From Nitrosopumilus sp. (lineage in GTDB: Archaea > Thermoproteota > Nitrososphaeria > Nitrososphaerales > Nitrosopumilaceae): DNA of 64,000 nucleotides. Below the pieces are notes generated by a model. That model was not told the origin of the DNA and ran no database searches. It worked only from the letters and a program-made list of their open reading frames with translations. The position numbers and the translations under genes are program-made. The stretch lies in assembly GCA_965205215.1 (NCBI GenBank), contig OZ242041.1, positions 896,001 through 960,000 of the forward strand, in the 5' to 3' direction. This document shows, piece by piece, positions 1 to 64,000 of this stretch. Numbering within the stretch: the first letter of the stretch is position 1; each line of letters begins with the position of its first letter.

Positions 1-289
1 TAAAAAAGGGCGAAAAGTCAGTAATAAGACTTACTTGTGAACTAGCAGGGATTATATACTTGAGTTAGCTGGGCACGAAAATCCCTGGGATGTAGGAGTG
101 TGGTTTGACCAGTGCAGGCAGAAATGCCGACGAGGCGCCGCCCAACCTTACATTCGGGAATGGTGATCCAATTCTGGATACATTTATGGGCGCTCCCCAA
201 ACAACGGCATCCATGATCTGCACTGGCCAGGACGAAAACGGGCAAAAACCGGAGTGTAACCTTAAGTATAATTCAAACTACCATACACT

Positions 290-739
290 ATGGTATCAAT
301 CAGGGTATGGCACCCTCCCGGACTCAAAGAGGTAATAGAGGAAGCATACCACAGTCTGGATGCATGGACACGTTTTCTTGAAGACATCATACAGGATATA
401 TCAGCAAGGGGTAAGTTATACCACCGGACACGTTCCACGTTTATAGATAAGAAATGGCGCACTGTGCAAACAGAGGAGTTGGACAAATCAAAGCTAAAAC
501 TAAGTGAGGGGGTGAGACACAAGTACATGGACATGACCATAATGAAAGTAGATGCTGACACCCACCTCAACCTGACCCTGATGTGCAGAATCAAGCAACT
601 GGTAGTACGTCTAGAAGAGCAGAGGAAGGGGCTGTTTACGTTTGAGTACATGCTGTACCTCCAAATGCATGAAGCGATGCACGAAAAGGCGTTGGAGATG
701 CTGCGCAGGAAGGCTGAGGAAGAGAGGAAGCGGGACTGA
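290..739 (+). CDS. hypothetical protein (island/virus-like)
   Basis: Tightly packed co-directional run with the next two ORFs; no recognisable motif; start uncertain. Confidence 0.5.
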   Translation: MVSIRVWHPPGLKEVIEEAYHSLDAWTRFLEDIIQDISARGKLYHRTRSTFIDKKWRTVQTEELDKSKLKLSEGVRHKYMDMTIMKVDADTHLNLTLMCRIKQLVVRLEEQRKGLFTFEYMLYLQMHEAMHEKALEMLRRKAEEERKRD

Positions 740-744
740 TTTCC

Positions 745-930
745 ATGAAAAAGACAAGGGCCATAGAGTTCACAGGTGAGAATCGTATTATCGACCTGGA
801 CGAATTCTTGATGCAGCCAAACGTAAGATATGTTGACTTGAAGGTAAGCACTGTGACAATGCATGGGCAACTCATAGAGGGAGTGGTGCTGGTCTACGAA
901 GAGGACGACGGTAGCATTACCGGGGTGTAA
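745..930 (+). CDS. small hypothetical protein
   Basis: ATG 5 bp after the previous stop, 6 bp before the next ORF. Confidence 0.5.
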   Translation: MKKTRAIEFTGENRIIDLDEFLMQPNVRYVDLKVSTVTMHGQLIEGVVLVYEEDDGSITGV

Positions 931-936
931 AACTAG

Positions 937-1416
937 TTGCATTCAGACTTCAGGCTGACGCAAGAACAGATAGAAAAAGCAGATGCCTATGACAGCGAAA
1001 AACATGCCTACGTACACCATTACTTGAAAGACTACTTTAGAGAGAAACTGCCTCTGTTGAACCGACCAAAACATACGGTAGACTGCTTGGTTCATGAGTG
1101 GGAACGTTACATCGTTGAAGATGCATACAGTGCAGGTGGAGTGGGATCTTGTCCCGGAGATTCATTCGCAGACTGGGAAAAAACTTTCTCAATACATAGC
1201 ACAGCCAGATTTGAATGTAAGGACGACTTTCAGATAGGATACTTTTTGGAGTATAGGCACAGGGATCTGATACGCATCTTGGAGCAATTGCATACGATGT
1301 CAGACAAGATGCTATTATGTGGCAAAAAGTTTGATGAAAATAACCAACTGATCATAACTACTGGAGGTATGAAGAATAGTTTTTCTTCAATACTTGGTTA
1401 TTCTTTCTACAAGTAA
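937..1416 (+). CDS. hypothetical protein
   Basis: 159-aa ORF in an operon-like run; no motif recognised. Confidence 0.5.
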   Translation: MHSDFRLTQEQIEKADAYDSEKHAYVHHYLKDYFREKLPLLNRPKHTVDCLVHEWERYIVEDAYSAGGVGSCPGDSFADWEKTFSIHSTARFECKDDFQIGYFLEYRHRDLIRILEQLHTMSDKMLLCGKKFDENNQLIITTGGMKNSFSSILGYSFYK

Positions 1417-1502
1417 TGAGCCTTACTGTGTTTAGTCGCCCTCTGAACGCGTCCAACTACTGTTGACTCACATGGTAAAGTTGCCCGTGTCATGCTCGAA
1501 GT

Positions 1503-2069
1503 TATAGCTGCGATCAAAAGTTCTTGAGTATCGGTGCAGCCCATCTGTCAAAGTATGCGTACATGTCAAGCTTGAGCTTTGATGTCCTAAAGTACTCGGA
1601 CACTGCCCTTCTCATGTCGGCAAACGAAGGGTAATATTCTGACACCAGCAAGCAGTGCTTTGCCTACCACCAGTGCTCCTCGATCATGTTGAGATATGGT
1701 GACTCATGCGAGAGGCAGACGGATCTGACGTCCCCGTTGCGCCTGAGCTTTTTCCTCAGAGCCTTGGAGCGGTGCTGGGGAACCCTGTCCAGAATCACGG
1801 CTATGCCGCCTCTCTTGAAGCGTTCGATCTTACATGGAGACCAGATCGGAACACTGTATCGGCGGGTCTGCCGCATGCCATATGCCTTCGTCGTTTATGC
1901 GCACCGTGTCTACCGCAGCCATCCTGATCTTGACCCGGTGGTCTCTTTTCTTGTATGCTTTCTTCAGATCCCCGGTCTTGCCGTTGACATACCGAGCGTG
2001 ATACGAAGGGATCAAAATTTGTTTCCGTTTGACAAGTTGATCTCTCAAGGACTTTTGCGTCTAGCTATA
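1503..2069 (-). mobile_element. degenerate, internally deleted IS630-family element
   Basis: HTH-like fragment (DLKKAYKKRDHRVKIRMAAV) and DDE_3-like fragment (VILDRVPQH...SPYLNMIEEHW) in different frames; imperfect IRs tatagctgcgatcaaaag / cttttgcgtctagctata with TA ends. Confidence 0.75.
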
Positions 2070-2122
2070 CCTGTCTGTGTCACATCGACAGTATTAATTG
2101 ATCCTACGGCGCACAACACGCA

Positions 2123-4219
2123 TTGAACATCAGGGCGGTAAGGCTGAGAAACTTTCTCTCGTTAGGCGACAATACGCCCGAGATCGAACTGTCTGGACTC
2201 ACCACGATCGTGGGACCCAACGGCTCGGGCAAGACCAGCCTGCTGAGGGCCATTGAGGTGATCGGCAGTCATATGATCCGGCCCAGGCTGCTTCCGGAGG
2301 TATACCATCACAACGGGGATGTTGTGTCCCAGGTCGAGATCGAGATTGATGTGGAGTTCGACTACGATGAGGTACGGGTCATGTCGGATTTTCTGACGTG
2401 CGCGTGCGTCGCCCAAATGGAGTCGAATGATATTCCGTATGGGGATCGAGAAAAACAAGTTCTCAAGAAGATCCTACAGGGTAACGGCATGAAGCATTCT
2501 GCGGATATGTGTAGCAAGATGACCGTAATCCTGCGCACCGAGGGCAGATCAACACTCCCAAAAGTGATCCTCCGGATCGGCAAGGGAGACTGTCGTCTAG
2601 ACGTGAGGAATGGCAGAACCGTAATGGTAGCAGGTATAGAGAAGAGGATGCGCCGTTATGTTGTGGACTTAATCCTTGACAGGGCTTCGGCCGAGGTCTC
2701 CGGCCTGAAATCCCATCTGTCTAAAAGAAACAGGAAACAGCCAGCCGACCTAGATGACTTTGCGGTGGATATATTTAAAATGGTTGAAGACACCGGTGAC
2801 GATGCGTTCACGCTCGGCGTGTTTCGACCAGACATAACTGGGATTATGAAAGAAGTTCACCGGAAGTTCATACGTACGCTGAATTTTTTGGGCGATGGGG
2901 TGGAAGGTATAATCAGCTTCGACACAATAGTTGGGCATCTGTTCTCAAGATCCATAGTAAAAATGTCAGAAATGCAGACGCGGCCTGAAGAAATGTCACT
3001 TACAAGAAACATGCAGGAGACAGACGTTGAGAACATCACGGGTCTGGATCTCGCCCGAACGTTGTTCCTGATGAGTAATAGCGATGATCCCGCCACGATA
3101 CTACGATACAAGAAAGTCATCTTAAAGATGAATGAGATGACGGGGCTGGATGTCAGTATCCAGATAAAGCATACACAAAACAAAAAAGATCATCCGGCAG
3201 ATCCCAAAATTGCCGTCAGGTTCGTGAGAGACACGCTGCCGGTTCCGGCCGAGCTTGTGGCCGGCGGTGACATTGAATTACTGACTATCCTGACCACGTT
3301 GATCGGCCGGAGTGGCAAAATCCTACTCTTGGACGAACCCGCGTCAAGCCTGCATCCGAACAGGCAGAAGGAGATGCGTAAGCTTATGCGCGAGACATCG
3401 GAAGAAGATGGAAATCAGATCGTCCTAGTCACACACTCGCCCTTCCTGACGGATCCATACGGCCGCGAGCCGCTGTGGAGGTTCGCCCCGGATAAAACCG
3501 GGACGAAGGTGGCAGACATCGTAAAGATATTATCCGAACACAGAAACGGAGGGAAGATTATGCAGCATGTAGATGTCCGCTCCATGATGTTTCAGCAAGG
3601 CGTGATCATAGTGGAGGGATTGTCTGACAAGATTCTGATCGAGTCTGCGGATCGACTCATGGCCGAGAGGGAGGGAGGTGGGCCCGGCATCACGAGCGGC
3701 GAATGGATGATACTGGAGGCAGGTGGGAAGGATTCAGTCTTTCCGCTCTCCCGCTTGGCAGAAGAACTGGGCATATCATACATCTCAGTAGTGGATCGTG
3801 ACGCCCTTATGACGCACGACGAAAAGACGAAGATAGGTGACCGTAATGTACAGACCTCGTCTGCCATACGGCACATAAATGAGACACATGGGCTGTCTAA
3901 TGGGGAACGGAAGACCATAATGGATGCAGGGCTCTGCACATCTGCAAACGGTGGCCAAAAATATGACTCAGACGACTTTGATACCCTGAATAAGATCGCC
4001 CGATCTCACAACATACACGTGCTGGATAGTGACATGGAGGGGATTGCCGGGATAAAAAAAAGGAAAAAAGACAGCAAGGTGGAACGCGCACTGAATCTGA
4101 GCTACCAAATGCGCGAAAACAGCTATGTTCCAGAGGGATTGGCGGATCTTGTGCATTCGCTTGGTGAGGTAATCGAGGATACGAGTAGCAGCGGCAACGC
4201 CGAACCGCCGCCATCATAA
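2123..4219 (+). CDS. OLD-family ATP-dependent endonuclease (ABC-ATPase + TOPRIM)
   Basis: Walker A GPNGSGKT, Walker B/D-loop LLLDEPASSLHP, H-loop VTHSP, TOPRIM VEGLSD...GGK...VVDRD. Confidence 0.85.
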   Translation: MNIRAVRLRNFLSLGDNTPEIELSGLTTIVGPNGSGKTSLLRAIEVIGSHMIRPRLLPEVYHHNGDVVSQVEIEIDVEFDYDEVRVMSDFLTCACVAQMESNDIPYGDREKQVLKKILQGNGMKHSADMCSKMTVILRTEGRSTLPKVILRIGKGDCRLDVRNGRTVMVAGIEKRMRRYVVDLILDRASAEVSGLKSHLSKRNRKQPADLDDFAVDIFKMVEDTGDDAFTLGVFRPDITGIMKEVHRKFIRTLNFLGDGVEGIISFDTIVGHLFSRSIVKMSEMQTRPEEMSLTRNMQETDVENITGLDLARTLFLMSNSDDPATILRYKKVILKMNEMTGLDVSIQIKHTQNKKDHPADPKIAVRFVRDTLPVPAELVAGGDIELLTILTTLIGRSGKILLLDEPASSLHPNRQKEMRKLMRETSEEDGNQIVLVTHSPFLTDPYGREPLWRFAPDKTGTKVADIVKILSEHRNGGKIMQHVDVRSMMFQQGVIIVEGLSDKILIESADRLMAEREGGGPGITSGEWMILEAGGKDSVFPLSRLAEELGISYISVVDRDALMTHDEKTKIGDRNVQTSSAIRHINETHGLSNGERKTIMDAGLCTSANGGQKYDSDDFDTLNKIARSHNIHVLDSDMEGIAGIKKRKKDSKVERALNLSYQMRENSYVPEGLADLVHSLGEVIEDTSSSGNAEPPPS

Positions 4220-5113
4220 CTACTGCTGCAGCAGCGCCTAACTTTCCAGAACCTTCTTCATCCTCCCATACCCTTTCCGGTTATTTCGTCGTTGATGTCC
4301 ACTATCTTCAGCACGTCCAGCGGATTTTAGGAGGGCGCAGCGTCCCTGATAATCTTGGCTTCCATCTTTTTCACCTTTGCTTCCTGTAGGGGGTGGGACA
4401 TCCACGTGACCTGAAAGTGGCCGGGGCAAGCGACCCGCCCGCGGGCCGGCAGGCTGCGGGCACATAGGGCGTGATTCCGGATTTCCGGCTCTTGCATTAG
4501 AATCCGGCCAGGCGCCCATGTCCAGAGAACATGCTTTTCGCCAGAAGATTCGCACCCATATCGTGCCTTTTTCCGGTCTCATCTAGGCAGCTTGGACAGG
4601 GCCGGGCAGGGCCGGACGGCCGTTCCAGTCGCGAATCTGGGTGAAAGTTGCGACGTTTAGGGGATCCCGGATACGTGAGGGGGAAGGGCCCCATTTGCCC
4701 CGCTATTCGAATACAGGCGCCGCGTTCTGACAAAAAAGAGATGCAACTGTCTCTCGTCCGCCTGCATGATTCAGGCGTGGTTCGCCTGCCTGCCTGGGAC
4801 CATCATGAAGATTTTTCTTCACAATGATGTCCTAGCACAGACGCCTGTCATCCGAAGCGCGTCTGCAGGGCCGGGACGGGTTTTGCCGACTATTTCAGAC
4901 CCAGATCAACGCAGATCGTGCCTAGACGGGGCTTCTCTCAAGGGTGAGTATGCAGGCCGTTGCGCATTATGTGGATTTACACCCACTGATATGACATGAC
5001 TGCACCGGTGCATGAGCTTCCGGTGTATGTCCTGCTGTAGCGCGATGGAGTGATCCTTGATCTGCTGCCTTACTCATTATCAACCCTATCTGTTGCGTTC
5101 CATCTTGAGCGGC

Positions 5114-5412
5114 CTATCTGGTCTCGGGAGGTTCGGAGGCGTCTATTCCGCCCTCCCCAAACCGTTGCGCCCACATCAAGACCCAGTTCGAACCCTGCAT
5201 GAACGAATCGGCCACGTGCTGAGCGCTCTCTTGGTTGTAATACGCCATGTTCACCGCGGCCATCCTCTTGGCCACTCGCAGATCCTTTTCTTTTCGATAT
5301 GCGCGTTTGACCTCTTCTCGAGACATTTCAGTCATGCGGCGTGTCAAGTAGTATGATCAATAAAAGCTCCGTTTAGAATAAGTGTTTGCTCATGAACTTT
5401 TGCTCTTGACTA
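5114..5412 (-). mobile_element. IS630-family 5' fragment (left end + HTH)
   Basis: ORF EEVKRAYRKEKDLRVAKRMAAV...WAQRFGEGG; upstream 5351-5412 is homologous (reverse complement) to 50681-50742. Confidence 0.7.
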
Positions 5413-5441
5413 TGGCATAATAGTTATTAGTCCAAGATACA

Positions 5442-6590
5442 GTGATTCAAATTATGATAAAAAAACCATCAATCCCACCAATTCTTGATGATATTGGATC
5501 GGCAAATTTATTTAATCAAATTATGACAAATTGGATTGAACCAGAAATCAAAAAAAGAAAAGTATCTAAAACATTAACAGCCAATTTCATATTCAACAAA
5601 TGCCTGATTTTATTTCCTCCAAAAAAATCTCCAATTGTTAAGTTTAATCAAGAATGTCAGTTGCTTGTACTTATGAGCAAGCACAATATTGATACGCTAG
5701 TAAAAAACCAACCAGTTTACATTCATCAAGTTAAAGAAATCATAGATGTGATGCCACCAACCATTAATGATGTACAAGTACCGTTTATTTTTTTAATCAA
5801 AACGGATGAATTTTGGCACATGTTTTTTGACCTTGCTCCAGATACAACCAATAAGTCAACAGATAATTGGATTTTAGGGAAACAGATGGCAAACTCATTA
5901 CAACAATCATTAGAAATAGAAACAATTATTGTTTCTACACGTGCTAATAAGTTATTAAACAGAATAGGTTTGTGGTGTGCCCCTTCCTTGGTTTTGTACC
6001 CGCTCAATAGAATGATAGAGCGCTTATCTGAAAATGACGATGATGGTGCGATCAAAATACTATTGGAACACTGTAACGGTAAATTCCTTGACACCATGAC
6101 TACACATTGGTTTAAAAATACATTTTTTGCAAAAAGAAAAAATCTAATTATAGATTCAGTATGGGCACATGGCCAAAAAAAATACACCCTTGCAATCTAT
6201 ACACTCATACCCCAAATCGAGGGAATAATGACGGATTGGTTAGAACATAATAGACATGTCCCAAAACGCCAAAAAGACAAACTTAAAGAATTTTTTGAAG
6301 CAATGTCGCAAAATACTATAGATACTGTCAACATGATCTCTAAATCAACGCTAAACTTTATAGAAAATTTAGTTTTCGCTGCATTTGAATGGTCCGATGA
6401 AATATCGTACGTGTCTCCAAAGAGACACCCAATAGAGCATGGAAAATATGTGAGGAAGATGTACACTAAGAAAATTTCCATTCTAGTGTTTCTTTTACTT
6501 GATACCATTCATTATTTGATTTCAACTACCGAGCCTGCACCACCTCAGAGATCATCCAAAACATCCTCACAGGGTAAACCTATAGTGTGA
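5442..6590 (+). CDS. AT-rich protein with putative C-terminal HEPN domain
   Basis: LIPQIEG helix plus R-x4-H motif (RHPIEH); much more AT-rich than the host; stop codon lies in the adjacent IS end. Confidence 0.6.
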   Translation: MIQIMIKKPSIPPILDDIGSANLFNQIMTNWIEPEIKKRKVSKTLTANFIFNKCLILFPPKKSPIVKFNQECQLLVLMSKHNIDTLVKNQPVYIHQVKEIIDVMPPTINDVQVPFIFLIKTDEFWHMFFDLAPDTTNKSTDNWILGKQMANSLQQSLEIETIIVSTRANKLLNRIGLWCAPSLVLYPLNRMIERLSENDDDGAIKILLEHCNGKFLDTMTTHWFKNTFFAKRKNLIIDSVWAHGQKKYTLAIYTLIPQIEGIMTDWLEHNRHVPKRQKDKLKEFFEAMSQNTIDTVNMISKSTLNFIENLVFAAFEWSDEISYVSPKRHPIEHGKYVRKMYTKKISILVFLLLDTIHYLISTTEPAPPQRSSKTSSQGKPIV

Positions 6591-7161
6591 CGCAAAAAGG
6601 CGGATTATATACTTGAAACCTCGGAGATTTACCACCGCGGTTGTTGACGAGTCCATATTCGTCAACGGCCCGGGAAGCGGCGTAAAATACTGGTCGCTGA
6701 GGGGAGCCCCCGTCATAACCGCATACAACGGAAGCCACGACAGGATAGTGGCGTACGGCGCGCTCACGACGGACGGCGGGCAGTTTGTCAGGACGTACGG
6801 GGGATCGACAAGGAGACGTTCCTGAAATATCTGAAGGCGCGGGTCGGCCACTTTGGCAGGACCGCGGTAATCGTGGACAATGCGTTGTAGCACAGGGCCA
6901 GAATAGTACGGGAATACCTGGAGGGGGAGGAGCCAAGCGCGAGGGTCATCTGACTTTCCAAGGCAACGCCGGAACTCAGCGTGGTCGAGGAGTACTGGCA
7001 CTAGTCAAAGCGCGATCTACTGGTCAGCGAATATTACTCGACGGTGGTGCATATGCGCCGCGCCTTGCAGGGTATTTTAGAATGGCGCGCCCCAAACTTG
7101 ACGCAATGAAATTCATCAATAGAACGTCTCTGCCCTGCAAAAACCTTTGATCGTCACTATA
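6581..7161 (+). mobile_element. degenerate IS630-family element (DDE remnant)
   Basis: VDESIF / VAYGAL / IVDNA / TPELSVVEEYW-like fragments broken by stops and frameshifts; ends tatagtgtgacgcaaaa and tttgatcgtcactata. Confidence 0.75.
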
Positions 7162-7790
7162 GGTCTGGTTTTCTACCAGCCTCGGTACTGTTGGCTAGGT
7201 TGGGGGAGAAGGAACCCAGCTAGAATGAAAACATCTACTTTCATACAGCTTAAAGCCAGCAGAGGAGTGACGAGGGCTAGAGGGCCTAGAGTAGGACCAC
7301 TAGCGTTCATACGGCTTAAAGCCCGTGGGGAGAAGACAGAGGCAGGACAAAGACCAAGTTTACCACCGATCAGAAGATCCAGATAATGCTAGAGTCAATC
7401 AGAATTGTTATCGATACTACGGAACTGTGCCGCAAGCAGAGTACGTCCGCCAACGTTTCAGACATGGAGACAATAGTTCATGTGTGCAGGCAAGGCCGAT
7501 TGTCACACCTTGGTGGCCTGATCCCGGCTGTAACAGGAGCGGCCTGCCGAGCCCAAAAGAAGGCGAGAATTGCTGTGTCCGGTCGAGGACGGATGCCCTG
7601 AGGCGCCTCCAAACTTCCACGGACATAGGCCTTCCGCGTGGAGCATACGGGGCGTTTGTGTCGCTTAACGGCCGGATGATGGATTGTAACGTTTTAGTCG
7701 ACAAGCAACCCGAGCCTGTTATGCGCCCGCCACTGTGATGGGTCGGGCGATGATGGGTCGAGCGATGACAGAGATTCTGATTGTCGTGCC

Positions 7791-7868
7791 GTGCCGGTGC
7801 CCCGTGCCGGTGCCCCGTGCCGGTGCCCCGTGCCGGTGCCCCGTGCCGGTGCCCCGTGCCGGTGCCCC
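7791..7868 (+). repeat. 13-bp tandem repeat GTGCCGGTGCCCC x6
   Basis: Read directly. Confidence 0.95.
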
Positions 7869-8493
7869 CCGTCCTGGAGCCTGCCAGAGTCGTCAAAGTC
7901 TACAAAGTCCAAGACATTGACGACACCAGTGCCCGGACTGCCCAAAAGCCTGCAAGCTTAAAGGATCCTCGTGCGGGAGCGCGGCGGAGCCGGGCGCCTG
8001 GCTGCGGCGACAAGTTGGATTTCGTTTGCGAATGCTGTTCCAAAACTTCTCGTCCGTTTCAAGAGTCGGGACATGCCGCGGAACGACTGAACGCTGAACC
8101 TGCCGCCGCCGCCCGGACGTGCCTTTCGCGGAAAGTTGGGCCGCCGGGCCCGACGTATATGGGAGGGGGCCGCCGCTAAGCGGCCCCCGGTCGTTTCGGG
8201 ATCGTCGCTCGTGAGGAACGTTCGTTTTTCTATATCTGTGGGTAAATGCGAGTCCCGGCGCCTGCCTGCCCGGCGTGATGTGTCGAGCCGGAGCGTTGTC
8301 CGGATGCATGTTCTGCACGTGTACGGTGCACGTTGTGCATCTGGGATGTGCGGATTATGCATGCCGGAAAACCTCGGAAATACAGATTGTGCACCGTTGC
8401 CGTGTAGATTGTGCACGTGGGGGACGCCTTGCGGCCCGTGCTCGTGCACTTCAAGCATTTTGGGCCTTTTATGCATACGGGAGCCTGCGGCGC

Positions 8494-8817
8494 GTGGAGC
8501 TTGAAGACATCCAGAGAAAGGTCCAGTTCCGGCAGGGATCCTATGCCGTGACCATACCGCTCCGGATAGTCCACGCGCTGGGGATCCGCAGGGATCAGTA
8601 CGTCAGGTTCGCCGTCTCCAAGAACAAGGTCATCATAAAGCCCGTCGAGTCCAACATTACGAAAAGGGATGTGGCCGAGGCCGACCGGGACTCTGCCGCG
8701 CTCGACAGGTACGGGGAGCGGGAGGACGCCGGCTACATGGGGGACCTCGCCGAGGCCCTAGCGCGCAAGCCGGATGATGCGGGATCCGGCCGAATCGAGA
8801 AGCTCAGGATGAAGTGA
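8494..8817 (+). CDS. AbrB/MazE/SpoVT-type DNA-binding protein
   Basis: RKVQFRQGSYAVTIPLRIVHALGIRRDQYVRF...VIIKP swapped-hairpin pattern; GTG start ~25 bp after TTTTATG box. Confidence 0.8.
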   Translation: MELEDIQRKVQFRQGSYAVTIPLRIVHALGIRRDQYVRFAVSKNKVIIKPVESNITKRDVAEADRDSAALDRYGEREDAGYMGDLAEALARKPDDAGSGRIEKLRMK

Positions 8818-8896
8818 CGCCCGAAGATCTCCATTTTCTGCCCCCCGTCCGGCCGCCCCCCGTTTCCTTGTCCGGGGGCTCTCGGATCATACGTGA

Positions 8897-9445
<549 letters not shown>

Positions 9446-9930
9446 TAGTGTGGGAGCGCGACGGACTTGGCGGGTTTACTACAAACCGTGGTTACTGGCC
9501 TCGGAGCGGCGGCGCGTGCCGTACGCCGCCGCGACGTTCTGACTGCGCATGTCTGGGAAACAACCTAGCCATATACCGCGCGGATCGATCTTCGATTTGG
9601 AAAAGCCGCGAACCTGACAGAAGCTGCTACTCCGGGCGCACCGGCCACATGCTGATCGATGCGGCGCGTACGTGCCGTACGGAGGGAAAAGAGTGACGCA
9701 AACGCGGGCGCGCTCTGGGAGTCCGGGTATGCTGTGGTGCAACTGAACGGTGAGCAGGCCGGCGCGCCGCCGGCCGGACGTGCTTTTTGCGGAACAGCCG
9801 GGCCTGGCGGCCCGGCTGTACATGGGAGGGGGCCGCCGCTAGGCGGCCCCCGGTCATCCCGGGGTTGTCGTTGTGGTGACGTGCCAATATGCGAGTGGGA
9901 TGTTCGACACGTGCCGTCAAATCCGTGGCG

Positions 9931-10183
9931 CCCTTTGCGCGCTTTGCGCCCTTGCCAAAAACACCCTTTGCGCGCTTTGCGCCCTTGCCAAAAACACCCT
10001 TTGCGCGCTTTGCGCCCTTGCCAAAAACACCCTTTGCGCGCTTTGCGCCCTTGCCAAAAACACCCTTTGCGCGCTTTGCGCCCTTGCCAAAAACACCCTT
10101 TGCGCGCTTTGCGCGTCCATATCACGCCAAGAGCACCCTTTGCGCGCTTTGGGCGCTTGTCAAGAGCGCGCTTTGCGCGCTTT
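9931..10183 (+). repeat. 33-bp tandem repeat CCCTTTGCGCGCTTTGCGCCCTTGCCAAAAACA x5 plus degenerate copies
   Basis: Read directly; ends just upstream of the AbrB promoter. Confidence 0.95.
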
Positions 10184-10217
10184 TTTCCCCTTAAACATAT
10201 CCAGGGCGTCACTGGTT

Positions 10218-10529
10218 ATGGACAGCGAGAAGACCTTGGAGCGGAGGATCCAGCTGAGGGGGCGCTCCTTTGTACTGACGATCCCGCGGGCCGTGATAAA
10301 AAAGATGGAGATCCGTAACGGGCAGAGCGTAAGATTTCTGGTGGGGGACGGGGAGGTCGTGATCAGACCCATGAGCGCGGGGACGGGTGACGGGACCGCG
10401 GACTCTGAAGGCCCCGACAAGTACGAGAGGGCCATAGAGGAGATGATGACCAAGGACAAATCCGAAAGGTCCGGCGGCCGCGGTGCGGCGTCCGGGAGGA
10501 GCAAGCTGGAAAGGCTCCGGCTCAAATAA
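10218..10529 (+). CDS. AbrB/MazE/SpoVT-type DNA-binding protein
   Basis: RRIQLRGRSFVLTIPRAVIKKMEIRNGQSVRF...VVIRP; TTAAA box ~27 bp upstream. Confidence 0.85.
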   Translation: MDSEKTLERRIQLRGRSFVLTIPRAVIKKMEIRNGQSVRFLVGDGEVVIRPMSAGTGDGTADSEGPDKYERAIEEMMTKDKSERSGGRGAASGRSKLERLRLK

Positions 10530-11000
10530 TCGCAACCCGGACCTCGCGCCCTTTCCCGCCTGACAGCCGCGCAGGCCTGCTACATCCTCGGGCTCTGGGA
10601 GCGCCATTGTCAGCCGTACGCCGCCAAACCGCCCCGCCGCCCTTCATCCTCTGCCTGCATTCCGGATCCTTTTCAGAGTGCCGTGCACGGCATGTCTCCG
10701 ATGGTGAAGGGGGGCTTCCTCGGTTCGCGTGCGGTTCGGTGGATGGACACCTGCTACTGTCGCTTTCAGACTGATCTTTCAAAGCCTCCGTGGGCATCCC
10801 ATCACGCTTCCGCGCCCTTCACCGCCTGCTCTTGGCGTCCTCCGACTTGGTTTCTGCCCGTCTTGCCGGATTCTCGCTGACATTCGCGATTTCTCGCGTC
10901 TGGATTCTTCCCCCTCCCCCCACGCCTACTCCGTGGGCGTGCCAAGGCTGCCCGGGTGATAATCTGCGGCAGGGACAGCAGCAAGGCAACGGGCTACGGC

Positions 11001-11048
11001 AGTTACCCGGTAACAATCATGGTGCACTATGATTGTTACCGGGTAACT
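11001..11048. repeat. 48-bp palindrome with 20-bp perfect arms
   Basis: AGTTACCCGGTAACAATCAT-GGTGCACT-ATGATTGTTACCGGGTAACT. Confidence 0.95.
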
Positions 11049-11319
11049 ACGTCGTAGGTGGTGGGACGTACCCGTGTCGTGGAACGCCTGCCTCCGGTTG
11101 GTCGCTGCAGGCAGCCGCCGCCCTCCGCCCGCTGTTCGTGCGCGACATGCGGGCCATGGAGCGCCGCAGGGATGGAGTGGGGGGGGGGGCAGACCGGCAG
11201 ACACCCCGTTGCACCCAATCGTACGCGCGGTGATCCTGATTATCCTTTGTAGCGCTGCGGGAGTGGCATGATCCGGGTGGTCCATTCTTGCGGATCTGTT
11301 CCGTATTGAACCCTGGCCA

Positions 11320-11361
11320 TACCCGGAAAGAATCATAGAGCTCGTTGATTCTTTCCGGGTA
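11320..11361. repeat. 42-bp palindrome, same family
   Basis: TACCCGGAAAGAATCA-N10-TGATTCTTTCCGGGTA. Confidence 0.9.
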
Positions 11362-11678
11362 CGGACTGCATTGTCGTGCCGGCTGCCTGTATTAATCATC
11401 TACAGGCCTGCCGCATCTGTCACATGCGCATCCTTGCCGCCGTCCGGGCCCAAGGGCGGGGGCCCGCACCGCGGGACGGACGGACGGGTGGAAAAGGGGA
11501 CGGGGTGCCGACAGGGGCGGCCGCGTGGCGTGGGACACCCAGGTGACATGGTTGCAGTCCGGAGGCATGTCCGGAAGACCCGGGCGGCTGCAGCTGGCAG
11601 GCGGCAGAATCCTGACTGGAACCGGGATCAGCGGCAGATGCCATTACTCAGAAACGGGATTCTGTCACGCCGGCGCCG

Positions 11679-13136
11679 TCACGCGGGCGCCGCCGTCTTG
11701 CGCCTGATCAGGAACCTGCCGGCGGACATGTCCCTTACCAGATCCCACCCGTATGCGACCCACGAGAGCAGCTTCTCCTCTCCCGTGATTATCCTTGTCT
11801 GGTATGGCGGCGCCCCGTGCGGGCCGTCCTGCGGCGGATCCGCGTCTTCCCGCACCATGTCTGCGGAGGCAGGCGCCGGTTCGGGGACGCCGTCCTGGGC
11901 CGCCGGTTCCGTACCGGTATTTTCAGTATGCACCATTATGCTGGAAGGATCTATCCCGTACGTCTTGGCCTGCTGCCGCAGCGACTGCAGGAACGCCTCC
12001 CTCCTCTGCCCGGCGTCGTCGCCCGCGTCGCCCGCGCGCAGGAACACCTCGCTCCTTGCAAAGGCGCCCCGCATGTCCTCGATCATCTGCTCGGTCAGCC
12101 TTCCCTTGTTCGTGGTGTACCTGGCCTCCATGTCGCCCGTGTGCCCCATGAAGAACTGCCTGTACGCGTGCGTCATGCACCCGTTGCTCTCGGCCATGAG
12201 GAGCTGCGTATCAAAGTACGCGCGGAGCACGTAGGGCCTCGCCTTGGTGACGCTCCTGATGGCGGCCCTTATCGGGAGTGTCACGGCCTTTGTGGTCATG
12301 AACTCCTGCCCGTCGGCTGCCTGCCCTCTCACCGTCCTCTTCCTGCATGCCAGGGGCGAGTCCGCACTTAACTTCTCACCCGCGGCGGCGCGGCCGCGGA
12401 GGTATCCTAGGAGGTACGAGCACCCCTGTGACGTGAGGAACGTAAAGTACCTGTGGCCCGCCTTGCTTATCTGCGGCCTTATCGTAACCCTCGCCGGCAT
12501 CCTTTCGAGCGAGACTGTACCTCTTCCGTCGACGTCCGCGCGCAGCCCCTCCACATCAGAGACGCGCAGCCCCTCGGTCCCGTCGTGGCTGCCTATCACC
12601 TGCGGCCGCACCCCAGCAAAGGCCATCAGGGACATGCAGGCGCGGGTGCGCGGATCCGCCGCGTTCATGATAGATTCCAACTGCGCCGGGGTGGGCACCT
12701 GCTCGTCCTCCAGCGTCACGGGGATCCTGGCGTTTGCCACCTTTATCTTGCGCCGTATGTCGACATAGTTGTACGTCAGCCACGACTTGAGCGCCTTTAC
12801 GACGTCCTCTATGTATCCCGGCGCGTACTTTTGCGCCTCCATCCACGTCACATAGTCGAGTATCATGTCCTCGGCCCTCATGCTGTCCTCCTTTCCAGTC
12901 GCGACCATCGCGGCGGGGGTTATCCCGGTGTTCTTGTAGAACATGTTGAGCCGCCTTATCCGCGAGTCGGCGGTGAGCTGGCTTGAGCGCGCAAGGTTTG
13001 CGTGCCACCTCGCGACATTCTCATCTGATTCCAATAAACTACTTGCAGATCCATTCAACCTCTTTTTCAAGATCACCAGTTTTGATTTAAGGCCGGATTC
13101 CCGGCTGCCGGGTTGCAATGTGGTCATACTAGTCAT
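11679..13136 (-). CDS. tyrosine recombinase / site-specific integrase
   Basis: Catalytic set R (AGVRP), K (ISKAG), YxxR (YVLR), H (FMGH), Y (ARYT); sits just 3' of tRNA-Lys; start uncertain (13136 or 13127). Confidence 0.9.
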   Translation of the reverse strand: MTSMTTLQPGSRESGLKSKLVILKKRLNGSASSLLESDENVARWHANLARSSQLTADSRIRRLNMFYKNTGITPAAMVATGKEDSMRAEDMILDYVTWMEAQKYAPGYIEDVVKALKSWLTYNYVDIRRKIKVANARIPVTLEDEQVPTPAQLESIMNAADPRTRACMSLMAFAGVRPQVIGSHDGTEGLRVSDVEGLRADVDGRGTVSLERMPARVTIRPQISKAGHRYFTFLTSQGCSYLLGYLRGRAAAGEKLSADSPLACRKRTVRGQAADGQEFMTTKAVTLPIRAAIRSVTKARPYVLRAYFDTQLLMAESNGCMTHAYRQFFMGHTGDMEARYTTNKGRLTEQMIEDMRGAFARSEVFLRAGDAGDDAGQRREAFLQSLRQQAKTYGIDPSSIMVHTENTGTEPAAQDGVPEPAPASADMVREDADPPQDGPHGAPPYQTRIITGEEKLLSWVAYGWDLVRDMSAGRFLIRRKTAAPA

Positions 13137-13286
13137 GGGGCAGGACCTCGCGTATGTGTAGGGGCCCCGTCGTTCCGGACCACAGTGTCGGGCTAACCCA
13201 GTTGCATTCACCCCGCATGAAGATCCCGGCGCCCGTTGCATGGGGCATAACCCCGAAACCGTTTCCTTGAATATGAACAGAAACAA

Positions 13287-13360
13287 TGGGTCTAAAGGGA
13301 TTCGAACCCTTGACAGCCGGATTAAAAGTCCGGAGCGCTACCTGGCTGCGCCATAGACCC
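13287..13360 (-). tRNA. tRNA-Lys(UUU)
   Basis: Acceptor stem GGGTCTA/TAGACCC, anticodon arm CCGGA-CTTTTAA-TCCGG, GGTTCGAATCC T-arm. Confidence 0.95.
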
Positions 13361-13592
13361 ACAGCGTACTGCGCTTCGTGCGTACAATTTAGTCCTTTCA
13401 GGATGCAGATGTGATGGTTCAACCTTCCCCCCTCCCACCAACTGTCTGGCGTGCGGCTACCGAATAAACCACGTACTCTCCCCCCACCCAGTCGCCGCGG
13501 GGGCGGAGCGGAGACGGTGGTGCCATGGAAACTGAGCAGTTAGTCACGCCTGAGCAAACTTTTAATCTAGCCCGTCTTGTAGTCAGATCCGT

Positions 13593-13670
13593 GCCCTTGT
13601 AGTATAGCCAGGTCTAGAATTCGGCCCTGTCACGGCTGAGACGCGTGTTCAAATCCCGCCGAGGGCGCCA
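13593..13670 (+). tRNA. tRNA-Asp(GUC), CCA encoded
   Basis: Anticodon arm CGGCC-CTGTCAC-GGCTG, TTCAAAT T-loop; TTTTAA box upstream. Confidence 0.95.
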
Positions 13671-13773
13671 TCTTACTCTGCATAGCGTCTGCTGCGCTTG
13701 GCGCGCGACATTGATCACTCCCGTATGCTTCCGCCCTTTCAAGTCTTAAAAAAGACGACTGTGTCATGGGTAC

Positions 13774-14217
13774 ATGGTTTCGATCCGGGATGCCGCCCAC
13801 GGCGACGTGCCATTCGTACTCGACCTGCTATACGAGCTTGGACGGCCCAGGCCTGCCGACAAGCAGGAGGAGGACACGTTCGAGAGAGTCATATCCGGAT
13901 ACATCGCGGATGCCGACAAGGGGCTGCTCGTGGCCGAGTCCGACCATGCGGTCGTGGGGCTGGCGTCCATCATGTTTCTTGTCAGGTGCAACCATGCAGG
14001 GCCGGAGATGTACATTCCAGAATTGGTTGTCCGTGCTGACTGCCGCGGGAGGGGTATTGGCAGGGCCCTGGCCGAGGAGTGCATGAGGATTGCCGCCACG
14101 CGAGGATGCCACCGCATCAGACTGGAGTCGGGGAACCGGCGCAAGGACTCGCATGATTTCTACCGGCGCCTGGGATTCGGCCAGCAGGCACTGTCGTTTG
14201 AGTTTCTGGTTTCCTAA
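13774..14217 (+). CDS. GNAT N-acetyltransferase
   Basis: LVVRADCRGRGIGRAL acetyl-CoA motif A; FYRRLGF. Confidence 0.9.
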   Translation: MVSIRDAAHGDVPFVLDLLYELGRPRPADKQEEDTFERVISGYIADADKGLLVAESDHAVVGLASIMFLVRCNHAGPEMYIPELVVRADCRGRGIGRALAEECMRIAATRGCHRIRLESGNRRKDSHDFYRRLGFGQQALSFEFLVS

Positions 14218-14696
14218 CTGACCATAGCTCTGCCGACGTGACTCCGGCCGGCCGTTCCATTCCTGCGCGCTCGAATCCTATGCGTGACTCCGACTGCCAA
14301 AAGACATGGAGCAAAGCCCCGGTAAAACGGGTGTCTTTCACGCGCCAGAGGGGAAATGCAGTCTAACGCGGCATGCCCGCTTGTTCTTGACGCTGCACGG
14401 GTGCATCGGATACACGTCGTAGAAGAGCCCGGTGTGTGCAAGGCAGATTGACTGCGCCGTCTGAGCCGCTAGTGCACCGGGTGCAGGACACCTGACGGCC
14501 TCAACGGAGCGGGCGCGGCTTACTGGCGGTGCGATTCGCGAGTCGGATCCTTCCAAGGAAGTGGCGCCGCAGCCAGATCGGGCAGATGGCAACGACAATC
14601 CGGCAAACGCCATCTGACGGCACGCAAGACCGGCGTCACGCCAGTGGGGCACCTACCTCCTCCTACCTGAGCTAATCTTAAAATTCTGGCAGTTGG

Positions 14697-15575
14697 ATGC
14701 CTCTCTTATTGTCCGAGGCAAAGGATTCACCTGATACCGCCGCGCCCGACTCAAAAAAGGAGGCTGACGCCGCCGGTACTGCCGCCGATGCCGCCAAACC
14801 GGCAGCTAAGAGCAGCGCCAAGCCCGAGTCCGACTCAAAGAAAGAGGCCGGTACTGCCGCCGATGCCGCCAAACCGGCAGCTAAGAGCAGCGCCAAGCCT
14901 GCTGCGGCAGCCAAGCCCACACCTGCGAAAAAGGCAGAGGACAAGAAGGAAGGGGAGCCTCCCGAGGACAAGGAAGCAAACGCGCACGCGGCCATGGAAA
15001 GGGCCAGGGCCGCCATAAAGGCGGCCGAGCAGGCCGAGCTGGACGCAAAACAGGCCGCAGAGAGGGCGGCCGCGGCAAAAAAGGCCGCCGAGGAGGCCGC
15101 AGAGGCAGAATACAAGGCCATCGCCGAGCAGGTAAAGGCCGACGTCGCCAAAAAGCCCGCCCACACCTTCAAGAGGGAGTCCGAGGAGATCTTCCGCCGC
15201 GATATGGGCGAACCGGAGTTCTTCCTTGACAAGAAGGACAGGTTCCCGCGCCCCATCCTGACCCCGCAGCAGCAGGAGTCGCTGACGCGGCATGCCGAGA
15301 CACCGCAGGACCAGACCCCCGAGTATGTACCGGAGCACGTCCTGAGCCCAGAGTTCGAGGGGGTCTCAAACTACGAGCGGGGGGTCGCGTCATACCTGGA
15401 GGAGCTGCGCGCAAAGCTCAGGAAGCTAAAGCAGGTCAAGGACGCGGAATCCGTGGCCGGGGAGATGGCGCGCGTAAAGGCCAACATAAAATACCTCGAG
15501 TCGCTTCACGAGAACTTTTACCTTGGAATGAACGTATTTAGGACCGCAAGGGGCGGCCGCTCAAAGGTGGCGTGA
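14697..15575 (+). CDS. hypothetical protein with Ala/Lys/Pro-rich N-terminus
   Basis: Host-like codon usage; internal duplication (AGTAADAAKPAAKSSAKP x2); 6 bp from the hemA-like gene. Confidence 0.7.
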   Translation: MPLLLSEAKDSPDTAAPDSKKEADAAGTAADAAKPAAKSSAKPESDSKKEAGTAADAAKPAAKSSAKPAAAAKPTPAKKAEDKKEGEPPEDKEANAHAAMERARAAIKAAEQAELDAKQAAERAAAAKKAAEEAAEAEYKAIAEQVKADVAKKPAHTFKRESEEIFRRDMGEPEFFLDKKDRFPRPILTPQQQESLTRHAETPQDQTPEYVPEHVLSPEFEGVSNYERGVASYLEELRAKLRKLKQVKDAESVAGEMARVKANIKYLESLHENFYLGMNVFRTARGGRSKVA

Positions 15576-15581
15576 CTGGGG

Positions 15582-16667
15582 ATGTCTGACAAGTGCAGCG
15601 TCGATTCTGACATTGTAAACGCCAGGGTCACGTTCAAGAACGTGCCCATGCACACGCTTGCAAAGTTCATGTTTGACGACGTGGACGCGGCCGCAGAGGA
15701 GTTCAAAAAGATCCCCGGCGTCGGGGAGTGCGTCATAGTGCAGACTGCAAGCCGCGTGGAGATATTCCTGGTCAGCCACGTGGAGCGCTCCGACCAGCTG
15801 GACCTGCGGCGCGCGGACAGCAAGGGGCTCATCCTCAACCGCATAAAGGAGGTCTGGATATCGCTCTCGACCCTGGATCAGATCGACATAGACCACATAG
15901 ACCAGACCCTCGAGGTGTACAAGGGAGAGGACGTCTACAAAAACCTGCTGAGGCTCGCCACCGGGCTTGACTCCATCGTGGTGGGCAAGCCGGAGATATA
16001 CGACGAGATAGTGCAGGCCGCGTCAAGGGCCAAGGACGAGGGGCTGTCGGGCCGCCTGCTTGACCAGCTGTTCGCGTACGTCATCAGGATAGCCACCCGC
16101 ATAAGGGACACCACCGAGATAGGCGACGACGTAACCTCGCTTGGGGACGTGGCAGTCAAGATGGTCGAGGAGAAGGTCGGCGTGGACCCCAAGAAGAAGG
16201 TGCTGCTCATCGGGACCGGGGAGCCCGCGGCCATGCTTGCAAAGGCGCTCATAAAGGCCGGGGTGGGCTTTGACGTGACGAGCCGCACCCTTGAGAGGGG
16301 CGCCGGGTTTGCAAAGGTGCTGGGCGGCGGGACGCCAGTAGAGTTTGAGGCCGCCCTGGCCGGGTTCGGCAAGTACGACATAGTCCTGGTGGCCACCACC
16401 TCTGACTATTTCCTGATCACGCACGAGCGCGTCAGGTTGGTGTTGGAGGACAAGAAGAAGGGGACCCTGATAATGGACTTGTCCGACCCGCGCACGGTAG
16501 ACGAGGGGGTGACTGCGTTTCCCGGCGTCAAGCTGATGTTCAGGGACCAGGTATACGAGATGTACCTGGAGAACGCAAGGGCCCGCGAGAGCCTGGTTCC
16601 GGCAGTCGAGAAGATCATTGCAAAGGAGCTGCCCATCATGTCTGTCCAGATGAACCATCTGGACTGA
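15582..16667 (+). CDS. glutamyl-tRNA reductase-like protein (catalytic Cys absent)
   Basis: LLRLATGLDSIVVG, Rossmann LIGTGE, DIVLVAT, DLSDPR; QTASRVE replaces TCNRxE. Confidence 0.8.
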   Translation: MSDKCSVDSDIVNARVTFKNVPMHTLAKFMFDDVDAAAEEFKKIPGVGECVIVQTASRVEIFLVSHVERSDQLDLRRADSKGLILNRIKEVWISLSTLDQIDIDHIDQTLEVYKGEDVYKNLLRLATGLDSIVVGKPEIYDEIVQAASRAKDEGLSGRLLDQLFAYVIRIATRIRDTTEIGDDVTSLGDVAVKMVEEKVGVDPKKKVLLIGTGEPAAMLAKALIKAGVGFDVTSRTLERGAGFAKVLGGGTPVEFEAALAGFGKYDIVLVATTSDYFLITHERVRLVLEDKKKGTLIMDLSDPRTVDEGVTAFPGVKLMFRDQVYEMYLENARARESLVPAVEKIIAKELPIMSVQMNHLD

Positions 16668-16909
16668 CGCGGTCACAGCCCCTGCTTGCGCATGACAAAC
16701 TGCAGTATGGCCTCTCTGGAGTACTCTATGCCGTGCTCGGTCTCCATGTGATCCCTGAAATTGTCGACCACCTCGCCTTCCTCGCCCTCCGCTACGTAAT
16801 CACACTCAAAGCCGTAGTCCCTGCAAGCCAGACTTACCATATCCGCCCTGACTATACTGATTATAAAAATCCTGTATTCCGTGCCGCCCCTCCTGCGGCG
16901 CCGGGGGTG

Positions 16910-17752
16910 TCACCCGTACGACTCGTACTTTATGCTGTAGCTGCCGTCGGGGTTCTTGTCGTGTTCAGTCACAAAGCCCCTGCTGCCGACGGCGTCGATC
17001 ACGCCGTCTATGGTCCCCTGGTAGCCGCAGATGTAGATTATGGTGTTCTCCGGCGTGATCTGCTCGCCGACCATCTCCTCGACCGGCGAGAGGCCCGTCT
17101 TTTTGTTCGCCACGAAAAAGGACTCGACCCTTCCCGTGTGGCCGTTCCACGACCTGTTGAAGAACTCCTTCGGCCTTGATATGGCGGCCTTGTACCTAAA
17201 GTTCCACTTGTCCCTGCCCCTCTTCTCGCTCTCCTCCTCGAGGCCCGTCAGCAGCCGCTTGTAGCTCAGCTCGTCGACATAGCTTGCCCCGTGCAGCACC
17301 ACGACCTCGCGGCGGTCGCTGGTGTCGTGGAAGTGCTTTGCAAACGCTATGAACGGGGCTATTCCGGTGCCCCCTCCGACGCATATGATGCGCCTGTTGT
17401 CCTCTTGGCCGTCGGGGAGCGTCTCGCTTATCTGGAGCGCCGCGCCCGTCGGGTCGCCGAGCCAGACCTCGTCGCCCACGTTTGCATAGAACAGCTCCGT
17501 GGTCACCCTGCCCGGCAGCGGCTTCCTGACCCACCTTATTACGAACTCGAAATACTCGCGGTTCTCCGGATGCGACGCTATGGAGTAGGCGCGCCTGACT
17601 ATCTTCTTCTCAGTCGGTATGGGGACGCCTATGGTCAGGAACTGCCCCGTCTTGTAGTCCGGCATGCCGGAGTTGGGGACCAGCCTTATGACTATGAGGT
17701 CCTCCTTTAGCAGCTCCATGTACGTTATCTTTGCCTTGACCTCGCTTACCAT
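16910..17752 (-). CDS. ferredoxin-NADP+ reductase family oxidoreductase
   Basis: RRAYSIAS FAD motif, GGTGIAPF, YICG, terminal ESY. Confidence 0.9.
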   Translation of the reverse strand: MVSEVKAKITYMELLKEDLIVIRLVPNSGMPDYKTGQFLTIGVPIPTEKKIVRRAYSIASHPENREYFEFVIRWVRKPLPGRVTTELFYANVGDEVWLGDPTGAALQISETLPDGQEDNRRIICVGGGTGIAPFIAFAKHFHDTSDRREVVVLHGASYVDELSYKRLLTGLEEESEKRGRDKWNFRYKAAISRPKEFFNRSWNGHTGRVESFFVANKKTGLSPVEEMVGEQITPENTIIYICGYQGTIDGVIDAVGSRGFVTEHDKNPDGSYSIKYESYG

Positions 17753-18107
17753 TCAGACAAGCTCGGACGCGTCGGTTAAAAAATATTGCCCTTGGCGGCG
17801 CGGCTCCGCGCCGCCGTCTGTGGCGGCCGTGATGCGCGGCAGCGGTTCGGGCCGGCGCCCGCAGGAGCGCTGGCGGGCCCCATGCGGGGCGGCTGCGGCT
17901 CCGCGGCCGGCCGCGGCACCCGTCCGATATTCTTTCCGTGCGCGCGCCGCGTGTACGGCCCGCGTCCCCCGTCGTCACTTCTCCCCTCCCCCCTCGTTCG
18001 CGTGATCAAAACAAGTGATCATACCTGTGTGATCACTCTGGTGTGGCGCACGACGCGTGCCCTGATCCGAAATATAGCTATTTATTGCAATTTGACGCGC
18101 GCGCGGC

Positions 18108-18398
18108 ATGACGCTTGAATTCACGTACCATGCAGCGAACGGGGAGCACGCCACGCGGCGCGAGGATGCCGACATGGTCATCTTCAAGGACGTCGACGTC
18201 TCAGACAAGATGGTGATGTGGAATTTCCAGGGGGGACCCAAGCCCGGCTTTCTTCCCGACAGGATCTCAAACCCCGGCGAAATCGACCTTACGATGGAGG
18301 AGCTCGAGGAGATAAGAAAGCGCGACAACATATCGGTAACTGTACTAGACGTGGACGTCGAATCTGGGAGTGTCACGCCGCGCGACGGCACGGACTAG
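18108..18398 (+). CDS. hypothetical protein
   Basis: Host-like codon usage; AT-rich promoter-like stretch upstream. Confidence 0.65.
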   Translation: MTLEFTYHAANGEHATRREDADMVIFKDVDVSDKMVMWNFQGGPKPGFLPDRISNPGEIDLTMEELEEIRKRDNISVTVLDVDVESGSVTPRDGTD

Positions 18399-18426
18399 CG
18401 CGCTGCAAGCACCCCGCGCCGCGCGG

Positions 18427-19470
18427 CTAGGGTTTCAGCATGACCTTTAGGGCGTCGCCCTCCCGCGAGCGCCTGACGGCTGCTTCAAACCCGTCTAGCG
18501 GAAACGTCGAGTCCACCATGTGGTCGACCTGCACCGTTCCGGCCGCGAGCGCCTCTATGGCGGGCCCAAAGACCCCGCACCTGGAGCCGACCAGCGTCAC
18601 CTCGTGCACCACGGCCGGCGTCAGGTCCGCCCCGCTCCCAGACGCGGTGGTGGACTTTAGGACCAGCGTGCCGCGGGGCTTAGTCAGGGCCATCGCGTCT
18701 GCAAAGCCGGACACGCTGCCGCTTGCGTCCACCACGATGTCAAAGGACTGCCTGTCGCCGTCCGCGGTCCCGACGCCTTGATTGTTGCTCCCGTTTCCCT
18801 TCCTCTCCTTCTCCTCCTCTTCCGCAGGCCTTGCCTTCAGGCGCGTGCTGATCCCGAACCTCTCAAGCATCTTCAGCTTTTCTGCATGCCTGCCAAAGCA
18901 TGTAACGTCGCCGTGCGACATCCTGAGCACCTGGCATACCAGCTGGGCAAGCCTCCCGTCGCCCACCACGGCGGCCCTGTCGCCTGCCGCCGCCTGCACC
19001 TGCTCGCTTATCTCAAATGCCGCGGCCAGCGGCTCGATGAACACGGCCTGCTCGTCGGAGACCGAGTCGGGCACGTGGTGCAGGTTTCTTGCAGGCAGTG
19101 ACAGCCGTTCGGCAAACGCGCCGTCGCGGCCCTGTATCCCGAGCACGGTGCGGGAGGGGCAGTGGCGCTCCATGCCGCTCTGACATATACCGCACCGGCC
19201 GCACCCGACGTTGATCTCGCCTGCCACCCTTTTTCCCACCAGCGCCGTACCATGCGCCTCTGACCTCTCGACCACGCCGACAAACTCGTGTCCGGGCACC
19301 CCGCGGTACGACATGTACCCGTCGAGTATCTCCAGGTCGGTGCCGCATATGCCGGCAAGTGTTACACTCACCGTGGACTCGCCTCCTGCAGCGGCATTGC
19401 CGCCTGCGCCGGGATCCGGATGGTCGCTTATCGTGCGCGCGCCTACACCGTCAAAGTATACCGCCCTCAA
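18427..19470 (-). CDS. Zn-dependent alcohol dehydrogenase (MDR family)
   Basis: GICGTD, GHEFVG, CGRCGIC...C, EPLAAA, VGDGRL. Confidence 0.92.
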   Translation of the reverse strand: MRAVYFDGVGARTISDHPDPGAGGNAAAGGESTVSVTLAGICGTDLEILDGYMSYRGVPGHEFVGVVERSEAHGTALVGKRVAGEINVGCGRCGICQSGMERHCPSRTVLGIQGRDGAFAERLSLPARNLHHVPDSVSDEQAVFIEPLAAAFEISEQVQAAAGDRAAVVGDGRLAQLVCQVLRMSHGDVTCFGRHAEKLKMLERFGISTRLKARPAEEEEKERKGNGSNNQGVGTADGDRQSFDIVVDASGSVSGFADAMALTKPRGTLVLKSTTASGSGADLTPAVVHEVTLVGSRCGVFGPAIEALAAGTVQVDHMVDSTFPLDGFEAAVRRSREGDALKVMLKP

Positions 19471-19527
19471 CGAAAAGCGTACCCGGCACGGCCGCTTAAA
19501 TGCATCTGCCGCCGGCAGGGCGCCCCG

Positions 19528-20355
19528 TTAGGGCGGCGCGGCAGTGGCTTTCCAGCCCATTCCTGACACTATGGAGTCCAGCGCGTCCTTGTTTGCCGCC
19601 ATCACGAACGATATGCGCGTTTCATAGTCGAGGCCGGCGTCGAGCGGCCTCATCTGCTCGTCTAGCAGTATGCCGCCGGCCTCCCTTGCTATGATGTATC
19701 CGGCCGCAATGTCCTGTATGCGTATCATGCCCCTTATGTCCACAAAGGCGTCAAGCAGCCCGCGCGCAAAGAAGGCCATCTCCAGCGCGTTTGCGCCAAA
19801 GTGCCTGATGTGGTTGTTGCCCTCAAAGAGCGGCTGCATCTTGGCCGTCAGGTCAGGCGTCGCCCAGGATAGGTTGACCCCGACTATGCGGTATATGGGA
19901 TCCTTGTCGCGGACGTGTATGGGCGTATCGTTCATGTAGGCCCCGCCCCCGGCCGTGGCCCAGTACATGTCGCCGCTGCTCAGGTCCGTCACTACGCCGG
20001 CAGACACGGTGCTGAGCCTGTCCCCCGTGGCAAACGCAAGCGAGCTGCAGAAGAACGGGACGCCCATGACTGCGTTTGCAGAGCCGTCTATCGCGTCCAT
20101 TATGACATAGCCGACCGGATCCTCTGACAGCTCGACCCTGCCGCACTCCTCGCCCAGCACCACGCACGGCAGGCCAGAGCGCTCCAGAAAGTCAAGCACG
20201 GTCTTTTCTGCTATGATGTCTATTTTCCTTGACACGTCGCCGCCGGCCCCCACGCCGTAGTCCCCGGCCGCGTCCGGCGTGCCGGCCATGCCCTTCGTGT
20301 TCTGGTATACGAGGCGCGAGGCCTCCTTTAGTATCCCTATGACGTCGTGCGACAC
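19528..20355 (-). CDS. inositol monophosphatase / FBPase-like
   Basis: GEE, DAIDGS, DIAAG motifs; GTG start estimated. Confidence 0.9.
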   Translation of the reverse strand: MSHDVIGILKEASRLVYQNTKGMAGTPDAAGDYGVGAGGDVSRKIDIIAEKTVLDFLERSGLPCVVLGEECGRVELSEDPVGYVIMDAIDGSANAVMGVPFFCSSLAFATGDRLSTVSAGVVTDLSSGDMYWATAGGGAYMNDTPIHVRDKDPIYRIVGVNLSWATPDLTAKMQPLFEGNNHIRHFGANALEMAFFARGLLDAFVDIRGMIRIQDIAAGYIIAREAGGILLDEQMRPLDAGLDYETRISFVMAANKDALDSIVSGMGWKATAAPP

Positions 20356-20706
20356 AAGGACGCGTCCGGCACGTCGTAATTTAAAGAAAGAAGAGGCCCT
20401 GACGCGGCGCCTTTTCTTTGGTTCTAGTTCCAATTAGGTTGCTAGGCACGATCTTCTCCGAAACGGTTCTATCCTCGGTAATGCGCCCTCCTGAGGTAGG
20501 GCAGTGCCTTTTCATATCTGGCGCGTACCTTTGGGGGGAGGTCTTCCGTCTTACAGAACCCGTGCCTGTTGTGCGGTACGAAGTAACCTGAACCTTCAGA
20601 ACAGCATCCTGTACCTGATAGCCATAGATCAGAGGGTCTGAGGCACGAGTATGCACCAGTGCAACCTGACACCTAACATATATTCTAGTAGAATCTACAA
20701 AAATCG

Positions 20707-21066
20707 ATGTCCTTACAGCGGGAATACCTCCCACAACAGAGCTCATATCAGATCTTTAGTCCGCCACAAACCTCTCCAAATATACTGAACTGGTATGTAC
20801 TGCCAGAAAAATATGGAGACATACACATAGAGATGAAGGATAGCAGTGCATACGTCACAAGTGAAATGCAGCCTATTGAGATTATGCTCGAACCGGTCTA
20901 TGTGACTAAAAAAGACGAAGAATCTGTGTTGATGTACGATTCACTTATGATGCAGGAGGGAGAAAGATACGTCGTAATGTGGAAGGGTGTACCTTTCGCA
21001 TTGGTCAAAGAGGGTAACAACGTGGTCATTTACAAAGGGCAGATAGAGGATGATAAGAGAATTTAA
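20707..21066 (+). CDS. hypothetical protein (low-GC insert)
   Basis: First of three overlapping ORFs. Confidence 0.5.
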   Translation: MSLQREYLPQQSSYQIFSPPQTSPNILNWYVLPEKYGDIHIEMKDSSAYVTSEMQPIEIMLEPVYVTKKDEESVLMYDSLMMQEGERYVVMWKGVPFALVKEGNNVVIYKGQIEDDKRI

Positions 21067-21244
21067 AATGTCTGTGTGTGGGATGAGCATCAAGTTCACA
21101 CGACATAGTGAGACTCCCATTTCCCTCAAACCATGTCAACACGTCATACTGGAGGAGGAGGGAATCATAAAAAGTCACAAGCTAGTAGTTCACACCAATA
21201 AGGACGGCAAGACAAGCGTTCAGCCACTCAAGGTGCAGGTGTGA
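21050..21244 (+). CDS. small hypothetical protein
   Basis: Overlaps both neighbours. Confidence 0.4.
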   Translation: MIREFKMSVCGMSIKFTRHSETPISLKPCQHVILEEEGIIKSHKLVVHTNKDGKTSVQPLKVQV

Positions 21245-21717
21245 TGGCAATTCCGTTAGAGGAAATTCAGAAGGATATACAGGCAATGGGTTACATCACA
21301 GCAACTCCGCGCAAGACACCCATGCCAAGCCTATACAAGCTCAACGATGGTACGATCCTAAGCATAACCACCCACATAAACCACTTCATTCAAGACCCTT
21401 TGAATCCCAACAACGCATCCGTAAACATGACTCCCCCCCAACTGCTTGTATTTGTCCCCCCAGATAAGAGAAACCTACACGGCAAACAGGGAGGCCCAAA
21501 CGTAAGTGTGACTATCACTGACGAGGATGTAGAATACGATACGTTAAAGGAGGATTTCAACGTCTACGACCTGAGTAATGGAGCGGTATTTAGTATAAAG
21601 ACAGTACTGGGGCAAGTTCAAAAGACAGATCTGCATACTCCCATAGGTGAACCCGTTTACAATATAAACAGCCAGCCGATAATCAGGATCAAAACGAATA
21701 ACAAACGGCCTAGATAG
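21241..21717 (+). CDS. hypothetical protein with internal domain duplication
   Basis: YKLNDGTILSI / YDLSNGAVFSI repeated. Confidence 0.65.
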   Translation: MMAIPLEEIQKDIQAMGYITATPRKTPMPSLYKLNDGTILSITTHINHFIQDPLNPNNASVNMTPPQLLVFVPPDKRNLHGKQGGPNVSVTITDEDVEYDTLKEDFNVYDLSNGAVFSIKTVLGQVQKTDLHTPIGEPVYNINSQPIIRIKTNNKRPR

Positions 21718-21879
21718 GTTTACAATCTAAGTTTGAACCGCCTCCCATAGTAGTGCACGGGGGGGGGGGGGGGGGACGGCGCCGCCAGACACGTGCTTGC
21801 GGTGGCGGCGACTTTTGGTGACGCAATCAACATTTAACGGGATCGGTCGTTTCAGAGAAGCTCACGCCTAGCAACCGAA

Positions 21880-23091
21880 TTGGAACTAGAACCTTTTCTT
21901 TCAATACATAAATACGAACACGGCGCCGCGCATACCGTGCTAGGCAAGAACCAGTCGGTCTTTGACAAGGGGGCGCTAGCAAGCACAAAGCCCGGCAAGC
22001 AGCTGATACGCCAGAAACTCTTCAAGTCAAAGGGGTACCGGCTGTTTGACAGGTACAAGACCGAGGCCGAGGAAAACTTTGCGGACTTTGCGCGGAGGTT
22101 TGCGGCCGACCTGCACGCCGCGATATCCTCCGACGGCTCGCCGCACGACACCGTACGGAAGTTCGCCGACGAGGTGGGCTCGCCTGAGATGGGGCTGTCC
22201 CCCTCCGGCGCGGACGCGGCCAGGAACCGCCTGCAGAGCGTGGACGAGCTGCAGGTCAGGGTGGACCGCATACTTGACTCCAACTTTGTAAAGATGACGT
22301 TTCCCGTGTTCAACGCGCTGTATGACGGGGCTGCCGCGCTTCGCGGGGACAGCCAGGATGGCGACGGCCTGCGCCGCGACATAGTGGAGGGCCACATCAT
22401 GGCCATCGACCTCAGCGAGCCGATGGACCGCATAGTCGACAAGGACGAGGACCTAAAGTACCTGGACGACTACCGCCTCATGAACCCGTACATACTTGGC
22501 CTCGCAAGGAGCCGCATATCAAGGGGCGGCGACGCCATACTTGGATCGTTTGAGGCCGGCTTTGCCGACGCGCGGCTGGGCCAGGACCTCGACGAGCAGC
22601 TAAAGTCGGCGCCCGGCGAGATAACCGAGGACGACATGACCACCTCGTACAAAAAGTACAGGGCCGTGATGGGCACGGCGGGCCGCAACATGGCGCTTGC
22701 CGAGAGGCCGATTGGCGACATATTCTATCTGGGCATGGCAAAGGCCGCCGAGGGCGTGGGGTGCGGAAACGAGATCGAGGACTCGATAAGGGACCGCGCG
22801 GTAAAGGTCCCGTCCTGGCCCCTGTACTACTCGGTGCTGTCGGGCAGCTCGCAGGCCGGCTTTGAGGCAGCCGCCCGGAAGGGGGACCTGTACCTGCAGG
22901 ACGCGCGCCTTGCGATATCGCTGCTGCCAGAGGGGTTCGAGGCCACGGAGCTCTTGGAGTTCCTGTTTGTTACGATGGAGCACTACAACAGGTACTGGTA
23001 CGACAGGCTGCTGCAGCTTGGCGCGTGGGACGAGTTTGACTCCAGCCTGCCGGCGCGCGGCGGCGCGGACGGTACAGGGAAGGCAGAGTAA
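21880..23091 (+). CDS. hypothetical protein, probably conserved core
   Basis: Long ORF with host codon usage directly upstream of the RFC large subunit; start uncertain. Confidence 0.75.
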   Translation: MELEPFLSIHKYEHGAAHTVLGKNQSVFDKGALASTKPGKQLIRQKLFKSKGYRLFDRYKTEAEENFADFARRFAADLHAAISSDGSPHDTVRKFADEVGSPEMGLSPSGADAARNRLQSVDELQVRVDRILDSNFVKMTFPVFNALYDGAAALRGDSQDGDGLRRDIVEGHIMAIDLSEPMDRIVDKDEDLKYLDDYRLMNPYILGLARSRISRGGDAILGSFEAGFADARLGQDLDEQLKSAPGEITEDDMTTSYKKYRAVMGTAGRNMALAERPIGDIFYLGMAKAAEGVGCGNEIEDSIRDRAVKVPSWPLYYSVLSGSSQAGFEAAARKGDLYLQDARLAISLLPEGFEATELLEFLFVTMEHYNRYWYDRLLQLGAWDEFDSSLPARGGADGTGKAE

Positions 23092-23127
23092 CATGAAGGG
23101 GAAAAGGCGGGAGGGCGCACCCGAGCC

Positions 23128-24402
23128 ATGATGTGGTCCGAAAAGCACCGCCCCTCCTCCGTGCGCGACATGGTCGGAAACGAGGAGCCCCGCGCGGCCA
23201 TCGTCACGTGGCTTGCAAAGTGGAAGGCGGGCACAAAGCCCCTGCTGCTCGTGGGCCCCCCCGGCGTGGGCAAGACCACGATGGCGTTCCTGCTTGCCGA
23301 GCAGTTCGGGTACGACATGATAGGCCTCAACGCAAGCGACGTGCGCAGCAAGTCCAAGATAAACGAGATTCTGGAACCCGTCCTGGGAAACGCGGCCGTA
23401 ACGGGCAGGCCCGCGATGATATTCATCGACGAGGTGGACGGGATACACGGGCGCAGCGACTACGGCGGCTCGGCCGCGCTGGTCGACATAATGAAGCGCG
23501 CGTCGGTGCCGATAATACTTGCCGCAAACGACGACACCCACGACAAGATGAAGCCCGTGACAAAGGCGGCCGCCACGGTGAGGTTCCGCCGCGTCCCGCC
23601 CCGCCTGCTGCGGGCGTACCTGGAGGGCGTGCTGAAGTCAGAGGACGCCGGCTCGCCTGACGGCCCCTCCAAGAGGGTCGGGCCCGGGATTCTCATCAGG
23701 ATCGTCAGCAGGTCGAGGGGCGACATACGCTCCATGATGAACCTGGCACAGTCGTACGCGACCGGGTTCAAACCGCAGACAGAGACGCCAGACGACGTGC
23801 TTGCAGCGGAGCAGGCGGTGCCGGCATTCTTCGGGGCCGAGTCCACGGAGGAAGCGGCCGGTGTGCTGCGGCGCATGCAGTCCGACCCGCGTGAGAAGAT
23901 TGCAGCATTCTACTCCAGCGTGGTGACAAGCAAGGGGCTTGATCCCGCCGTGATGGCCGAGCTTCTCCGTATCATATCGGATGCCGACGTGCTGTACGGC
24001 CGCATAATGCGCACGCAGAACTGGAGGCTGCTCCGGTATCTGGACGGCTTGCTGCTGAGCATGTACGACGTTACAGCAGCAGCAGCAACCAAGGGAGCGG
24101 GACCGTCGGGCGCATCCGGATCCGGCGGCCGCGGCGCGGCCGCGGCGATAAAGTACACCAAGTACAACCTGCCATGGCCGCTCCTGACGCGCATACGGTT
24201 TGACGGCGCCAAGATAAGGGCGCTTGCGGCCGCAGTGAGGCCTGCGCTGCACGTGTCTGCAAGCACGTTTGGCTCCATGTTTCTGCCCTACATGTTGCAC
24301 TGCATGAAGTCGGGCTCCGTCGTGACACCGGACCCGAAGGAGGACGAGAACGGGGAGATTATCGCAAAGGAGGCCGCGAGGCTTGGGGCGTCAAGGGGAT
24401 AG
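23128..24402 (+). CDS. rfcL: replication factor C large subunit
   Basis: WSEKHRP, GPPGVGKTT, LNASD, IDEVDG, GDIR. Confidence 0.9.
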   Translation: MMWSEKHRPSSVRDMVGNEEPRAAIVTWLAKWKAGTKPLLLVGPPGVGKTTMAFLLAEQFGYDMIGLNASDVRSKSKINEILEPVLGNAAVTGRPAMIFIDEVDGIHGRSDYGGSAALVDIMKRASVPIILAANDDTHDKMKPVTKAAATVRFRRVPPRLLRAYLEGVLKSEDAGSPDGPSKRVGPGILIRIVSRSRGDIRSMMNLAQSYATGFKPQTETPDDVLAAEQAVPAFFGAESTEEAAGVLRRMQSDPREKIAAFYSSVVTSKGLDPAVMAELLRIISDADVLYGRIMRTQNWRLLRYLDGLLLSMYDVTAAAATKGAGPSGASGSGGRGAAAAIKYTKYNLPWPLLTRIRFDGAKIRALAAAVRPALHVSASTFGSMFLPYMLHCMKSGSVVTPDPKEDENGEIIAKEAARLGASRG

Positions 24403-24462
24403 CATGCGCCACCTACGCTGCACCGCGCGCGGGCCCCTGTATCTGGAGGGGAGGCGACCCGG

Positions 24463-24861
24463 ATGAGCCTTGCGGACTACACGGATGATCCAAAATGGAG
24501 GAAGATCACGATGAGGTATACGGGCAGATGCACAGTGTGCTCAAAACTGATCCTCGCCGGACAGCAGGGGATGTGGTCCAAGGAGGCCGGGGCCAAACAC
24601 CTTGGCTGCGCCGGAGTCGACGATAACAGCAGCAGCAGCAGCAACAACAACAACAAGGAGGCGTTAGGATCCTCGGGCAGGATATCATGCGCGGTGTGCG
24701 GCAAGCCGGCCGGATGCCAGGAGTGCGAGCTCCAAGACAGCTGCGACATACCCAACGTCTCGCCCAACTGCCTGTGCCATGACTGCAGCCAGAAGGGCGA
24801 CGTGATGAACCTGTACCAAAAGTCGACGGGCAGCAAGTTCCCCCCGCTCCTTCGGGGCTGA
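24463..24861 (+). CDS. Cys-rich (Zn-binding) hypothetical protein
   Basis: Multiple CxxC motifs; S/N low-complexity linker. Confidence 0.7.
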   Translation: MSLADYTDDPKWRKITMRYTGRCTVCSKLILAGQQGMWSKEAGAKHLGCAGVDDNSSSSSNNNNKEALGSSGRISCAVCGKPAGCQECELQDSCDIPNVSPNCLCHDCSQKGDVMNLYQKSTGSKFPPLLRG

Positions 24862-24956
24862 TTCCCTGGGCTGGCCAACACCCGTAACTGCAGGCCGCAG
24901 AGAAATAGCCCGGAAATCTAGTTTGATATATAAACCTGCACTAAACCCGTCTCATA

Positions 24957-26504
24957 GTGCATTCTGAAAAAATCAACAAGTTCAGGCAGAACCGCGAGAC
25001 GGCGCTGCAGGGCGGAGGGCCCGACCGGACAAAGGCCCAGCATGAGAAGGGCAAGCTGACCGCCCGGGAGCGCATAGACCTGCTGCTTGACGAGGGGACG
25101 TTCGTCGAGGTGGACCCGCTTGCCACGCACCACTACCACGAGTACGACATGCAGAAGAAAAAGTACTTTACAGACGGGGTCGTCGGGGGGTACGGCAAGA
25201 TAGCGGGCAGGCAGACGTTCGTCTTCGTGTACGACTTTACCGTATTGGGCGGGACGCTCAGCAACATGGGGGCAAAGAAGATTACGAAATTGATGGACCA
25301 CGCGGTCCGCACCGGGTGCCCGATCGTGGGTATAATGGACTCGGGGGGAGCCCGCATACAGGAGGGCATAATGAGCCTGGACGGGTTCGCGGACATATTC
25401 TACCACAACCAGCTCGCGTCCGGCGTCGTCCCGCAGATAACTGCCAGCATAGGCCCGTCGGCGGGCGGCTCGGTGTACTCGCCGGCCATGACCGACTTTG
25501 TCATCATGGTCAAAAAGGCCGGCACCATGTTCGTGACCGGCCCCGACGTGGTGAAGACCGTGCTGGGCGAGGAGATATCATTTGACGACCTGGGCGGGGC
25601 GGTGACCCACGGCACCAAGAGCGGGGTGGCCCACTTTGTTGCAAGCGACGAGTACGACTGCATGGACTACATACGCCGCCTACTGTCGTACCTGCCGCAG
25701 AACAACTCGCGCGGCCCCGAGCCCGTAAAGCCCGACGACGATCCCAACAGGCTCGACCACAACCTCATAAACATACTCCCGGAGAACCCGCTTGAGCCGT
25801 ACGACATGAAGGAGATAATAACCAAGATCGTCGACAACAACGAGTTCTTCGAGGTCCACGAGCTCTTTGCGCCCAACATTGTGGTGGGGTACGCGAGGAT
25901 GGACGGCAAGGTGGTCGGGATAGTGGCAAACAACCCGATGTACCTGGCCGGCGCGCTCGACATCGACTCCTCAAACAAGGCCGCCAGGTTCGTCAGGTTC
26001 TGCGACGCGTTCTCCATACCGATCATAACGCTGGTGGACACACCGGGATACATGCCAGGCTCGAACCAGGAGCACAACGGGATAATCAGGCACGGCTCCA
26101 AGCTGCTGTACGCGTACTGCGAGGCAACCGTCCCGAAGATCGCGCTGGTGGTGGGCAAGGCGTACGGCGGCGCGTACATCGCGATGGCAAGCAAGAACCT
26201 GCGCACGGACATCAACTATGCGTGGCCCACGGCCAGGTGCGCCGTCCTGGGCGGGGAGGCCGCAGTCAAGATAATGTACCGCAAGGAGCTGCAGGCGGCA
26301 GACGACGCCGAGTCGCTGAGCAAGGGGCTTGTCGACGAGTTCGTAGAAAAGTTCGAGAATCCGTACGTGGCAGCCTCGCACGGCACAGTGGACAACGTGA
26401 TTGATCCGGCCGAGACCCGGCCCATGCTCATAAAGGCGCTGCACATGCTTGCAGGCAAGCGCGAAAAGCAGCTGGCGCGCAAGCACGGGAACATAAACCT
26501 GTAA
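24957..26504 (+). CDS. pccB: acetyl/propionyl-CoA carboxylase carboxyltransferase subunit
   Basis: GKLTARER, DSGGARIQEG, KAYGGAY, KHGNI. Confidence 0.95.
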   Translation: MHSEKINKFRQNRETALQGGGPDRTKAQHEKGKLTARERIDLLLDEGTFVEVDPLATHHYHEYDMQKKKYFTDGVVGGYGKIAGRQTFVFVYDFTVLGGTLSNMGAKKITKLMDHAVRTGCPIVGIMDSGGARIQEGIMSLDGFADIFYHNQLASGVVPQITASIGPSAGGSVYSPAMTDFVIMVKKAGTMFVTGPDVVKTVLGEEISFDDLGGAVTHGTKSGVAHFVASDEYDCMDYIRRLLSYLPQNNSRGPEPVKPDDDPNRLDHNLINILPENPLEPYDMKEIITKIVDNNEFFEVHELFAPNIVVGYARMDGKVVGIVANNPMYLAGALDIDSSNKAARFVRFCDAFSIPIITLVDTPGYMPGSNQEHNGIIRHGSKLLYAYCEATVPKIALVVGKAYGGAYIAMASKNLRTDINYAWPTARCAVLGGEAAVKIMYRKELQAADDAESLSKGLVDEFVEKFENPYVAASHGTVDNVIDPAETRPMLIKALHMLAGKREKQLARKHGNINL

Positions 26505-26577
26505 TATGATGTGGTGGTTGTATGGTGAGTTCCGGTTGCTGCAGCGGGAGTGGAATGGAGGAGGAGGATAACCGCGC

Positions 26578-28101
26578 ATGATCGAAAAGGTACTGATCGC
26601 AAACAGGGGCGAGATCGCGCTGCGGGTTATCCGCACGTGCCGCGCGCTCGGGATCGGGACTGTCGCCGTATACTCCGACGAGGACACCAACTCGCTGCAC
26701 GTAAAGCAGGCCGGCGAGGCGTACCACATCGGCCGGGCGGCCCCCGCCGAGTCGTACCTCAACCAGGAAAAGATGCTCGACGTGATCAAAAAGTCGGGCG
26801 CCGACGCGGTCCACCCGGGGTACGGGTTCCTCTCAGAGAATGACGACTTTGCGCGCCTGTGCGAAAAGAACTCTGTCAACTTTATCGGGCCCAGCGCCGA
26901 CTCCATGAACCTGTGCGGCGACAAGATGCGCTGCAAGGCCGCGATGCTAAAGGCAAACGTGCCGACGGTGCCGGGCAGCCCCGACCTGGTAAAGGACGTG
27001 GAGGAGGCCGTGTCCACCGCAAACGAGATCGGGTATCCGGTGCTGCTAAAGTCAGTATACGGGGGCGGCGGCCGCGGAATCAGGCTGGCCTCAAACGATG
27101 ATGAGCTGCGCTCCGGGTACGAGTCTGTAACCGGCGAGTCTATTGCGGCAGTCGGCAAGTCGGCCATACTGGTCGAAAAATTCCTTGAAAAGACGCGCCA
27201 CATCGAATACCAGATGGCGCGCGACAAGCACGGCAACACCGTACACCTCTTTGAGCGCGAATGCTCGATACAGCGCCGCAACCAAAAGCTGATAGAGCAG
27301 ACCCCCTCGCCCGTTGTTGACGCCGAGACCCGCGAGCGCGTGGGCTCCATAGTCTGCGACGCGGCAGAGGCAGTGGACTATACGAACCTGGGCACGGCGG
27401 AATTCCTGCGCGCCGATACGGGCGAGTTCTACTTTATCGAGATAAACGCGAGGCTCCAGGTGGAGCACCCCATCACGGAGTACGTGTCGGGCCTGGACCT
27501 GGTAAAGCTGCAGATCGACATTGCAAACGGGGAGCCCCTGCCGTTCAAGCAGAAGGACCTCGTGATGAACGGGTATGCCATCGAGTGCCGCATAAACGCG
27601 GAGGACACGTTCCTGGACTTTGCGCCCTCCACGGGCCCCGTCCCGGGCGTGGAGCTGCCGGCGGGCCCCGGCGTGAGGTGCGACACCTACCTGTATCCGG
27701 GATGCACCGTGTCGCCGTTTTACGACTCGCTGATGGCAAAGCTTGTGACGTGGGGGCAGACGTTTGAGGAGTCCCGCAGCAGGATGCTGGTCGCGCTCGA
27801 CGACTTTTACATACGCGGGGTGGAGACGTCAATACCCCTCTACAAGACGATACTGCGCTCCGACGAGTACAAGGAGGGGCAGCTCTCTACTGACTTTCTA
27901 AAGCGGTACGGCATGATCGAGAGGCTTGAAAATGACATTGCCGAGGACAAAAAGTCCAGGGCGGACGCGGCCATGGCCGCGGCCATAATGCACTCGGAGT
28001 TTCTCAAGAGCAGGGCCGGCGGTGACGATGACAACGGCGACGGCAGCGCAGTCGACGCGGACGCGGGCCACCGCCACGAGCAGTGGAGGATGCAGCAATG
28101 A
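26578..28101 (+). CDS. accC: biotin carboxylase subunit
   Basis: ANRGEIA, HPGYGFLSEN, GGGGRG, ERECSIQRR, RLQVEHP. Confidence 0.95.
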   Translation: MIEKVLIANRGEIALRVIRTCRALGIGTVAVYSDEDTNSLHVKQAGEAYHIGRAAPAESYLNQEKMLDVIKKSGADAVHPGYGFLSENDDFARLCEKNSVNFIGPSADSMNLCGDKMRCKAAMLKANVPTVPGSPDLVKDVEEAVSTANEIGYPVLLKSVYGGGGRGIRLASNDDELRSGYESVTGESIAAVGKSAILVEKFLEKTRHIEYQMARDKHGNTVHLFERECSIQRRNQKLIEQTPSPVVDAETRERVGSIVCDAAEAVDYTNLGTAEFLRADTGEFYFIEINARLQVEHPITEYVSGLDLVKLQIDIANGEPLPFKQKDLVMNGYAIECRINAEDTFLDFAPSTGPVPGVELPAGPGVRCDTYLYPGCTVSPFYDSLMAKLVTWGQTFEESRSRMLVALDDFYIRGVETSIPLYKTILRSDEYKEGQLSTDFLKRYGMIERLENDIAEDKKSRADAAMAAAIMHSEFLKSRAGGDDDNGDGSAVDADAGHRHEQWRMQQ

Positions 28102-28625
28102 AATTCTCAATAGACGGGATCGATGCCAAGGGGATGGACGCCGGCATGGGCGAGCCGCTTGGCGGCGGCGAGTACTCTGTCCGGATAAACGGGGCCGACC
28201 GCAAGCTTCGCGTCCTTCGCATAACGTCGACGGGTATAGAGTTCATGCTTGATGACGTGTATCACAAGGCAAGGTACGTGTCGCGCGCCACCCGCGAGAT
28301 ATCCATGATCGTCGACGGCGTGGAGATGTCGCTTGGCATGCACGCGGACTTTGATGATATAGTATACAAGAACTCTGGCGGCGCGGGCGCGGACGGTGCA
28401 GGCGGCGGCGCCCAGGCCTCACTGAAGAGCCAGATTCCCGGCAAGGTCGTATCGGTCGCCGTATCTGAGGGCGACACGGTCGCAAAGGGCGACGTGGTGT
28501 GCACCCTGGAGTCGATGAAGATGCAGGTGGCAGTAAAGGCGCACAAGGACGGCACCGTGGGCTCCATCAAGGTAAGGGAGTCTGCCACGGTCGCAAAGGG
28601 CGACACGATAGCCGAGATCAATTAA
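28098..28625 (+). CDS. accB: biotin carboxyl carrier protein
   Basis: ESMKM biotinylation motif; ATGA overlap with accC. Confidence 0.92.
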   Translation: MKFSIDGIDAKGMDAGMGEPLGGGEYSVRINGADRKLRVLRITSTGIEFMLDDVYHKARYVSRATREISMIVDGVEMSLGMHADFDDIVYKNSGGAGADGAGGGAQASLKSQIPGKVVSVAVSEGDTVAKGDVVCTLESMKMQVAVKAHKDGTVGSIKVRESATVAKGDTIAEIN

Positions 28626-28727
28626 TCTGCCAACCTTCCGTGCTGCACCAACACCTGACTGTCTGCTTCTGCCGTAACGCTCCTCCGATCCTAGTTGGTT
28701 CATATTGTAATGCCTGCAAGCCTGCTT

Positions 28728-28804
28728 GGGGACGTAGGTTAGCTTGGTAGACTGCCAGCCTCGGGCGCTGGAGATCGTGGGTTCAAGTCCCACCGTCCCC
28801 ACCA
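28728..28804 (+). tRNA. tRNA-Pro(CGG), CCA encoded
   Basis: GGGGACG/CGTCCCC stem, CCAGC-CTCGGGC-GCTGG arm. Confidence 0.95.
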
Positions 28805-28926
28805 TCATTCATGCTTGCGCCAGCAGGACGGCGCCGTTCAACTGGTACGTGCAGCTCCGGCCGACGCCGATCTCCGCGTGCGGCGTCTTTTAAGACCTTT
28901 ATAGCGCGTGAAAAGGCATGCATGCA

Positions 28927-29397
28927 ATGGCTTTGAACGTTGGCGACGCCGCTCCGGACTTTGAGCTTCCGGACACGGAGCTGAAGATGCGGAGCCTAGG
29001 CGAGTTCACCGGCGAGAAAAAGGTAGTCCTGACGTTTATTGTCGCGGCAAGCTCCCCCGTGTGCGAGACGGAGCTGTGCACCCTGAGGGACTCGTGGCAG
29101 GAGATCTCCGATGCGGGCGCGCAGGTCGTGGCAATCAGCAACGATGGGCCGTTTGCAAACAAGGCGTTTGCGGCCGCAAACAACTACACGTTCCCGTTCC
29201 TGTCCGACTATAACAGCAAGACGATAAGGGACTACGACGTGCTGATGAAGGATCTCCTGCACATCAAGGACTATAACGCCGCAAAGCGCTCGGTCTTTGT
29301 GATAAACGAGGACGGCCGAATCGGATACAAGTGGGTGACTGACAACCCCTTGGAGGAGCCGAACTATGCCGAGATTAAGAACTACATAAAGGGCTAG
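28927..29397 (+). CDS. peroxiredoxin (AhpC/TSA redoxin family)
   Basis: VGDAAPDFEL, SPVCETE, AKRSVFVI. Confidence 0.9.
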   Translation: MALNVGDAAPDFELPDTELKMRSLGEFTGEKKVVLTFIVAASSPVCETELCTLRDSWQEISDAGAQVVAISNDGPFANKAFAAANNYTFPFLSDYNSKTIRDYDVLMKDLLHIKDYNAAKRSVFVINEDGRIGYKWVTDNPLEEPNYAEIKNYIKG

Positions 29398-29836
29398 GAT
29401 CTGTCATCTCATTTCGTGGTTTTTGTCACACGCACCAAAACGTGCTTTTTGCCTGTTCTTTGCATGTGCCTGATCCCGCCGTGCAGGCGCTGTTGCTGAT
29501 GCTACTGCTACTACCACACTGCAGTCAGTTACGCCGCCACGACGCCCATCGGCCTCGTACCGAACAGCGCTTGACGGGGGAGTGGTGTGTCCTGATTGGT
29601 ACCGGCCGGCCCTGAGGAGCCAGCTACAGCTAGGGACTGCTCCGGGCGCGACGCACGGGCCGGACCGACTTTGTGGAAATACGGATGTCCCGCCCGCTGC
29701 CACTAGACTGCAAAGGCCTGTTAGAGAATTATGTCCCGCCCACTGATCGGTGGCAAATTATGAGTACATTTTTTATGCCTATATTTCAAATTTAAAGGAT
29801 AGCTTTTTATACAAAAATCAGAGCCACAATCTGATT

Positions 29837-30211
29837 ATGGTCGGGGAGTTGGCGGGAAATTACAGCACTGTAGTACTGATGTTCGGCTTCGCCGCGGCCG
29901 CAATGGCTCCCGCCCTGTTCGTGTCCCGCATGGTGTCGCCCCGGAAGCGCAGCAACCCGGTAAAGTTCCTGCCCATGGAGTGCGGCCAGGTGCCGTCGGG
30001 GGAGGGCCGCACGCACTTTATGATGCAGTACTATCCGTACATCCTGATGTTCGTGGTGTTTGACGTGATGGCCATCTTCCTGTACGCATGGGGCAGCTCG
30101 CTCTTCGAGCTCCCAAAGAGCGCGACCCTGCCGATGATCGGGTTTCTCGGGATAATGTTTGGCGCGATGGCGTTTGCGCTGTACCAGTCGGGGAGGCGGC
30201 GGATATGGTAG
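29837..30211 (+). CDS. nuoA: complex I subunit A
   Basis: PMECG, YILMFVVFDV; start uncertain. Confidence 0.9.
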   Translation: MVGELAGNYSTVVLMFGFAAAAMAPALFVSRMVSPRKRSNPVKFLPMECGQVPSGEGRTHFMMQYYPYILMFVVFDVMAIFLYAWGSSLFELPKSATLPMIGFLGIMFGAMAFALYQSGRRRIW

Positions 30212-30305
30212 TTTCTTATATGCGCGGCTCATACTGCCTTCAAGGCGAGCGGGATTTGGCGGTATCTGTAATGACACACAGGGCATGGCGGCGGTGATCG
30301 GTTAG

Positions 30306-30830
30306 ATGCTAAAGGACGTCATGACCCCGGAGAATGCCAACGTGTTCGTGGGCAAGCTCGGCGACATACTGGAGCGTGCGATAGACAAGCCCCTGGGCTA
30401 TGCAATCAACTGGGGGCGCATATGGTCCCTGTGGCCCGTGCACATAGAGACTGCCTGCTGCAGCGTGGAGTTCGGGGCCGCGTCCGGTCCGAGGTATGAC
30501 GTTGAGCGGTTCGGGATTATAGAGGCGTTCGGCTCGCTGCGCCAGTGCGATCTGGTCGTGGTCCAGGGGACCATAACCCGCAAGATGGCCCCGCGGCTGA
30601 GGCTGGTCTACGACCAGATGCCGGAGCCCAAGTACGTCATTGCGATGGGGGCGTGCGCCATTACGGGCGGGCTCTACTTTGATTCATACAATGTGCTGCC
30701 TGGAATCGACGGCGTGATTCCAGTTGACGTATACGTGCCAGGGTGCCCGCCGAGGCCCGAGACGCTTATCCAAGGCTGCATCCTGCTGCAAGAGAAGATC
30801 AAGAGGATGAAAGCCAGGAAGATCGTATAA
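30306..30830 (+). CDS. nuoB: complex I subunit B
   Basis: TACC, MGACA, PGCPPRPE. Confidence 0.95.
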   Translation: MLKDVMTPENANVFVGKLGDILERAIDKPLGYAINWGRIWSLWPVHIETACCSVEFGAASGPRYDVERFGIIEAFGSLRQCDLVVVQGTITRKMAPRLRLVYDQMPEPKYVIAMGACAITGGLYFDSYNVLPGIDGVIPVDVYVPGCPPRPETLIQGCILLQEKIKRMKARKIV

Positions 30831-31663
30831 TGAGCAAAGATCCACAGGCCGCTGCAGAAAAGCCGGCCTCAGAAGACGCAAAGCCAGAGACCAAGCCTCT
30901 GGATGCAGATGCTCCCGCAGGCGCATCTGCCAAGACTGCCGCCGGCGAGTCCAAGAAGGCCCCCGAAGGGGCGTCCGACGCCAAGAACGCCGCCGCACCG
31001 GACAAGCCCGATACTTTGAAGGATGAAAAGCCCGCCGCCCCCGCCAAACCGGCAGCCGCAAAGCCAGCTGCCCCCGCCAAGCCAACTGCTGCTAAACCCG
31101 CCCCCGCCAAACCGGCAGCCGCAAAGCCCACCCCCGCGGCCAAGAAAGCCCCTCCGCCACCCCCGGCGGCGCCAGAGTTTGAAAAGGGCGTATCTGACAA
31201 GATTCTTGAAAGGTTCGGCGACAAGGTCGAATCCACGTTCATAAAGCCTGGTCGAATAGGGATAAAAGCGGGGCGTGATGACGTGCATAGCGTGGCGGAA
31301 TTCATCAGGGACGAGCTGAACTATGACCACGTGGAGTCCGTGTCAGGCGTGGACTATGCGGCAGACGGGGAGATCGAGGTGGTGTACCACATTGGATCAT
31401 ACACGGACGACTCGCTGGAGAACCAGATAATCGCCCTGTCCACGAGGGCGCAGCGCGAGGACGACCCGATACCGGGCGGGGACGCCACCAGGCTGCCCAC
31501 CTTGCGCGACGTCTTTTACAGCGTCGAGTTCCACGAGCGCGAGATATTTGAGATGTTCGGGGTCTATTTCGAGGGGCATCCGGACAACCGCCGGCTGCTG
31601 CTGCCAGAGGACTGGGCCGACCTGCCGCCCCTCAGAAAGGACTTTGCGATAAAGGGGAGATGA
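30830..31663 (+). CDS. nuoC: complex I subunit C with long Ala/Pro/Lys N-terminal extension
   Basis: EREIFEMFGVYFEGHP, PLRKDF. Confidence 0.92.
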   Translation: MSKDPQAAAEKPASEDAKPETKPLDADAPAGASAKTAAGESKKAPEGASDAKNAAAPDKPDTLKDEKPAAPAKPAAAKPAAPAKPTAAKPAPAKPAAAKPTPAAKKAPPPPPAAPEFEKGVSDKILERFGDKVESTFIKPGRIGIKAGRDDVHSVAEFIRDELNYDHVESVSGVDYAADGEIEVVYHIGSYTDDSLENQIIALSTRAQREDDPIPGGDATRLPTLRDVFYSVEFHEREIFEMFGVYFEGHPDNRRLLLPEDWADLPPLRKDFAIKGR

Positions 31664-32880
31664 TTACGACGGCGACTACCGACACATCAACCGCGACAAC
31701 GGCTGCAGCGCCCCCTGCACCTACTACTACTGCCGCCGCCACATCCGCAGCCCCGGAGCTTCCGCCCGGACTCGCGCTGCAAAAGGTTGACGAGCGCATA
31801 ATGACGCTCAACGTGGGGCCGCAGCACCCGGGCTCCGGACACATGCGGATCATAGTCCAGATAGACGGTGACCACATAGTGGCCTGCGACCCGGACCCGG
31901 GATACGTGCACCGCGGCGAGGAGAAGATGGCCGAGTACCGCAACTACATCACGAACATCCCGCACCTGGAGAGGCCCGTCATACACGACTCGTGCAACAT
32001 CCTGTACCCGTACGTGCTGGGCGTCGAGGAGCTGCTGGGCATCGAGACGCCGGAGCGCGCAAAGTACGTGAGAGTGATAGCGGCGGAGCTGAACCGCTGC
32101 ATATACACGATGTACTGGCTTGCCATATACGGGATATTCCTGGGGCACTCCACCATGTTCATGTGGCCCGCCGGGGACCGAGAGCTGCTGATAGACCTGA
32201 TGGAGAAGATGACCGGCGCCCGCGTCACCCACGCGCACTTTGTCCCGGGCGGCGTGCGCAACGACCTTCCCCCGAACTTTGAGGACGTCTGCCTGAGGCA
32301 GGTAAACTATTTTGAAAAGCGCATCAAGGAGTACGCCGACATATTCTACGACAACCCCATACTGATATCGCGCACCCGGGAGACGGGCGTGCTCTCAAGG
32401 CAGGACGCCATACGCCTCGGCACCACGGGCTCCGTCCTGAGGGCAAGCGGCGTCGACTACGACGTGCGCAAAAAGGAGCCGTACGACGTGTACGACGAGC
32501 TCGACGTCAACACGAACGTGATGAAGGCCGGCGACTCGTACGCCAGGTCGCGCGTCCCGTGGCTTGACATGATGGAGAGCTGCAACATCATACGCAGCGC
32601 GCTCGAGAAGATTCCAAAGTCCGGCTCCGTGCGCGTCAAGCTAAAGCCGAACCCCAAGGGCGGTAATGACACCGTGTACAAGCGCGTCGAGTCAGGCAGG
32701 GGCGCGCTCGGCTGCTACATCGTATCTGACGGCAAGCCGGAGCCCTACCGCGTAAAGATGAGCGTCGGCTCGTTCCGCAACCTTATCGCCCTGCCGTACC
32801 TGCTCAAGGGCGAAAAGCTGGGCAACATGCCCGCCGTATACTGGAGCCTGAACTACTGGCCCGTGGAGGCTGACAGGTAA
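31660..32880 (+). CDS. nuoD: complex I subunit D
   Basis: NVGPQHP, GYVHRGEEK, terminal EADR. Confidence 0.95.
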   Translation: MITTATTDTSTATTAAAPPAPTTTAAATSAAPELPPGLALQKVDERIMTLNVGPQHPGSGHMRIIVQIDGDHIVACDPDPGYVHRGEEKMAEYRNYITNIPHLERPVIHDSCNILYPYVLGVEELLGIETPERAKYVRVIAAELNRCIYTMYWLAIYGIFLGHSTMFMWPAGDRELLIDLMEKMTGARVTHAHFVPGGVRNDLPPNFEDVCLRQVNYFEKRIKEYADIFYDNPILISRTRETGVLSRQDAIRLGTTGSVLRASGVDYDVRKKEPYDVYDELDVNTNVMKAGDSYARSRVPWLDMMESCNIIRSALEKIPKSGSVRVKLKPNPKGGNDTVYKRVESGRGALGCYIVSDGKPEPYRVKMSVGSFRNLIALPYLLKGEKLGNMPAVYWSLNYWPVEADR

Positions 32881-34184
32881 TGTCCGTTATAGCGCCCGAC
32901 TTTAGGCTGAGTGGCTTTATCCGGTCGATATTTGACAACGCGTTCTGGGCCCTGCTGCTGGCAAACCTGGTGGGGATACCGGCCATAATGATGGTCCTGT
33001 TCTACATCGAGATGCCCGTGATAAACGGAGAGCTGCTCACGCCGTTCCTCGCGTTCACCTGGCTTGCCGACCCCTCCAGGATCCTGCCGATAGTGCACGC
33101 GTTCATGGCTACCGACATGTTCCGAGTGGTGGCATTCCCCGGGTTCGGGTTCGCCGCGCTGATTGCGGCGGGCACCATATTCGTCGAGCGCAAGCTGCTC
33201 GCAAAGCTCCAGCTGCGGGTCGGGCCGTTCTACTGCGGCAAGATCGAGGGGATACTGCAGCTGATGGGCGACGGGCTCAAGCTGATATCAAAGGAGATAA
33301 TCATACCGGCAAAGGCCGACAAGCCGATATTCTGGGTCGCGCCGGTCATATTCGTCGCGACGGCGGCCGCGTTCGTGGCGCTGATTCCAGTCGCGCCGGG
33401 CTGGGTGGTGGCCGACGTCGACCTGGGGCTGATTGCCGTGTTCGCCGTAATCGGGTTCTTCCCCATTATCACCATACTGTCCGCGTGGTCGGCGAACTCA
33501 AAGTTCCCGTTCATCGGCGGCATCAGGGCCCTGTTCCAGATGGTCTCATTCGAGATCCCGCTCATACTCTCGCTGCTCGGCGTCGTGATCCTGACGGGCA
33601 CCCTGAACCTGTCCGAGATTGCCGCAAGCCAGTCCATGTTCCCGTGGATAATATTCCTGCCCATCGGCGCGGTCGTGTTCTTCACCACCATGCTTGCGGA
33701 GCTGGAGAGGATACCGTTTGACCTGCCGGAGGCCGAGTCGGAGATCGTGGCCGGCTGGCTCACGGAGTTCTCCGGCATGATGTACGGGCTCGTGCAGCTG
33801 GGGACGTACCTCAAGCTGTACGCCTTTGCGGCGCTCTTCGTGGTGCTCTTCTTGGGCGGGTGGCACGGGCCGATGGTGGTGCCGCCGTTTCCAGAGGAGA
33901 TACTGACCGAGGGCATAGTAATGGGGCCCGTGACGGCAAAGATCCCGGGGCTCCCGCTGTTTACCCAGGAGATGCTCAACGGCACGCTGTGGTTCGTGCT
34001 CAAGACAGTCGCCGTCATATTCTTCATCCTGCTGCCGAGGGGGGTCTTCCCGCGCATCAGGATAGACATGCTGCTGAACCTGGGCTGGTCCAAGCTGATA
34101 GGGCTGGCCTTTGTTAACATCTTTATTGCACTCGGGCTGCTTTACGCTGGAGTCCTGGGACCTGGAGGTATGCTGCTGCAATGA
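32880..34184 (+). CDS. nuoH: complex I subunit H
   Basis: ERKLLA...RVGP, DGLKL..KE, PFDLPEAESE. Confidence 0.95.
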   Translation: MSVIAPDFRLSGFIRSIFDNAFWALLLANLVGIPAIMMVLFYIEMPVINGELLTPFLAFTWLADPSRILPIVHAFMATDMFRVVAFPGFGFAALIAAGTIFVERKLLAKLQLRVGPFYCGKIEGILQLMGDGLKLISKEIIIPAKADKPIFWVAPVIFVATAAAFVALIPVAPGWVVADVDLGLIAVFAVIGFFPIITILSAWSANSKFPFIGGIRALFQMVSFEIPLILSLLGVVILTGTLNLSEIAASQSMFPWIIFLPIGAVVFFTTMLAELERIPFDLPEAESEIVAGWLTEFSGMMYGLVQLGTYLKLYAFAALFVVLFLGGWHGPMVVPPFPEEILTEGIVMGPVTAKIPGLPLFTQEMLNGTLWFVLKTVAVIFFILLPRGVFPRIRIDMLLNLGWSKLIGLAFVNIFIALGLLYAGVLGPGGMLLQ

Positions 34185-34678
34185 AGACTGCCACGGGAAT
34201 CATACGCGCCCTGAACTCGGGGGTAAAGCACCTTGCGGTAAAGCGCTTTACGCTGAGGTATCCTGAGGAGAAGCTGGAGTTTGTAGGCGACGGGTACCAG
34301 TTTGATCCGTCCACCGGCGTGGGGATTGCGGGCCTCAAGGGGAGGCACATGCTGTTCCACGACCACTGCACGGGGTGCCAGCTCTGCTCCATCGCCTGCG
34401 AGGGAGTGGCAGAGGCGATCGCGATGGTAAAGGTGCCCGAGGAGCAAAAGCAGAACAAAAAGTCGATAATGCCGCAGATAGACTACGGCAAGTGCGTCTT
34501 CTGCGGGCTGTGCGTGGACGCCTGCCCGTTTTATGCCCTGTACATGACAAACGACTACGAGCTCTCGTCCTTCTCAAAGGAGGGCCTCATATACACGCCT
34601 GCCCAGCTGGCAGTCAAGCCGTACGTGAGGCAGGACTCGAGCATCCAGATAACTGAGCGGGGTGCGACCCATGGCTGA
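34181..34678 (+). CDS. nuoI: complex I subunit I
   Basis: Two CxxCxxCxxxC 4Fe-4S motifs. Confidence 0.95.
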   Translation: MKTATGIIRALNSGVKHLAVKRFTLRYPEEKLEFVGDGYQFDPSTGVGIAGLKGRHMLFHDHCTGCQLCSIACEGVAEAIAMVKVPEEQKQNKKSIMPQIDYGKCVFCGLCVDACPFYALYMTNDYELSSFSKEGLIYTPAQLAVKPYVRQDSSIQITERGATHG

Positions 34679-35186
34679 CCCAGTGTTCGTGGTGCTCGCC
34701 GTGGTTACGGTGGGCTCTGCAATAGCGGCCCTCGAGCTGCGCTCGCTGGTGTACGGCTCCATCGCGTTGATGGGGACGCTCGGCGGGATCGCGGGGTTCT
34801 TCCTGCTGCTTGACGCGACGTTCGTGGCGCTCTTCCAGCTTGCGGTGTACGTGGGCTCCATAGCGGTGCTGATACTGTTTACCGTGATGCTTGTAAAGCG
34901 CGAGCTGATATTCAAGAAGATAGAGGACAAGAGGCGCAAGTTTGCCGGCGTGGCGCTGATGCTTGTGACGATGGTGGCCCTGGGCGCCATATTCATCGAC
35001 TCGGGGATAAAGGATATTACAACAGACGAGCCCCCCGTCGACTTTAGGGAGATAGGCTCGGACTTTGTCACGTATTACTGGCCCGCGCTCATACTTATGG
35101 GGCTCATCCTTGCCGGCTCGGTGACTGGCGCGCTCGTGCTGGCTCGGAGGGAGGATATAGAGGAGAATGGTCAACGAACTAGTTGA
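34671..35186 (+). CDS. nuoJ: complex I subunit J
   Basis: QLAVYVGSIAVLILF; operon position. Confidence 0.9.
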   Translation: MADPVFVVLAVVTVGSAIAALELRSLVYGSIALMGTLGGIAGFFLLLDATFVALFQLAVYVGSIAVLILFTVMLVKRELIFKKIEDKRRKFAGVALMLVTMVALGAIFIDSGIKDITTDEPPVDFREIGSDFVTYYWPALILMGLILAGSVTGALVLARREDIEENGQRTS

Positions 35187-35472
35187 CTTTACGCTGGTCT
35201 CAATCGCCCTTCTGGGGATCGGGATCTACGGACTTGCAGTAAAGCGCAACTTTATCAGAATGCTCTTTGCAATAGAGATTATCATAAACGCGGCCAACCT
35301 GAATTTGGTGGCCTTTGGAAGGTTCATCCCCGAGAGCGGCGGGCAGACTCTGGCGCTCTTCTCGATTGCGATTGCGGCAGCCGAGGTGGCAGTCGGACTG
35401 TCGCTGATTATCGTGGCGTACAGGATGTACCAGAACGTGGACGTTGCGGACTTTAGGAGCCTGAGGGGCTAG
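35167..35472 (+). CDS. nuoK: complex I subunit K
   Basis: IAAAEVAVGL. Confidence 0.93.
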   Translation: MVNELVDFTLVSIALLGIGIYGLAVKRNFIRMLFAIEIIINAANLNLVAFGRFIPESGGQTLALFSIAIAAAEVAVGLSLIIVAYRMYQNVDVADFRSLRG

Positions 35473-35512
35473 AAGAGAGAGAGAAGAAGAAGAGGAGGAT
35501 GAGCAGAGAGAA

Positions 35513-37213
35513 TTGATTACCCCCGACTACGCCCTGATGCAGGCCGTGTTCCTGCCTCTGCTGCTCTCCCCCGTGGCATACGTCCTGGGGCGCAAGGCGG
35601 GGCCCACGGCCGCAATGTGGTTTACGTTTGCCGTGCTCCTGTACTCGACCGTGCTCGTGGTGTCCGCGGCCCTTGACGGGGGCGTCACGGAGGAGCACTA
35701 CCCGTGGACCGAGACGTTCGGGGAGTTCGGGTTCCTGATGGACGGGCTGGCGTCGCCGTTTGCCATCGTGATATACGTGCTGTCGACCATCTTGGCGCTG
35801 TACTCCAAGCCGTACATGATACACAAGTTCAGGGAGCAGTTTGCCGAGGAGGGCCGGTCGGCGCAAGGCAACGGCAGCAGCAGCGGAGAAGCCTCTGTCT
35901 CCTCGACTTCGGCTTCCTCGACTCCGGCCACTGCCGCCGCGACAGCGACCGCCGAGTCCCACGAGACATCGGCCGCCCTGAATTCGTACGTCAACGCAAA
36001 GTCGGGACTCTACTTTGCGCTATACCTCGTATTTGCCATGGGGATGCTCGGGACCGTCCTTGCGACCAACCTCATCGAGTTTTACATATTCTTCGAGGTG
36101 ATGCTCATACCCGGTTTCTTCCTGGTGGCGCTGTGGGGCGACGGGCCCCGCAGAAAGATAGGCCTCATGTTCCTGTTCTGGACCCATGCGGGCGCAGTCG
36201 TGCTCCTGCTTGGCTTTCTTATGATCGGGCTCACGGTGGGAAGCTTTGACTTTGCGGACATCGACGAGTCCGTACTGCCGTCTGACATCGCGCTGCTGTC
36301 CGGCGTGGCAATCACGATAGGGCTCGGCGTAAAGCTGGCCGTGTTCATGTTCCACATATGGCTGCCCTACGTGCACGGCTCGGCCCCCACCCCCATCAGC
36401 GCGCTGCTCTCGCCTGCGATGATCGGGATCGGCGCGTACGGCATCTTCCGGCTCGTGGTGGAGCTGCTTCCCGCCACGTATTCTGAGCTCTCCATATGGC
36501 TCCACGTGTGGGGGCTTGTCACGATGATATACGGGGGCGCCATGGCGCTCATGCAGGACGACCTCAAGCGGCTGCTGGCGTACTCTAGCATAAGCCAGAT
36601 GGGATACCTGCTGTTTGGGATAGGCTCCGTGTCTGTACTGGGGCTGTCGGGCGCCGAGATGATGTATGTAACGCACGGGCTCGGCAAGGGACTGCTCTTC
36701 ATGACTGCCGGGATCATCATAGTAAGGGTGGGCACCCGGAGCATCTCGAAGCTGGGCGGCCTTGCCAGCAAGATGCCCATCACCGCCGTCTGCGCCGTCA
36801 TAGGCGCGCTGACCATAATGGGCGTTCCGCCCACAAGCGGGTTCATGGGCGAATGGATCCTCTTTTACGGGGCCCTTGAGACGGCGATCGAAGAGGACTC
36901 GATGCTGCGTACCGTGACGTTTGCGCTGGGACTGCTTGCGACCGCGCTTACAATGTCCTACATGCTGTGGATGCTAAAGCGCGTCTTCTTTGGCAAGCTG
37001 CCGGAGCGCCTCTCAAAGGTCAAGGAGGGCAGCTGGTACATGACGGCGCCCATGATGGTGCTGGCAGGCTTTACGATCGTGCTGGGGATATACCCGGACA
37101 TATTCTTGGAGACCATCGTGCCGTACATGGAGTGGGTGCTTCCCGCTACAGGCGGCGGTGATGGCATGGCCGCAATGGCAACGGCGACTGCCGGAGGAGG
37201 GGGCGGTACGTAG
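35513..37213 (+). CDS. nuoM: complex I subunit M
   Basis: FHIWLP, LKRLLAYSSISQMG, SGFMGE. Confidence 0.92.
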   Translation: MITPDYALMQAVFLPLLLSPVAYVLGRKAGPTAAMWFTFAVLLYSTVLVVSAALDGGVTEEHYPWTETFGEFGFLMDGLASPFAIVIYVLSTILALYSKPYMIHKFREQFAEEGRSAQGNGSSSGEASVSSTSASSTPATAAATATAESHETSAALNSYVNAKSGLYFALYLVFAMGMLGTVLATNLIEFYIFFEVMLIPGFFLVALWGDGPRRKIGLMFLFWTHAGAVVLLLGFLMIGLTVGSFDFADIDESVLPSDIALLSGVAITIGLGVKLAVFMFHIWLPYVHGSAPTPISALLSPAMIGIGAYGIFRLVVELLPATYSELSIWLHVWGLVTMIYGGAMALMQDDLKRLLAYSSISQMGYLLFGIGSVSVLGLSGAEMMYVTHGLGKGLLFMTAGIIIVRVGTRSISKLGGLASKMPITAVCAVIGALTIMGVPPTSGFMGEWILFYGALETAIEEDSMLRTVTFALGLLATALTMSYMLWMLKRVFFGKLPERLSKVKEGSWYMTAPMMVLAGFTIVLGIYPDIFLETIVPYMEWVLPATGGGDGMAAMATATAGGGGGT

Positions 37214-39307
37214 ATGGCAGCAGAGTCAGCCCCCGCGGCCTTCCTGCCGCCCATCGACGCGATACCCGAGGCCGCGTGGCTGGTCTGGGTCATACCGTTT
37301 GCCGCGGCCCTGATAATGCCGGCGATCGGCAAGGGGTCGCACCGGGTAACCGGGTACGCGGCAGTCGGGTTCGCGCTGATGTCGGCGCTGTCCGCGTTCT
37401 CGCTGCTCCCGATGGCGCTTGCCGGCGGGGAGATACACGACCAGATAATGTGGATAGAGGCCATAGGGCTCAAGGCCGGCGTGCTTGCCGACCCGCTGTC
37501 GGTGATAATGGCAAACGTGGTCGCGTGGATCTCGTTCCTCATAATGATATACAGCACGGGCTACATGAAGGGCGACCGCAACGTCGTGCGGTTCTGGTTC
37601 TGGATGCTGTTCTTCATCGGCTCGATGCAGCTCATCGTGCTGTCCGACAACCTGCTGCAGGTCTTCTTCGGGTGGGAGGGCGTCGGGCTCGCGTCGTACG
37701 CGCTGATCAGCTTTTGGTACCGCGACAAGAAAAAGGACCACGTGGGGCAGGAGAACCGCCGCGTCCTGGGCCTCATGGACTACTACGCCCCGACGCACGC
37801 CGGCATGAAGGCGTTCATCATGACAAAGGTCGGCGACGTGATGATGATTGCAGGCATGCTGCTGATATTCCTGTACGCCGGCACGTTCGGCTTCCGCGAA
37901 CTTGTCGGTGACATGGCGTGGGCAGTCGAGATGTCGGCCCAGGGGCTGCTGGTGCCTGCATTCGTGTTGCTCTTTGGCGGCGCAATCGGCAAGTCGGCGC
38001 AGTTCCCGCTCAACGAGTGGCTGCTGGAGGCCATGACCGGACCCACCGCAGTCTCCGCCCTGATACACGCGGCTACCATGGTAAAGGCCGGCGTGTTTCT
38101 GGTGGCCCGGCTGGGGCCCATCGTGTTTGCCCTGGGCGCCGCGGGGATACTGGCCGACCAGTTCTTTGAGATCGTGGCGTGGGTGGGCGCCATCACGGCC
38201 CTGCTGCTTGCGACGCAGGGCATGACCAACCCCGAGATAAAAAAGGTGCTTGCGTACTCGACCGGCTCGCAGATCGGGTACATGATGATGGCCCTCGGCG
38301 TGGCGGGACTGTCGTACCAGTACGTGGACGGCTACACTGCTGGGTTCTTCCATCTGATATCGCACGCAATGTTCAAGGCCTCCCTGTTCATGGCGGCCGG
38401 CTCCCTGCTGCACGTGGTGGGCTCCAGGTTCATGACTGACATGGGAGGCCTGCGTAAGCACATGAAGAAGACGTACGCCTTCATGTGGGCCGCGGGCCTG
38501 GGCCTCATGGGCGCCCCGTTCATCACGACGGGGTTCTGGAGCAAGGACGCCATATTCGCGGCCGTGTACGAGTCCGGCTCCGAGTGGGCGCTCCCCCTGT
38601 ATGTGATCGCGGTGCTGACCGCCGTGATCACGGCGTTCTACACGACGCGTATGATCGGCATGGTCTTCTTTGGGCCAAAGTCCGAGCACGTGCAGAAGAT
38701 GGAGGAGGAGGGGCACCGCGTGCACGAGGCCTCCGTGTCCATGTGGGTGCCGTACGGGATACTCGCGGCGCTGACGATCGGGATCGGCATCATCGGGCTG
38801 TCTGCCGAGGAGGGGCTGCACCACCTATTCGAGGTGTACCTGGCCGACTCGTTTGGCATACACGGGGCCGAGAAGGGCACTGAGATGGCGTCCATACTGC
38901 CAGGGTTCCTGCAGGGTCTCAACCCGGTGGCGCTCGGCTCGTCGCTTGCCGCCTTTGCCATAGGGATAGGGCTGGGGTACATCTTCTACATCGGCCGTCA
39001 CGTGGATCCCGCCAAGTTTGTCAACTCCAACATATTCTTTTACGCCATACACAAGGTGATACTCAACAGGTGGTACCTCAACGCCATCATATACTGGTGC
39101 TTTGTGGTGGCCCCGCTCTGGCTTGCGCGCGGCGTGTCCCGGTACTTTGAGAAGACCGCAATAGACTACGGCATGAACGACGGACTGCAAAAGGCGGCCG
39201 GCTGGAGCGCCAGGGTGGTGCAGGGCACGCAGACCGGCGTCTCGCAGTCGTACCTGTTCGTGTTCGGGGCGGGACTGCTGTTTGTGGTACTGATGCTGAT
39301 GATGTGA
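37214..39307 (+). CDS. nuoL: complex I subunit L
   Basis: GWEGVG, GKSAQFPL, SALIHAATMV, HAMFKA. Confidence 0.95.
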   Translation: MAAESAPAAFLPPIDAIPEAAWLVWVIPFAAALIMPAIGKGSHRVTGYAAVGFALMSALSAFSLLPMALAGGEIHDQIMWIEAIGLKAGVLADPLSVIMANVVAWISFLIMIYSTGYMKGDRNVVRFWFWMLFFIGSMQLIVLSDNLLQVFFGWEGVGLASYALISFWYRDKKKDHVGQENRRVLGLMDYYAPTHAGMKAFIMTKVGDVMMIAGMLLIFLYAGTFGFRELVGDMAWAVEMSAQGLLVPAFVLLFGGAIGKSAQFPLNEWLLEAMTGPTAVSALIHAATMVKAGVFLVARLGPIVFALGAAGILADQFFEIVAWVGAITALLLATQGMTNPEIKKVLAYSTGSQIGYMMMALGVAGLSYQYVDGYTAGFFHLISHAMFKASLFMAAGSLLHVVGSRFMTDMGGLRKHMKKTYAFMWAAGLGLMGAPFITTGFWSKDAIFAAVYESGSEWALPLYVIAVLTAVITAFYTTRMIGMVFFGPKSEHVQKMEEEGHRVHEASVSMWVPYGILAALTIGIGIIGLSAEEGLHHLFEVYLADSFGIHGAEKGTEMASILPGFLQGLNPVALGSSLAAFAIGIGLGYIFYIGRHVDPAKFVNSNIFFYAIHKVILNRWYLNAIIYWCFVVAPLWLARGVSRYFEKTAIDYGMNDGLQKAAGWSARVVQGTQTGVSQSYLFVFGAGLLFVVLMLMM

Positions 39308-39449
39308 TGGAAATGGTGATGGTTACGATGATGATGATAATGATGATGGCAGCGGAAACGACGGCGGAGACGGCAGCGGCAGCGGTAAAGATGGCGCCAA
39401 TCGCGTCACCCTGGACGCCGTCCACAGCACGGGAGGTTGACTGCCAAAT

Positions 39450-40943
39450 ATGATCCCGCTCGACTCCACCCCGATGATACTCGTCGCGATACTCGGCACG
39501 GTCGGCGTCATACTCCCGCTGATAAGCATCGCCCGCCGCGAGCTCGGCGGTAGCTCGTCAAACACTCTGTACGCCGCAATCGCGCTGGGCGCCCTTGCCG
39601 CGTCCATGGCCTACGTGGGGTACGAGTTCCTGTACGGGGATATGCCCGCCTCGGCGATCTTCTCCGAGGAGGTGCTCTCCGATGACGCGTTCGGCGGCTT
39701 CTTCGCCGTGGCGATGCTCATAGTGGCCATCTTCACCGTGGTGGGATCGTTTACGTACATGCGCAAGCACGAGAACGCGTCGCCCGCAGTATACTACTCG
39801 CTCATCCTGCTTGCGACCATAGGGATGGTGCTCGTCGCGTACTCCACCGACCTGGTGATGCTGTTCGTGGCCTGGGAGCTGATGAGCATACCCACGTACA
39901 TCCTGGTCGGGTTCATGAAGAGGAACCCCGCCTCAAACGAGGCCGCCATAAAGTACTTTTTGTTCGGGGCCCTCTCGTCGGCGATAATCATATACGGGAT
40001 ATCCCTGTCGTACGGGCTTACCGGCTCGACGAACATAGGCGACGTGATAGAGGGGTACGCGTCACTCGACGCATCGCTGATGCCGCTTGCGCTGCTTTCA
40101 GTCGGCATGCTGATTGCCGGGTTCGGCTTCAAGATGGGGCTCGTGCCGTTCCACCAGTGGCTTCCGGACACGTACGAGGGGGCGCCCGCGCCCGTAACCA
40201 CGCTGCTGGCGGCCGCAACCAAAAAGGCCGGGTTTGCAGCAGCACTGCGCATCGTGATAATGGGCGCCGTCGCCCTGAATACCGACTGGACGCTGGCCCT
40301 CGGCGTCATCGCCGTAATGACCATGACAGTCGGCAACGTGGCCGCCATCATGCAAAAGAACCTCTCAAGGATGCTAGCCTATTCCAGTATAGCGCACGCC
40401 GGGTACATACTGATCGGGCTTGCCGTGGCGCCGCACAGCTCGCTGGGGCTGCAGGGATCCCTGTACCAGATATTCAACCATGCCGTGATGAAGGGCGCCG
40501 CGTTCATAGCCGTGGCCGGAATCGTGGTGGCGCTTGCGGTCACGCACATCGACAAGCTTGCGGGGCTCGGGCGCCGCATGCCGATAACATCACTCGGGCT
40601 CGTGATATCGCTGTTCGCGCTTGCCGGCGTCCCTCCGCTGTCCGGGTTCTGGAGCAAGCTCATGCTGTTTGGCGGCGCGCTAGACGCGTCCTCGGCCCTG
40701 TGGTGGGCCCCGTGGCTTGCCATAGCCGGCGTGCTCAACAGCGCGCTCTCCCTTGCGTACTATGGCTGGATAACGCGCAAGATGTACTTTGAGGGCGAGA
40801 CCAAGCGCCGCGTGCCGGAGCCGAAGCCCGTGGTGGCCGTGATGATATTCTCCATACTGTTCCTGGTGGGATTCGGCGTGTACCCGGAGCCGCTGCTGCA
40901 GTTCATCGAGTTTGCCACGCCGGTAATCGACTGGCCGGGATAG
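39450..40943 (+). CDS. nuoN: complex I subunit N
   Basis: EAAIKYF, FKMGLVPFHQWLPDTYEGAP, LAYSSIAHAGY. Confidence 0.95.
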   Translation: MIPLDSTPMILVAILGTVGVILPLISIARRELGGSSSNTLYAAIALGALAASMAYVGYEFLYGDMPASAIFSEEVLSDDAFGGFFAVAMLIVAIFTVVGSFTYMRKHENASPAVYYSLILLATIGMVLVAYSTDLVMLFVAWELMSIPTYILVGFMKRNPASNEAAIKYFLFGALSSAIIIYGISLSYGLTGSTNIGDVIEGYASLDASLMPLALLSVGMLIAGFGFKMGLVPFHQWLPDTYEGAPAPVTTLLAAATKKAGFAAALRIVIMGAVALNTDWTLALGVIAVMTMTVGNVAAIMQKNLSRMLAYSSIAHAGYILIGLAVAPHSSLGLQGSLYQIFNHAVMKGAAFIAVAGIVVALAVTHIDKLAGLGRRMPITSLGLVISLFALAGVPPLSGFWSKLMLFGGALDASSALWWAPWLAIAGVLNSALSLAYYGWITRKMYFEGETKRRVPEPKPVVAVMIFSILFLVGFGVYPEPLLQFIEFATPVIDWPG

Positions 40944-41002
40944 TAGTGTCAGTAGCATAACGTTAGCATAACATTAGCAGCAGCGTCCGCCGCCTGACAT
41001 GC

Positions 41003-41854
41003 TCACATCTTAAACGACGTAAGCCTGATGAGGTTCTCCAGGCCGTCCTTTGCCGGGTGGTCCGGGATCTTTCTGAGCCCCGCCTCCGCCTTTTGCGAGT
41101 ATTTCTTTAGCAGCTCCTCCATGCGGTCAAACACGTGCCTGGGATCCGAGCTGCGCTTTATCAGCAGGTTGAACAGCTTGTCCTCGTTCTTCCAGTCGAG
41201 CAGGTCGTCCCTTATCTGGTATGCGATGCCGATGTTCAGCCCATACTCGGTCAGGGCCTCTATCTGCTGCTCGGAGCCCCCGCCCATTATGGCGCCCGTC
41301 CTGGCCGCCACCTCGAACGCGGTCGCGGTCTTGTATTCTATTACCTTGAGATAGTCGTCAAACGTGACGTCCTCGCTTGCCTCTAGCATCCCCTCTATCA
41401 TCTCGCCCTCGCTCATCCTCATCGCGGTGGTGGCCAAGTCCTTTGTCACGCGGGAGTTGTCCAGCCTGGAGCATATGGCAAGTATGAGCCCGAGCACAAA
41501 GTCGCCCGTCAGTATGCTCGTGTTGTACCCGTACTTTATGTGGAACGGGTCCTTCTGCCTCCTTACGGTCTCGTTGTCTATTATGTCGTCGTGTATTATC
41601 GACTCCATGTGCAGGAACTCGACTGCGCACGAGGCCGCAAGCGTGTTCTCGTCCACGCTACCGACGCACTCGGCCGCAAGCACCAGTATGACGGGCCTTA
41701 TCCTCTTGCCCCCCTCAAGCGAGTACTTGAGCGGCCCTATGAACTCCGACTCTGAATACAGGGCCAGCTCGTCGCTGAGGGCCCCGTCGATCCTCTCTAT
41801 GTAGCGGCCGTACGACTCCGCGAGCGGGTTGATCTCTGCGTTCTCTCTTTCCAT
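41003..41854 (-). CDS. polyprenyl diphosphate (GGPP-type) synthase
   Basis: GGKRIRP, HDDIID, YKTA, YQIRDD. Confidence 0.93.
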   Translation of the reverse strand: MERENAEINPLAESYGRYIERIDGALSDELALYSESEFIGPLKYSLEGGKRIRPVILVLAAECVGSVDENTLAASCAVEFLHMESIIHDDIIDNETVRRQKDPFHIKYGYNTSILTGDFVLGLILAICSRLDNSRVTKDLATTAMRMSEGEMIEGMLEASEDVTFDDYLKVIEYKTATAFEVAARTGAIMGGGSEQQIEALTEYGLNIGIAYQIRDDLLDWKNEDKLFNLLIKRSSDPRHVFDRMEELLKKYSQKAEAGLRKIPDHPAKDGLENLIRLTSFKM

Positions 41855-41899
41855 TGAGGTTGGCCTGCGTTCAAAGTGGCCACGTCACTAATTAAATCT

Positions 41900-41993
41900 T
41901 GGTGCTCCAGCCGGGACTTTCATCTTGTGATTTTGAACCCGGGATCACTGCCTTGAAAGGGCAGTATGCTTGACCGGTCTACACCACTGGAAC
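41900..41993 (-). tRNA. tRNA-Glu(UUC) with ~15-nt intron in the T-loop
   Basis: CTGCC-CTTTCAA-GGCAG arm; T-loop region is 22 nt instead of 7; CCA encoded. Confidence 0.88.
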
Positions 41994-42155
41994 AACGCGC
42001 GTGGTACCGGGGCCGGGAATAAAATCCTTTTCGGGCGTGACTGGGCCTCACTCTCTGAATGCAGCCTGCGGCGTCTGCGGCGCGCGCGGCGCCGCTGCCG
42101 TTGCCATGCGATCCCGCCGACAAAGATTTTTTTAGTGGTTTTATGGAGTCGAACC

Positions 42156-42821
42156 ATGAGCCTTTTGAGGCGTATAGACGAGATAATCGCAGAGCGCAGC
42201 CTGCTCAAGCACCCGTTCTATGAGATGTGGTCTGCCGGCGAGCTCTCAGCAGAGTCGCTTGCCGGCTACTCAAAGGAGTACTTTCAGCTTGTAAAGGCGG
42301 TGCCCTCGTTCATGGACACCATAATGGAGGCCGCCCCCGACTCCGAGTCCGTTAACCGCGAACTGGCCGAGAACCGCCGGGAGGAGGCGGATCACATAGG
42401 CCCGTGGCTTGAGTTTGCCGGTGAGCTCGGGGTGCCCGAGTCAGAGCTGGCCGGGTATACGGGGCTGCCAAAGACGCGGCAGGCCGTGCACGATATGGGA
42501 TACCTGATGGGGGCAGCCGGGTTTGACGCGGGAGCGGCCGCGATGTACGCGTTTGAAAAGGAGATTCCGCTGGTAAGCCAGACAAAGCTTGACGGCCTGG
42601 CGTCGTTTTACGGGATGACCGGCGAGCGCGCCACGCGATACTTTGAGCTGCACACCGAGGCAGACATCAGGCACGCCGCGCTCTGGAGGCGGATCATAGA
42701 GAACTCTGAGGCGGCGGCGCACCCGGGCGGCGGACGGGCATCCATACTGGAGGACACGGCGTCAAAGTCCGTGTCTGCACAGAACCTGCTGCTTGACGCG
42801 TGCTACGAAGAGTACTGCTGA
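42156..42821 (+). CDS. TenA/PqqC/CADD-like heme-oxygenase-fold protein
   Basis: LLKHPFY, EE..H, YF.LH.EAD.RH. Confidence 0.85.
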   Translation: MSLLRRIDEIIAERSLLKHPFYEMWSAGELSAESLAGYSKEYFQLVKAVPSFMDTIMEAAPDSESVNRELAENRREEADHIGPWLEFAGELGVPESELAGYTGLPKTRQAVHDMGYLMGAAGFDAGAAAMYAFEKEIPLVSQTKLDGLASFYGMTGERATRYFELHTEADIRHAALWRRIIENSEAAAHPGGGRASILEDTASKSVSAQNLLLDACYEEYC

Positions 42822-42866
42822 CGCGCATACTCTGTCGCGCCAGACTGCAATGACTCTGTACACTCT

Positions 42867-43118
42867 CTAGCTGGCACGGGCTCGGCGCGCCTCAAGCTCG
42901 GCGCGGGACTGCTCGCGGCGCGCACGCTCGGACTTGCTGCCCCACGTGTATCCGCACGCGTTGCACTCCCACTTGTCGTCATCCTCAGTTACGCAGCATC
43001 CGCCCAGGGTGATCCTCCCCTCTGACAGGTCCCGCTCAAATTCCACACTGCCGTTTGGATATCCGTATACGATGCGCGCCGGTTTGCCCTTGCCGCACAC
43101 GGGACATCTTGGAGCCAT
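42867..43118 (-). CDS. small Zn-ribbon protein
   Basis: CPVCG...IVYGYP...LGGC...WECNACG. Confidence 0.75.
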   Translation of the reverse strand: MAPRCPVCGKGKPARIVYGYPNGSVEFERDLSEGRITLGGCCVTEDDDKWECNACGYTWGSKSERARREQSRAELEARRARAS

Positions 43119-43237
43119 CCGATCAGGTGTACGCCGGCTGCGCATTTAAGCTCGTTTGATCCGCCCGTTGCCGCGGTTGGCGCCAGAGTCCGTTTTTCCC
43201 GGTCTGGATTGGCCGGCTTGGATCTGGACTGTATGTG

Positions 43238-45214
43238 TCATCCGGACGGCCGTCCTTCCAGCTTGCGCAGTATCTCGAGTTCCTGCTCCAGCTCCGGATC
43301 CCCGATTGATTCCATCTCCCTCTCAAAGTGGTCCCCGAACTGCCCCATTATCGCCTGATAGCCGCCGGATACGCTCAGCGGAATGGACTGCCTCTCCCAC
43401 TGTCCCAGCGGCGTGCTGCCTACATGGTGTGGCATGCGGATCCCCTCGGACAGGAACGGCGACACCCCGTCCCCATAGAACGGGTAGCGTTCAAACTCGA
43501 ATCCCTGGTAGTACGCGTAGGACGCCCTCTCATCAAAGGCCCACGTCTTGGCGAGTTCTGCATACTTTGCAAGGAGGATCCCCTTTCGGATTCCTGTGTT
43601 CTCATAAAACGTGGTGCCGCGATCCTCGAGCTCGAACGTGACGGAGTCTCCGCCCATCATACCTGACCTGTCCCTGTAACTCGCGTCCAGGATGATGGAT
43701 GCGTCGCCAGGCGCCCTTTCCAGCTTGAGCAGCACTATCCCGCCCTTTGTCTGCCCGTCCTCGACCTTGGAGGGGAACAGCGTGTTTATCCTCATTATCT
43801 CCCCCGTGGCCAGATCCGCCTCCGGGGATCCGTATACCTGCTCTATCGAGTACCCGTCTGACTCTAACCTCAGGACAAGGTCGAAGACTAGCGGCGTAAC
43901 CATGAACTCAAACTCGTCAGTCATCCTGTCCAGGAACGACGAGGACGAATGTATGGAGTAGTTGGCCCCCCTGACCTTGGTGATGTGCTCCACCAGCTCC
44001 GTGTTAAAGTCCACGCCGATCCCTATCACGGTGGCGTGGATGCCCTTTTGCGCATTCTTCTCAATCATGCCAAACAGCCCAAACTCGCTGACCAGATCGG
44101 TGTTAGGCATCGCGTCTGTGAGGAATATTATCCTGCTTTCATACTCGTCGGGATCCGCGTCCCGCACCGCCTCAAAGAGCGACGTGCCCGCCCTGATTCC
44201 CGCTTCCATGTTTGTCCCCCCGTCTGCATGGATGGCCAGTATGTTCTTCTTCAGCCGATCGCGGTCTGCCGCCCCCATGCTTTCCAGCGGCTTTGCGACG
44301 TGGGCTGTGTTCTCAAAGAGCACTATGCCGAGCCTGTCATCGTCCCCCAGATAGTCAACCATCCCGGCAATGGATTCTGTGGCGACGTTGATCTTTGCCT
44401 TGGCAAAGTCGTCCTCTGGGGCGTCCGGACGCTCAAACCGGTTCCCAAGCTGGTCGTAATAGTACCTGTCAAATGCGCTCTGCATCGATCCCGAGACGTC
44501 CAGGACCACGACCAGGTTGAGCTTCTTCCTCTCAAAGTCGGATTCCTTTATTCCAGAGTTCAGCCCTACTGACAGGTAGTATTCGTCCTTTTCTGAGAGC
44601 GGATCCTGCGAGACTGCATAGCTGTACGACGGGCAGAACAGTTTTTCGCACTGCTGTTCTGCGCCGGTATCAAAGTAATAGTCGCTGAACAGGCCCTCGT
44701 ACGTGATGTCGGTATGGAGCGGGAGAAAGTCGTTTTCTATGTTCTTCCTAAAGTTCTCAACGTCCTGCGCGCCCCCCGCCGTGAGGCCTATGTTTGACGG
44801 TTGACTCTGGAGGCCCTGGGGTTGCGGGGAGCTCTGCATGGCGCTTTTTTCCTCTGGCATCCTCTCTGGCTGTTCGCTCCAAGTGTCCGAATAGAATCTG
44901 GCCTGGTTGTAAAGGCTGGACGGTTTGCCTGATGGCTTTTCAACTAACGGGTTGTCCTGCATTGTCTGTACCATAACCCATCCACGCTGCTGCAGCGCTT
45001 CGGCGGACTTTTCATAGAGGCACGCCGGCACGCCATTCGGCGACTCCATTAGTATCCTTGAGTCCCTGCACTGTATCTCATGTATCGGTATCCCGGAGTT
45101 ATACTGGACCAGGGGTGGGGGAGTGTCTGCCAGCGCGGGAACGGCAGCCGTGCCGGCAACCGAGGCAAACGACAGCAGCAACAGCAACAATACGGAAAGG
45201 GTCACTCTGCCCAT
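43238..45214 (-). CDS. exported VWA-domain protein (YfbK-like)
   Basis: Signal peptide; MIDAS DVSGSM, GGTN, FLTD. Confidence 0.88.
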   Translation of the reverse strand: MGRVTLSVLLLLLLSFASVAGTAAVPALADTPPPLVQYNSGIPIHEIQCRDSRILMESPNGVPACLYEKSAEALQQRGWVMVQTMQDNPLVEKPSGKPSSLYNQARFYSDTWSEQPERMPEEKSAMQSSPQPQGLQSQPSNIGLTAGGAQDVENFRKNIENDFLPLHTDITYEGLFSDYYFDTGAEQQCEKLFCPSYSYAVSQDPLSEKDEYYLSVGLNSGIKESDFERKKLNLVVVLDVSGSMQSAFDRYYYDQLGNRFERPDAPEDDFAKAKINVATESIAGMVDYLGDDDRLGIVLFENTAHVAKPLESMGAADRDRLKKNILAIHADGGTNMEAGIRAGTSLFEAVRDADPDEYESRIIFLTDAMPNTDLVSEFGLFGMIEKNAQKGIHATVIGIGVDFNTELVEHITKVRGANYSIHSSSSFLDRMTDEFEFMVTPLVFDLVLRLESDGYSIEQVYGSPEADLATGEIMRINTLFPSKVEDGQTKGGIVLLKLERAPGDASIILDASYRDRSGMMGGDSVTFELEDRGTTFYENTGIRKGILLAKYAELAKTWAFDERASYAYYQGFEFERYPFYGDGVSPFLSEGIRMPHHVGSTPLGQWERQSIPLSVSGGYQAIMGQFGDHFEREMESIGDPELEQELEILRKLEGRPSG

Positions 45215-45453
45215 TGGGGTGCCTGTGCCATTTTTACTAGTAAAGGCTTTGTCCAGATCTAATGGCTGGTTCTATCCGCACCCCCGGCCGGGCTACCGAG
45301 ATCTGGTCTCGGTTCCCCCCCACCCTCTTTCGGTACGTACGCTTGACTTGCTCTGCCTGTTTTCCTGAGCCGTGCCTGAATCCGCGTGCCGATGGTTATT
45401 TGATGGTCAGCCTTTCACAACATTTTATACCTCATGCGCGGGTCTCTGCTTGG

Positions 45454-45527
45454 GGGCCCGTAACTCAGCTTGGTAGAGTAACCGGCTCATAACCGGTGAG
45501 CCATGGGATCGAAGCCCTTCGGGCCCA
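45454..45527 (+). tRNA. tRNA with CAU anticodon, probably tRNA-Ile2
   Basis: GGGCCCG/CGGGCCC stem, ACCGG-CTCATAA-CCGGT arm; GGGCCC acceptor is Ile-like; one T-stem mismatch; marks the left edge of the right island. Confidence 0.85.
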
Positions 45528-45750
45528 TTCTATCCTTTTGCGAGTCAATTTTGACTCGATCTTTGCCGCCTGATTCCATGCCCGTCAACATGCAGGTTCA
45601 GGGGGAAGTGGGATTTAACCCTGCTGGTTGGGATCGAGCTACTTTCGAACTTGAACTCTGCAAGGTACGGATTCTGGTGTTGCAGGCATGATGATTCCAT
45701 GTGCTGGTTGAACCCTTAAGGCATTTATCGAAGATTCCGAGACGTGTGAC

Positions 45751-46563
45751 GTGGTACGGTTCTGCCATCACTATTACGGCAACAACTCGGGATTCTGCCT
45801 GAAGTGCGGGGCCGTGCGCCGTAGCACTTCTGGAGGAGGACCGCGGCGCAGCAGGCGCTGGAAGCCGCGGAGGCGGCGTCATCGCAGGGGCGGCCGCACG
45901 CGCGGCATCATGTCCGGAATCGGCAGGTTCATCATATTTAGTATAATTGCAACCGCCATCCTTTGGGGTATCATATACGGGATTGAATGGTTCTCCGATA
46001 GATACAAGCCGCACATGTCCGGAACGGTGGATAATGCTTCCGGGACAGCCGGTGGGGACGGCATACTGGAATGGCCCGGAGCGCTTGACCCCGTGTTCTA
46101 TACCGCAGAGGAGGAATCAAGGGCCAACCTTGAGTATATCAACGGCCTACGCGCGGAACATGACAGGACTCAGATCGCGTTCGATGCAAGGGCATACGAT
46201 CTTGCGCTTGCCCGCGTCCACGACACTCTGGAATACGACTACCGCGACCACGTTAACCCGCACACCGGAACCTGCCCGTACACCATGAAAGGCGAATACG
46301 GCTTTGCCACGCACGAGCAGGTGGCAGAAAACCTGGCGTGGGTAGAAGGGGTGGGTCACATGGGACCCAACGAGGCGACAGACATCTGGATGGATAGCAC
46401 GGGCCACAGGTTTAACCTGCTGTACCCATCACACACCGGCGGGGCAACCGCGTGCGACGGTGGCGTATGCATATTTCTCGGTGTGAACACCGACCTGTTC
46501 GGGGCCAAGTGCGCCACCGCCGCAGAAGGAGAAGCGTACTGGAACGGGCGCTCCGGTGGATAA
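45751..46563 (+). CDS. membrane-anchored CAP (SCP/PR-1) domain protein
   Basis: N-terminal Cys/His and Arg-rich segment, TM helix, INGLRAEH, AENLA, WMDSTGHRFNLL. Confidence 0.8.
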   Translation: MVRFCHHYYGNNSGFCLKCGAVRRSTSGGGPRRSRRWKPRRRRHRRGGRTRGIMSGIGRFIIFSIIATAILWGIIYGIEWFSDRYKPHMSGTVDNASGTAGGDGILEWPGALDPVFYTAEEESRANLEYINGLRAEHDRTQIAFDARAYDLALARVHDTLEYDYRDHVNPHTGTCPYTMKGEYGFATHEQVAENLAWVEGVGHMGPNEATDIWMDSTGHRFNLLYPSHTGGATACDGGVCIFLGVNTDLFGAKCATAAEGEAYWNGRSGG

Positions 46564-46796
46564 TATGACAGTCTGGCGCAGCACAATGGCCAACGTGTCA
46601 GGCGCGCATCAGGATTTCTAGTTGAAGCCTTATCCGCGACAGTCAAGACTCGCAGTCGGCCACAGTTGAACCCCCGATCTACCTGCATATGTGATGGTGG
46701 CCCAGACGGCAGATTGTTCTGGGTAGGCTCGCGGTCTGATGCAACAATAACGGAGATGGTTTGTGTAGGGATGGCAGTTACTAGAGTTGTACGTGA

Positions 46797-46858
46797 TACT
46801 GGTGCGGATTCATGATATGGATGGTTTGTCGCGTGTATGTCACGAATTCGCACCGGTA
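46797..46858. mobile_element. 62-bp palindromic element (MITE-like, TA ends)
   Basis: TACTGGTGCGGATTCATGATAT...ATGTCACGAATTCGCACCGGTA; near-identical to 49400-49461. Confidence 0.7.
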
Positions 46859-46860
46859 TC

Positions 46861-47319
46861 ATGTCAGGTATGGTTTTTATGACATTGCCTACGTTGTACG
46901 GTACGGCTCCCAACAAAAATAACACCGACTGCACGGATGCGACCGACACATTAAATGAACTAACTAGAAATATTTCCAGTGAACCCAACCATGCACAACG
47001 TGTGGAAACCCCTCATCCACAGAATACGGCGAGACAACGCCGACAACCGACACGCGACGGACGCCCCGATGCAGGCACGCGCGCAACCCCCAAAAAGGAG
47101 CCCGCACCCGGACCAACAACCCCGTATGACATACTTGGTCTGTCCGGTACCGCCACGTGCGCCGAAATCAAGACAAGGTACAGGCAGATGGTAAGGGACC
47201 ACGACTCGTCAAGGGGGCGAATAACCAAGACCGTGCAGGAGAGGGAGATCGACGATGCCGCCATGGCCGCGATCAACAGGGCATACTCAGCATTGAAGAA
47301 AAAGCACGGGTGCAAATAA
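46861..47319 (+). CDS. C-terminal J-domain protein (HPD replaced by HDS)
   Basis: PYDILGL...AEIKTRYRQMVRDHDS...MAAINRAYSAL; TAATG coupling to Hsp70; 5' end uncertain. Confidence 0.7.
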   Translation: MSGMVFMTLPTLYGTAPNKNNTDCTDATDTLNELTRNISSEPNHAQRVETPHPQNTARQRRQPTRDGRPDAGTRATPKKEPAPGPTTPYDILGLSGTATCAEIKTRYRQMVRDHDSSRGRITKTVQEREIDDAAMAAINRAYSALKKKHGCK

Positions 47320-49352
47320 TGGCCGTACTTGGGATAGACCTTGGCACCAGCAGCTCGGCCGCGGCCGTACTCTTGGACGGCAGGGTACAGATAATACCCA
47401 ATCCGGACGCGGGCACGACAGGCAAGCCCTTCCCGTCCGTAGTGTCGTTTTTCAGGGACGGCAGCTGCCTGATCGGGGCGCCCGCAGAGGAACAAAGGCC
47501 GTACAACCCGCACGGCACCATCTCAAACATAAAACGGGACATGGGAACAACCCGGCAAATTGAAGTCTTTGGAAAAAGCTTCATCCCGCAGTTCATATCC
47601 GCGCTGCTCCTGATGAAGATAAGGCTTGACACGGAGTCGTTCCTGAACGAGAAAGTAACGCAGGCGGTAATCACGATTCCCGCAAACTTTAACGACGCCC
47701 AGCGGCAGGCAACGCTGGACGCCGGCCGCATAGCCGGGCTTGACGTGGTGCGGCTTTTGCAGGAACCGGTGGCCGCCGCAATGTCATACGGACTCCACCA
47801 TCTGGAGGAACCGTCCAGGATTTTGGTGTTTGACATGGGGGCCGGCACGCTTGACGTCTCCATCCTAGAGGTCGATTCCGGGTTTTTCGAGGTCATCTCC
47901 ACGTCGGGTTCGCAGCATGTGGGCGGCATCGGCATGGACGACGCAGTCTCAGAATGGCTTGCCGAGGAACACGAAAGGCAGCACGGCCAAAAGCCCGCCG
48001 CCGCCCAGTCATTGCGGCGCCTGTCCGAACTCGCAACCATGCTCAAGCATGAATTGTCAGAGCGGGACGAGGCCTCGTTTGACGAGGACATACCGATGGC
48101 GTCCCACCTTGCCGGAAAAATCACAAGGGGTGTTTTTGAAAAATTGATTGGCGGCCTGCTGGATGAATGCAGGGATGTAATCATGCAGGCCCTGGACAAT
48201 GCCGGACTGCACGCGGCGGACATCGACAGGGTGGTTCTTGTCGGCGGCCCAAGCAAGGTCCCCTCCGTACGGCGCCTGCTCAGAACCGCCGTAAGGGAGC
48301 CGGAGGACGGGATAGACCCGTATTTTGCCGTCGTTTCCGGCGCCGCCATACAGGGCGGCGTGCTGGCCAACGACAAGAACCTGCCCGAATTATACAACGG
48401 GCTGACACTGCTGGAGGTCACGCCGCTTGACCTGGCAGAGGAGGCCCGGAAAGACGGGAAGATCGTACCGGTGGTCATGATCCCGAAGAACACGCCATAC
48501 CCGACGTTTCACACCGAGACGTTCTACGTGAACAAGCCGCTTCAAACCGAGGTTGAAATCAGGGTCTGGCAGGGGGATTTTGAGGCGAACCCCGGGTTTG
48601 CGGGGAACGTAAGCCTCGGCGCGTTCGTCCTAAGCGGGTTACGCGCCGGATGCCAGAACGAGGTCGAGGTCAGATACGAGTTGAATGACAACGGCATACT
48701 GACCGTGCGCGCCGCGGAAATTGGGGGCGGCGTCAAGGGCGAGCTCACCATTGACAGGATATGGAGCCGCATGGGCGCCGTAGCGGAACTTGGATACGAG
48801 CAGCCGGACGAGCATGCCGGGAATGAGGAGGAAATGAAGTCATATGAAAGCAAGTACCGGGATGTAATGTCCCCGTATGAGATGCCAATAGGCAATCAGC
48901 AGGAGGAAGCCGGCGACGCGGGCATGTCATGGATGTGCGGCAGCCTTGCCGACGCAAAGGACATCATCAGGACGCACCACGCGGACCTGCCGGTCGACTT
49001 TTTTGACACCGCCAGGTTTGAGCTGTTTTTGCAGGATGACATGCAGTATGCGTACGCATACATCCACCTTTCCGGGGGTCCCGTATACCAGATAGGCATA
49101 CACAAGATGTTTGCGGAACACACGCGCGAGACCCAGAGAAGCCTCGTAGTAACACTGGTGCACGAACTCCTGCATGCCGTACACCCCGACTGGGGGCACA
49201 ACAGGATAAGGCCCGAAGAGCGCAGGCTTGCGAACCTTGCGCATTACTTCGACGCATATGTGGAGCATGAACGCATGTTTCTCAGCGGGCGCATGTCGTT
49301 TTGCAACAACACACACACCAGTGTGGACGGGAAGCGCATATCGTGCGGTTGA
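47319..49352 (+). CDS. Hsp70-family protein with C-terminal HExxH (zincin-like) domain
   Basis: GIDLGT, TIPANFNDAQRQAT, EPVAAA, DMGAGTLDVS, LVGG, linker LLEVTPL; C-terminal VHELLHAVHPDWGH. Confidence 0.88.
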   Translation: MAVLGIDLGTSSSAAAVLLDGRVQIIPNPDAGTTGKPFPSVVSFFRDGSCLIGAPAEEQRPYNPHGTISNIKRDMGTTRQIEVFGKSFIPQFISALLLMKIRLDTESFLNEKVTQAVITIPANFNDAQRQATLDAGRIAGLDVVRLLQEPVAAAMSYGLHHLEEPSRILVFDMGAGTLDVSILEVDSGFFEVISTSGSQHVGGIGMDDAVSEWLAEEHERQHGQKPAAAQSLRRLSELATMLKHELSERDEASFDEDIPMASHLAGKITRGVFEKLIGGLLDECRDVIMQALDNAGLHAADIDRVVLVGGPSKVPSVRRLLRTAVREPEDGIDPYFAVVSGAAIQGGVLANDKNLPELYNGLTLLEVTPLDLAEEARKDGKIVPVVMIPKNTPYPTFHTETFYVNKPLQTEVEIRVWQGDFEANPGFAGNVSLGAFVLSGLRAGCQNEVEVRYELNDNGILTVRAAEIGGGVKGELTIDRIWSRMGAVAELGYEQPDEHAGNEEEMKSYESKYRDVMSPYEMPIGNQQEEAGDAGMSWMCGSLADAKDIIRTHHADLPVDFFDTARFELFLQDDMQYAYAYIHLSGGPVYQIGIHKMFAEHTRETQRSLVVTLVHELLHAVHPDWGHNRIRPEERRLANLAHYFDAYVEHERMFLSGRMSFCNNTHTSVDGKRISCG

Positions 49353-49399
49353 CATCATTTTATGCCTGATTCTCGGCACTCCTACCATAACCTACAAGG

Positions 49400-49461
49400 T
49401 ACCAGTGCGGATTCGTGACATGGATGGTTTGTAGCGTGTATGTCACGAATTCGCACCGGTA
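49400..49461. mobile_element. 62-bp palindromic element (MITE-like, TA ends)
   Basis: Inverted repeat extends 49393-49468 (27/29 match, 18-nt centre). Confidence 0.7.
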
Positions 49462-49490
49462 CCTTGTACGTAAATGTTAATTATTGACGT

Positions 49491-50675
49491 ATGAATAAGG
49501 TTGACATGCGAATCAGCAGAAGAAAAGAATCATGGTTGATTGGCATACGGCTGCGCGGTAGCCTTCGATCCGATGTACGGAATTACATGAACGACGTTCA
49601 GAGTGATTTTCAGGACGAGAAGAGGCGATATCCACACATTACGTTATTTGGACCATTTTCTACGCGCATGGCAGAACGACATCTAATATACACATTAATG
49701 AGCATTGCCAAAAAATATCCTGAAGCGAGGTTTTCAACAGACGGGTTTTCGTCATTTGATAATAGCGGGTGGTTTTCTGAAGGCCGCGGCATTATAATGA
49801 TCAAAATAGTACCCAATGAAGATCTAAAGCGAATGCGGTATGACATTGCGCAAGAACTACTACCACACTGCTCGCAAGAGGGGGAGTATGATCGAGGCAG
49901 CAAGAACGACTTCAAGTTTCACGCTACGTTAGCGATCGGTAGGACTGGAAAACTCTTCAAAGAGATAAACAAGGAACTCAAATCATATGAATTTAAGCAC
50001 GAAGACATCAAACCGGAACTGATCTTGTATCGCAATCAAGCCCCGGTTTTTACATATCTTACAGGACACGATGTTACGCCCACAAGGCCCAGAAACTTGT
50101 ATGCTGATCCCGAAACGAACCAGAAAGTTATGCCATCCTCCCCCTCTCCCACAGATGAGAGCAGACGTAGGGGAGAGATTTTTGTGGTCAGTGACATGCA
50201 TTTTGACCACAAAAATATCATAAAGTACTGCAAAAGGCCGTTCAGATCCGTCTATGATATGAACCGCGCACTGATCGGCAATTGGAACGACAGGGTAAGG
50301 AAGGGTGACAGGGTGTATTATCTCGGCGACATGACATTCGGAGGAAAAAGAGGATCCATTGACTTTTGGCTCTCTAAACTAAACGGGGAGGTGCGATTCG
50401 TACGCGGCAACCACGACACCGATACCATTACGAGGGCGGAGGTAATAGAGGACAGATTTCCCATAAAGTATGGTGACTACGAATTTCTTTTGATGCACGA
50501 TCCTCACAGGCCACCAGACTGGGACGGGTGGATCATACACGGGGACAAGCACAACAACAGCCCCATTAGATACCCACACATCAACAGAAGAAACAAGACG
50601 GTGAACGTTTGCGTAGAATATACCGATTACACCCCGATGAACCTTGACGAGATCATTGCAAAGATTTCCGAGTGA
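49491..50675 (+). CDS. 2H-phosphoesterase + calcineurin-like metallophosphoesterase fusion
   Basis: PHITL and FHATL (2H); DMHFDH, GD, GNHD, H, HGDKH (MPE). Confidence 0.85.
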   Translation: MNKVDMRISRRKESWLIGIRLRGSLRSDVRNYMNDVQSDFQDEKRRYPHITLFGPFSTRMAERHLIYTLMSIAKKYPEARFSTDGFSSFDNSGWFSEGRGIIMIKIVPNEDLKRMRYDIAQELLPHCSQEGEYDRGSKNDFKFHATLAIGRTGKLFKEINKELKSYEFKHEDIKPELILYRNQAPVFTYLTGHDVTPTRPRNLYADPETNQKVMPSSPSPTDESRRRGEIFVVSDMHFDHKNIIKYCKRPFRSVYDMNRALIGNWNDRVRKGDRVYYLGDMTFGGKRGSIDFWLSKLNGEVRFVRGNHDTDTITRAEVIEDRFPIKYGDYEFLLMHDPHRPPDWDGWIIHGDKHNNSPIRYPHINRRNKTVNVCVEYTDYTPMNLDEIIAKISE

Positions 50676-50680
50676 GTATA

Positions 50681-51164
50681 TAATCACGAGCAAAAGTTCA
50701 TGAGCAAGCATTTGCTCTAAACGGAACCTTTATTGATCATACTATAGTGTGACGCAAAAATCTTTGCGACTGTCAGAACTACACGCGCAACCTTTTTTGA
50801 TCACCGGATGCACCGCTTGGCATGGATGAGAAAGACAGAGACTTGTTTATTCGAGCCTACAAGGCGGAACAAGGCCACCTCGTAAGAAATAGAATCCACA
50901 GTCTGCATGCTCAAGATCAACGGATTGAAGGTATCCGAGGTCACCTCGCTGTGTTATTGCTACTCGCGCACCGTATCCGACTGGGTTCGGCGCTTTGACG
51001 AGGACGGACTTGCAGGCCTGAAAGACAGGCCCCACCCGAGCAGGCCGCCAAAGATAACCCTGAAGAAGATCAGGAGGATTATTGCGGTGGGAGGCGGCAT
51101 CACAACGTCAAGGATGCTTAAGAATACCATACGCGAAAGACACGAGGCGTCCTCGTCATTGTAA
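50681..51164 (+). mobile_element. nested IS630-family fragments
   Basis: IS left end 50681-50742 interrupted by a second end (ctatagtgtgacgcaaaa); HTH remnant TVSDWVRRFDEDGLAGLKDRPHPSRP. Confidence 0.75.
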
Positions 51165-51204
51165 TTATATCAACACATGAGAATCAGAAGATTTAATTTA
51201 AAAG

Positions 51205-52035
51205 CTATCCAAATTTGGCAATTAGCTGATCAGTAATTACTGTTGCATATTTCTTATAAAGTGAGATTGATTGTTTTAGATAAGAATCTGTAATTTTCAA
51301 TCGAGTATCTTTACCAACATAACCAGTTTTTGATTTATAATGTTTATCGGGATAAAGATTATTGTGAATCAATATGTGTCTTCTGTAAAATCGTTCTTTA
51401 AATTTTCTATAATTTTTATCCTCGGTTAAATTAATTTTAAACCGCTTCTCTAGATATTTAAAAATACCATCTATGTCATATTTAATTATGTTTTTGACAG
51501 CTTTGGATCTCATATCATCAATTAAAGAATTCATATTTTCAGCAGCCAGTATATCTGAAAAAGTAACTTTCATATCGTGGGATTTTAAGATTTGTGGTTT
51601 TATGGTGAAAACAACATTTAACAGATCATCCAAAAATTCTTCAAATGCAGCGATTAGGTAAACCACAGACATCTCTCTGCAAAATCGATGAAATCTGTAA
51701 TGCAATAAATCTAATTCTAAATCTGTGGAGACAAGCTTAACAAGTAATTGTGAATCTGTTGTAAATTTCTGTCGTTTTTCCGGTGGGAGTGAGTTCCATC
51801 GTTTATATCTGGTGTATTCTTTTTTGTCACTCGTAGTCATTTGTCCAAAAATGTTTTTATGTGCCGCAGTATTTTTAGGCGTTACTTGTTCTTTAACAAT
51901 ATGCGCAACTTCTTTGTTTATGTAAGTTAAAACATCCAAAGTAATTATGAAATGATCACGTGGGTAAGTTAATTGTTCTTTTTTTGATTGTTTAGTAGTG
52001 GAACTAATTTTAGCTACTAAGTAACGTTTTGTCAT
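51205..52035 (-). CDS. AT-rich putative HEPN-domain protein
   Basis: VYLIAAFEEF helix and R-x4-H motif (RHILIH). Confidence 0.65.
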   Translation of the reverse strand: MTKRYLVAKISSTTKQSKKEQLTYPRDHFIITLDVLTYINKEVAHIVKEQVTPKNTAAHKNIFGQMTTSDKKEYTRYKRWNSLPPEKRQKFTTDSQLLVKLVSTDLELDLLHYRFHRFCREMSVVYLIAAFEEFLDDLLNVVFTIKPQILKSHDMKVTFSDILAAENMNSLIDDMRSKAVKNIIKYDIDGIFKYLEKRFKINLTEDKNYRKFKERFYRRHILIHNNLYPDKHYKSKTGYVGKDTRLKITDSYLKQSISLYKKYATVITDQLIAKFG

Positions 52036-52162
52036 GAACGTATTTTAATTTTGTAGTTATTAAATTTTGTATGAGTTCACGTCGTGCCTAGATTTTGACC
52101 AAAAGGTGATCAAACGTTGACTGTACAGATCCAAATAGTGCGTAGACAAGTATAGCTGAGGG

Positions 52163-53186
52163 TACTGATGCGAATTCGTGACATGGCCACCAATCGGGGG
52201 GGGGGGGGGGGCATGGACTGCCGCACGTACAGAGAGGGTAGGCTTCCAAGGCGTCAAAGGTGCCCGGACTGCGGGCGGTTCATACTGCCTATCGAATACA
52301 TCGTCTGGAAGAGTTAAAGCGGAGGGCGTCCGGGAAGGGGGCATGAAGTGCGCCACGTGCGGGGATAGGACAAACGAGCGTTGCCAGAAGTGCAATGCGG
52401 CGTGTTGCACTGTCTGTAAGAGTGAATATGATTACGAAGTCTGCCCGAACTGCAAGCGAATAGTGATCGCAAATGGGTACGTAGATGGGATTTACGACGA
52501 CGGGAAGGAGTATCCTCTAGAGCTGGCCGCTGTTCATACTGTGTTGATGAATATTCAAGTTCTGCTTGGCGCTATGGTAAAGACGAGTCCGGAGACAATG
52601 AAGGCATTGGAAAGTATGAATCCCGACTACACGAGGTTTGTAGATCAGTTACTGAAGTTCAACACAAAGGCACAGGCAGACCCCCCGGAATAGCCCCCCA
52701 CAGACGCCTTTTTGTCCGCGTGCTTTGAAAACCTACTGCATGCCAAGCCGACGGTCTAGACGGCCTGCACGCCCCCAGAACCGCACGCGGCAGAACAACA
52801 AAACTGCACAGTCCAAGACATCAGAAACGGCCTGACATTATGATCAAACTGTCAGGCTCCGCCATTTTTTCTGAAAACGTTCGTTTTCAGGGGGGTTTAG
52901 CTTTCGTGCCTGCATACGCGATGCAAACACGCAAACACCCCCCCCTTGCACGGTCAAAGATGCCCAAGGATTGCAATGTACACACAATGCAGGCACGAAT
53001 AACGCCATACGTGCGGCCGCAGGCAATGTTTCAATTATCCATACCTAATAGATCATTCGGCATCAGATACTGGTACGAATTTGTGACATGGCCATCTAAT
53101 CGGGGGGGGGGGGGGAGGGAAGGGCGGCGGCGGCGGCGGCGGGGCGCCCCGGTTTCTTATACCTATATCACGAATTCGCATCAGTA
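52163..53186. mobile_element. composite bounded by the same inverted-repeat family, containing a 119-bp copy at 53068-53186
   Basis: TACTGATGCGAATTCGTGA at 52163 is the exact reverse complement of 53168-53186. Confidence 0.6.
52343..52693 (+). CDS. Zn-finger hypothetical protein
   Basis: CATC...CQKC...CTVC...CPNC. Confidence 0.7.
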   Translation: MKCATCGDRTNERCQKCNAACCTVCKSEYDYEVCPNCKRIVIANGYVDGIYDDGKEYPLELAAVHTVLMNIQVLLGAMVKTSPETMKALESMNPDYTRFVDQLLKFNTKAQADPPE

Positions 53187-53230
53187 CCTTGTTCATAAAC
53201 GTTAATTATTGTCGCGCGGATAGACTGACC

Positions 53231-55582
53231 GTGCAAACTATAAGGGAAACACTGTGGTTGGTTGGCATCAGACTGCGCGGCGACCTGCGGCATGATGCGC
53301 GTAGATACATGGAGGATGTTCAACGAGCTCTTTCAGACGGGGAAAGGCGGTTCCCGTACATTTCACTATTCGGGCCGTTCTCAACGCACATGATGGAACG
53401 GCAGATAATAGATGCAATGATTACAGCGATTGAGGCACACCCGGATGCAAGATTCTCAACAGACGGACTGTCGTCACGCGTCCATAACAAGCGGCTGGCA
53501 CGAGACCGCGGTGCCATAACCATCAAAATAGAACCCAACGAATCATTAAAGCAGATGAGATACGATATTGCGCAGGCGCTGCTTCCAAGCACCCGGGCGA
53601 CAAAGCACGACCACAGCAGCAAGGACGATTTTGAGTTTTACGTTACGCTGGCCGTTGGCAACACCGACAAGCGATTCAAGGACATAAGCGGAGATATCGA
53701 GTTCCTAGAGCTGAAACATGAAGACATCAAGCCGGAGTTGGTTTTATATCGCGGCAAAAAACCGGTCTTCACATATTTGGCAGGGCACGGTGCCACGCCC
53801 GCAAGGCCCAGAGATTTGTATGCCGACCCAGAAACATTCCAACGCAATCCACACCCAAACACAAATCGAGGCCGGAATCACAGGAAGGGCCGTAGGGATG
53901 CCACGGGCCCACAAGCGCGACGGCCTCGACAACCCTCGCCGCGTACTGAAATCCACAACAGGGATACCGGCCCAAGGGGCCTGAAAGGCGTGGCAGGCAT
54001 GAGGGATCTAAAAAACCTCCTAATATCCGACGTGATAAACCCACTCAGGCACCCCGAGCAATTTAAAAAATTCAAGGTTACTATGCCCAACGGCATACTT
54101 CTACACGGTCCACCGGGCTGCGGCAAGACGTTTATCGTCAGAAAGCTGGCCGAGGAGCTAGACTATAATTTTTTTGAAGTGGCGCACTCGGATCTTGCAA
54201 CGCCCTACATACACGGCTCAGTCGGCAACATCGGAAGAGTGTTCTCAGCGGCCCTGGAAAACGCCCCCGCAATCATATTTTTTGACGAGATAAGCGGACT
54301 GATACCAGATAGGTCGAAGGCTTCCAACACCGGCGACATCTACAAGGAGGAAGAGGTCAACGAGTTCCTCATGCAGCTTAACAACGCCGCCGAGAGGAGG
54401 ATACTGGTGGTCGGCGCGACAAACTACGTAGACAGGATGGATCCAGCCGCTTTGAGGCCCGGCAGGTTTGACAAGAAGATATACGTCCCCCCTCCGGACT
54501 TTGAGGCCCGCAGGTCGCTGTTTGAGATAGGGCTAACGGACCGCCCATGCGACAAGAGCGTCGACTCTGATCAGCTGGCGGAACTGACCGAGGGGTTTTC
54601 GTGCGCCGACATCATCAAGGACGCGATTGAATCTTCCGCACGGTTCGCAGTCAATCGGGGCCTAGACGTGATTGGCCAAGACATCATACGCAACGAGATA
54701 GCTCGCATATCGAAAAGAATAAGCGCGAATCGCCACCACGTACAACCCGCGCTACGATCTCGGCTACGCGCGGAAAGTGGCAGTGACGATTCTGGTCCGA
54801 GAGGCTTGGAAGGCGTCGCAGGCATGAAGGAGCTAAAAAACCTCCTAATATCCGACGTGATAAATCCGCTCAAATATCCCGAGAAATTTGAGAAATTCAA
54901 GGTTACGGTGCCCAACGGCATACTTCTACACGGTCCACCGGGCTGCGGCAAGACGTTTATCGTCAGAAAGCTGGCCGAGGAGCTAGACTATAATTTTTTT
55001 GAAGTGGCGCACTCGGATCTTGCAACGCCCTACATACACGGCTCAGTCGGCAACATCGGGCGCGCGTTCTCAGCGGCCCAGGAGGACGCACCTGCAATAC
55101 TCTTCTTTGATGAGATCAGCGGCCTGATTCCAAACAGAAAAAATTCACTAGGCCACAGCGGCACCCACAAGGAGGAAGAGGTCAACGAGTTCCTCATGCA
55201 GCTTAACAACGCCGCCGAGAGGAGGATACTGGTGGTCGGCGCGACAAACTACGTAGACAGGATGGATCCAGCCGCTTTGAGGCCCGGCAGGTTTGACAAG
55301 AAGATATACGTCCCCCCTCCGGACTTTGAGGCCCGCAGGTCGCTGTTTGAGATAGGGCTAACGGACCGCCCATGCGACCAGAATGTCGACTCTGATCAGC
55401 TGGCGGAACTGACCGAGGGGTTTTCGTGCGCCGACATCATCAAGGACGCGATTGAATCTTCCGCACGGTTCGCAGTCAATCGGGATCTGGACGCGATTGA
55501 TCAGAACATCATACGCAACGAGATAGCGCGGATATCAAGGAGAAAAGCCGCACAATCAGCGGATGAATTGGGCAATACATAA
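53231..55582 (+). CDS. inactivated 2H domain fused to tandem AAA+ ATPase (CDC48-like architecture)
   Basis: PYISL and FYVTL replace the HxT motifs; two copies of GPPGCGKT / FFDE / ATN...DPAALRPGRFD with an 825-bp period; start estimated. Confidence 0.88.
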   Translation: MQTIRETLWLVGIRLRGDLRHDARRYMEDVQRALSDGERRFPYISLFGPFSTHMMERQIIDAMITAIEAHPDARFSTDGLSSRVHNKRLARDRGAITIKIEPNESLKQMRYDIAQALLPSTRATKHDHSSKDDFEFYVTLAVGNTDKRFKDISGDIEFLELKHEDIKPELVLYRGKKPVFTYLAGHGATPARPRDLYADPETFQRNPHPNTNRGRNHRKGRRDATGPQARRPRQPSPRTEIHNRDTGPRGLKGVAGMRDLKNLLISDVINPLRHPEQFKKFKVTMPNGILLHGPPGCGKTFIVRKLAEELDYNFFEVAHSDLATPYIHGSVGNIGRVFSAALENAPAIIFFDEISGLIPDRSKASNTGDIYKEEEVNEFLMQLNNAAERRILVVGATNYVDRMDPAALRPGRFDKKIYVPPPDFEARRSLFEIGLTDRPCDKSVDSDQLAELTEGFSCADIIKDAIESSARFAVNRGLDVIGQDIIRNEIARISKRISANRHHVQPALRSRLRAESGSDDSGPRGLEGVAGMKELKNLLISDVINPLKYPEKFEKFKVTVPNGILLHGPPGCGKTFIVRKLAEELDYNFFEVAHSDLATPYIHGSVGNIGRAFSAAQEDAPAILFFDEISGLIPNRKNSLGHSGTHKEEEVNEFLMQLNNAAERRILVVGATNYVDRMDPAALRPGRFDKKIYVPPPDFEARRSLFEIGLTDRPCDQNVDSDQLAELTEGFSCADIIKDAIESSARFAVNRDLDAIDQNIIRNEIARISRRKAAQSADELGNT

Positions 55583-55611
55583 CAGCGTGCGCCGCGGGAT
55601 GAGTCGTTGAG

Positions 55612-56871
55612 TTGGCACCAACATCCAGAACCGAAGTCAAGCGCAGAGCCGGAAGTAGCCGGCGGCGACTGCCATCTCGTGTCAAAAAATACATGATAGA
55701 GATCAGGGTCGGAGGGCAACAAAATGAGGTACTCAGGCATCTTGTCAAGGTCATAGAGAAAAACTTTGGCGCCAAAAGCAAGTTCAGGCACGTCCCCCAC
55801 GTCACCATAATAGGGACACTGAGTACATCAAACCAGAGAGATCTCATAAACACCGTGCGGAACGTGGCAAAAGATTATGATCTGGTGAGCTTTCGCCTTG
55901 TTGGTTTTGGCGAATTTTCGGGGCGCGCCATATACGCGCACGTCTGCCCGTCAGATGAATTGAGGGAGATGCGGCAGAAACTTGTCAAGAGTCTTGGCAG
56001 GTTCTGCGAGCTCAAAACATACGATATGAAGGAAGATTTCAAACCCCACGCCACCTTGTGCCTCGACACAGATCTACCAGAGAAAACAGAGGTCGGCATC
56101 AAGAGAAAGTTTGGCAAAATACTAGAATTTTTGGAGAGCTGGAAGCTGTTGGATCATAGACAGCACGCGTTACGGGTAAGCGTAATCGGCGAAAACCGGA
56201 AGATAGTATGCGAATATGATTTGATGCTCCGGAGAATGATCAGCAGGGATGAGGCGCTCAACAGGACGCTATTCAAAAAAACAATGTCGGCTTTTGAGAA
56301 GAGGATGAAAAGATCTGGCACAAATGCAGGAAAGCGTCTGAATTTCACAGACGAAAGCGAACACCTTGGAAGAGTTTTCGTACTTAGTGACCTGCATTTC
56401 GATCATACGAGCATCATAAGGCGCTGCAGGAGGCCATTCTCGTCCACCCAGCAGATGAACCGCATACTGGTCAACAACTGGAACGACAGGGTGAGGAAGG
56501 GCGACAGGGTGTATTACCTCGGCGACATGACACATGGAAGAGAAAGAAGATCCATCGACTTTTGGCTTTCAAAGCTGAACGGCGAGGTGCGCTTTATACG
56601 AGGAAGCCACGACACTGACGCCATTACAAGGGCGGAAGTGATAAAGGACAGATTTCCCATCAGATATGGCGGCTTCGAATTTCTTTTGATGCATGATCCT
56701 TACAGGCCGGTGTACTGGGACGGGTGGATCATACATGGAGACAAGTACAATAGCAACCCTGTTACATACCCACACATCAACAGAAGAAATAAGACGATCA
56801 ACGTTTGTTCCGAGTATACTGGATATGCCCCGATGAGTCTTGATGAGATCATCGCAAAGATTCCCAAATGA
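55612..56871 (+). CDS. 2H-phosphoesterase + metallophosphoesterase fusion (MPE partly degenerate)
   Basis: PHVTI, PHATL; DLHFDH, GD, GSHD, HGDKY; true start may be ATG 55693. Confidence 0.85.
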   Translation: MAPTSRTEVKRRAGSSRRRLPSRVKKYMIEIRVGGQQNEVLRHLVKVIEKNFGAKSKFRHVPHVTIIGTLSTSNQRDLINTVRNVAKDYDLVSFRLVGFGEFSGRAIYAHVCPSDELREMRQKLVKSLGRFCELKTYDMKEDFKPHATLCLDTDLPEKTEVGIKRKFGKILEFLESWKLLDHRQHALRVSVIGENRKIVCEYDLMLRRMISRDEALNRTLFKKTMSAFEKRMKRSGTNAGKRLNFTDESEHLGRVFVLSDLHFDHTSIIRRCRRPFSSTQQMNRILVNNWNDRVRKGDRVYYLGDMTHGRERRSIDFWLSKLNGEVRFIRGSHDTDAITRAEVIKDRFPIRYGGFEFLLMHDPYRPVYWDGWIIHGDKYNSNPVTYPHINRRNKTINVCSEYTGYAPMSLDEIIAKIPK

Positions 56872-57187
56872 GGAATGCGGTAACTGGTCAGGCCATACCT
56901 ATTTCTCCAGTCGAAGAGATGATCTTCATGCCTCGATTTCGCAATCGCCTGATCACGTGCATAAATTCAAAACTATAAACAAGATTCTCAAGTCACGTTA
57001 ACTAAAGTGCGCCTACGCTGAACCGGGGTTGATTCTGCATTACAATTATGCGCCTGTTTCCACGTATTTGGTGGGACAGAGTCACAACTCTGCAACCTAG
57101 GAATCAGTGTGGAGCCAACGGAGAGGATTTGACAAGCATGAGAACAGGTTGAAATACAGGTTTTCAGGATCTTGAGATGAGAGATAC

Positions 57188-58525
57188 ATGGCTAACCGGC
57201 GGCAATACAAGCCATATCGATACAGGCATGGCAGAAACCGCGCAAGAAGAGGCCGCAAAGTGGCGGCCATCGTGACTGCAGTGGCCGTTTCTCTTTTACT
57301 AGTTACCATGTTTGCATATGATGGCTGGCCACTCAGACTTGTCAATGAGACGCATGAGGATGTGGGAGATGAGACAGATCCGGTTGGAGACGGTGCGGCC
57401 GAGCCCTCCAGCCTGCAGGAAACCGCCCCTGCCAACACTGATGACGAGCAACAGACGGTGAATGGCGCGGCCGAGCCCTCCAGCCTGCAGGAAACCGCCC
57501 CTGCCAACACTGATGACGAGCAACAGACGGTGAATGGCGCGGCCGAGCTGAGAATGCACATGCTGCGTCTCATCAACGCCGAACGAGCCGTCGCAGGGCT
57601 CGATCCGGTCGAGCTTGGAACAAACACAGCAGCGCAGTACCATGCAGACTCCATGCTGGACAGCTGTACTTCCGGACACTGGGGGGTGGACGGACTCAAG
57701 CCTTACATGAGATACTCGCTTGCAGGAGGACACCAGTATAATGCGGAGAATGTCTACGGCCTAAGCTACTGCATAAAACCGTGGGAGAACTATGTCACTG
57801 TACACCCTAGGGCGGAGGTATCGGAGTCCATGAGATCACTCATGTCAAGCCCCGGACACCGCGACAACATACTTGATCCTCACCACGTGTCGGTAAATGT
57901 CGGTCTGGCGTGGGACGACTACAACATGATGGTGGTGCAGCATTTTGAGTATGATTATGCGTCGTTTTCCAAAAAGCCGTCCATAGACGGCGATGTCCTG
58001 TCCTTTTCTCTTACTACGAAAAACGGCGCCACGATTTCAGACGATTCTACAATACAGATACAGTATGACCCGCCTCCGTACGAACTTACGCGGGGACAGA
58101 TTGCCAGCACCTACTGCTATGATTACGGCCTTTCAGCAGCTACGATACTGCCCCCTCTGCCTCCGGGCTCGTACTACACTGACGACTCTTATCAGGAACA
58201 TTCTTCCTCAAAATGTCCGGATCCATACCGCATCCCTCCCACCGCTCCGGCGCCTGAATCCGTTTGGGGTGCGCTTGAGGCCCACAGACAGGCCGTGGAC
58301 AGTAGCGAGGGGAGCGACAACGCGCCTGCGCGGATGGTTCCGTTCCTTGTTGCCGACAGATGGGACTCGTCCCCAAATCATCTGAACGTGGTTGCCGACA
58401 TATCAGAGATTATCTCAGAGCGCGGGGCCGGAGTATACACCATAACGGTATGGGGTTTTGTACGCGGGGATGCCCCGATAGGCGAGTACTCGGTATTTTA
58501 TGACATCCGCCCGCCGGACGGCTAG
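57188..58525 (+). CDS. membrane-anchored CAP domain protein
   Basis: Arg-rich N-terminus, TM helix, LINAER, AENV, MSSPGHRDNILDP; 72-bp duplication 57395-57548. Confidence 0.85.
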   Translation: MANRRQYKPYRYRHGRNRARRGRKVAAIVTAVAVSLLLVTMFAYDGWPLRLVNETHEDVGDETDPVGDGAAEPSSLQETAPANTDDEQQTVNGAAEPSSLQETAPANTDDEQQTVNGAAELRMHMLRLINAERAVAGLDPVELGTNTAAQYHADSMLDSCTSGHWGVDGLKPYMRYSLAGGHQYNAENVYGLSYCIKPWENYVTVHPRAEVSESMRSLMSSPGHRDNILDPHHVSVNVGLAWDDYNMMVVQHFEYDYASFSKKPSIDGDVLSFSLTTKNGATISDDSTIQIQYDPPPYELTRGQIASTYCYDYGLSAATILPPLPPGSYYTDDSYQEHSSSKCPDPYRIPPTAPAPESVWGALEAHRQAVDSSEGSDNAPARMVPFLVADRWDSSPNHLNVVADISEIISERGAGVYTITVWGFVRGDAPIGEYSVFYDIRPPDG

Positions 58526-58542
58526 ATTAGATATTATGATAA

Positions 58543-58806
58543 TTGAAGTTAGGGCTGGCTCGTCACCTATCTCTAGAGTTCGTCCCTTTTCCTGCTACTA
58601 GGATCCTGTTTGCAATGTCGACGTCTGACTCGGAGGGGATTGACATGAAGACCATCAAGAAGTCTGGTATTGTCCAAGGCACGTTGGCAAAATCGTTGGT
58701 CAGACTTGAGCGCAAGGGGCTAGTGCATCGTTGTGGATATGGAAAGCACAGACTGTCGCTGTCTCTGTTGGGGGAATACCTGAAGAGAAGGATCCCACAG
58801 ATGTGA
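58543..58806 (+). CDS. winged-HTH (MarR-like) small protein or fragment
   Basis: SGIVQGTLAKSLVRLERKGLV...LSLSLLGE. Confidence 0.45.
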   Translation: MKLGLARHLSLEFVPFPATRILFAMSTSDSEGIDMKTIKKSGIVQGTLAKSLVRLERKGLVHRCGYGKHRLSLSLLGEYLKRRIPQM

Positions 58807-58877
58807 TGCCACATTTGCGCTACGACATGCAGAGAGAGGAGGGAAGGCGTAAATCCGCTATACCTCAGCCTAGGATC

Positions 58878-58978
58878 TTGCCATCTTTGCCATCTTTGCC
58901 ATCTTTGCCATCTTTGCCATAGTTTGCCATCTTTGCCATCTTTGCCATAGTTTGCCATCTTTGCCATAGTTTGCCATC
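58878..58978 (+). repeat. 9/10-bp tandem repeat TTTGCCATC / TTTGCCATAG x~11
   Basis: Read directly. Confidence 0.95.
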
Positions 58979-59196
58979 ATCACATCGTCTACCAATCTGA
59001 GCCCATCATGGATCTAGACCTCGACTGTACAGTATACGACAAGGATCTCTACAGGAAGATGAAGTCACAAATGAGATGTCAGTCCAGTCATAGCCAAATC
59101 ATTCCAGTTCGTCCATCTGCCAGCCCACTACCCATCGGCCTTAGTATTGTTGACTTAGGTACCATGGACGTGAACCATCTCTCCTTGAGATATGCT

Positions 59197-59815
59197 TAAC
59201 CGCCTTTGTCACCGAACTTACTGACATTGGTGCCCGTGCCGCGCCCGGTGCTGGTGCCCTTCCCATATACCTGATGCCTGTCAAAGTCGACAAAGTCGAC
59301 AATCTTGTCGGCTTTGTCGACACTCGTGTCTGGAACGCCCAAAGAATCTACAAGTCTAATAACGCCTCGTGCGGAGGTGCGGCGGAACCGGGCGCCTGAA
59401 CGCGGTGACAAGTCGGATTATTCGTTTGCGAATGTTGTTCCAAAACTTCTTGTCCGTTTCAGGAATCGGGGTATGCCGCGGAACGACTGAACGGTGAACC
59501 TGCCAGCGCGCCGCCGGCCGGGCGTGCTTTTCGCGGGACGGTCGGGCCGCCGGGCCCGACTGTATGTGGGAGGGGGCCGCCGCTAGGCGGCCCCCGGTCG
59601 TTTCGGGGTTGCCGCGCGCGGGTTCGTCTTGTCTGTCCAAGGGTAATGCGAGTCCGGCCGCCCGCCGGGCCGTGCGTGGCGCGGCTGTCCGGACGGCGCC
59701 GTATGCATATTGTGCACGTGTCTGGTGCATATTATGCATCCGGAATATGCATATTATGCACGCCGGAATGCCTCGAAATGCATATTATGCATCCCCCGTA
59801 TGCATATTATGCAGT
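59197..59815 (+). other. repeat/hairpin module, copy C (no AbrB gene)
   Basis: Core closely matches copy A; hairpins 59541-59560 and 59572-59595; five TGCATATTRTGCA sites 59704-59813. Confidence 0.8.
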
Positions 59816-60463
59816 GGGGGCAGAGGCACGCGCTTGCCCGATGGGACTCCGACCGAATCTTGTTGCTTAAACAGGCATCTGACGGCGGCAAGGATAGAAT
59901 TCCCGACCGGGGCAGACGGCCTGTGCTGAAAGCGGGATCGAGAACCATCCGCCCCGGAACGTATCGGCCGCGAGGTGCGCGCCATCAGAAGCCAACGCAT
60001 ATCAGACCGAGTCCGACCACCTGATGCCACAGCTGCCCGAAATATCTCACGTGGGGATGTGACGAACCTGGATCCGTCGCGCGCTGAGCCTCCTGCGCCG
60101 CCACCGCAGCCAGGCTTTGCACCGCCGCCGTTGACGGAAGCATCCGTGGCCAGACAGGCGGGCGCCGCCTGCTTGCGGCAGTAATCAAGCAGGCGCAAGC
60201 GCAGATCCTCATCGCCGTCCTTGGCGGCCGGGGATGACGATCGTTCCGGATCTGGGACTGCTTGGAATGCGCCCTGCCGGCGGCGCCCTCCGGGGCGGGC
60301 GTGCGGGACGTTGCGTCCTGAGGATTCGCATTCGCTGGCAGCAGGCGTCCGGTTCCTTCAAGGTTTTGTCAGACTCCCCCTTCTGGCCTTGGATGCGGAC
60401 GGGAGTCTGTGGCCGCCCGCATCTCACGACAGGTTTAATTTTTACGCTCTGGTACGGCATGCA

Positions 60464-60982
60464 ATGAACGACATACTGGAGGGGTTCATGGCATACCTGG
60501 AGGAGAACGGGCTGGCGGAGTTTGACACGAGGGACGGGGACGAGTCCGGCCTTGACAGCAAGAACAGGCTTCAATGGTGCGTGTTTCTGGCAAAGCGCTT
60601 TGGACTGGACATGAACTACGAGTACGACATATGCTTCTACGGGCCCCAGTCCAGGGCCCTGTCGGGCGACTACCTAAAATACGCAGAGAATCATGTGGGA
60701 AGCCCGGATGGCAGGACGGCGACCGCCTAGGTCGTGATACAGCTTCCGGAGTCCTTCCGAAGCGGGGAGTTTCTGAGCCTTGTCAGGGGCAGGAGCAGCG
60801 ACTGGATGGAGATCGCCACCACGCTGATAAGCCGTAGCGCAACCATCCCGAACAGAAGGGACCTGATCGAAAATATAGAATGGACCACAAACGGGTTTTC
60901 CATAGGGTACATCGCAAGCGTGCTGGATGACCTGCAGGCAGCGCACGTGATAGACCCGGAGCGGCAGCCTACAGGCGCGTGA
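60464..60982 (+). pseudogene. YwgA/SocA(Panacea)-like protein with one in-frame TAG
   Basis: RLQWCVFLAK...YGPQS resembles LQKxxYL...YGPYS; TAG 60728-60730, same frame continues to 60982. Confidence 0.6.
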
Positions 60983-61410
60983 GTATCTTTGATCGCGTGT
61001 TTCGTTTCCCGTCGTGACAAAGCTTCAACTCATGGCCGCAGACGCTTCTATTTTCTGTCAACAGGCCATCAGGCGTGAACAGGAATTTGGAGTCCGGGTC
61101 GGCCGGGGCAATGGGACAGTAGCTCCGCGTCCACGGTGCCGCTGCCCCCCCGACCTAGATGTCGTCTCCAACACCGCCGCCCGTGATCCCGGAGCCGCCT
61201 CCCACGCCACAGCCGGACGCCCCGCGGGTCTGCTGGTAATCCATCCGCCCTTCCACTCTCCAGCTGTACACTGCAACCGGAAGGCCGAGTTCTTTACAAT
61301 CTGCCAAACCGCCAGTCAAATGTGGGAGCGCGGCGGTATGACCGGGGAGTGCGCGAATAAGCCGCGGCCGCCTGTCGTTCCTCCCGCTCCTACTTCCGCC
61401 GGATCCACTG

Positions 61411-61847
61411 GTGCTGGTGCCGTCCCTGTGCTGGTGCCGTCCCTGTGCTGGTGCCGTCCCTGTGCTGGTGCCGTCCCTGTGCTGGTGCCGTCCCTGTGCT
61501 GGTGCCGTCCCTGTGCTGGTGCCGTCCCTGTGCTGGTGCCGTCCCTGTGCTGGTGCCGTCCCTGTGCTGGTGCCGTCCCTGTGCTGGTGCCGTCCCTGTG
61601 CTGGTGCCGTCCCTGTGCTGGTGCCGTCCCTGTGCTGGTGCCGTCCCTGTGCTGGTGCCGTCCCTGTGCTGGTGCCGTCCCTGTGCTGGTGCCGTCCCTG
61701 TGCTGGTGCCGTCCCTGTGCTGGTGCCGTCCCTGTGCTGGTGCCGTCCCTGTGCTGGTGCCGTCCCTGTGCTGGTGCCGTCCCTGTGCTGGTGCCGTCCC
61801 TGTGCTGGTGCCGTCCCTGTGCTGGTGCCGTCCCTGTGCTGGTGCCG
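61411..61847 (+). repeat. 17-bp perfect tandem repeat GTGCTGGTGCCGTCCCT x25 plus a partial copy
   Basis: Read directly; no spacers. Confidence 0.97.
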
Positions 61848-62430
61848 GTGTCCCCCCGTGCTTGGCGCCTGCCAGAGTCGTCAAAGTCTGCAAAGTCGAA
61901 GACATTGACGACACCCGTGCCTGGGGCGCCCAGAAAGCCTACAAGCCTAAACGCCTCATGCTGGAGCGCGGCGGACTTGGTGGACCTTATTACAAGCCGT
62001 ACACTGATGTATCGGAGTGGTGACGCGTGTCGTACGCTGCCGCGACGTTCTGACTGCGCATGTCTGGAAGACCATACGCGCAAAGCTAGATCCCGCGCAA
62101 ATCAACCTCCGACAATGAGGAAAGCTGCGGACCTGCCTGAAGTGAAGACGAGCTACCGTTCTGGGCGCAACCTCCTAACCGGACTGATCGACGCGGCGCG
62201 CTCTGGGAGTCGGCGCATGCCGCGGGACGACTGAAGGGTGAGCATGCTGGCGCGCCGTCGGCCTGGTGTGTTTTTCGAGGACAGCCGGGACGTCAGTCCG
62301 GGCTGTCCGACGAGGGGGCCGCCGCCAAGCGGCCCCCGAGTGTGAGTGCCGGGCCGCGCGGGTTGTTGTCTGGGTGACGTGTCAATATGCGAATGGTATA
62401 TTCGACTCGTACCGTCAAGTCATGCCGCAT

Positions 62431-62696
62431 GTTTCACATGCTTTGCCTGTGCGCCAAACGCGCGCTTTACATGCTTTGCCTGTGCGCCAAACGCGCGCTT
62501 TACATGCTTTGCCTGTGCGCCAAACGCGCGCTTTACATGCTTTACCGGTGTTCCGGGCGCATGTTTCACATGCTTTGCCTGTGCGCCAAACGCGCGCTTT
62601 ACATGCTTTGCCATCTTTGCCTGTTTTACCTGTGAGCCGAACGCGTGTTTCACATGCTTTGCCTGTGCGCCGTACACCTGCTTTACATGCTTTGCC
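62431..62696 (+). repeat. 33-bp repeat TTTACATGCTTTGCCTGTGCGCCAAACGCGCGC, ~8 variable copies
   Basis: Read directly; ends at the AbrB promoter. Confidence 0.9.
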
Positions 62697-62734
62697 AGCT
62701 TTTACCCTTAAGTGGATATGACGTGTCAGGGGTC

Positions 62735-63049
62735 ATGGAAGAGGAAATAATCGAGCGCACGGTACAGCTAAGCCGGGGATCGTTCATCCTAACGATACCA
62801 CAGGCCATAGCAAAAGAGGCGGGGATCCGCAAGGGGCAGGGCGTCAGGTTTCGGGTCAGGGGCGGGGAGATTGTACTCAGCCCCACCGACGTCGCCGGCG
62901 GTGGCGGTGGCGGCGCTGCGGATCCTGCGGGCCCCGACAAGTACGAGAGGGCCATAGAGGAGATGATGGCCAAGAACGAATCCAAAAGGTCCGGCGGCCG
63001 GGGCGCGGCATCCGGGAGAAGCAAGCTGGAAAGGCTGCGGATCAAGTGA
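62735..63049 (+). CDS. AbrB/MazE/SpoVT-type DNA-binding protein
   Basis: RTVQLSRGSFILTIPQAIAKEAGIRKGQGVRF; C-terminal tail nearly identical to 10218-10529; CTTAAG box upstream. Confidence 0.85.
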   Translation: MEEEIIERTVQLSRGSFILTIPQAIAKEAGIRKGQGVRFRVRGGEIVLSPTDVAGGGGGGAADPAGPDKYERAIEEMMAKNESKRSGGRGAASGRSKLERLRIK

Positions 63050-63167
63050 CCGTAACGGAACTCGCGCTTCTCGTCATCGGACAGCCGATCGCGGATCTGC
63101 CACACCGCCTACGTGATCTGCGGGGAAGGGACGGCGGCGGCCCGACGGCGGGAACGGGCTGCGGTAG

Positions 63168-63209
63168 TACGCGCGAAGTTTCATAGAGTTCTATGATTCT
63201 TTGCGCGTA
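63168..63209. repeat. degenerate 42-bp palindrome of the 11001 family
   Basis: TACGCGCGAAGTTTCA-TAGAGTTCTA-TGATTCTTTGCGCGTA. Confidence 0.8.
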
Positions 63210-63371
63210 ACCGCCGCCGCCCGTTCATGCCCCCGTGCCGGCCCCGCCGCTCTGGTTGTGTGGGGGGGGGGGGAGAGGGCGGAGCCCCCCATGGTGTGAC
63301 GGCAGTGGCAGGAAGGGCCATGGTATGCGGTGCGGAAAGCGGCCTACGCCGGGAGGCTGCCCAGGCGACGT

Positions 63372-63419
63372 AGTTACCCGGTAACAATCATAGTGCTCTA
63401 TGATTGTTTCCGGGTAACC
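63372..63419. repeat. 48-bp palindrome, near-copy of 11001-11048
   Basis: AGTTACCCGGTAACAATCAT-AGTGCTCT-ATGATTGTTTCCGGGTAACC. Confidence 0.93.
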
Positions 63420-63568
63420 ACCACCACCGCCCGTTCCTACCGCCGCGCTCCTGAGGTGTAGTCTGCAAGGAATCTGTACCGGAACGCCCAGGTTGCGGCG
63501 GGCCGCCCGGCACCTGTGGAAGCTCTGGGAATGCGGTGGCAGATGTCAAACACATGTTGCAGAGGCGG

Positions 63569-63679
63569 CTAGGACCACCGATACGCCTGGCGGATGGCCA
63601 TTTCCTTGGTATAGCCGTGCTTTTTCATGAGCAGCTTTGCTGTCTCCTCAATATCCTTTGAGTGTTTTTTGTCTGACAT
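63569..63679 (-). CDS. 36-aa small protein
   Basis: MSDKKHSKDIEETAKLLMKKHGYTKEMAIRQAYRWS; TTAAGTA box ~22-28 bp upstream; below the ORF-track cutoff. Confidence 0.45.
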   Translation of the reverse strand: MSDKKHSKDIEETAKLLMKKHGYTKEMAIRQAYRWS

Positions 63680-64000
63680 GGTTACCGTTGTGCCCCGACA
63701 TACTTAATCCCTGCCTCTCGTCTCCTCTGACGCCTCCAACGCCGCTGCTGCTGCGCGCAGCCTCCTGTGTAACGCGGCGGGGCGCGCACCGGGCACCGCG
63801 ACGCCCCTGATTACACGCACTGATCCGTTTCTGCGGCGTATCTCTGACTCATGCCCTGATTCTTTCCGGGTAACTGTCGCGGCCCGTCCCTGCCGTCTCC
63901 ACCGCGGATCGTCTCCCGGACGGCTCATTGATGCGGATCCACAATCAAGAGCGCTTTTTGGCATAACGCGGAACGTCCTCCGGCCGTCCATTTTTTCACG

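Follow-up and report, generated by a model that had tools for sequence, protein, structure and literature searches.

A covarying non-coding core in repeated cassettes of archaeal integrative islands, possibly a structured plus-strand RNA

The cassettes and the islands that carry them

The window, by which we mean the whole 64,000-nt stretch of the Nitrosopumilus sp. genome analysed here, carries four modules, A to D, with a common architecture. In all module copies a minisatellite is followed by a core of about 160 nt, a conserved box and a repeat array, and often by a gene encoding an AbrB/SpoVT-like protein. The features of the modules and of the adjoining integrase locus are listed below.

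7789..7868, plus strand: minisatellite of module A, 6.2 units of 13 nt containing GGTGCC
8052..8205, plus strand: core copy A, scoring 137.5 bits with covariance model R2
8220..8254, plus strand: conserved box of module A, U-rich GTTCGTTTTT and then TAAATGCGAG
8305..8470, plus strand: operator array of module A, TGCA-N5-TGCA-type palindromes in 22-nt phase, ending at the TATA-like TTTTATGCATAC
8494..8817, plus strand: A-type AbrB/SpoVT-like gene, 107 aa, GTG start, apparently leaderless
9124..9392, plus strand: minisatellites of module B, 8.9 units of 17 nt and then 12/18-nt units
9708..9868, plus strand: core copy B, from alignment and covariance models
about 9868..9897, plus strand: conserved-box counterpart of module B
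9931..10183, plus strand: iterons of module B, 7.5 units of 33 nt
10218..10529, plus strand: B-type AbrB/SpoVT-like gene of module B, 103 aa
11679..13286, minus strand: tyrosine-recombinase-like (integrase) gene, 535 aa, convergent with the modules
13286..13361, minus strand: tRNA-Lys(UUU), abutting the integrase start; putative attachment site
59452..59612, plus strand: core copy C, from alignment and covariance models
about 59621..59654, plus strand: conserved-box counterpart of module C
59704..59813, plus strand: operator array of module C, palindromes of the same type as in module A, no AbrB gene downstream
61411..61847, plus strand: minisatellite of module D, 25.7 units of 17 nt with 100% matches
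62196..62354, plus strand: core copy D, from alignment and covariance models
about 62358..62393, plus strand: conserved-box counterpart of module D
62436..62696, plus strand: iterons of module D, 33 nt, unlike those of module B in sequence
62735..63049, plus strand: B-type AbrB/SpoVT-like gene of module D

The minisatellite units share GGTGCC or GGTGAC (a TGGTGMC motif). The conserved box opens with a U-rich GTTCGT tract, continues with TGAGTAAATGCGA and ends in TAAATGCGA, and it is retained across species and in another genus; a conserved ATG within it was rejected as a coding start, the peptides not being conserved. The repeat array differs in type between cassettes, consisting either of TGCA-type palindromes in 22-nt phase or of 33-nt iterons. 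A 9-nt tandem repeat, TTGCCATCT, is present in 10.9 units upstream of module C (58878-58978), and the motif recurs within the iterons of module D (62589-62643). Module C has operators and no AbrB gene; the stretch that follows (window 59820-61000) contains an 88-aa ORF (60464-60730) that gave no Pfam match and that has an out-of-frame continuation, possibly a broken gene. Near-perfect 50-nt palindromes with the core GTTACCCGGTAAC were found at 11001-11050, 11317-11366, 63165-63214 and 63372-63421, two after each module pair of the window, between the AbrB genes and the integrase, and also after modules E and F; these are possibly bidirectional terminators or protein sites. In two other genomes (L011 and L016, at about 1040-1150 in each) the core is preceded, at a distance of about 350 nt, by a tRNA-like sequence; its acceptor and T arm can be read by eye, ARAGORN made no call, and the sequence could belong to a partial tRNA or to one with an intron.

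The AbrB-like gene, of about 105 aa, starts about 26 nt past a TATA-like TTTTATGC and is therefore probably leaderless. The A-type protein matched MazE_antitoxin (PF04014) at 21.8 bits, below the cut-off of 24.7, and a B-type paralogue at the F locus matched it above the cut-off, at 28.1 bits. The gene lies 280-440 nt downstream of the core in five of the eight copies of this genome, at 7 of 10 loci tested and on a metagenome contig, and it also follows single cores in two genomes of other genera, G175 (two cores) and G250 (one); the core always has the orientation of the AbrB gene. A-type and B-type proteins are only about 31-37% identical, whereas their cores are 76-82% identical, so the core is more constrained than the protein encoded behind it.

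At nine loci in five genomes and three genera, the cassettes lie 0.85-9.6 kb from an integrase-like gene and are always convergent with it. This gene with its tRNA-Lys and the downstream AbrB gene are the most important part of the context, and neither had figured in the first-pass annotation of the window. The integrase-like genes encode about 480-535 aa, and the proteins are about 50% identical between genera. Searches of the protein against Pfam and PDB sequences gave no match, and an HxxR...GH...Y motif was spotted by eye. Its AlphaFold model has a pLDDT of 64.7, with a catalytic stretch of low confidence; when the model was used in Foldseek, all 13 matches at E<=1e-3 were tyrosine recombinases (among them XerA, Cre and the integron integrase VchIntIA), with TM scores of only 0.17-0.45. 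More than 1000 homologues were found, two of them named 'site-specific integrase' by their source. The family occurs in 25 of 80 genomes of the archaeal family, a tally that includes the unpublished genome G248, used for no other result, and the genome of the window has about 10 paralogues. A second pair of integrase and tRNA-Lys lies at 702-704 kb of the same genome, and the arrangement is also present in G175.

The 3' end of tRNA-Lys is repeated exactly over 17 nt at genome position 864982-864998, 44 kb upstream, and the tRNA end and this repeat together outline a putative integrated island, deduced from sequence, with defence cargo. Between them lie low-GC restriction-modification genes, GmrSD, an OLD-family nuclease and other genes. 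Integrated elements of Thaumarchaeota have been described in which a tyrosine-recombinase gene lies beside a tRNA gene and the att repeats are short, with a median of 17 bp (PMC6563490). The cryptic integrated elements described there resemble the present island in having the recombinase beside the tRNA and short att repeats, here of 17 nt; in the main text of that paper AbrB, SpoVT, tandem repeats and a replication origin go unmentioned, and 'iteron' occurs in its reference list alone. From the neighbourhood of integrase, tRNA-Lys and defence genes we take the modules to be part of the backbone of an integrative defence island.

Two stretches of the window, 1-8000 and 45600-59200, have a GC content of 0.40-0.57 as against 0.60 and resemble defence/cargo islands upstream of the modules. 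Their genes include an OLD-family ATPase-TOPRIM (2123-4219), an Hsp70-like gene (47157-49352) and a double AAA ATPase (53189-55582), in addition to three genes of the 2'-5' RNA-ligase superfamily and one for a CAP-domain protein. A 47-nt stretch over the 3' end and flank of a tRNA-Met (45514-45560) recurs with 85% identity 40 kb downstream, at genome position 981472-981518; the two copies may be a further pair of attachment sites, with modules C and D and two integrase genes between them.

Hairpins, core copies and covariation

Each core of the window contains two adjacent hairpins. Direct reading confirmed their sequences and coordinates, as the first-pass annotation had given them, at all four sites, where hairpin 2 is a 9-bp GC stem, GGGGGCCGC and GCGGCCCCC, around a 6-nt loop.

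8135..8154, plus strand: hairpin 1 of copy A, GTTGGGCC/GGCCCGAC, with one T.G
8165..8188, plus strand: hairpin 2 of copy A, loop CGCTAA
9794..9819, plus strand: hairpin 1 of copy B, 11 bp, ACAGCCGGGCC/GGCCCGGCTGT
9828..9851, plus strand: hairpin 2 of copy B, loop CGCTAG
59541..59560, plus strand: hairpin 1 of copy C, GTCGGGCC/GGCCCGAC
59572..59595, plus strand: hairpin 2 of copy C, loop CGCTAG
62279..62308, plus strand: hairpin 1 of copy D, 13 positions with one G.G mismatch
62314..62337, plus strand: hairpin 2 of copy D, loop CGCCAA

The two hairpins are 5-11 nt apart, and a third, H0, which is degenerate in copy A, sits upstream of hairpin 1. The four hairpin 1 stems of the window differ and all of them pair; that hairpin 1 changes in sequence while keeping its pairing, as had been claimed from these four sites, holds in the wider copy set as well, in which at least five stem versions occur (GTCGGGCC, GCCGGGCC, GTCGGGCT, GGGCCGGC or CTGGGAC) with loops of 3-10 nt.

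Alignments show that the hairpins belong to a single core and that the four sites of the window are paralogous copies of it, the other three being 73-86% identical to copy A by BLAST. The recurrence at four sites thus reflects common descent as homologous copies of one repeat, and the four occurrences are not independent. The genome (2,098,239 bp, 60.3% GC), whose genes for the replication factor C large subunit and a Nuo/Fpo-type complex show the host to be an archaeon, contains eight copies, of which seven were detected by BLAST and the eighth by a covariance model. Among the seven, 95% of cells were paired, and two pairs showed double changes, a number reached by 273 of 500 shuffles; the covariation that had been argued from the four window copies is therefore not significant at the level of this genome. 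Because the signal was not above chance, we built covariance models (R1-R3) and searched relatives. Model R1 matched five of the 150 other genomes searched within the genus. In a further 150 genomes from the family, models R2 and R3 matched two, G175 with 12 copies and G250 with three, which belong to different genera. With one copy on a metagenome contig, the covariance models gave 32 copies in all, from eight genomes and that contig, in three genera of one family. Protein-based searches returned nine loci from genome contigs, eight of them from the same four genomes and one from an alphaproteobacterial MAG, and one new contig from metagenomes; among 27 integrase-flank loci of other genera, only that of G250 had a core.

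The larger alignment, which the first-pass annotation had proposed as a check, gave significant covariation. In the alignment of 32 copies, which was fitted to the model structure and so favours pairing and G.U, 93.7% of cells were paired and 16 of 24 pairs showed changes on both sides, a count reached in 4 of 500 shuffles. The same alignment contained 95 double-change cells, which none of the 500 shuffles reached, and its covariation score was 0.366 as against 0.154 +/- 0.011 in shuffles that ignore the relatedness of the copies, again with 0 of 500 reaching it; in controls in which the 3' partner was displaced by 1-3 columns the score was at most 0.112. Since the alignment had been fitted to the structure, hairpin 2 was recounted on a structure-blind MAFFT alignment, where five of its nine pairs had double changes, in 25 cells (0 of 500 shuffles). 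The double changes fall mostly between a few clades, which leaves few independent events. Hairpin 1, hairpin 2 and H0 are kept by compensatory change, which argues that the pairing itself is under selection.

Hairpin 2 had been described as having an invariant stem. This is true of all eight copies of the genome and of the same-genus copies that have hairpin 2, but not of the two other genera: the stem is GGGCCGC/GCGGCCC in the genus of the window and GGGCTCC/GGAGCCC and GGGCCCC/GGGGCCC in the genera of G175 and G250, and the loop is unchanged. The 9+6+9 layout is found in 30 of the 31 copies with hairpin 2, the loop matches CGYYAR in 28 of them, and in 24 it forms a GYYA tetraloop with C-G closure. 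Conservation is higher in the spacer than in the arms, and five variants of the spacer (CGCTAA, CGCTAG, CGCCAA, CGCCAG and CGTCAG) occur within one genome. The outer pairs vary through G.U intermediates within G175. An unpaired TGTGG linker before hairpin 2 persists in all three genera. A T5 tract precedes hairpin 1 in copies from the genus of the window and is missing in G175 and G250, and a U-rich tract lies downstream of hairpin 2 in most copies. One locus of another genome (L014, G156) retains hairpin 1 and the linker and lacks hairpin 2 altogether, possibly as a natural deletion variant.

Could these palindromes belong to a young repeat family without function, their symmetry maintained by repair templated on the hairpin or by gene conversion between copies? 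The similarity of copies within the genome (73-86%) and the non-significant covariation there would fit such an origin, yet conservation of the core extends over three genera in which the operator arrays and the AbrB proteins (about 31-37% identity) diverge, and unpaired motifs are conserved too; we regard this explanation as highly improbable. Dispersed palindromic repeats of the REP/MITE type were rejected, as the eight copies always lie within the same module and the other pattern matches are not palindromes; across the genome no hairpin palindrome in proper form was found outside the modules. A viral origin was likewise rejected: pattern scans of viral contigs gave six loci, all of them chance GC hairpins, and one fuller viral match (L047) is a bacterial-phage-like coding region.

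The core is non-coding and falls in none of the Rfam families. No frame is open in all copies, and the copy lengths differ by non-multiples of three. The Rfam search that the first-pass annotation had suggested was run, and at the gathering score it found four tRNAs in the whole window and nothing on the core; at E<=1, the five module loci gave just sub-threshold matches to plant and animal miRNAs and to MicL. A literature search by titles and the beginnings of abstracts found no description of such an element.

Strand signal and DNA-level alternatives

The first-pass annotation had taken a U-G pair in hairpin 1 of copy A as a sign that the plus strand is the one that folds. Over all copies hairpin 1 has four G.U and four A.C cells, so this pair carries no weight. 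In the 32 copies, on the structure-fitted alignment that favours G.U, the ratio of G.U to A.C cells on the plus strand was 39:9 (composition-expected G.U share 0.57, p 4e-4), made up of 24:5 in H0, 4:4 in hairpin 1 and 11:0 in hairpin 2, and after collapsing per pair and genome it was 25:8 (p 0.02). The preference for the plus strand is thus modest and comes from H0 and hairpin 2. Raw folding energy put the plus strand ahead by a mean of 12 kcal/mol in 16 of 17 copies, but this advantage is due to G/T richness and was rejected as strand evidence, since it vanishes against dinucleotide shuffles (z-scores of -2.41 for the plus strand and -2.30 for the minus strand). The earlier proposal of selection on a folded plus strand is supported in part: compensatory change bears out the pairing, and the G.U bias over all copies leans modestly to the plus strand, with hairpin 1 unbiased and the z-scores equal on both strands. 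A long-range closing helix proposed by RNAalifold from seven copies was also rejected (RNAduplex on 32 copies, mean z -0.02, 3 of 32 below -2). Without such a helix the supposed RNA is a mere string of local hairpins, which is equally possible for a DNA site.

A single-strand DNA site, at which plus-strand hairpins and iterons would serve the replication or transfer of an excised circle (as an initiation site, an origin or something like an origin of transfer, recognised on unwinding of the DNA), is an unlikely identity for the core, though one that several features suit. Covarying hairpins, variable loop length and an excess of G.T over A.C fit folded DNA as well as RNA; iteron arrays adjoin every core in an integrative-island setting; and in G175 the iterons are A/T-rich and lie in arrays of 3-6 gene-less cassettes directly beside the integrase. 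Plasmid origins combine iterons with strand-specific hairpins, and the cassettes share with iteron-type and transfer origins the iterons, the GC-rich hairpins, a small autoregulated DNA-binding protein gene and a mobile-element backbone. They differ in that several cassettes occur per island, and a non-exhaustive scan of ORFs revealed no initiator, Rep, primase, relaxase or HUH gene within the modules or next to them. The modules of this genome are GC-rich, with no obvious unwinding region, and no circular or excised form was seen. Contigs of two DNA runs over 6500-13800 were short; two joints were found, unrelated to the cores, and none at the hairpins, a result that counts neither way.

The ORB boxes of the host are absent from the window, where no match to the genome's own oriC boxes was found at up to three mismatches, and an archaeal ORB/Orc1 origin was therefore rejected. 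The chromosomal origin lies at genome position 418000-419200 (L091), beside cdc6, and has four ORB-like boxes of the GGAGTGGAAATGAAGGGGT type; a very A/T-rich stretch of 90 nt is also present there, and a small AbrB-like ORF adjoins it.

The layout of hairpin 2 raises a further alternative, that it acts in duplex DNA as the core site of a tyrosine recombinase, or that both palindromes bind a dimeric regulator, so that the changes in the stems are half-sites tracking a co-evolving protein. The dif/XerA, loxP and att cores have inverted arms around a short spacer; hairpin 2, whose 9-bp inverted arms flank a conserved and asymmetric spacer of 6 bp, falls within the pattern of inverted arms around 6-8 bp, and the 9+6+9 arrangement with its spacer better conserved than the arms is what such a site would show. 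The cores are near, and always convergent with, a recombinase-like gene (nine loci, five genomes, three genera) whose product has a predicted fold closest to XerA, Cre and IntI; the roughly 50% identity of the recombinases between genera leaves room for a shift in specificity, and the stem differences of hairpin 2 lie mostly between genera. Such core sites are found at the junctions of mobile segments and share a spacer. The hairpin 2 sites, in contrast, are internal to the islands, in multiple copies and direct arrays, with five spacer variants in one genome, and the putative junction is the tRNA-Lys 17-nt repeat. The passage of the outer arms through G.U in G175 also speaks against a duplex site, and no recombination product was seen. 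A dimer of fixed geometry could not accommodate hairpin 1 loops that range from 3 to 10 nt, the restriction of proper palindromes to the modules leaves no regulon, and single cores exist far from any recombinase gene (copy G, and those at 324, 756 and 1134 kb of G175). On balance we find a duplex site rather improbable.

Integron attC sites provide a related comparison. They are long palindromes, imperfect and with extrahelical bases, that contain a conserved cleavage box, and every cassette brings a different gene. The present modules resemble them in forming arrays beside a tyrosine-recombinase-like gene and in having sites set by pairing with a hint of strand specificity, but the stems here are short and near-perfect, the recombinase is convergent with the array, and the cassettes carry AbrB genes or none, and identity with attC was rejected.

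A predicted plus-strand RNA and what it may mean

The case for a folded single strand rests on the pairing, the conserved loops and linkers, and the fixed direction. Our preferred, still tentative reading is that the core is an undescribed structured plus-strand RNA of the integrative islands; we rank it first because of the G.U bias, the C-G-closed GYYA-type loop of hairpin 2 (24 of 31 copies) and the U-rich tract behind that hairpin. The core would be transcribed on the plus strand, in the direction of the AbrB gene, and the predicted small structured RNA would end at the U-rich tract 25-30 nt past hairpin 2. Such an RNA may work with the adjacent regulator array in controlling the island. 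Against an RNA, a search ahead of the core yielded no convincing conserved promoter, and nothing like the AAA-N-TTTAAW box that is clear in the tRNA upstream regions of this genome. Also counted against an RNA are the equal z-scores of the strands, the failure of the long-range helix, the unbiased hairpin 1, the small number of independent events and the recombinase-core layout (9+6+9) of hairpin 2 near a recombinase gene.

Among known systems, the plasmid and mobile-element countertranscript or copy-control RNAs, which are small, multi-hairpin and antisense to the leader of a rep mRNA, offer a likeness in form. Like them, the core measures about 100-160 nt, comprises two or three GC-rich stem-loops, finishes in a U-rich stretch and occupies a mobile-element control region beside a small autoregulated DNA-binding protein gene. 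Unlike them, it shares the strand of a gene that lies about 300 nt downstream and apparently has a leaderless promoter to itself; the core also has no identified target or Rfam match, and its RNA is a predicted one. A ToxIN-like locus, in which tandem RNA repeats, a terminator hairpin and a toxin gene form a single unit, was rejected: the downstream gene is AbrB/MazE-like rather than a nuclease toxin, and has its own TATA-like box at about -26.

The sequences flanking the hairpins could alternatively be taken as transcription punctuation, a terminator or insulator block that halts read-through from the cargo into the regulator cassette, with the RNA itself having no function. The T5 before hairpin 1 in the genus of the window, the U-rich tract that most copies have behind hairpin 2 and the placement of the block between cargo and regulator gene would suit this role. 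G175 and G250 lack the T tract ahead of hairpin 1, however, and archaeal termination needs only oligo-T, which counts against a need for hairpins; the conserved loop, the TGTGG linker and three separately maintained hairpins would be left unexplained, and we consider punctuation very doubtful.

A more speculative extension, to which we give little credence, is an integron-like or satellite-like archaeal platform, in which the integrase would recognise the folded plus-strand hairpins by structure and conserved loop, as DNA or via RNA, and so let gene-less and AbrB-bearing cassettes multiply, shuffle or be captured. Such a platform, if real, would explain the G175 arrays of 3-6 cassettes and the adjacent defence cargo.

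To our knowledge, almost no regulatory RNAs or cis-acting mobile-DNA elements have been described in ammonia-oxidising archaea. The compact core described here keeps its pairing across three genera, is linked with a small regulator family and with a widespread, uncharacterised integrase family, and lies at the edge of defence islands. If the core is an RNA, it would represent a new archaeal RNA family and give a handle on the control of these islands; were it a DNA site, it would serve to locate the origin or the recombination machinery of thaumarchaeal integrative elements. In either case, the covariance model is a marker with which such islands can be found in symbiont genomes.

Follow-up and report, generated by a model that had tools for sequence, protein, structure and literature searches.

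Does the foreign-looking island of ~14 kb in this ammonia-oxidising archaeon (G000) encode one system, or several units that came to lie side by side? The window, meaning the whole stretch of 64,000 nucleotides that was analysed, holds the island next to a tRNA gene.

45454..45527, plus strand: tRNA with anticodon CAT (ARAGORN, which labels it 'Met'; tRNA-Ile2 in the first-pass annotation), at the left island edge
45621..59574, no strand: low-GC island, edges from the GC profile and from a joint that may mark the empty site of a related organism

This extent was adopted because, in run X3, one contig passes directly from 45620 to 59575 (contig comparison, 46 letters on the shorter side), a possible empty site in a related organism. 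GC content per bin ranges from 0.40 to 0.57 within the island and from 0.60 to 0.63 in its flanks. The first-pass annotation had described an almost entirely co-directional gene cluster bracketed by two membrane CAP proteins. Open reading frames, taken from a crude ORF picker, and Pfam matches bear this out: the listed domains are present in the claimed order, every gene lies on the plus strand except that at 51205-52035 (minus), and a CAP protein with one hydrophobic segment stands at each end. No named defence system matches this make-up, as had been supposed, and no publication on such a system was found. The idea of a single conserved nine-gene unit did not survive, since relatives display a mosaic in which the J-Hsp70-zincin cassette and the HEPN/zinc-ribbon segment are insertions. 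Genes never co-occurring elsewhere had been named as the sign of independent accretion; the complete nine-gene set was found in no other genome or locus compared, and its separate modules recur. We give about an even chance (roughly 0.5) to the reading that the island (~45.6-59.6 kb) is a horizontally acquired mosaic of Nitrosopumilaceae-specific accessory modules, not a fixed operon, working by the mechanism proposed below. Its three gene modules (A, B and C) are uncharacterised and are found apart from one another in relatives.

Module A is a membrane-anchored CAP protein paired with a cytoplasmic fusion of a 2H domain and a metallophosphoesterase (MPE), and the window carries two such pairs.

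45751..46563, plus strand: CAP1 (PF00188 E 2.1e-6)
49491..50675, plus strand: 2H-MPE_a (2_5_RNA_ligase2 E 1e-11)
55612..56871, plus strand: 2H-MPE_b (2H E 7e-15)
57188..58525, plus strand: CAP2 (Pfam CAP E 2.7e-5)

Each CAP protein has a basic N-terminus followed by its hydrophobic segment, a membrane anchor. CAP1 combines an N-terminal zinc-ribbon-like CxH..CxxC motif, an Arg-rich stretch, one transmembrane segment (residues 52-70) and an extracytoplasmic CAP domain; in CAP2, the basic N-terminus and transmembrane segment precede a 72-nt tandem duplication, the CAP domain and a C-terminal extension. The 2H domain is intact in both fusions (HIT and HAT in 2H-MPE_a, HVT and HAT in 2H-MPE_b). 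The MPE of 2H-MPE_a is of the aq_1665 type with family motifs intact, and its Metallophos_2 and Metallophos matches both fall slightly below Pfam cut-offs. Over the MPE half of 2H-MPE_a, 2H-MPE_b shows 75% identity; its own MPE half gave no Pfam MPE match and departs at two family-conserved positions (GSHD versus GNHD, HGDKY versus HGDKH). Outside this genome, a membrane CAP gene adjoins 2H-MPE at 13 of 21 loci examined, frequently at a spacing of 0-5 nt by locus coordinates, and 8 of the 21 are without a CAP neighbour. The sole Pfam-detectable CAP gene is the 2H-MPE neighbour in four of five genomes checked. The nucleotide-processing arm of the first-pass annotation is therefore real as this gene pair. 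Both sets of motifs are kept across 115 family members, and copies of 2H-MPE_a are 90% identical in G184 and 76% in G079. A CAP1 homologue in G079 (81% identical) directly adjoins 2H-MPE, and a CAP2 homologue in G184 (58%) adjoins the AAA gene.

Such pairs might simply serve RNA repair or nucleotide or phosphate salvage, with the chaperone genes adding proteostasis capacity. RNA repair uses 2H cyclic phosphodiesterases and calcineurin-type RNA-end phosphoesterases (LigT/CPDase, Pnkp), and 2H-MPE resembles these in its conserved HxT/S and MPE motifs and in a plausible order of reactions, namely opening of the cyclic phosphate (>P) followed by phosphate removal; it differs in having no kinase, ligase or Hen1 partner, in its conserved partner, a membrane CAP, and in an MPE of an uncharacterised type (aq_1665, 1xm7). 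Matches in 14 of 27 sampled genera and the extracytoplasmic position of the CAP partner suit a physiological role, which could serve life inside a host, because sponge metagenome runs contain parts of the stretch. However, matches are confined to 43 of 401 family genomes, loci are variable and rich in transposases and defence-type genes, paralogues are rapidly duplicated and inactivated, and 2H-MPE shows no signal peptide on reading of its translation. We rank this explanation as the least probable of those considered.

Module B lies between two copies of a palindromic repeat.

46790..46864, no strand: palindromic repeat copy 1 (D8), 87% to copy 2, hairpin z-score -5.0
46837..47319, plus strand: J-like co-chaperone (DnaJ E 1.3e-5, 25.7 bits, below the 27.8 cut-off)
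47319..49352 (ORF also from 47157), plus strand: Hsp70-zincin (Pfam Hsp70 E 8.9e-115)
49393..49467, no strand: palindromic repeat copy 2, DNA hairpin -29.6 kcal/mol, z-score -8.4

It consists of a J-domain adaptor whose stop overlaps (TAATG) the start of an Hsp70 in which the lid has become a minigluzincin-type HExxH...E domain. The nucleotide-binding domain, linker and SBD-beta are retained; the Pfam Hsp70 match covers profile positions 100-499 of 599 and is followed by LVHELLHAVHPDWGH. In the predicted structure (AF2 pLDDT 85.5), the tail has a minigluzincin-like fold with 4jiu and 4qhf as top Foldseek matches; proabylysin and selecase head the list, and SPRTN (6mdw) is among the matches. 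This tail occurs in at least 92 protein clusters with a strongly conserved HELLHAxHPDWGH...E...LAN signature, and nine of 401 family genomes carry the fusion. Upstream of it, a J partner is present at all seven genome loci with flank and at all nine full-length metagenome loci (five by tblastn, four by reading translations). The chaperone/protease arm proposed earlier is hence a recurrent module, with J and Hsp70-zincin paired at every locus examined. Catalytic and co-chaperone activity are not assured, because the J-like protein of the window carries HDS at the expected HPD site (alignment by eye with partners at other loci) and stand-alone zincins of one genus read HQxxH. The true J start is probably downstream of 46837, since that position falls within the palindrome.

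In this genome, module B forms a 2.7-kb insertion that separates CAP1 from its 2H-MPE; the corresponding homologues in G079 are ~175 bp apart. A second insertion follows downstream.

50676..53188, no strand: inserted segment, GC ~0.40-0.52 (blastn against L069 and contig joints)
51205..52035, minus strand: HEPN protein of RiboL-PSP type (RRHILIH; motif, Pfam matches of relatives, VIA-align)
52178..52693, plus strand: zinc-ribbon ORF (DZR E 0.027), likely start M56 at 52343
53068..53190, no strand: palindrome copy with arms split by G14 and (GGC)n (repeat search)

The 2.5-kb segment is missing from related strains and G184, and contigs of three runs (X3, X5, X6) skip 50.68-53.19 kb through joints 50675-81 to 53189-93. 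The HEPN protein shares with the RiboL-PSP family (PF18735) an R-x4-H motif and an all-helical fold; E-x3-RR-x4-H is invariant among 61 relatives, 14 of which match PF18735, and HEPN chains head the VIA-align list (Z 7-8.9). It differs in that the window protein itself reaches only E 0.09 in Pfam and is a stand-alone protein of 276 aa, inserted on the opposite strand. The zinc-ribbon ORF had no tblastn match at any locus examined. The segment is a later add-on, and HEPN, listed among the components in the first-pass annotation, is strain-specific and does not belong to the core. By sequence comparison, both insertions entered an older CAP - 2H-MPE - 2H*-AAA - CAP arrangement.

The remaining member of that arrangement, module C, is a single gene.

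53189..55582, plus strand: dead-2H-AAA-AAA (2_5_RNA_ligase2 E 1.6e-7; two AAA stretches E 1.1e-64)

A 2H domain and a basic linker precede two CDC48-D2-like AAA modules, which form an 825-nt tandem duplication (91-98% identical) and whose nearest solved relatives are CDC48/VAT D2 domains. Tyrosine replaces both HxT/S histidines (FPYISLFGPF, FEFYVTLAVG), and the same holds throughout the fusion family (6 protein clusters, 65-90% identical); the 2H domain occupies the position of the CDC48 N domain. In G184, 2H-MPE_a and 2H*-AAA lie ~480 bp apart.

The two insertions raise the possibility of independent accretion at a tRNA-flanked recombination hot spot, where two or three uncoupled units (a private proteostasis cassette, a CAP/2H-MPE pair and an HEPN toxin) would merely adjoin. 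AAA or 2H-MPE genes are 0.41 and 1.29 Mb from Hsp70-zincin in G184 and G105, respectively, and at most Hsp70-zincin loci 2H, MPE and CAP are all missing from the neighbourhood; of the eight genome loci whose downstream flank is available, two have a 2H gene adjoining Hsp70-zincin, and no metagenome locus that extends downstream has one. Copies of the palindromic repeat, which is peculiar to this genome, separate the modules (including a lone left arm with G16 at 52163-52211) and turn up at ~7 other genomic sites. Yet the conserved dead-2H-AAA fusion physically joins both arms, and the AAA subfamily, present in 4 of 401 family genomes, is confined to the nine with Hsp70-zincin (hypergeometric P 5e-6 without G000, for genomes that are related, the evidence being three other genomes, two of the same genus). 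Moreover, a 2H gene directly follows Hsp70-zincin in G007, G105 has a CAP1-like gene at a distance of 3 kb from the AAA operon, and on metagenome contig L117 a stand-alone HELLH zincin comes 8 nt after the AAA gene. Independent accretion seems doubtful, albeit the strongest competitor; the fusion and the G007 adjacency tie the two arms together.

A further alternative supposes an integrated mobile element (or a provirus) whose cargo, the island, serves the element itself: 2H/MPE would destroy host immune nucleotides, as viral 2H phosphodiesterases do, and Hsp70/J/AAA would aid element assembly. The adjacent tRNA, low GC and possible empty site agree with this, as do tyrosine integrases beside J-Hsp70-zincin in G170 and G321 (in G170 also a HerA/TraG-like ATPase) and integrase-like and HerA-like genes near further palindrome copies in this genome. 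Nevertheless, Pfam and gene inspection found no integrase, capsid or replication gene in the island, the repeat search did not show the tRNA end duplicated as an att site, viral contig scans of limited sensitivity gave no Hsp70-zincin or 2H-MPE, and many CAP/2H-MPE loci lie among ordinary genes. We consider this unlikely.

Under the favoured mosaic reading, the modules would form an accessory system for ATP-driven, adaptor-guided proteolysis, in which the dead 2H ties in turnover of 2',3'-cyclic-phosphate or 2'-5' nucleotides. In this scheme, the J adaptor would deliver a client to the substrate-binding domain of Hsp70 for cutting by the tethered zincin, and the AAA unfoldase may partner the same zincin, like Cdc48 with Wss1. 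Binding but no cleavage could occur at the dead 2H, the ligand being the one opened by the live 2H enzymes, whether a 2',3'-cyclic-phosphate end or nucleotide or a 2'-5' linkage, and the dead 2H could thereby recruit or gate the unfoldase; 2H-MPE would open and then dephosphorylate this ligand, resetting the system, with envelope-side input from CAP. The RNA-end healing or signal-nucleotide turnover put forward in the first-pass annotation is likewise inferred. Against this reading, no signal-nucleotide-making enzyme was found in the island, and the HEPN RNase, which could produce >P ends, is a strain-specific insertion. Virus or mobile-element conflict, or RNA-damage stress, is the likely setting. 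Among the neighbouring genes are integrases, transposases, R-M S subunits, Mrr and TIR genes, as well as HEPN, MORC-like and ABC/OLD-like genes.

Known systems offer partial parallels. The AAA modules match IetA models in PADLOC (E 2.2e-58), and IetAS, a defence pair of AAA ATPase and S8 protease, likewise couples an ATPase to a protease; the island differs in lacking IetS/S8, and its AAA modules are nearer to CDC48/VAT D2. IetA models would match any classical AAA. Wss1/SPRTN minigluzincin proteases cooperate with Cdc48/p97 (PMC4559962). The likeness lies in a minimal HExxH...E fold associated with a CDC48-type AAA, as on L117. Here, in contrast, the zincin replaces the lid of an Hsp70 with a dedicated J partner, a dead 2H stands where the CDC48 N domain is expected, and the island system shows no sign of SUMO, ubiquitin or DNA-binding modules. 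GAP1-N2 GTPase-centric conflict systems include Hsp70/GrpE/DnaJ components (Kaur et al. 2020, PMC7159879). By comparison, the window has no GTPase, belongs to an archaeal lineage and places a peptidase domain on Hsp70, and the consulted portions of that account mention none of its partners (2H, MPE, CAP). A private Hsp70 and J-domain adaptor within variable islands is common to both; G170 and G105 further carry a weak GrpE-like gene and an NBD-only-type Hsp70, and certain marine J partners appear, by eye, to be fused to FN3.

The genome that contains the window (G000) is a single contig of 2.10 Mb with a GC content of 0.603, and the window represents its bases 896001-960000. Besides genes for RFC, Nuo subunits, and biotin carboxylases, the window holds an island at ~45.6-59.6 kb, where GC falls to 0.40-0.57 versus 0.60-0.63 on both flanks. 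The island and the tRNA at its left edge comprise the following features:

45454-45527, tRNA with anticodon CAT, either tRNA-Met or tRNA-Ile2
45751-46563, CAP1 (PF00188)
46837-47319, J-like protein (DnaJ 25.7 bits, below the cut-off of 27.8)
from 47319, Hsp70-zincin, its start overlapping the J stop codon (TAATG), with a conserved C-terminal HELLHAVHPDWGH tail
49491-50675, 2H-MPE_a, a fusion of a 2H domain and a putative calcineurin-like metallophosphoesterase (MPE) domain
51205-52035, reverse strand, HEPN protein of 276 aa
52178-52693, zinc-ribbon ORF
53189-55582, 2H-like domain fused to two AAA modules (2H*-AAA-AAA)
55612-56871, 2H-MPE_b, a second 2H and MPE fusion
57188-58525, CAP2 (PF00188)

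The first-pass annotation had described an ordered domain series running from CAP to CAP, and both the ORFs and Pfam bear out that order. The series is indeed bracketed by two membrane CAP proteins, each with a single hydrophobic segment behind its basic N-terminus; their PF00188 scores are 29.0 (CAP1) and 25.4 bits (CAP2) against a gathering threshold of 21.1. The positive-inside rule, the chemistry of 2H enzymes, and the role of the HPD motif are established knowledge. As had been anticipated, PADLOC recognized no system in the island, returning only generic IetA/TRIP13 matches for the AAA protein and a weak PDC-M61B match for the Hsp70. For IetAS in particular, PADLOC gave IetA-type matches only and the S8 peptidase IetS was missing. 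No integrase gene was found in the island, and a search of its far edge for a directly repeated tRNA 3' end gave nothing either. No RNA runs are listed among the sequencing runs carrying parts of the window.

Comparison with relatives resolves the island into separable pieces. In G079, another Nitrosopumilaceae genome, blastn places homologs of CAP1 (82-84% nucleotide identity) and 2H-MPE_a (81%) ~175 bp apart, indicating that the 2.7-kb J-Hsp70-zincin cassette, which is bounded by two copies of a 75-nt palindromic repeat, is an insertion. In the related genome G184, 2H-MPE_a (90%) and the 2H*-AAA-AAA gene (88%) lie ~480 bp apart. The segment at 50.68-53.19 kb is thus a second insertion; it carries the HEPN gene, the zinc-ribbon ORF, G tracts, and copies of the palindrome. 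Contigs of three runs from three studies join 50675-81 to 53189-93, which confirms that related strains exist without this segment. A 4.8-kb contig of the run X6, ~96% identical to the window, retains CAP1-J-Hsp70-zincin-2H-MPE_a. One contig of the run X3 joins 45620 to 59575 and may represent an empty site for the whole island.

The palindrome spans ~75 nt with arms of ~26 nt (GGTACYRGTGCGRATTYGTGACAT) and occurs at these positions:

46790-46864, window
49393-49467, window
52163-52211, window
53068-53190, window
near 86.6 kb, 652.7 kb, 969.5-975.3 kb, and 1982.4 kb, further copies on G000:C1

It is present at ~11 sites in G000, with G14-G16 tracts and (GGC)n in two copies, and forms a strong hairpin (z-score -8.4). 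Other copies in this genome lie near integrase-like and HerA/TraG-like genes. The palindrome is absent from every related locus, including the 88-90% identical locus of G184. Together with the copies elsewhere in G000, this absence rules out a shared operator and identifies the palindrome as a repeat of the genome, not a part of the system. The repeat may mark cassette borders, perhaps attC-like as in an integron, or represent a MITE or an operator.

Within the second insertion, the reverse-strand protein had been called HEPN, an assignment corroborated by its R-x4-H, a form of the R-x4-6-H motif that HEPN domains carry on a four-helix core, and by relatives matching PF18735 (14 of 61). The family comprises 892 representatives and has E214, R218, R219, and H224 as invariant residues. 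For the AF2 model (pLDDT 93.6), the best VIA-align matches are HEPN chains with Z values of 7-8.9, which helical bundles can reach by chance, and a Foldseek search of the model against the PDB gave nothing useful.

The central protein of the chaperone/protease arm combines an Hsp70 with a peptidase-like tail. Pfam matches PF00012 with an E-value of 8.9e-115 over profile positions 100-499 of 599. The NBD, the hydrophobic interdomain linker, and SBD-beta are present, with the motifs DLGTS, FDMGAGTLDVS, EPVAAA, and LLEVTPLDL. The helical lid (SBD-alpha) is missing, and the last ~150 residues fold as a zincin according to an AF2 model and Foldseek. Pfam finds no match for this tail alone. The best Foldseek matches of the tail model (pLDDT 85.5) are the minigluzincins proabylysin (4jiu; E 3.1e-3, TM 0.53/0.72) and selecase (4qhf), followed by SPRTN, IrrE/PprI, and CapP. 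The tail carries HELLH, and H88, H92, and E107 are invariant; E89, the Glu of HELLH, is present in every fused form. With HExxH, a downstream Glu, and a small alpha/beta fold, the modeled tail is a minigluzincin-type zincin and a predicted peptidase.

A search with the tail alone retrieved 92 protein clusters, of which 82 have lengths of 640-730 aa; all were unannotated or named DnaK. NBD motifs, linker, and SBD-beta are retained, and conservation along the protein is highest in the tail. Among the 401 Nitrosopumilaceae genomes, 44 match the tail (a tally including the unpublished G371), of which nine encode full fusions. In the genus g27, 29 of 63 genomes (G371 counted here too) have a stand-alone zincin of ~253 aa, e.g., at the loci L034-L047. 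These forms read HQLLH, or HHLLH in one case (L040), and keep the metal ligands but lack the catalytic Glu.

A J-type gene lies directly upstream of Hsp70-zincin in all seven genome loci with flanking sequence and in all nine full-length metagenome loci (five by tblastn, four by reading translations). The J-like protein of the island falls short of a canonical J domain, since it scores below the PF00226 cut-off and reads HDS at the HPD position. In the J partners of genome relatives, this position reads YNA, HPS, YKL, or NNL. HPD is retained in three of the five marine partners read, among them that of locus L105 and the upstream one of two J-like partners in L102. The N-termini of the J partners overall are diverse and include Cys/His repeats, three J domains, and an FN3-like region discerned by eye. 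The latter is seen in L103, L105, and the upstream L102 partner, and it recalls the FNIII-DnaJ fusions of bacterial conflict systems.

The second module pairs a CAP protein with a 2H-MPE fusion. Both copies in the island have the two HxT/S motifs of 2H phosphoesterases (PF13563), HIT and HAT in 2H-MPE_a and HVT and HAT in 2H-MPE_b. In 2H-MPE_a, the MPE motifs SDMHFDH, LGD, GNHD, HDP, and HGDKH are legible, Pfam MPE scores lie just below the cut-offs, and a structure search matches 1xm7 (E 1.1e-5). By contrast, 2H-MPE_b has GSHD instead of GNHD and HGDKY instead of HGDKH; across 115 relatives, conservation at these two MPE positions is 90% or higher. The protein search yielded 199 clusters at E <= 0.001, named '2'-5' RNA ligase family' or 'calcineurin-like phosphoesterase' at source, and 2H-MPE is matched in 43 of 401 family genomes from 14 of 27 genera.

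Outside G000, a CAP gene adjoins 2H-MPE or lies one gene off in 13 of 21 loci (L069-72, 74, 76, 77, 80, 81, 83, 84, 87, and 88), and none was found near 2H-MPE in the other eight (L073, 75, 78, 79, 82, 85, 86, and 89). The two genes are often on the same strand with few bases between them. In four of five genomes checked, this neighbor is the sole Pfam-detectable CAP gene of the whole genome; G000 has three, two of them within the island. A common layout among the CAP partners, seen in many of them, is an N-terminal CxH...CxxC with an Arg-rich stretch and a single TM segment. CAP2 contains a 72-nt tandem duplication (57392-57535, 99% identical), so that an acidic stretch of 24 aa is present twice between its TM segment and CAP domain. 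At two loci, L082 (Swt1-type) and L086 (HEPN with MNT), 2H-MPE is likewise flanked by HEPN genes.

In the third module, a catalytically dead 2H domain is fused to AAA modules. It has Tyr at both catalytic His positions and lacks the two HxT/S motifs of active 2H domains. PF00004 matches in two stretches (E 1.1e-64), both modules carry GPPGCGKT and FFDE, and their closest solved relatives are the D2 domains of CDC48/VAT/p97. The modules are therefore classical AAA of the CDC48 D2-like type. Pfam detects no CDC48 N domain (PF02359/PF02933), and the 2H-like domain occupies the N-terminus. The two modules form a recent 825-nt tandem duplication that is 91-98% identical. The fusion recurs in six clusters (65-90% identical) with single and double AAA forms. 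All six have Tyr at both sites, indicating that the inactive state is maintained.

The first-pass annotation had joined all these parts into one conflict or stress system, a proposal that stands only in part. Fusion, co-occurrence, and adjacency do link the two arms. The AAA subfamily (E <= 1e-55) is restricted to four of 401 genomes (G000, G184, G105, and G170), all belonging to the nine with Hsp70-zincin. With G000 excluded, the hypergeometric P for this co-occurrence is 5e-6, for genomes that are kin and two of which share a genus. Between the AAA and Hsp70-zincin genes lie 4 kb (G000), 7 kb (G170), 412 kb (G184), and 1.29 Mb (G105). An operon that G170 and G105 have in common encodes a weak GrpE-like protein, an 839-aa Hsp70-like protein of which Pfam recognizes the NBD only, a 584-aa protein whose N-terminus is faintly J-like, and the AAA protein:

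L049 (G170), 4176-10151
L090 (G105), 9500-15360
L117 (metagenome contig), 1-3436

In L117, the operon continues 8 nt past the AAA gene with a stand-alone zincin of 142 aa that has HELLH; a complex prediction for the two proteins scored 0.00, which is uninformative on binding either way. Taken by itself, the operon resembles a private set of chaperones and protease. On the nucleotide side, a 207-aa 2H gene directly follows Hsp70-zincin in G007, and in G105 the AAA operon and a CAP1-like gene are 3 kb apart. Further hints linking CDC48-type parts with these modules are a TPR and CDC48_2 protein directly upstream of the CAP/2H-MPE pair in G134 (L077, 6612-7610) and P0092, a 530-aa protein cluster combining TPR, CDC48 N domains, and the zincin tail.

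That only this lineage has the full set speaks against a single system. In addition, 2H, MPE, or CAP is missing from most Hsp70-zincin loci, and the island contains no signal-making enzyme; both points weaken the single-system reading. Among viral contigs, the zincin tail gave only partial matches in the HExxH region, and 2H-MPE gave none (single-protein patterns).

If the arms are coupled, a J adaptor would deliver clients to Hsp70, the tethered zincin would cut them, and the AAA protein would act together with that zincin. The dead 2H domain would serve as a ligand sensor, and 2H-MPE would open and then dephosphorylate the ligand sensed. In a bolder reading, the island encodes a previously undescribed archaeal response pathway, in which the dead 2H domain reads 2',3'-cyclic-phosphate or 2'-5' nucleotides and gates a CDC48-like unfoldase, with CAP/2H-MPE setting the signal. 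We consider this bolder reading unlikely, at roughly a one-in-seven chance. The sensed nucleotides would be products of RNA damage or immunity, the unfoldase would partner a Hsp70-tethered minigluzincin aimed by diversifying J adaptors, and a membrane CAP sensor with live 2H-MPE would set and reset the signal. Such a pathway would be without precedent as an Hsp70-protease fusion machine, and prokaryotic CAP proteins would have a role assigned to them for the first time.

Real coupling would tie nucleotide or RNA-end sensing to targeted proteolysis and give prokaryotic CAP proteins a functional context. Otherwise, the island is still a clean case of assembly from cassettes with known empty and filled sites. 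Ammonia-oxidizing archaea are abundant worldwide, and their accessory and defense biology is poorly known. The window adds three uncharacterized families with testable domain logic, namely Hsp70-zincin with its J partner (at least 92 clusters), CAP/2H-MPE (199 clusters), and dead-2H-AAA. Full-text literature searches found no description of the Hsp70-zincin fusion, the dead-2H-AAA fusion, or the CAP/2H-MPE pair.

RNA-repair phosphoesterases are a near analog among known systems. Others are the Wss1/SPRTN-Cdc48 pairing (PMC4559962), IetAS, and, for the chaperone arm, the Hsp70, GrpE, and DnaJ components of bacterial conflict systems centered on GTPases (Kaur et al. 2020, PMC7159879). The GTPase-centric systems have a GAP1-N2 or DO-type GTPase gene in the same neighborhood. 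Pfam detected no GTPase domain in the island, and G007 alone has a WD40-Roc gene, 2.6 kb downstream. None of Wss1/SPRTN-Cdc48, the GTPase-centric systems, IetAS, and the RNA-repair enzymes is known to have an Hsp70-peptidase fusion, a dead-2H-AAA fusion, or a CAP partner.

Several neighboring features deserve mention. Downstream of J-Hsp70-zincin-2H in G007 lies a stretch resembling a defense island (L009, 12205-17163), with genes of the HNH-like, RNase HII-like, WD40-Roc GTPase, and TIR types. Directly left of the tRNA, the window encodes a 658-aa protein with WING-49 and vWA domains (43238-45214, reverse strand). A second low-GC stretch (1-8 kb, GC 0.47-0.51) is possibly another defense-type island and contains a 698-aa ABC/OLD-type ATPase (2123-4219) that weakly matches models of PtuA, the retron Eco8 effector, and MADS3. 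On its right, where genes are few, the island carries about ten tandem copies of TTTGCCATC and ~5 copies of the palindrome TGCATATTATGCA at a spacing of ~22 nt (58868-58987 and 59704-59813).

Follow-up and report, generated by a model that had tools for sequence, protein, structure and literature searches.

A tandem AAA ATPase from Nitrosopumilus sp. with an N-terminal 2H-fold domain in which both catalytic histidines are replaced by tyrosine

Background

The targets of AAA+ unfoldases are set by their N-domains. In CDC48, p97 and VAT, two classical AAA modules come after an N-terminal targeting domain. The gene described here, found in a 64,000-nucleotide stretch of DNA from Nitrosopumilus sp. 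that was analysed as a whole (the window), has the same layout, with an N-domain that resembles the 2H phosphoesterases – LigT/YjcG, Usb1, CPDase, and the viral 2'-5' and cGAMP phosphodiesterases – in its fold, its two-lobed layout, and the position of its motifs on equivalent strands. Enzymes of the 2H type and a linear phosphatase are described as acting in RNA-end healing (PMC7824862, PMC9503650). A nucleic-acid-end enzyme fold that is carried, without catalysis, on an AAA+ motor would be a new route for aiming protein remodelling at RNA-linked targets. The locus also shows domain evolution in progress, with a promoter and a domain copied from the next gene, both catalytic residues lost, and a second ring gained by tandem duplication. 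In addition, it leads to a large AAA ATPase family, tied to atypical Hsp70/J/GrpE-like operons, that seems not to have been described. No relevant paper on a 2H-AAA fusion or on an Hsp70-J-AAA operon was found in literature searches outside subscription journals and supplements.

Layout of the fusion gene

The ORF lies on the + strand and ends at 55582, with possible starts at 53189 (TTG) and 53231 (GTG). The GTG start agrees with the N-termini of three related proteins (P0002, P0003 and P0006), and gives a protein of 783 aa (53231..55582). This consists of a non-catalytic, pseudo-2H core (residues 1–185, 53231..53785), a basic linker (53786..53959), and two AAA modules, D1 (53960..54784) and D2, which includes a C-terminal tail (54785..55582). 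The linker is rich in Arg and Pro and is predicted to be disordered (pLDDT 48–59), with a dN/dS of 0.52.

A 2H fold without the catalytic histidines

The Pfam match, the predicted structure and the structural relatives of the N-domain all indicate the 2H fold, with two lobes and one motif strand in each. The domain scores 31.9 bits with PF13563 (2_5_RNA_ligase2), above the cutoff of 27. Structure prediction, which had been proposed as a check, gave a confident 2H fold (AlphaFold2, mean pLDDT 85.5), and all 14 of the Foldseek matches in the PDB at E<=0.001 were 2H proteins (Usb1, cGAMP PDE, YjcG, plant CPDase). A protein atlas search found 2H clusters again, and nothing else.

The two H-x-T/S motifs with the catalytic His are not present; the domain has Y-I-S and Y-V-T in their place. 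Motif 1 is PYISL, with Tyr43 encoded by TAC at 53357..53359 (+), and motif 2 is FYVTL, with Tyr137 encoded by TAC at 53639..53641 (+). The alignment used for comparison contained the fusion, its paralogue at 49491/49506–50675, and 23 members of the wider family. Motif 1 has PH in 25 of 25 other family members and motif 2 has His in 24 of 25, in agreement with the original observation that Tyr had replaced both catalytic residues. Each replacement needs only one C-to-T change (CAC to TAC). The fusion clade retains other residues conserved in the family: R14, P42, G48, R110, T139, F149 and Y182.

The substituted domain could in principle still catalyse a different reaction, for example with Tyr as a nucleophile that becomes covalently joined to an RNA end through a phosphotyrosyl bond. 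The same reactive-hydroxyl residue is found at both positions, the Thr of motif 2 is kept, and Tyr is also found in motif 2 of P0032, a distant member of the family. However, we consider this very unlikely: H-to-Y is the easiest one-step change, no 2H enzyme with Tyr for His was met in the literature searched (outside subscription journals and supplements), and the solved 2H structures with a mutated His in the Foldseek list bear the titles of inactive or mutant forms (6d2z H208Q, 9ciw H72A).

Conservation and selection

The same fusion architecture was found in six related proteins (P0001–P0006), so it is not unique to this strain. All six have Tyr in motif 2, and the five that span motif 1 have Tyr there as well; P0005 is an N-terminally truncated record without motif 1. 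Neither the 2H domain of the window nor that of 5/6 relatives is shortened or interrupted by a stop, the sixth being the truncated one. In a tree of N-domains the fusion clade forms one group (support 82/99), with no resolution of its inner branching. A first metagenome scan with the N-domain as the query found no relative. The architecture is rare but conserved, and probably retargets a chaperone-linked motor.

Selection on the 2H core was estimated from one sequence pair, the fusion and its counterpart at L015, the sole other locus with DNA. The core has a dN/dS of 0.24 (Fisher p=7e-8, nonsynonymous against synonymous change), so it does not evolve neutrally, an outcome that would have counted against the original prediction. 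It is not significantly more relaxed than the 2H domain of the catalytic paralogue (0.12, p=0.06) or the AAA modules (0.14, p=0.16). The L015 gene has a 1-nt insertion in a G run within the N-domain, which may be a true frameshift or an error of assembly.

That insertion, the loss of both catalytic residues, and a dN/dS nominally above that of the catalytic paralogue would all suit an N-domain that is a relic without a specific role – a structural cap or a domain in slow decay, on a protein in which the AAA modules alone matter. We think it quite improbable, since the dN/dS is nevertheless far under 1, the domain is intact in nearly all of the relatives, and its predicted fold is confident.

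The two parallel H-to-Y changes had been read as a sign of selection for a non-catalytic pocket that binds a nucleotide or an RNA end. What the data support is a non-catalytic derivative under purifying selection; selection for such a pocket is not established by the Tyr pair, because H-to-Y is a single step, 94 of the 176 core columns (53%) are invariant in the fusion clade, and the Ser of motif 1, which would contribute to phosphate binding, is replaced by Val in P0001 and by Ala in P0006. With so many columns invariant anyway, the constancy of the Tyr pair says little by itself, and with the Ser replaced in two relatives, the canonical phosphate pocket is not strictly retained.

Origin of the N-domain and its promoter

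The paralogue in the window, 2H-metallophosphatase a (49506..50675, +), has both His intact. Its 2H domain is 53–55% identical to the N-domain of the fusion. Upstream of the two genes, the DNA at 49439–49489 and 53164–53214 is 86% identical, including one arm of a palindrome, and the protein homology reaches LYADPET – the same extent of homology as originally described. The promoter region common to the two genes (53165..53210, +) contains a 24-nt repeat arm (53165–53188) and a TATA-like TTAATTATT (53202–53210). On this sequence evidence, the 2H part and the promoter of the fusion are a copy from the neighbouring 2H-metallophosphatase gene.

An invertible segment between the repeats at 52161–52184 and 53165–53188 was suggested by loose ends at 53186–53193. 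It was rejected, as the letters at the loose ends are those of further copies of a dispersed repeat and of the sequence to the left of 52161.

The fusion is flanked in the window by two such enzymes, a upstream with the same promoter element and 2H-metallophosphatase b (55612..56871, +) starting 30 nt past its stop. The metallophosphatase parts of a and b are 75% identical; the 2H part of b is divergent. A J-domain-like ORF and a divergent Hsp70 with a C-terminal HELLH extension (46837..49352, +) are in the same island, with the same promoter-proximal repeat. At L015, a homologue of the 2H-metallophosphatase (91% identity) is directly upstream of the fusion, and there is no Hsp70 within 10 kb. 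None of the 80 metagenome loci holding AAA relatives has a 2H-metallophosphatase gene. A complex prediction for 2H-metallophosphatase a with the N-domain lent no support to a complex (score 0.01), a result that counts neither way on binding.

A domain copied from an adjacent enzyme gene, with the adjacency kept in both loci that have DNA, could be a ligand-free adaptor between proteins – one that docks the active 2H-metallophosphatase, or a partner of that enzyme, onto the AAA ring for regulation, assembly or recycling of the enzyme by the motor. The degenerate Ser of motif 1 in 2 of 6 relatives would be expected if phosphate binding were irrelevant, and dead paralogues that regulate an active partner are described as a known theme (PMC5201418). 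The Thr of motif 2, R110 and other family-conserved residues are still invariant, however, and such an adaptor seems to us rather unlikely.

Origin and doubling of the AAA modules

D1 and D2 both have the features of the classical AAA clade: Walker A and B, a second region of homology with Arg fingers, and a helical lid. Each contains Walker A GPPGCGKT (54107–54130 in D1), Walker B FFDE (DE at 54284–54289 in D1), the RPGRFD arginines and an aromatic pore loop (YIHG), and each of PF00004 (1.1e-64) and AAA_lid_3 matches the protein in two stretches. The modules are direct repeats, D2 being in register with D1 at +825 nt, with 91–98% identity in DNA and 85–88% in amino acids. They have exact DNA runs of 151, 212 and 100 nt in common. 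The spacing, the long identical stretches and the intact motifs were all found as originally reported.

The doubling is not a misassembly – the doubled module is also present in four other proteins and in one other genome, and the junction is bridged by contigs from two studies. The modules had been called recently duplicated. That they are near-identical tandem copies holds, but the doubling is common to lineages at a dS of about 0.4, and the identity reflects gene conversion. Conversion maintains the high identity of D1 and D2 except at the module ends and in the loop after Walker B. In D1 this loop forms a patch (54230..54340, +) with only 62–78% identity to its D2 counterpart (55055–55165), and with blocks of 100% identity on either side. 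The doubling is lineage-specific, since the two most divergent fusion relatives, P0004 and P0006, have one module each. Their distance, and a single-module outgroup family, suggest that these two are primitively single-module; secondary collapse is the alternative.

The outgroup is large. More than 1515 clusters match the AAA module at E<=1e-40, and the best 120 are single-module proteins of 286–379 aa with 63–71% identity. In both G243 and G299, the single-module AAA gene comes after genes for a GrpE-like protein, an 839-aa Hsp70 and a J-like protein, and of the 13 best metagenome loci, 10 also have this long Hsp70 upstream of their AAA gene. The model of one single-module protein (P0043, pLDDT 81.6) has a small beta-rich N-domain. 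The Hsp70/J-like genes of the window were considered as orthologues of these operon partners and rejected, with 30% identity compared to 41% to the housekeeping DnaK of the genome.

Proposed function

We lean slightly towards a tandem AAA unfoldase that is targeted by a non-catalytic 2H domain at its N-terminus and acts together with the active 2H-metallophosphatases on either side. The link to these enzymes is drawn because a homologue is directly upstream of the fusion in L015 and copies flank it in the window. Counting against the proposal are the degenerate Ser of motif 1, the window's Hsp70 and J-like genes not being orthologous to the usual operon partners of the AAA family, the lack of an Hsp70 near the L015 fusion, and the lack of 2H-metallophosphatase genes in the 80 metagenome loci. 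As for the history of the gene, a copy of the 5' part of the neighbouring gene (promoter and 2H domain) was fused with an AAA module. The family that supplied this module is usually encoded at the end of GrpE-like/long-Hsp70/J-like operons, and the 2H copy displaced its small beta-rich N-domain. Both catalytic His changed to Tyr prior to the divergence of the known members. The tandem duplication of the AAA module probably came later, with the copies held alike by gene conversion.

Judging from its family, the protein may form a hexamer, in which six pseudo-2H domains would recognise a target but leave it uncleaved. This would most likely be a phosphorylated nucleotide or RNA-end ligand of the kind handled by the active paralogues, and the motor, if it is an unfoldase, would then remodel the protein or RNA-protein complex that is bound. 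The flanking enzymes may process the same ligand, first opening a cyclic phosphate and then removing the phosphate.

Another possibility, which we hold to be somewhat improbable, is that the dead 2H domain senses 2',3'-cyclic-phosphate RNA ends, or a 2'-5' or cyclic nucleotide signal, and recruits or activates the chaperone-lineage AAA+ motor. If true, remodelling of proteins or RNPs would be tied directly to RNA damage or nucleotide signalling, as part of an undescribed archaeal stress or anti-virus module whose signal-clearing or end-healing arm would be the flanking active 2H-metallophosphatases.

Comparison with known systems

The targeting N-domain on a tandem AAA unfoldase that we favour has the plan of CDC48. 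The best solved relatives of the AAA modules are CDC48, p97 and VAT (about 1e-80), mostly their D2 modules. The original description of the motor as CDC48-like holds for this layout – an N-domain and two classical AAA modules – but the modules themselves do not come from CDC48 (37% identity). Membership of the CDC48 family was rejected (TIGR01243, 325 bits against a cutoff of 802.65), and CDC48_N does not figure in the best 25 of the 45 Pfam families. The AAA modules of the fusion have only 31–39% identity to CDC48-type genes of its own genome and relatives, compared to 63–71% to the single-ring family of the Hsp70 operons. While the rings of CDC48 are anciently diverged, D1 and D2 of the fusion are near-identical copies of one module.

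The fusion differs from the 2H phosphoesterases in the Tyr at both catalytic positions, and in its AAA partner – these enzymes stand alone or are fused to a metallophosphatase. Weak Foldseek matches (E 0.006–0.05) include 2vfk, titled 'AKAP18 delta central domain - AMP', and trypanosomatid mitoribosomal proteins (7aor_ar, 6hiw_DQ). We take the AKAP18 central domain and the mitoribosomal 2H-fold proteins to have non-enzymatic nucleotide-binding or structural roles, and AKAP18 presumably keeps its His motifs.

IetA, of the IetAS anti-phage system, is a further comparison: the AAA modules match PADLOC IetA models (2e-58). Membership was rejected, with 190.7 bits to the NCBIfam IteA model NF042959 against a cutoff of 510, and no gene for an IetS-type partner protease was recognised beside the fusion gene.

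In module sequence, the fusion is most like the unnamed family of ca. 350-aa single-module AAA proteins, with its 63–71% identity extending over the whole module and including the TPYIHGSVGNIG loop. Proteins of this family have one module, their own N-domain of ca. 100 beta-rich residues, and an operon position after the GrpE-like, long-Hsp70 and J-like genes. The protein of the window has the module of this family without its N-domain or its operon position; instead, a pseudo-2H domain precedes its two modules, and its gene neighbours encode 2H-metallophosphatases.

The N-terminal domain of the fusion protein

The longest ORF of the region (53189/53231–55582, plus strand) encodes an N-terminal domain, a linker and two AAA modules, D1 and D2. 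Three relatives have N-termini that match its GTG start at 53231, and a TATA-like TTAATTATT is found at 53202–53210, ~20 nt before the start. Pfam detected two AAA domains (PF00004, 1.1e-64) and two AAA lids. The N-domain was expected to be a 2H domain, and this was borne out by both profile and structure. PF13563 (2'-5' RNA ligase/2H superfamily) matched residues 41–168 with 31.9 bits (cutoff 27). Residues 1–223 were modeled with AlphaFold2 from a 27-row alignment; the model had a mean pLDDT of 85.5 and the alternating strand-helix arrangement typical of a 2H protein, with a tail disordered past ~residue 185. When the N-domain was compared with the PDB using Foldseek, all 14 matches at E≤0.001 were 2H proteins (Usb1, poxvirus cGAMP phosphodiesterase, YjcG and plant CPDase), and the next-ranked were viral 2'-5' phosphodiesterases, LigT, AKAP18 and Acb1.

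The N-domain is 53–55% identical to its paralog 2H-metallophosphatase a (49491/49506–50675, plus strand), a 2H domain joined to a calcineurin-like metallophosphatase, whose profile matches Aquifex aq_1665 (1xm7, 9.8e-18) and YjcG (9.2e-11). As originally observed, both catalytic histidines are replaced by tyrosine in the fusion – it reads PYISL and FYVTL, while the paralog reads PHITL and FHATL. In a re-alignment with 25 non-fused members of the family, the motif-1 histidine was present in all 25 and the motif-2 histidine in 24; the lone exception, the distant member P0032, likewise has Tyr. In a direct but weak alignment (E 0.59), Tyr137 of the fusion falls on the His of the YjcG HVT motif. 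Both tyrosine codons are TAC, a single transition from CAC. The other family-conserved residues R14, P42, G48, R110, T139, F149 and Y182 are retained, and Ser45 of motif 1 is retained in four of the six fused proteins (Val in P0001, Ala in P0006).

Occurrence and selection

A word-indexed search limited to a protein length of 438–1395 aa yielded 1208 candidates, six of which are related to the N-domain; all six are fused to AAA and 66–91% identical. Motif 2 has Tyr in all six, and motif 1 has Tyr in the five that cover it. An exhaustive HMMER search of 1.84 billion representatives matched the N-domain to only 34 proteins at E≤0.001; P0003 stands for the fused form among these, and the others are stand-alone 2H proteins or 2H-metallophosphatases. 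An orthologous fusion gene is also found in L015, the only further locus available as DNA, which belongs to a related Nitrosopumilaceae MAG from a different genus bin, so the fusion is not unique to one strain.

Nor is the 2H part evolving neutrally. In the single sequence pair compared, the window and L015, the 2H core had a dN/dS of 0.24, between the 0.52 of the linker and the 0.14 of either AAA module; the 2H domain of the catalytic paralog had 0.12. The 2H core has undergone far less nonsynonymous than synonymous change (Fisher p=7e-8), and its nonsynonymous change is not significantly above that of the paralog's 2H domain (p=0.06) or of the AAA modules (p=0.16). A 1-nt insertion in L015 was read through for these values, with adjacent codons masked. 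The insertion, in a GGG run at L015 10266–10276, splits the frame of the fusion gene at ~codon 90 and may reflect misassembly or a genuine pseudogene.

History of the tandem AAA modules

The duplication of the AAA module is not a misassembly – two modules are found in P0001, P0002, P0003, P0005 and L015, and the D1/D2 junction is bridged by Logan contigs over 54630–54862 from two studies, without a difference in run X1 and with 11 in run X3. The pair had been described as recently duplicated. It is a true tandem duplication with exact D1=D2 DNA runs (151, 212 and 100 nt in the window; 145, 58, 71 and 196 nt in L015), but the duplication is older, and the likeness of the modules is due to gene conversion. 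The long exact runs are found in each sequence despite a dS of ~0.4 between them. D1-D2 identity inside single proteins is 88, 96, 92, 98 and 91%, often higher than that of orthologous modules; D1 of P0003 is 98% identical to its own D2 and at most 91% to any other D1. Only 62–78% D1-D2 identity is found in a patch after Walker B (54230–54340), in which D2-specific residues are common to the window, P0002 and P0005 and homogenized in P0001 and P0003. This patchy homogenization among relatives indicates one older duplication followed by ongoing gene conversion. A single AAA module is found in P0004 and P0006, which of all the relatives are the most distant from the window's protein. The fused clade was grouped in a tree (support 82/99) that did not resolve the order inside it.

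Parts of the window are contained in four DNA runs labeled as sponge metagenomes (X3, X5, X6 and X13; word shares 0.10–0.31). Contigs from X3 are 90–99% alike over most of the fusion gene, and therefore related gene variants occur in samples with this label.

Source of the AAA module

Two AAA modules behind an N-domain fit the CDC48-like motor of the original prediction in layout, but not in the identity of the modules. The best matches in 200 genomes of the order, a tally that takes in one unpublished genome (G108), are CDC48-type genes with 32–39% identity over the AAA part only, and the other AAA genes of the window's genome are at most 39% identical. At E≤1e-40, however, one fusion module has matches in more than 1515 protein clusters, and the best 120 of them, of 286–379 aa, are 63–71% identical to it. 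These 120 have a common N-terminal region of ~100 residues with no Pfam match, modeled as a small beta-rich domain. This single-module family is scarce in the phylum (2 of 401 sampled genomes, the window's genome counted) and in the taxonomic family (4 of 151 genomes, two being fusions).

In two genomes, G243 (L051 7500–13360) and G299 (L052 4176–10151), the ~350-aa AAA gene closes a run of four genes in the same direction, after those for a GrpE-like protein (PF01025, 1.7e-4, below cutoff), an 839-aa Hsp70 (PF00012, 4e-72) and a 585-aa J-like protein with a J-domain-like start and no Pfam match. The same long Hsp70 precedes the AAA gene in 10 of the 13 best metagenome loci, one of the remaining three being just 1.5 kb long, and is downstream of it in one additional locus. 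The four-gene operon is widespread in metagenomes (loci L053–L065). PADLOC has no model for its Hsp70, J-like and GrpE-like proteins, and a literature search found no paper on the operon. None of the 80 metagenome loci with an AAA relative has a 2H-metallophosphatase.

Gene neighborhood

The gene island of the fusion is downstream of a tRNA (45454–45527), where G+C drops from ~0.60 to 0.40–0.57. It contains a CAP-domain protein (45751–46563), a J-domain-like ORF (46837–47319; 25.7 against a Pfam cutoff of 27.8), a divergent Hsp70 with a C-terminal HELLH extension (47157–49352), 2H-metallophosphatase a (49506–50675), a low-GC insert (~50.7–53.2 kb), the fusion (53231–55582), 2H-metallophosphatase b (55612–56871, plus strand, starting 30 nt past the fusion stop) and a second CAP-domain protein (57188–58525). 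L015 lacks the insert, the Hsp70, the J-like gene and metallophosphatase b, and has a homolog of metallophosphatase a (91% identity) 520 nt upstream of the fusion. The window Hsp70 is only 30% identical to the operon Hsp70, compared to 41% to the genome's housekeeping DnaK, so its proximity to an AAA gene of an Hsp70-linked family is suggestive but the arrangement is not orthologous. It scores 394 bits against a DnaK cutoff of 648, and its additional C-terminal ~170 residues, with no Pfam match, contain HELLHAVH, a zincin-like motif.

The insert (50700–53200, G+C ~0.40) encodes an N-terminal fragment of an IS630-family transposase (50907–51164), a 276-aa ORF on the minus strand (51205–52035) with an RxxxxH motif (RRHILIH) and a weak RiboL-PSP-HEPN match (E 0.09, below cutoff), and a Cys-rich ORF (52178–52693); it also has poly-G runs of 16 (52196–52211) and 14 bases (53102–53115). 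The two halves of 2H-metallophosphatase b differ in their likeness to a: the metallophosphatase half is 75% identical, with a DNA repeat between the two genes (50150–50449 and 56346–56645), and the 2H half just 15–18%. Such a mosaic points to module shuffling inside the island. In 10 of 13 loci (the window, L133–L143 and L015), the 2H-metallophosphatase gene has a CAP/SCP-domain gene as its neighbor, mostly directly upstream and co-directional; the L015 homolog has a Cys-rich start followed by a hydrophobic stretch. A second low-GC stretch, where the window begins, contains a 698-aa ORF (2123–4219) for an OLD-family nuclease, with AAA_15/AAA_21 ATPase and OLD-like TOPRIM domains.

A 24-nt element (consensus about ATGTCACGAATTCGCACCAGTACC) recurs, often as palindromic pairs, at 46837–46860, 49398–49463, 52161–52184, 53066–53091 and 53165–53188 and elsewhere in the genome. 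Its 16-nt core has 23 genome matches at ≤2 mismatches, and the reversed control has none. It is usually 10–16 nt upstream of a TATA-like box, as at the J-like gene, 2H-metallophosphatase a, the HEPN-like ORF and the fusion, and may be the operator of a common regulon or a small mobile repeat.

Possible role and comparison with known systems

In classical AAA+ unfoldases, substrates or adaptors are chosen by the N-domain. In the fusion this position is filled by a 2H domain that lacks the catalytic pair yet is under constraint, and we lean slightly towards its being a targeting domain without catalysis in a functional tandem AAA motor. Most economically, it would still recognize the ligand class of its paralogs, or the paralog's partner, and so aim the motor; if it is a targeting domain, recognition of a ligand has about twice the probability of docking to protein alone. 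The Arg-rich linker could contribute nucleic-acid affinity. Passages of two sources describe active 2H enzymes as opening 2',3'-cyclic phosphates or cutting 2'-5' linkages, after which a linear phosphatase clears the product (PMC7824862, PMC9503650). This chemistry would fit the 2H-metallophosphatases on both sides of the fusion gene.

The fused proteins are named in no public source, and a dead 2H domain with tandem AAA modules was not found in the literature that could be searched. The architecture is limited to one small clade. The 2H part and the AAA part each belong to an established kind, and the attachment of pseudoenzyme domains to AAA+ proteins has precedents.
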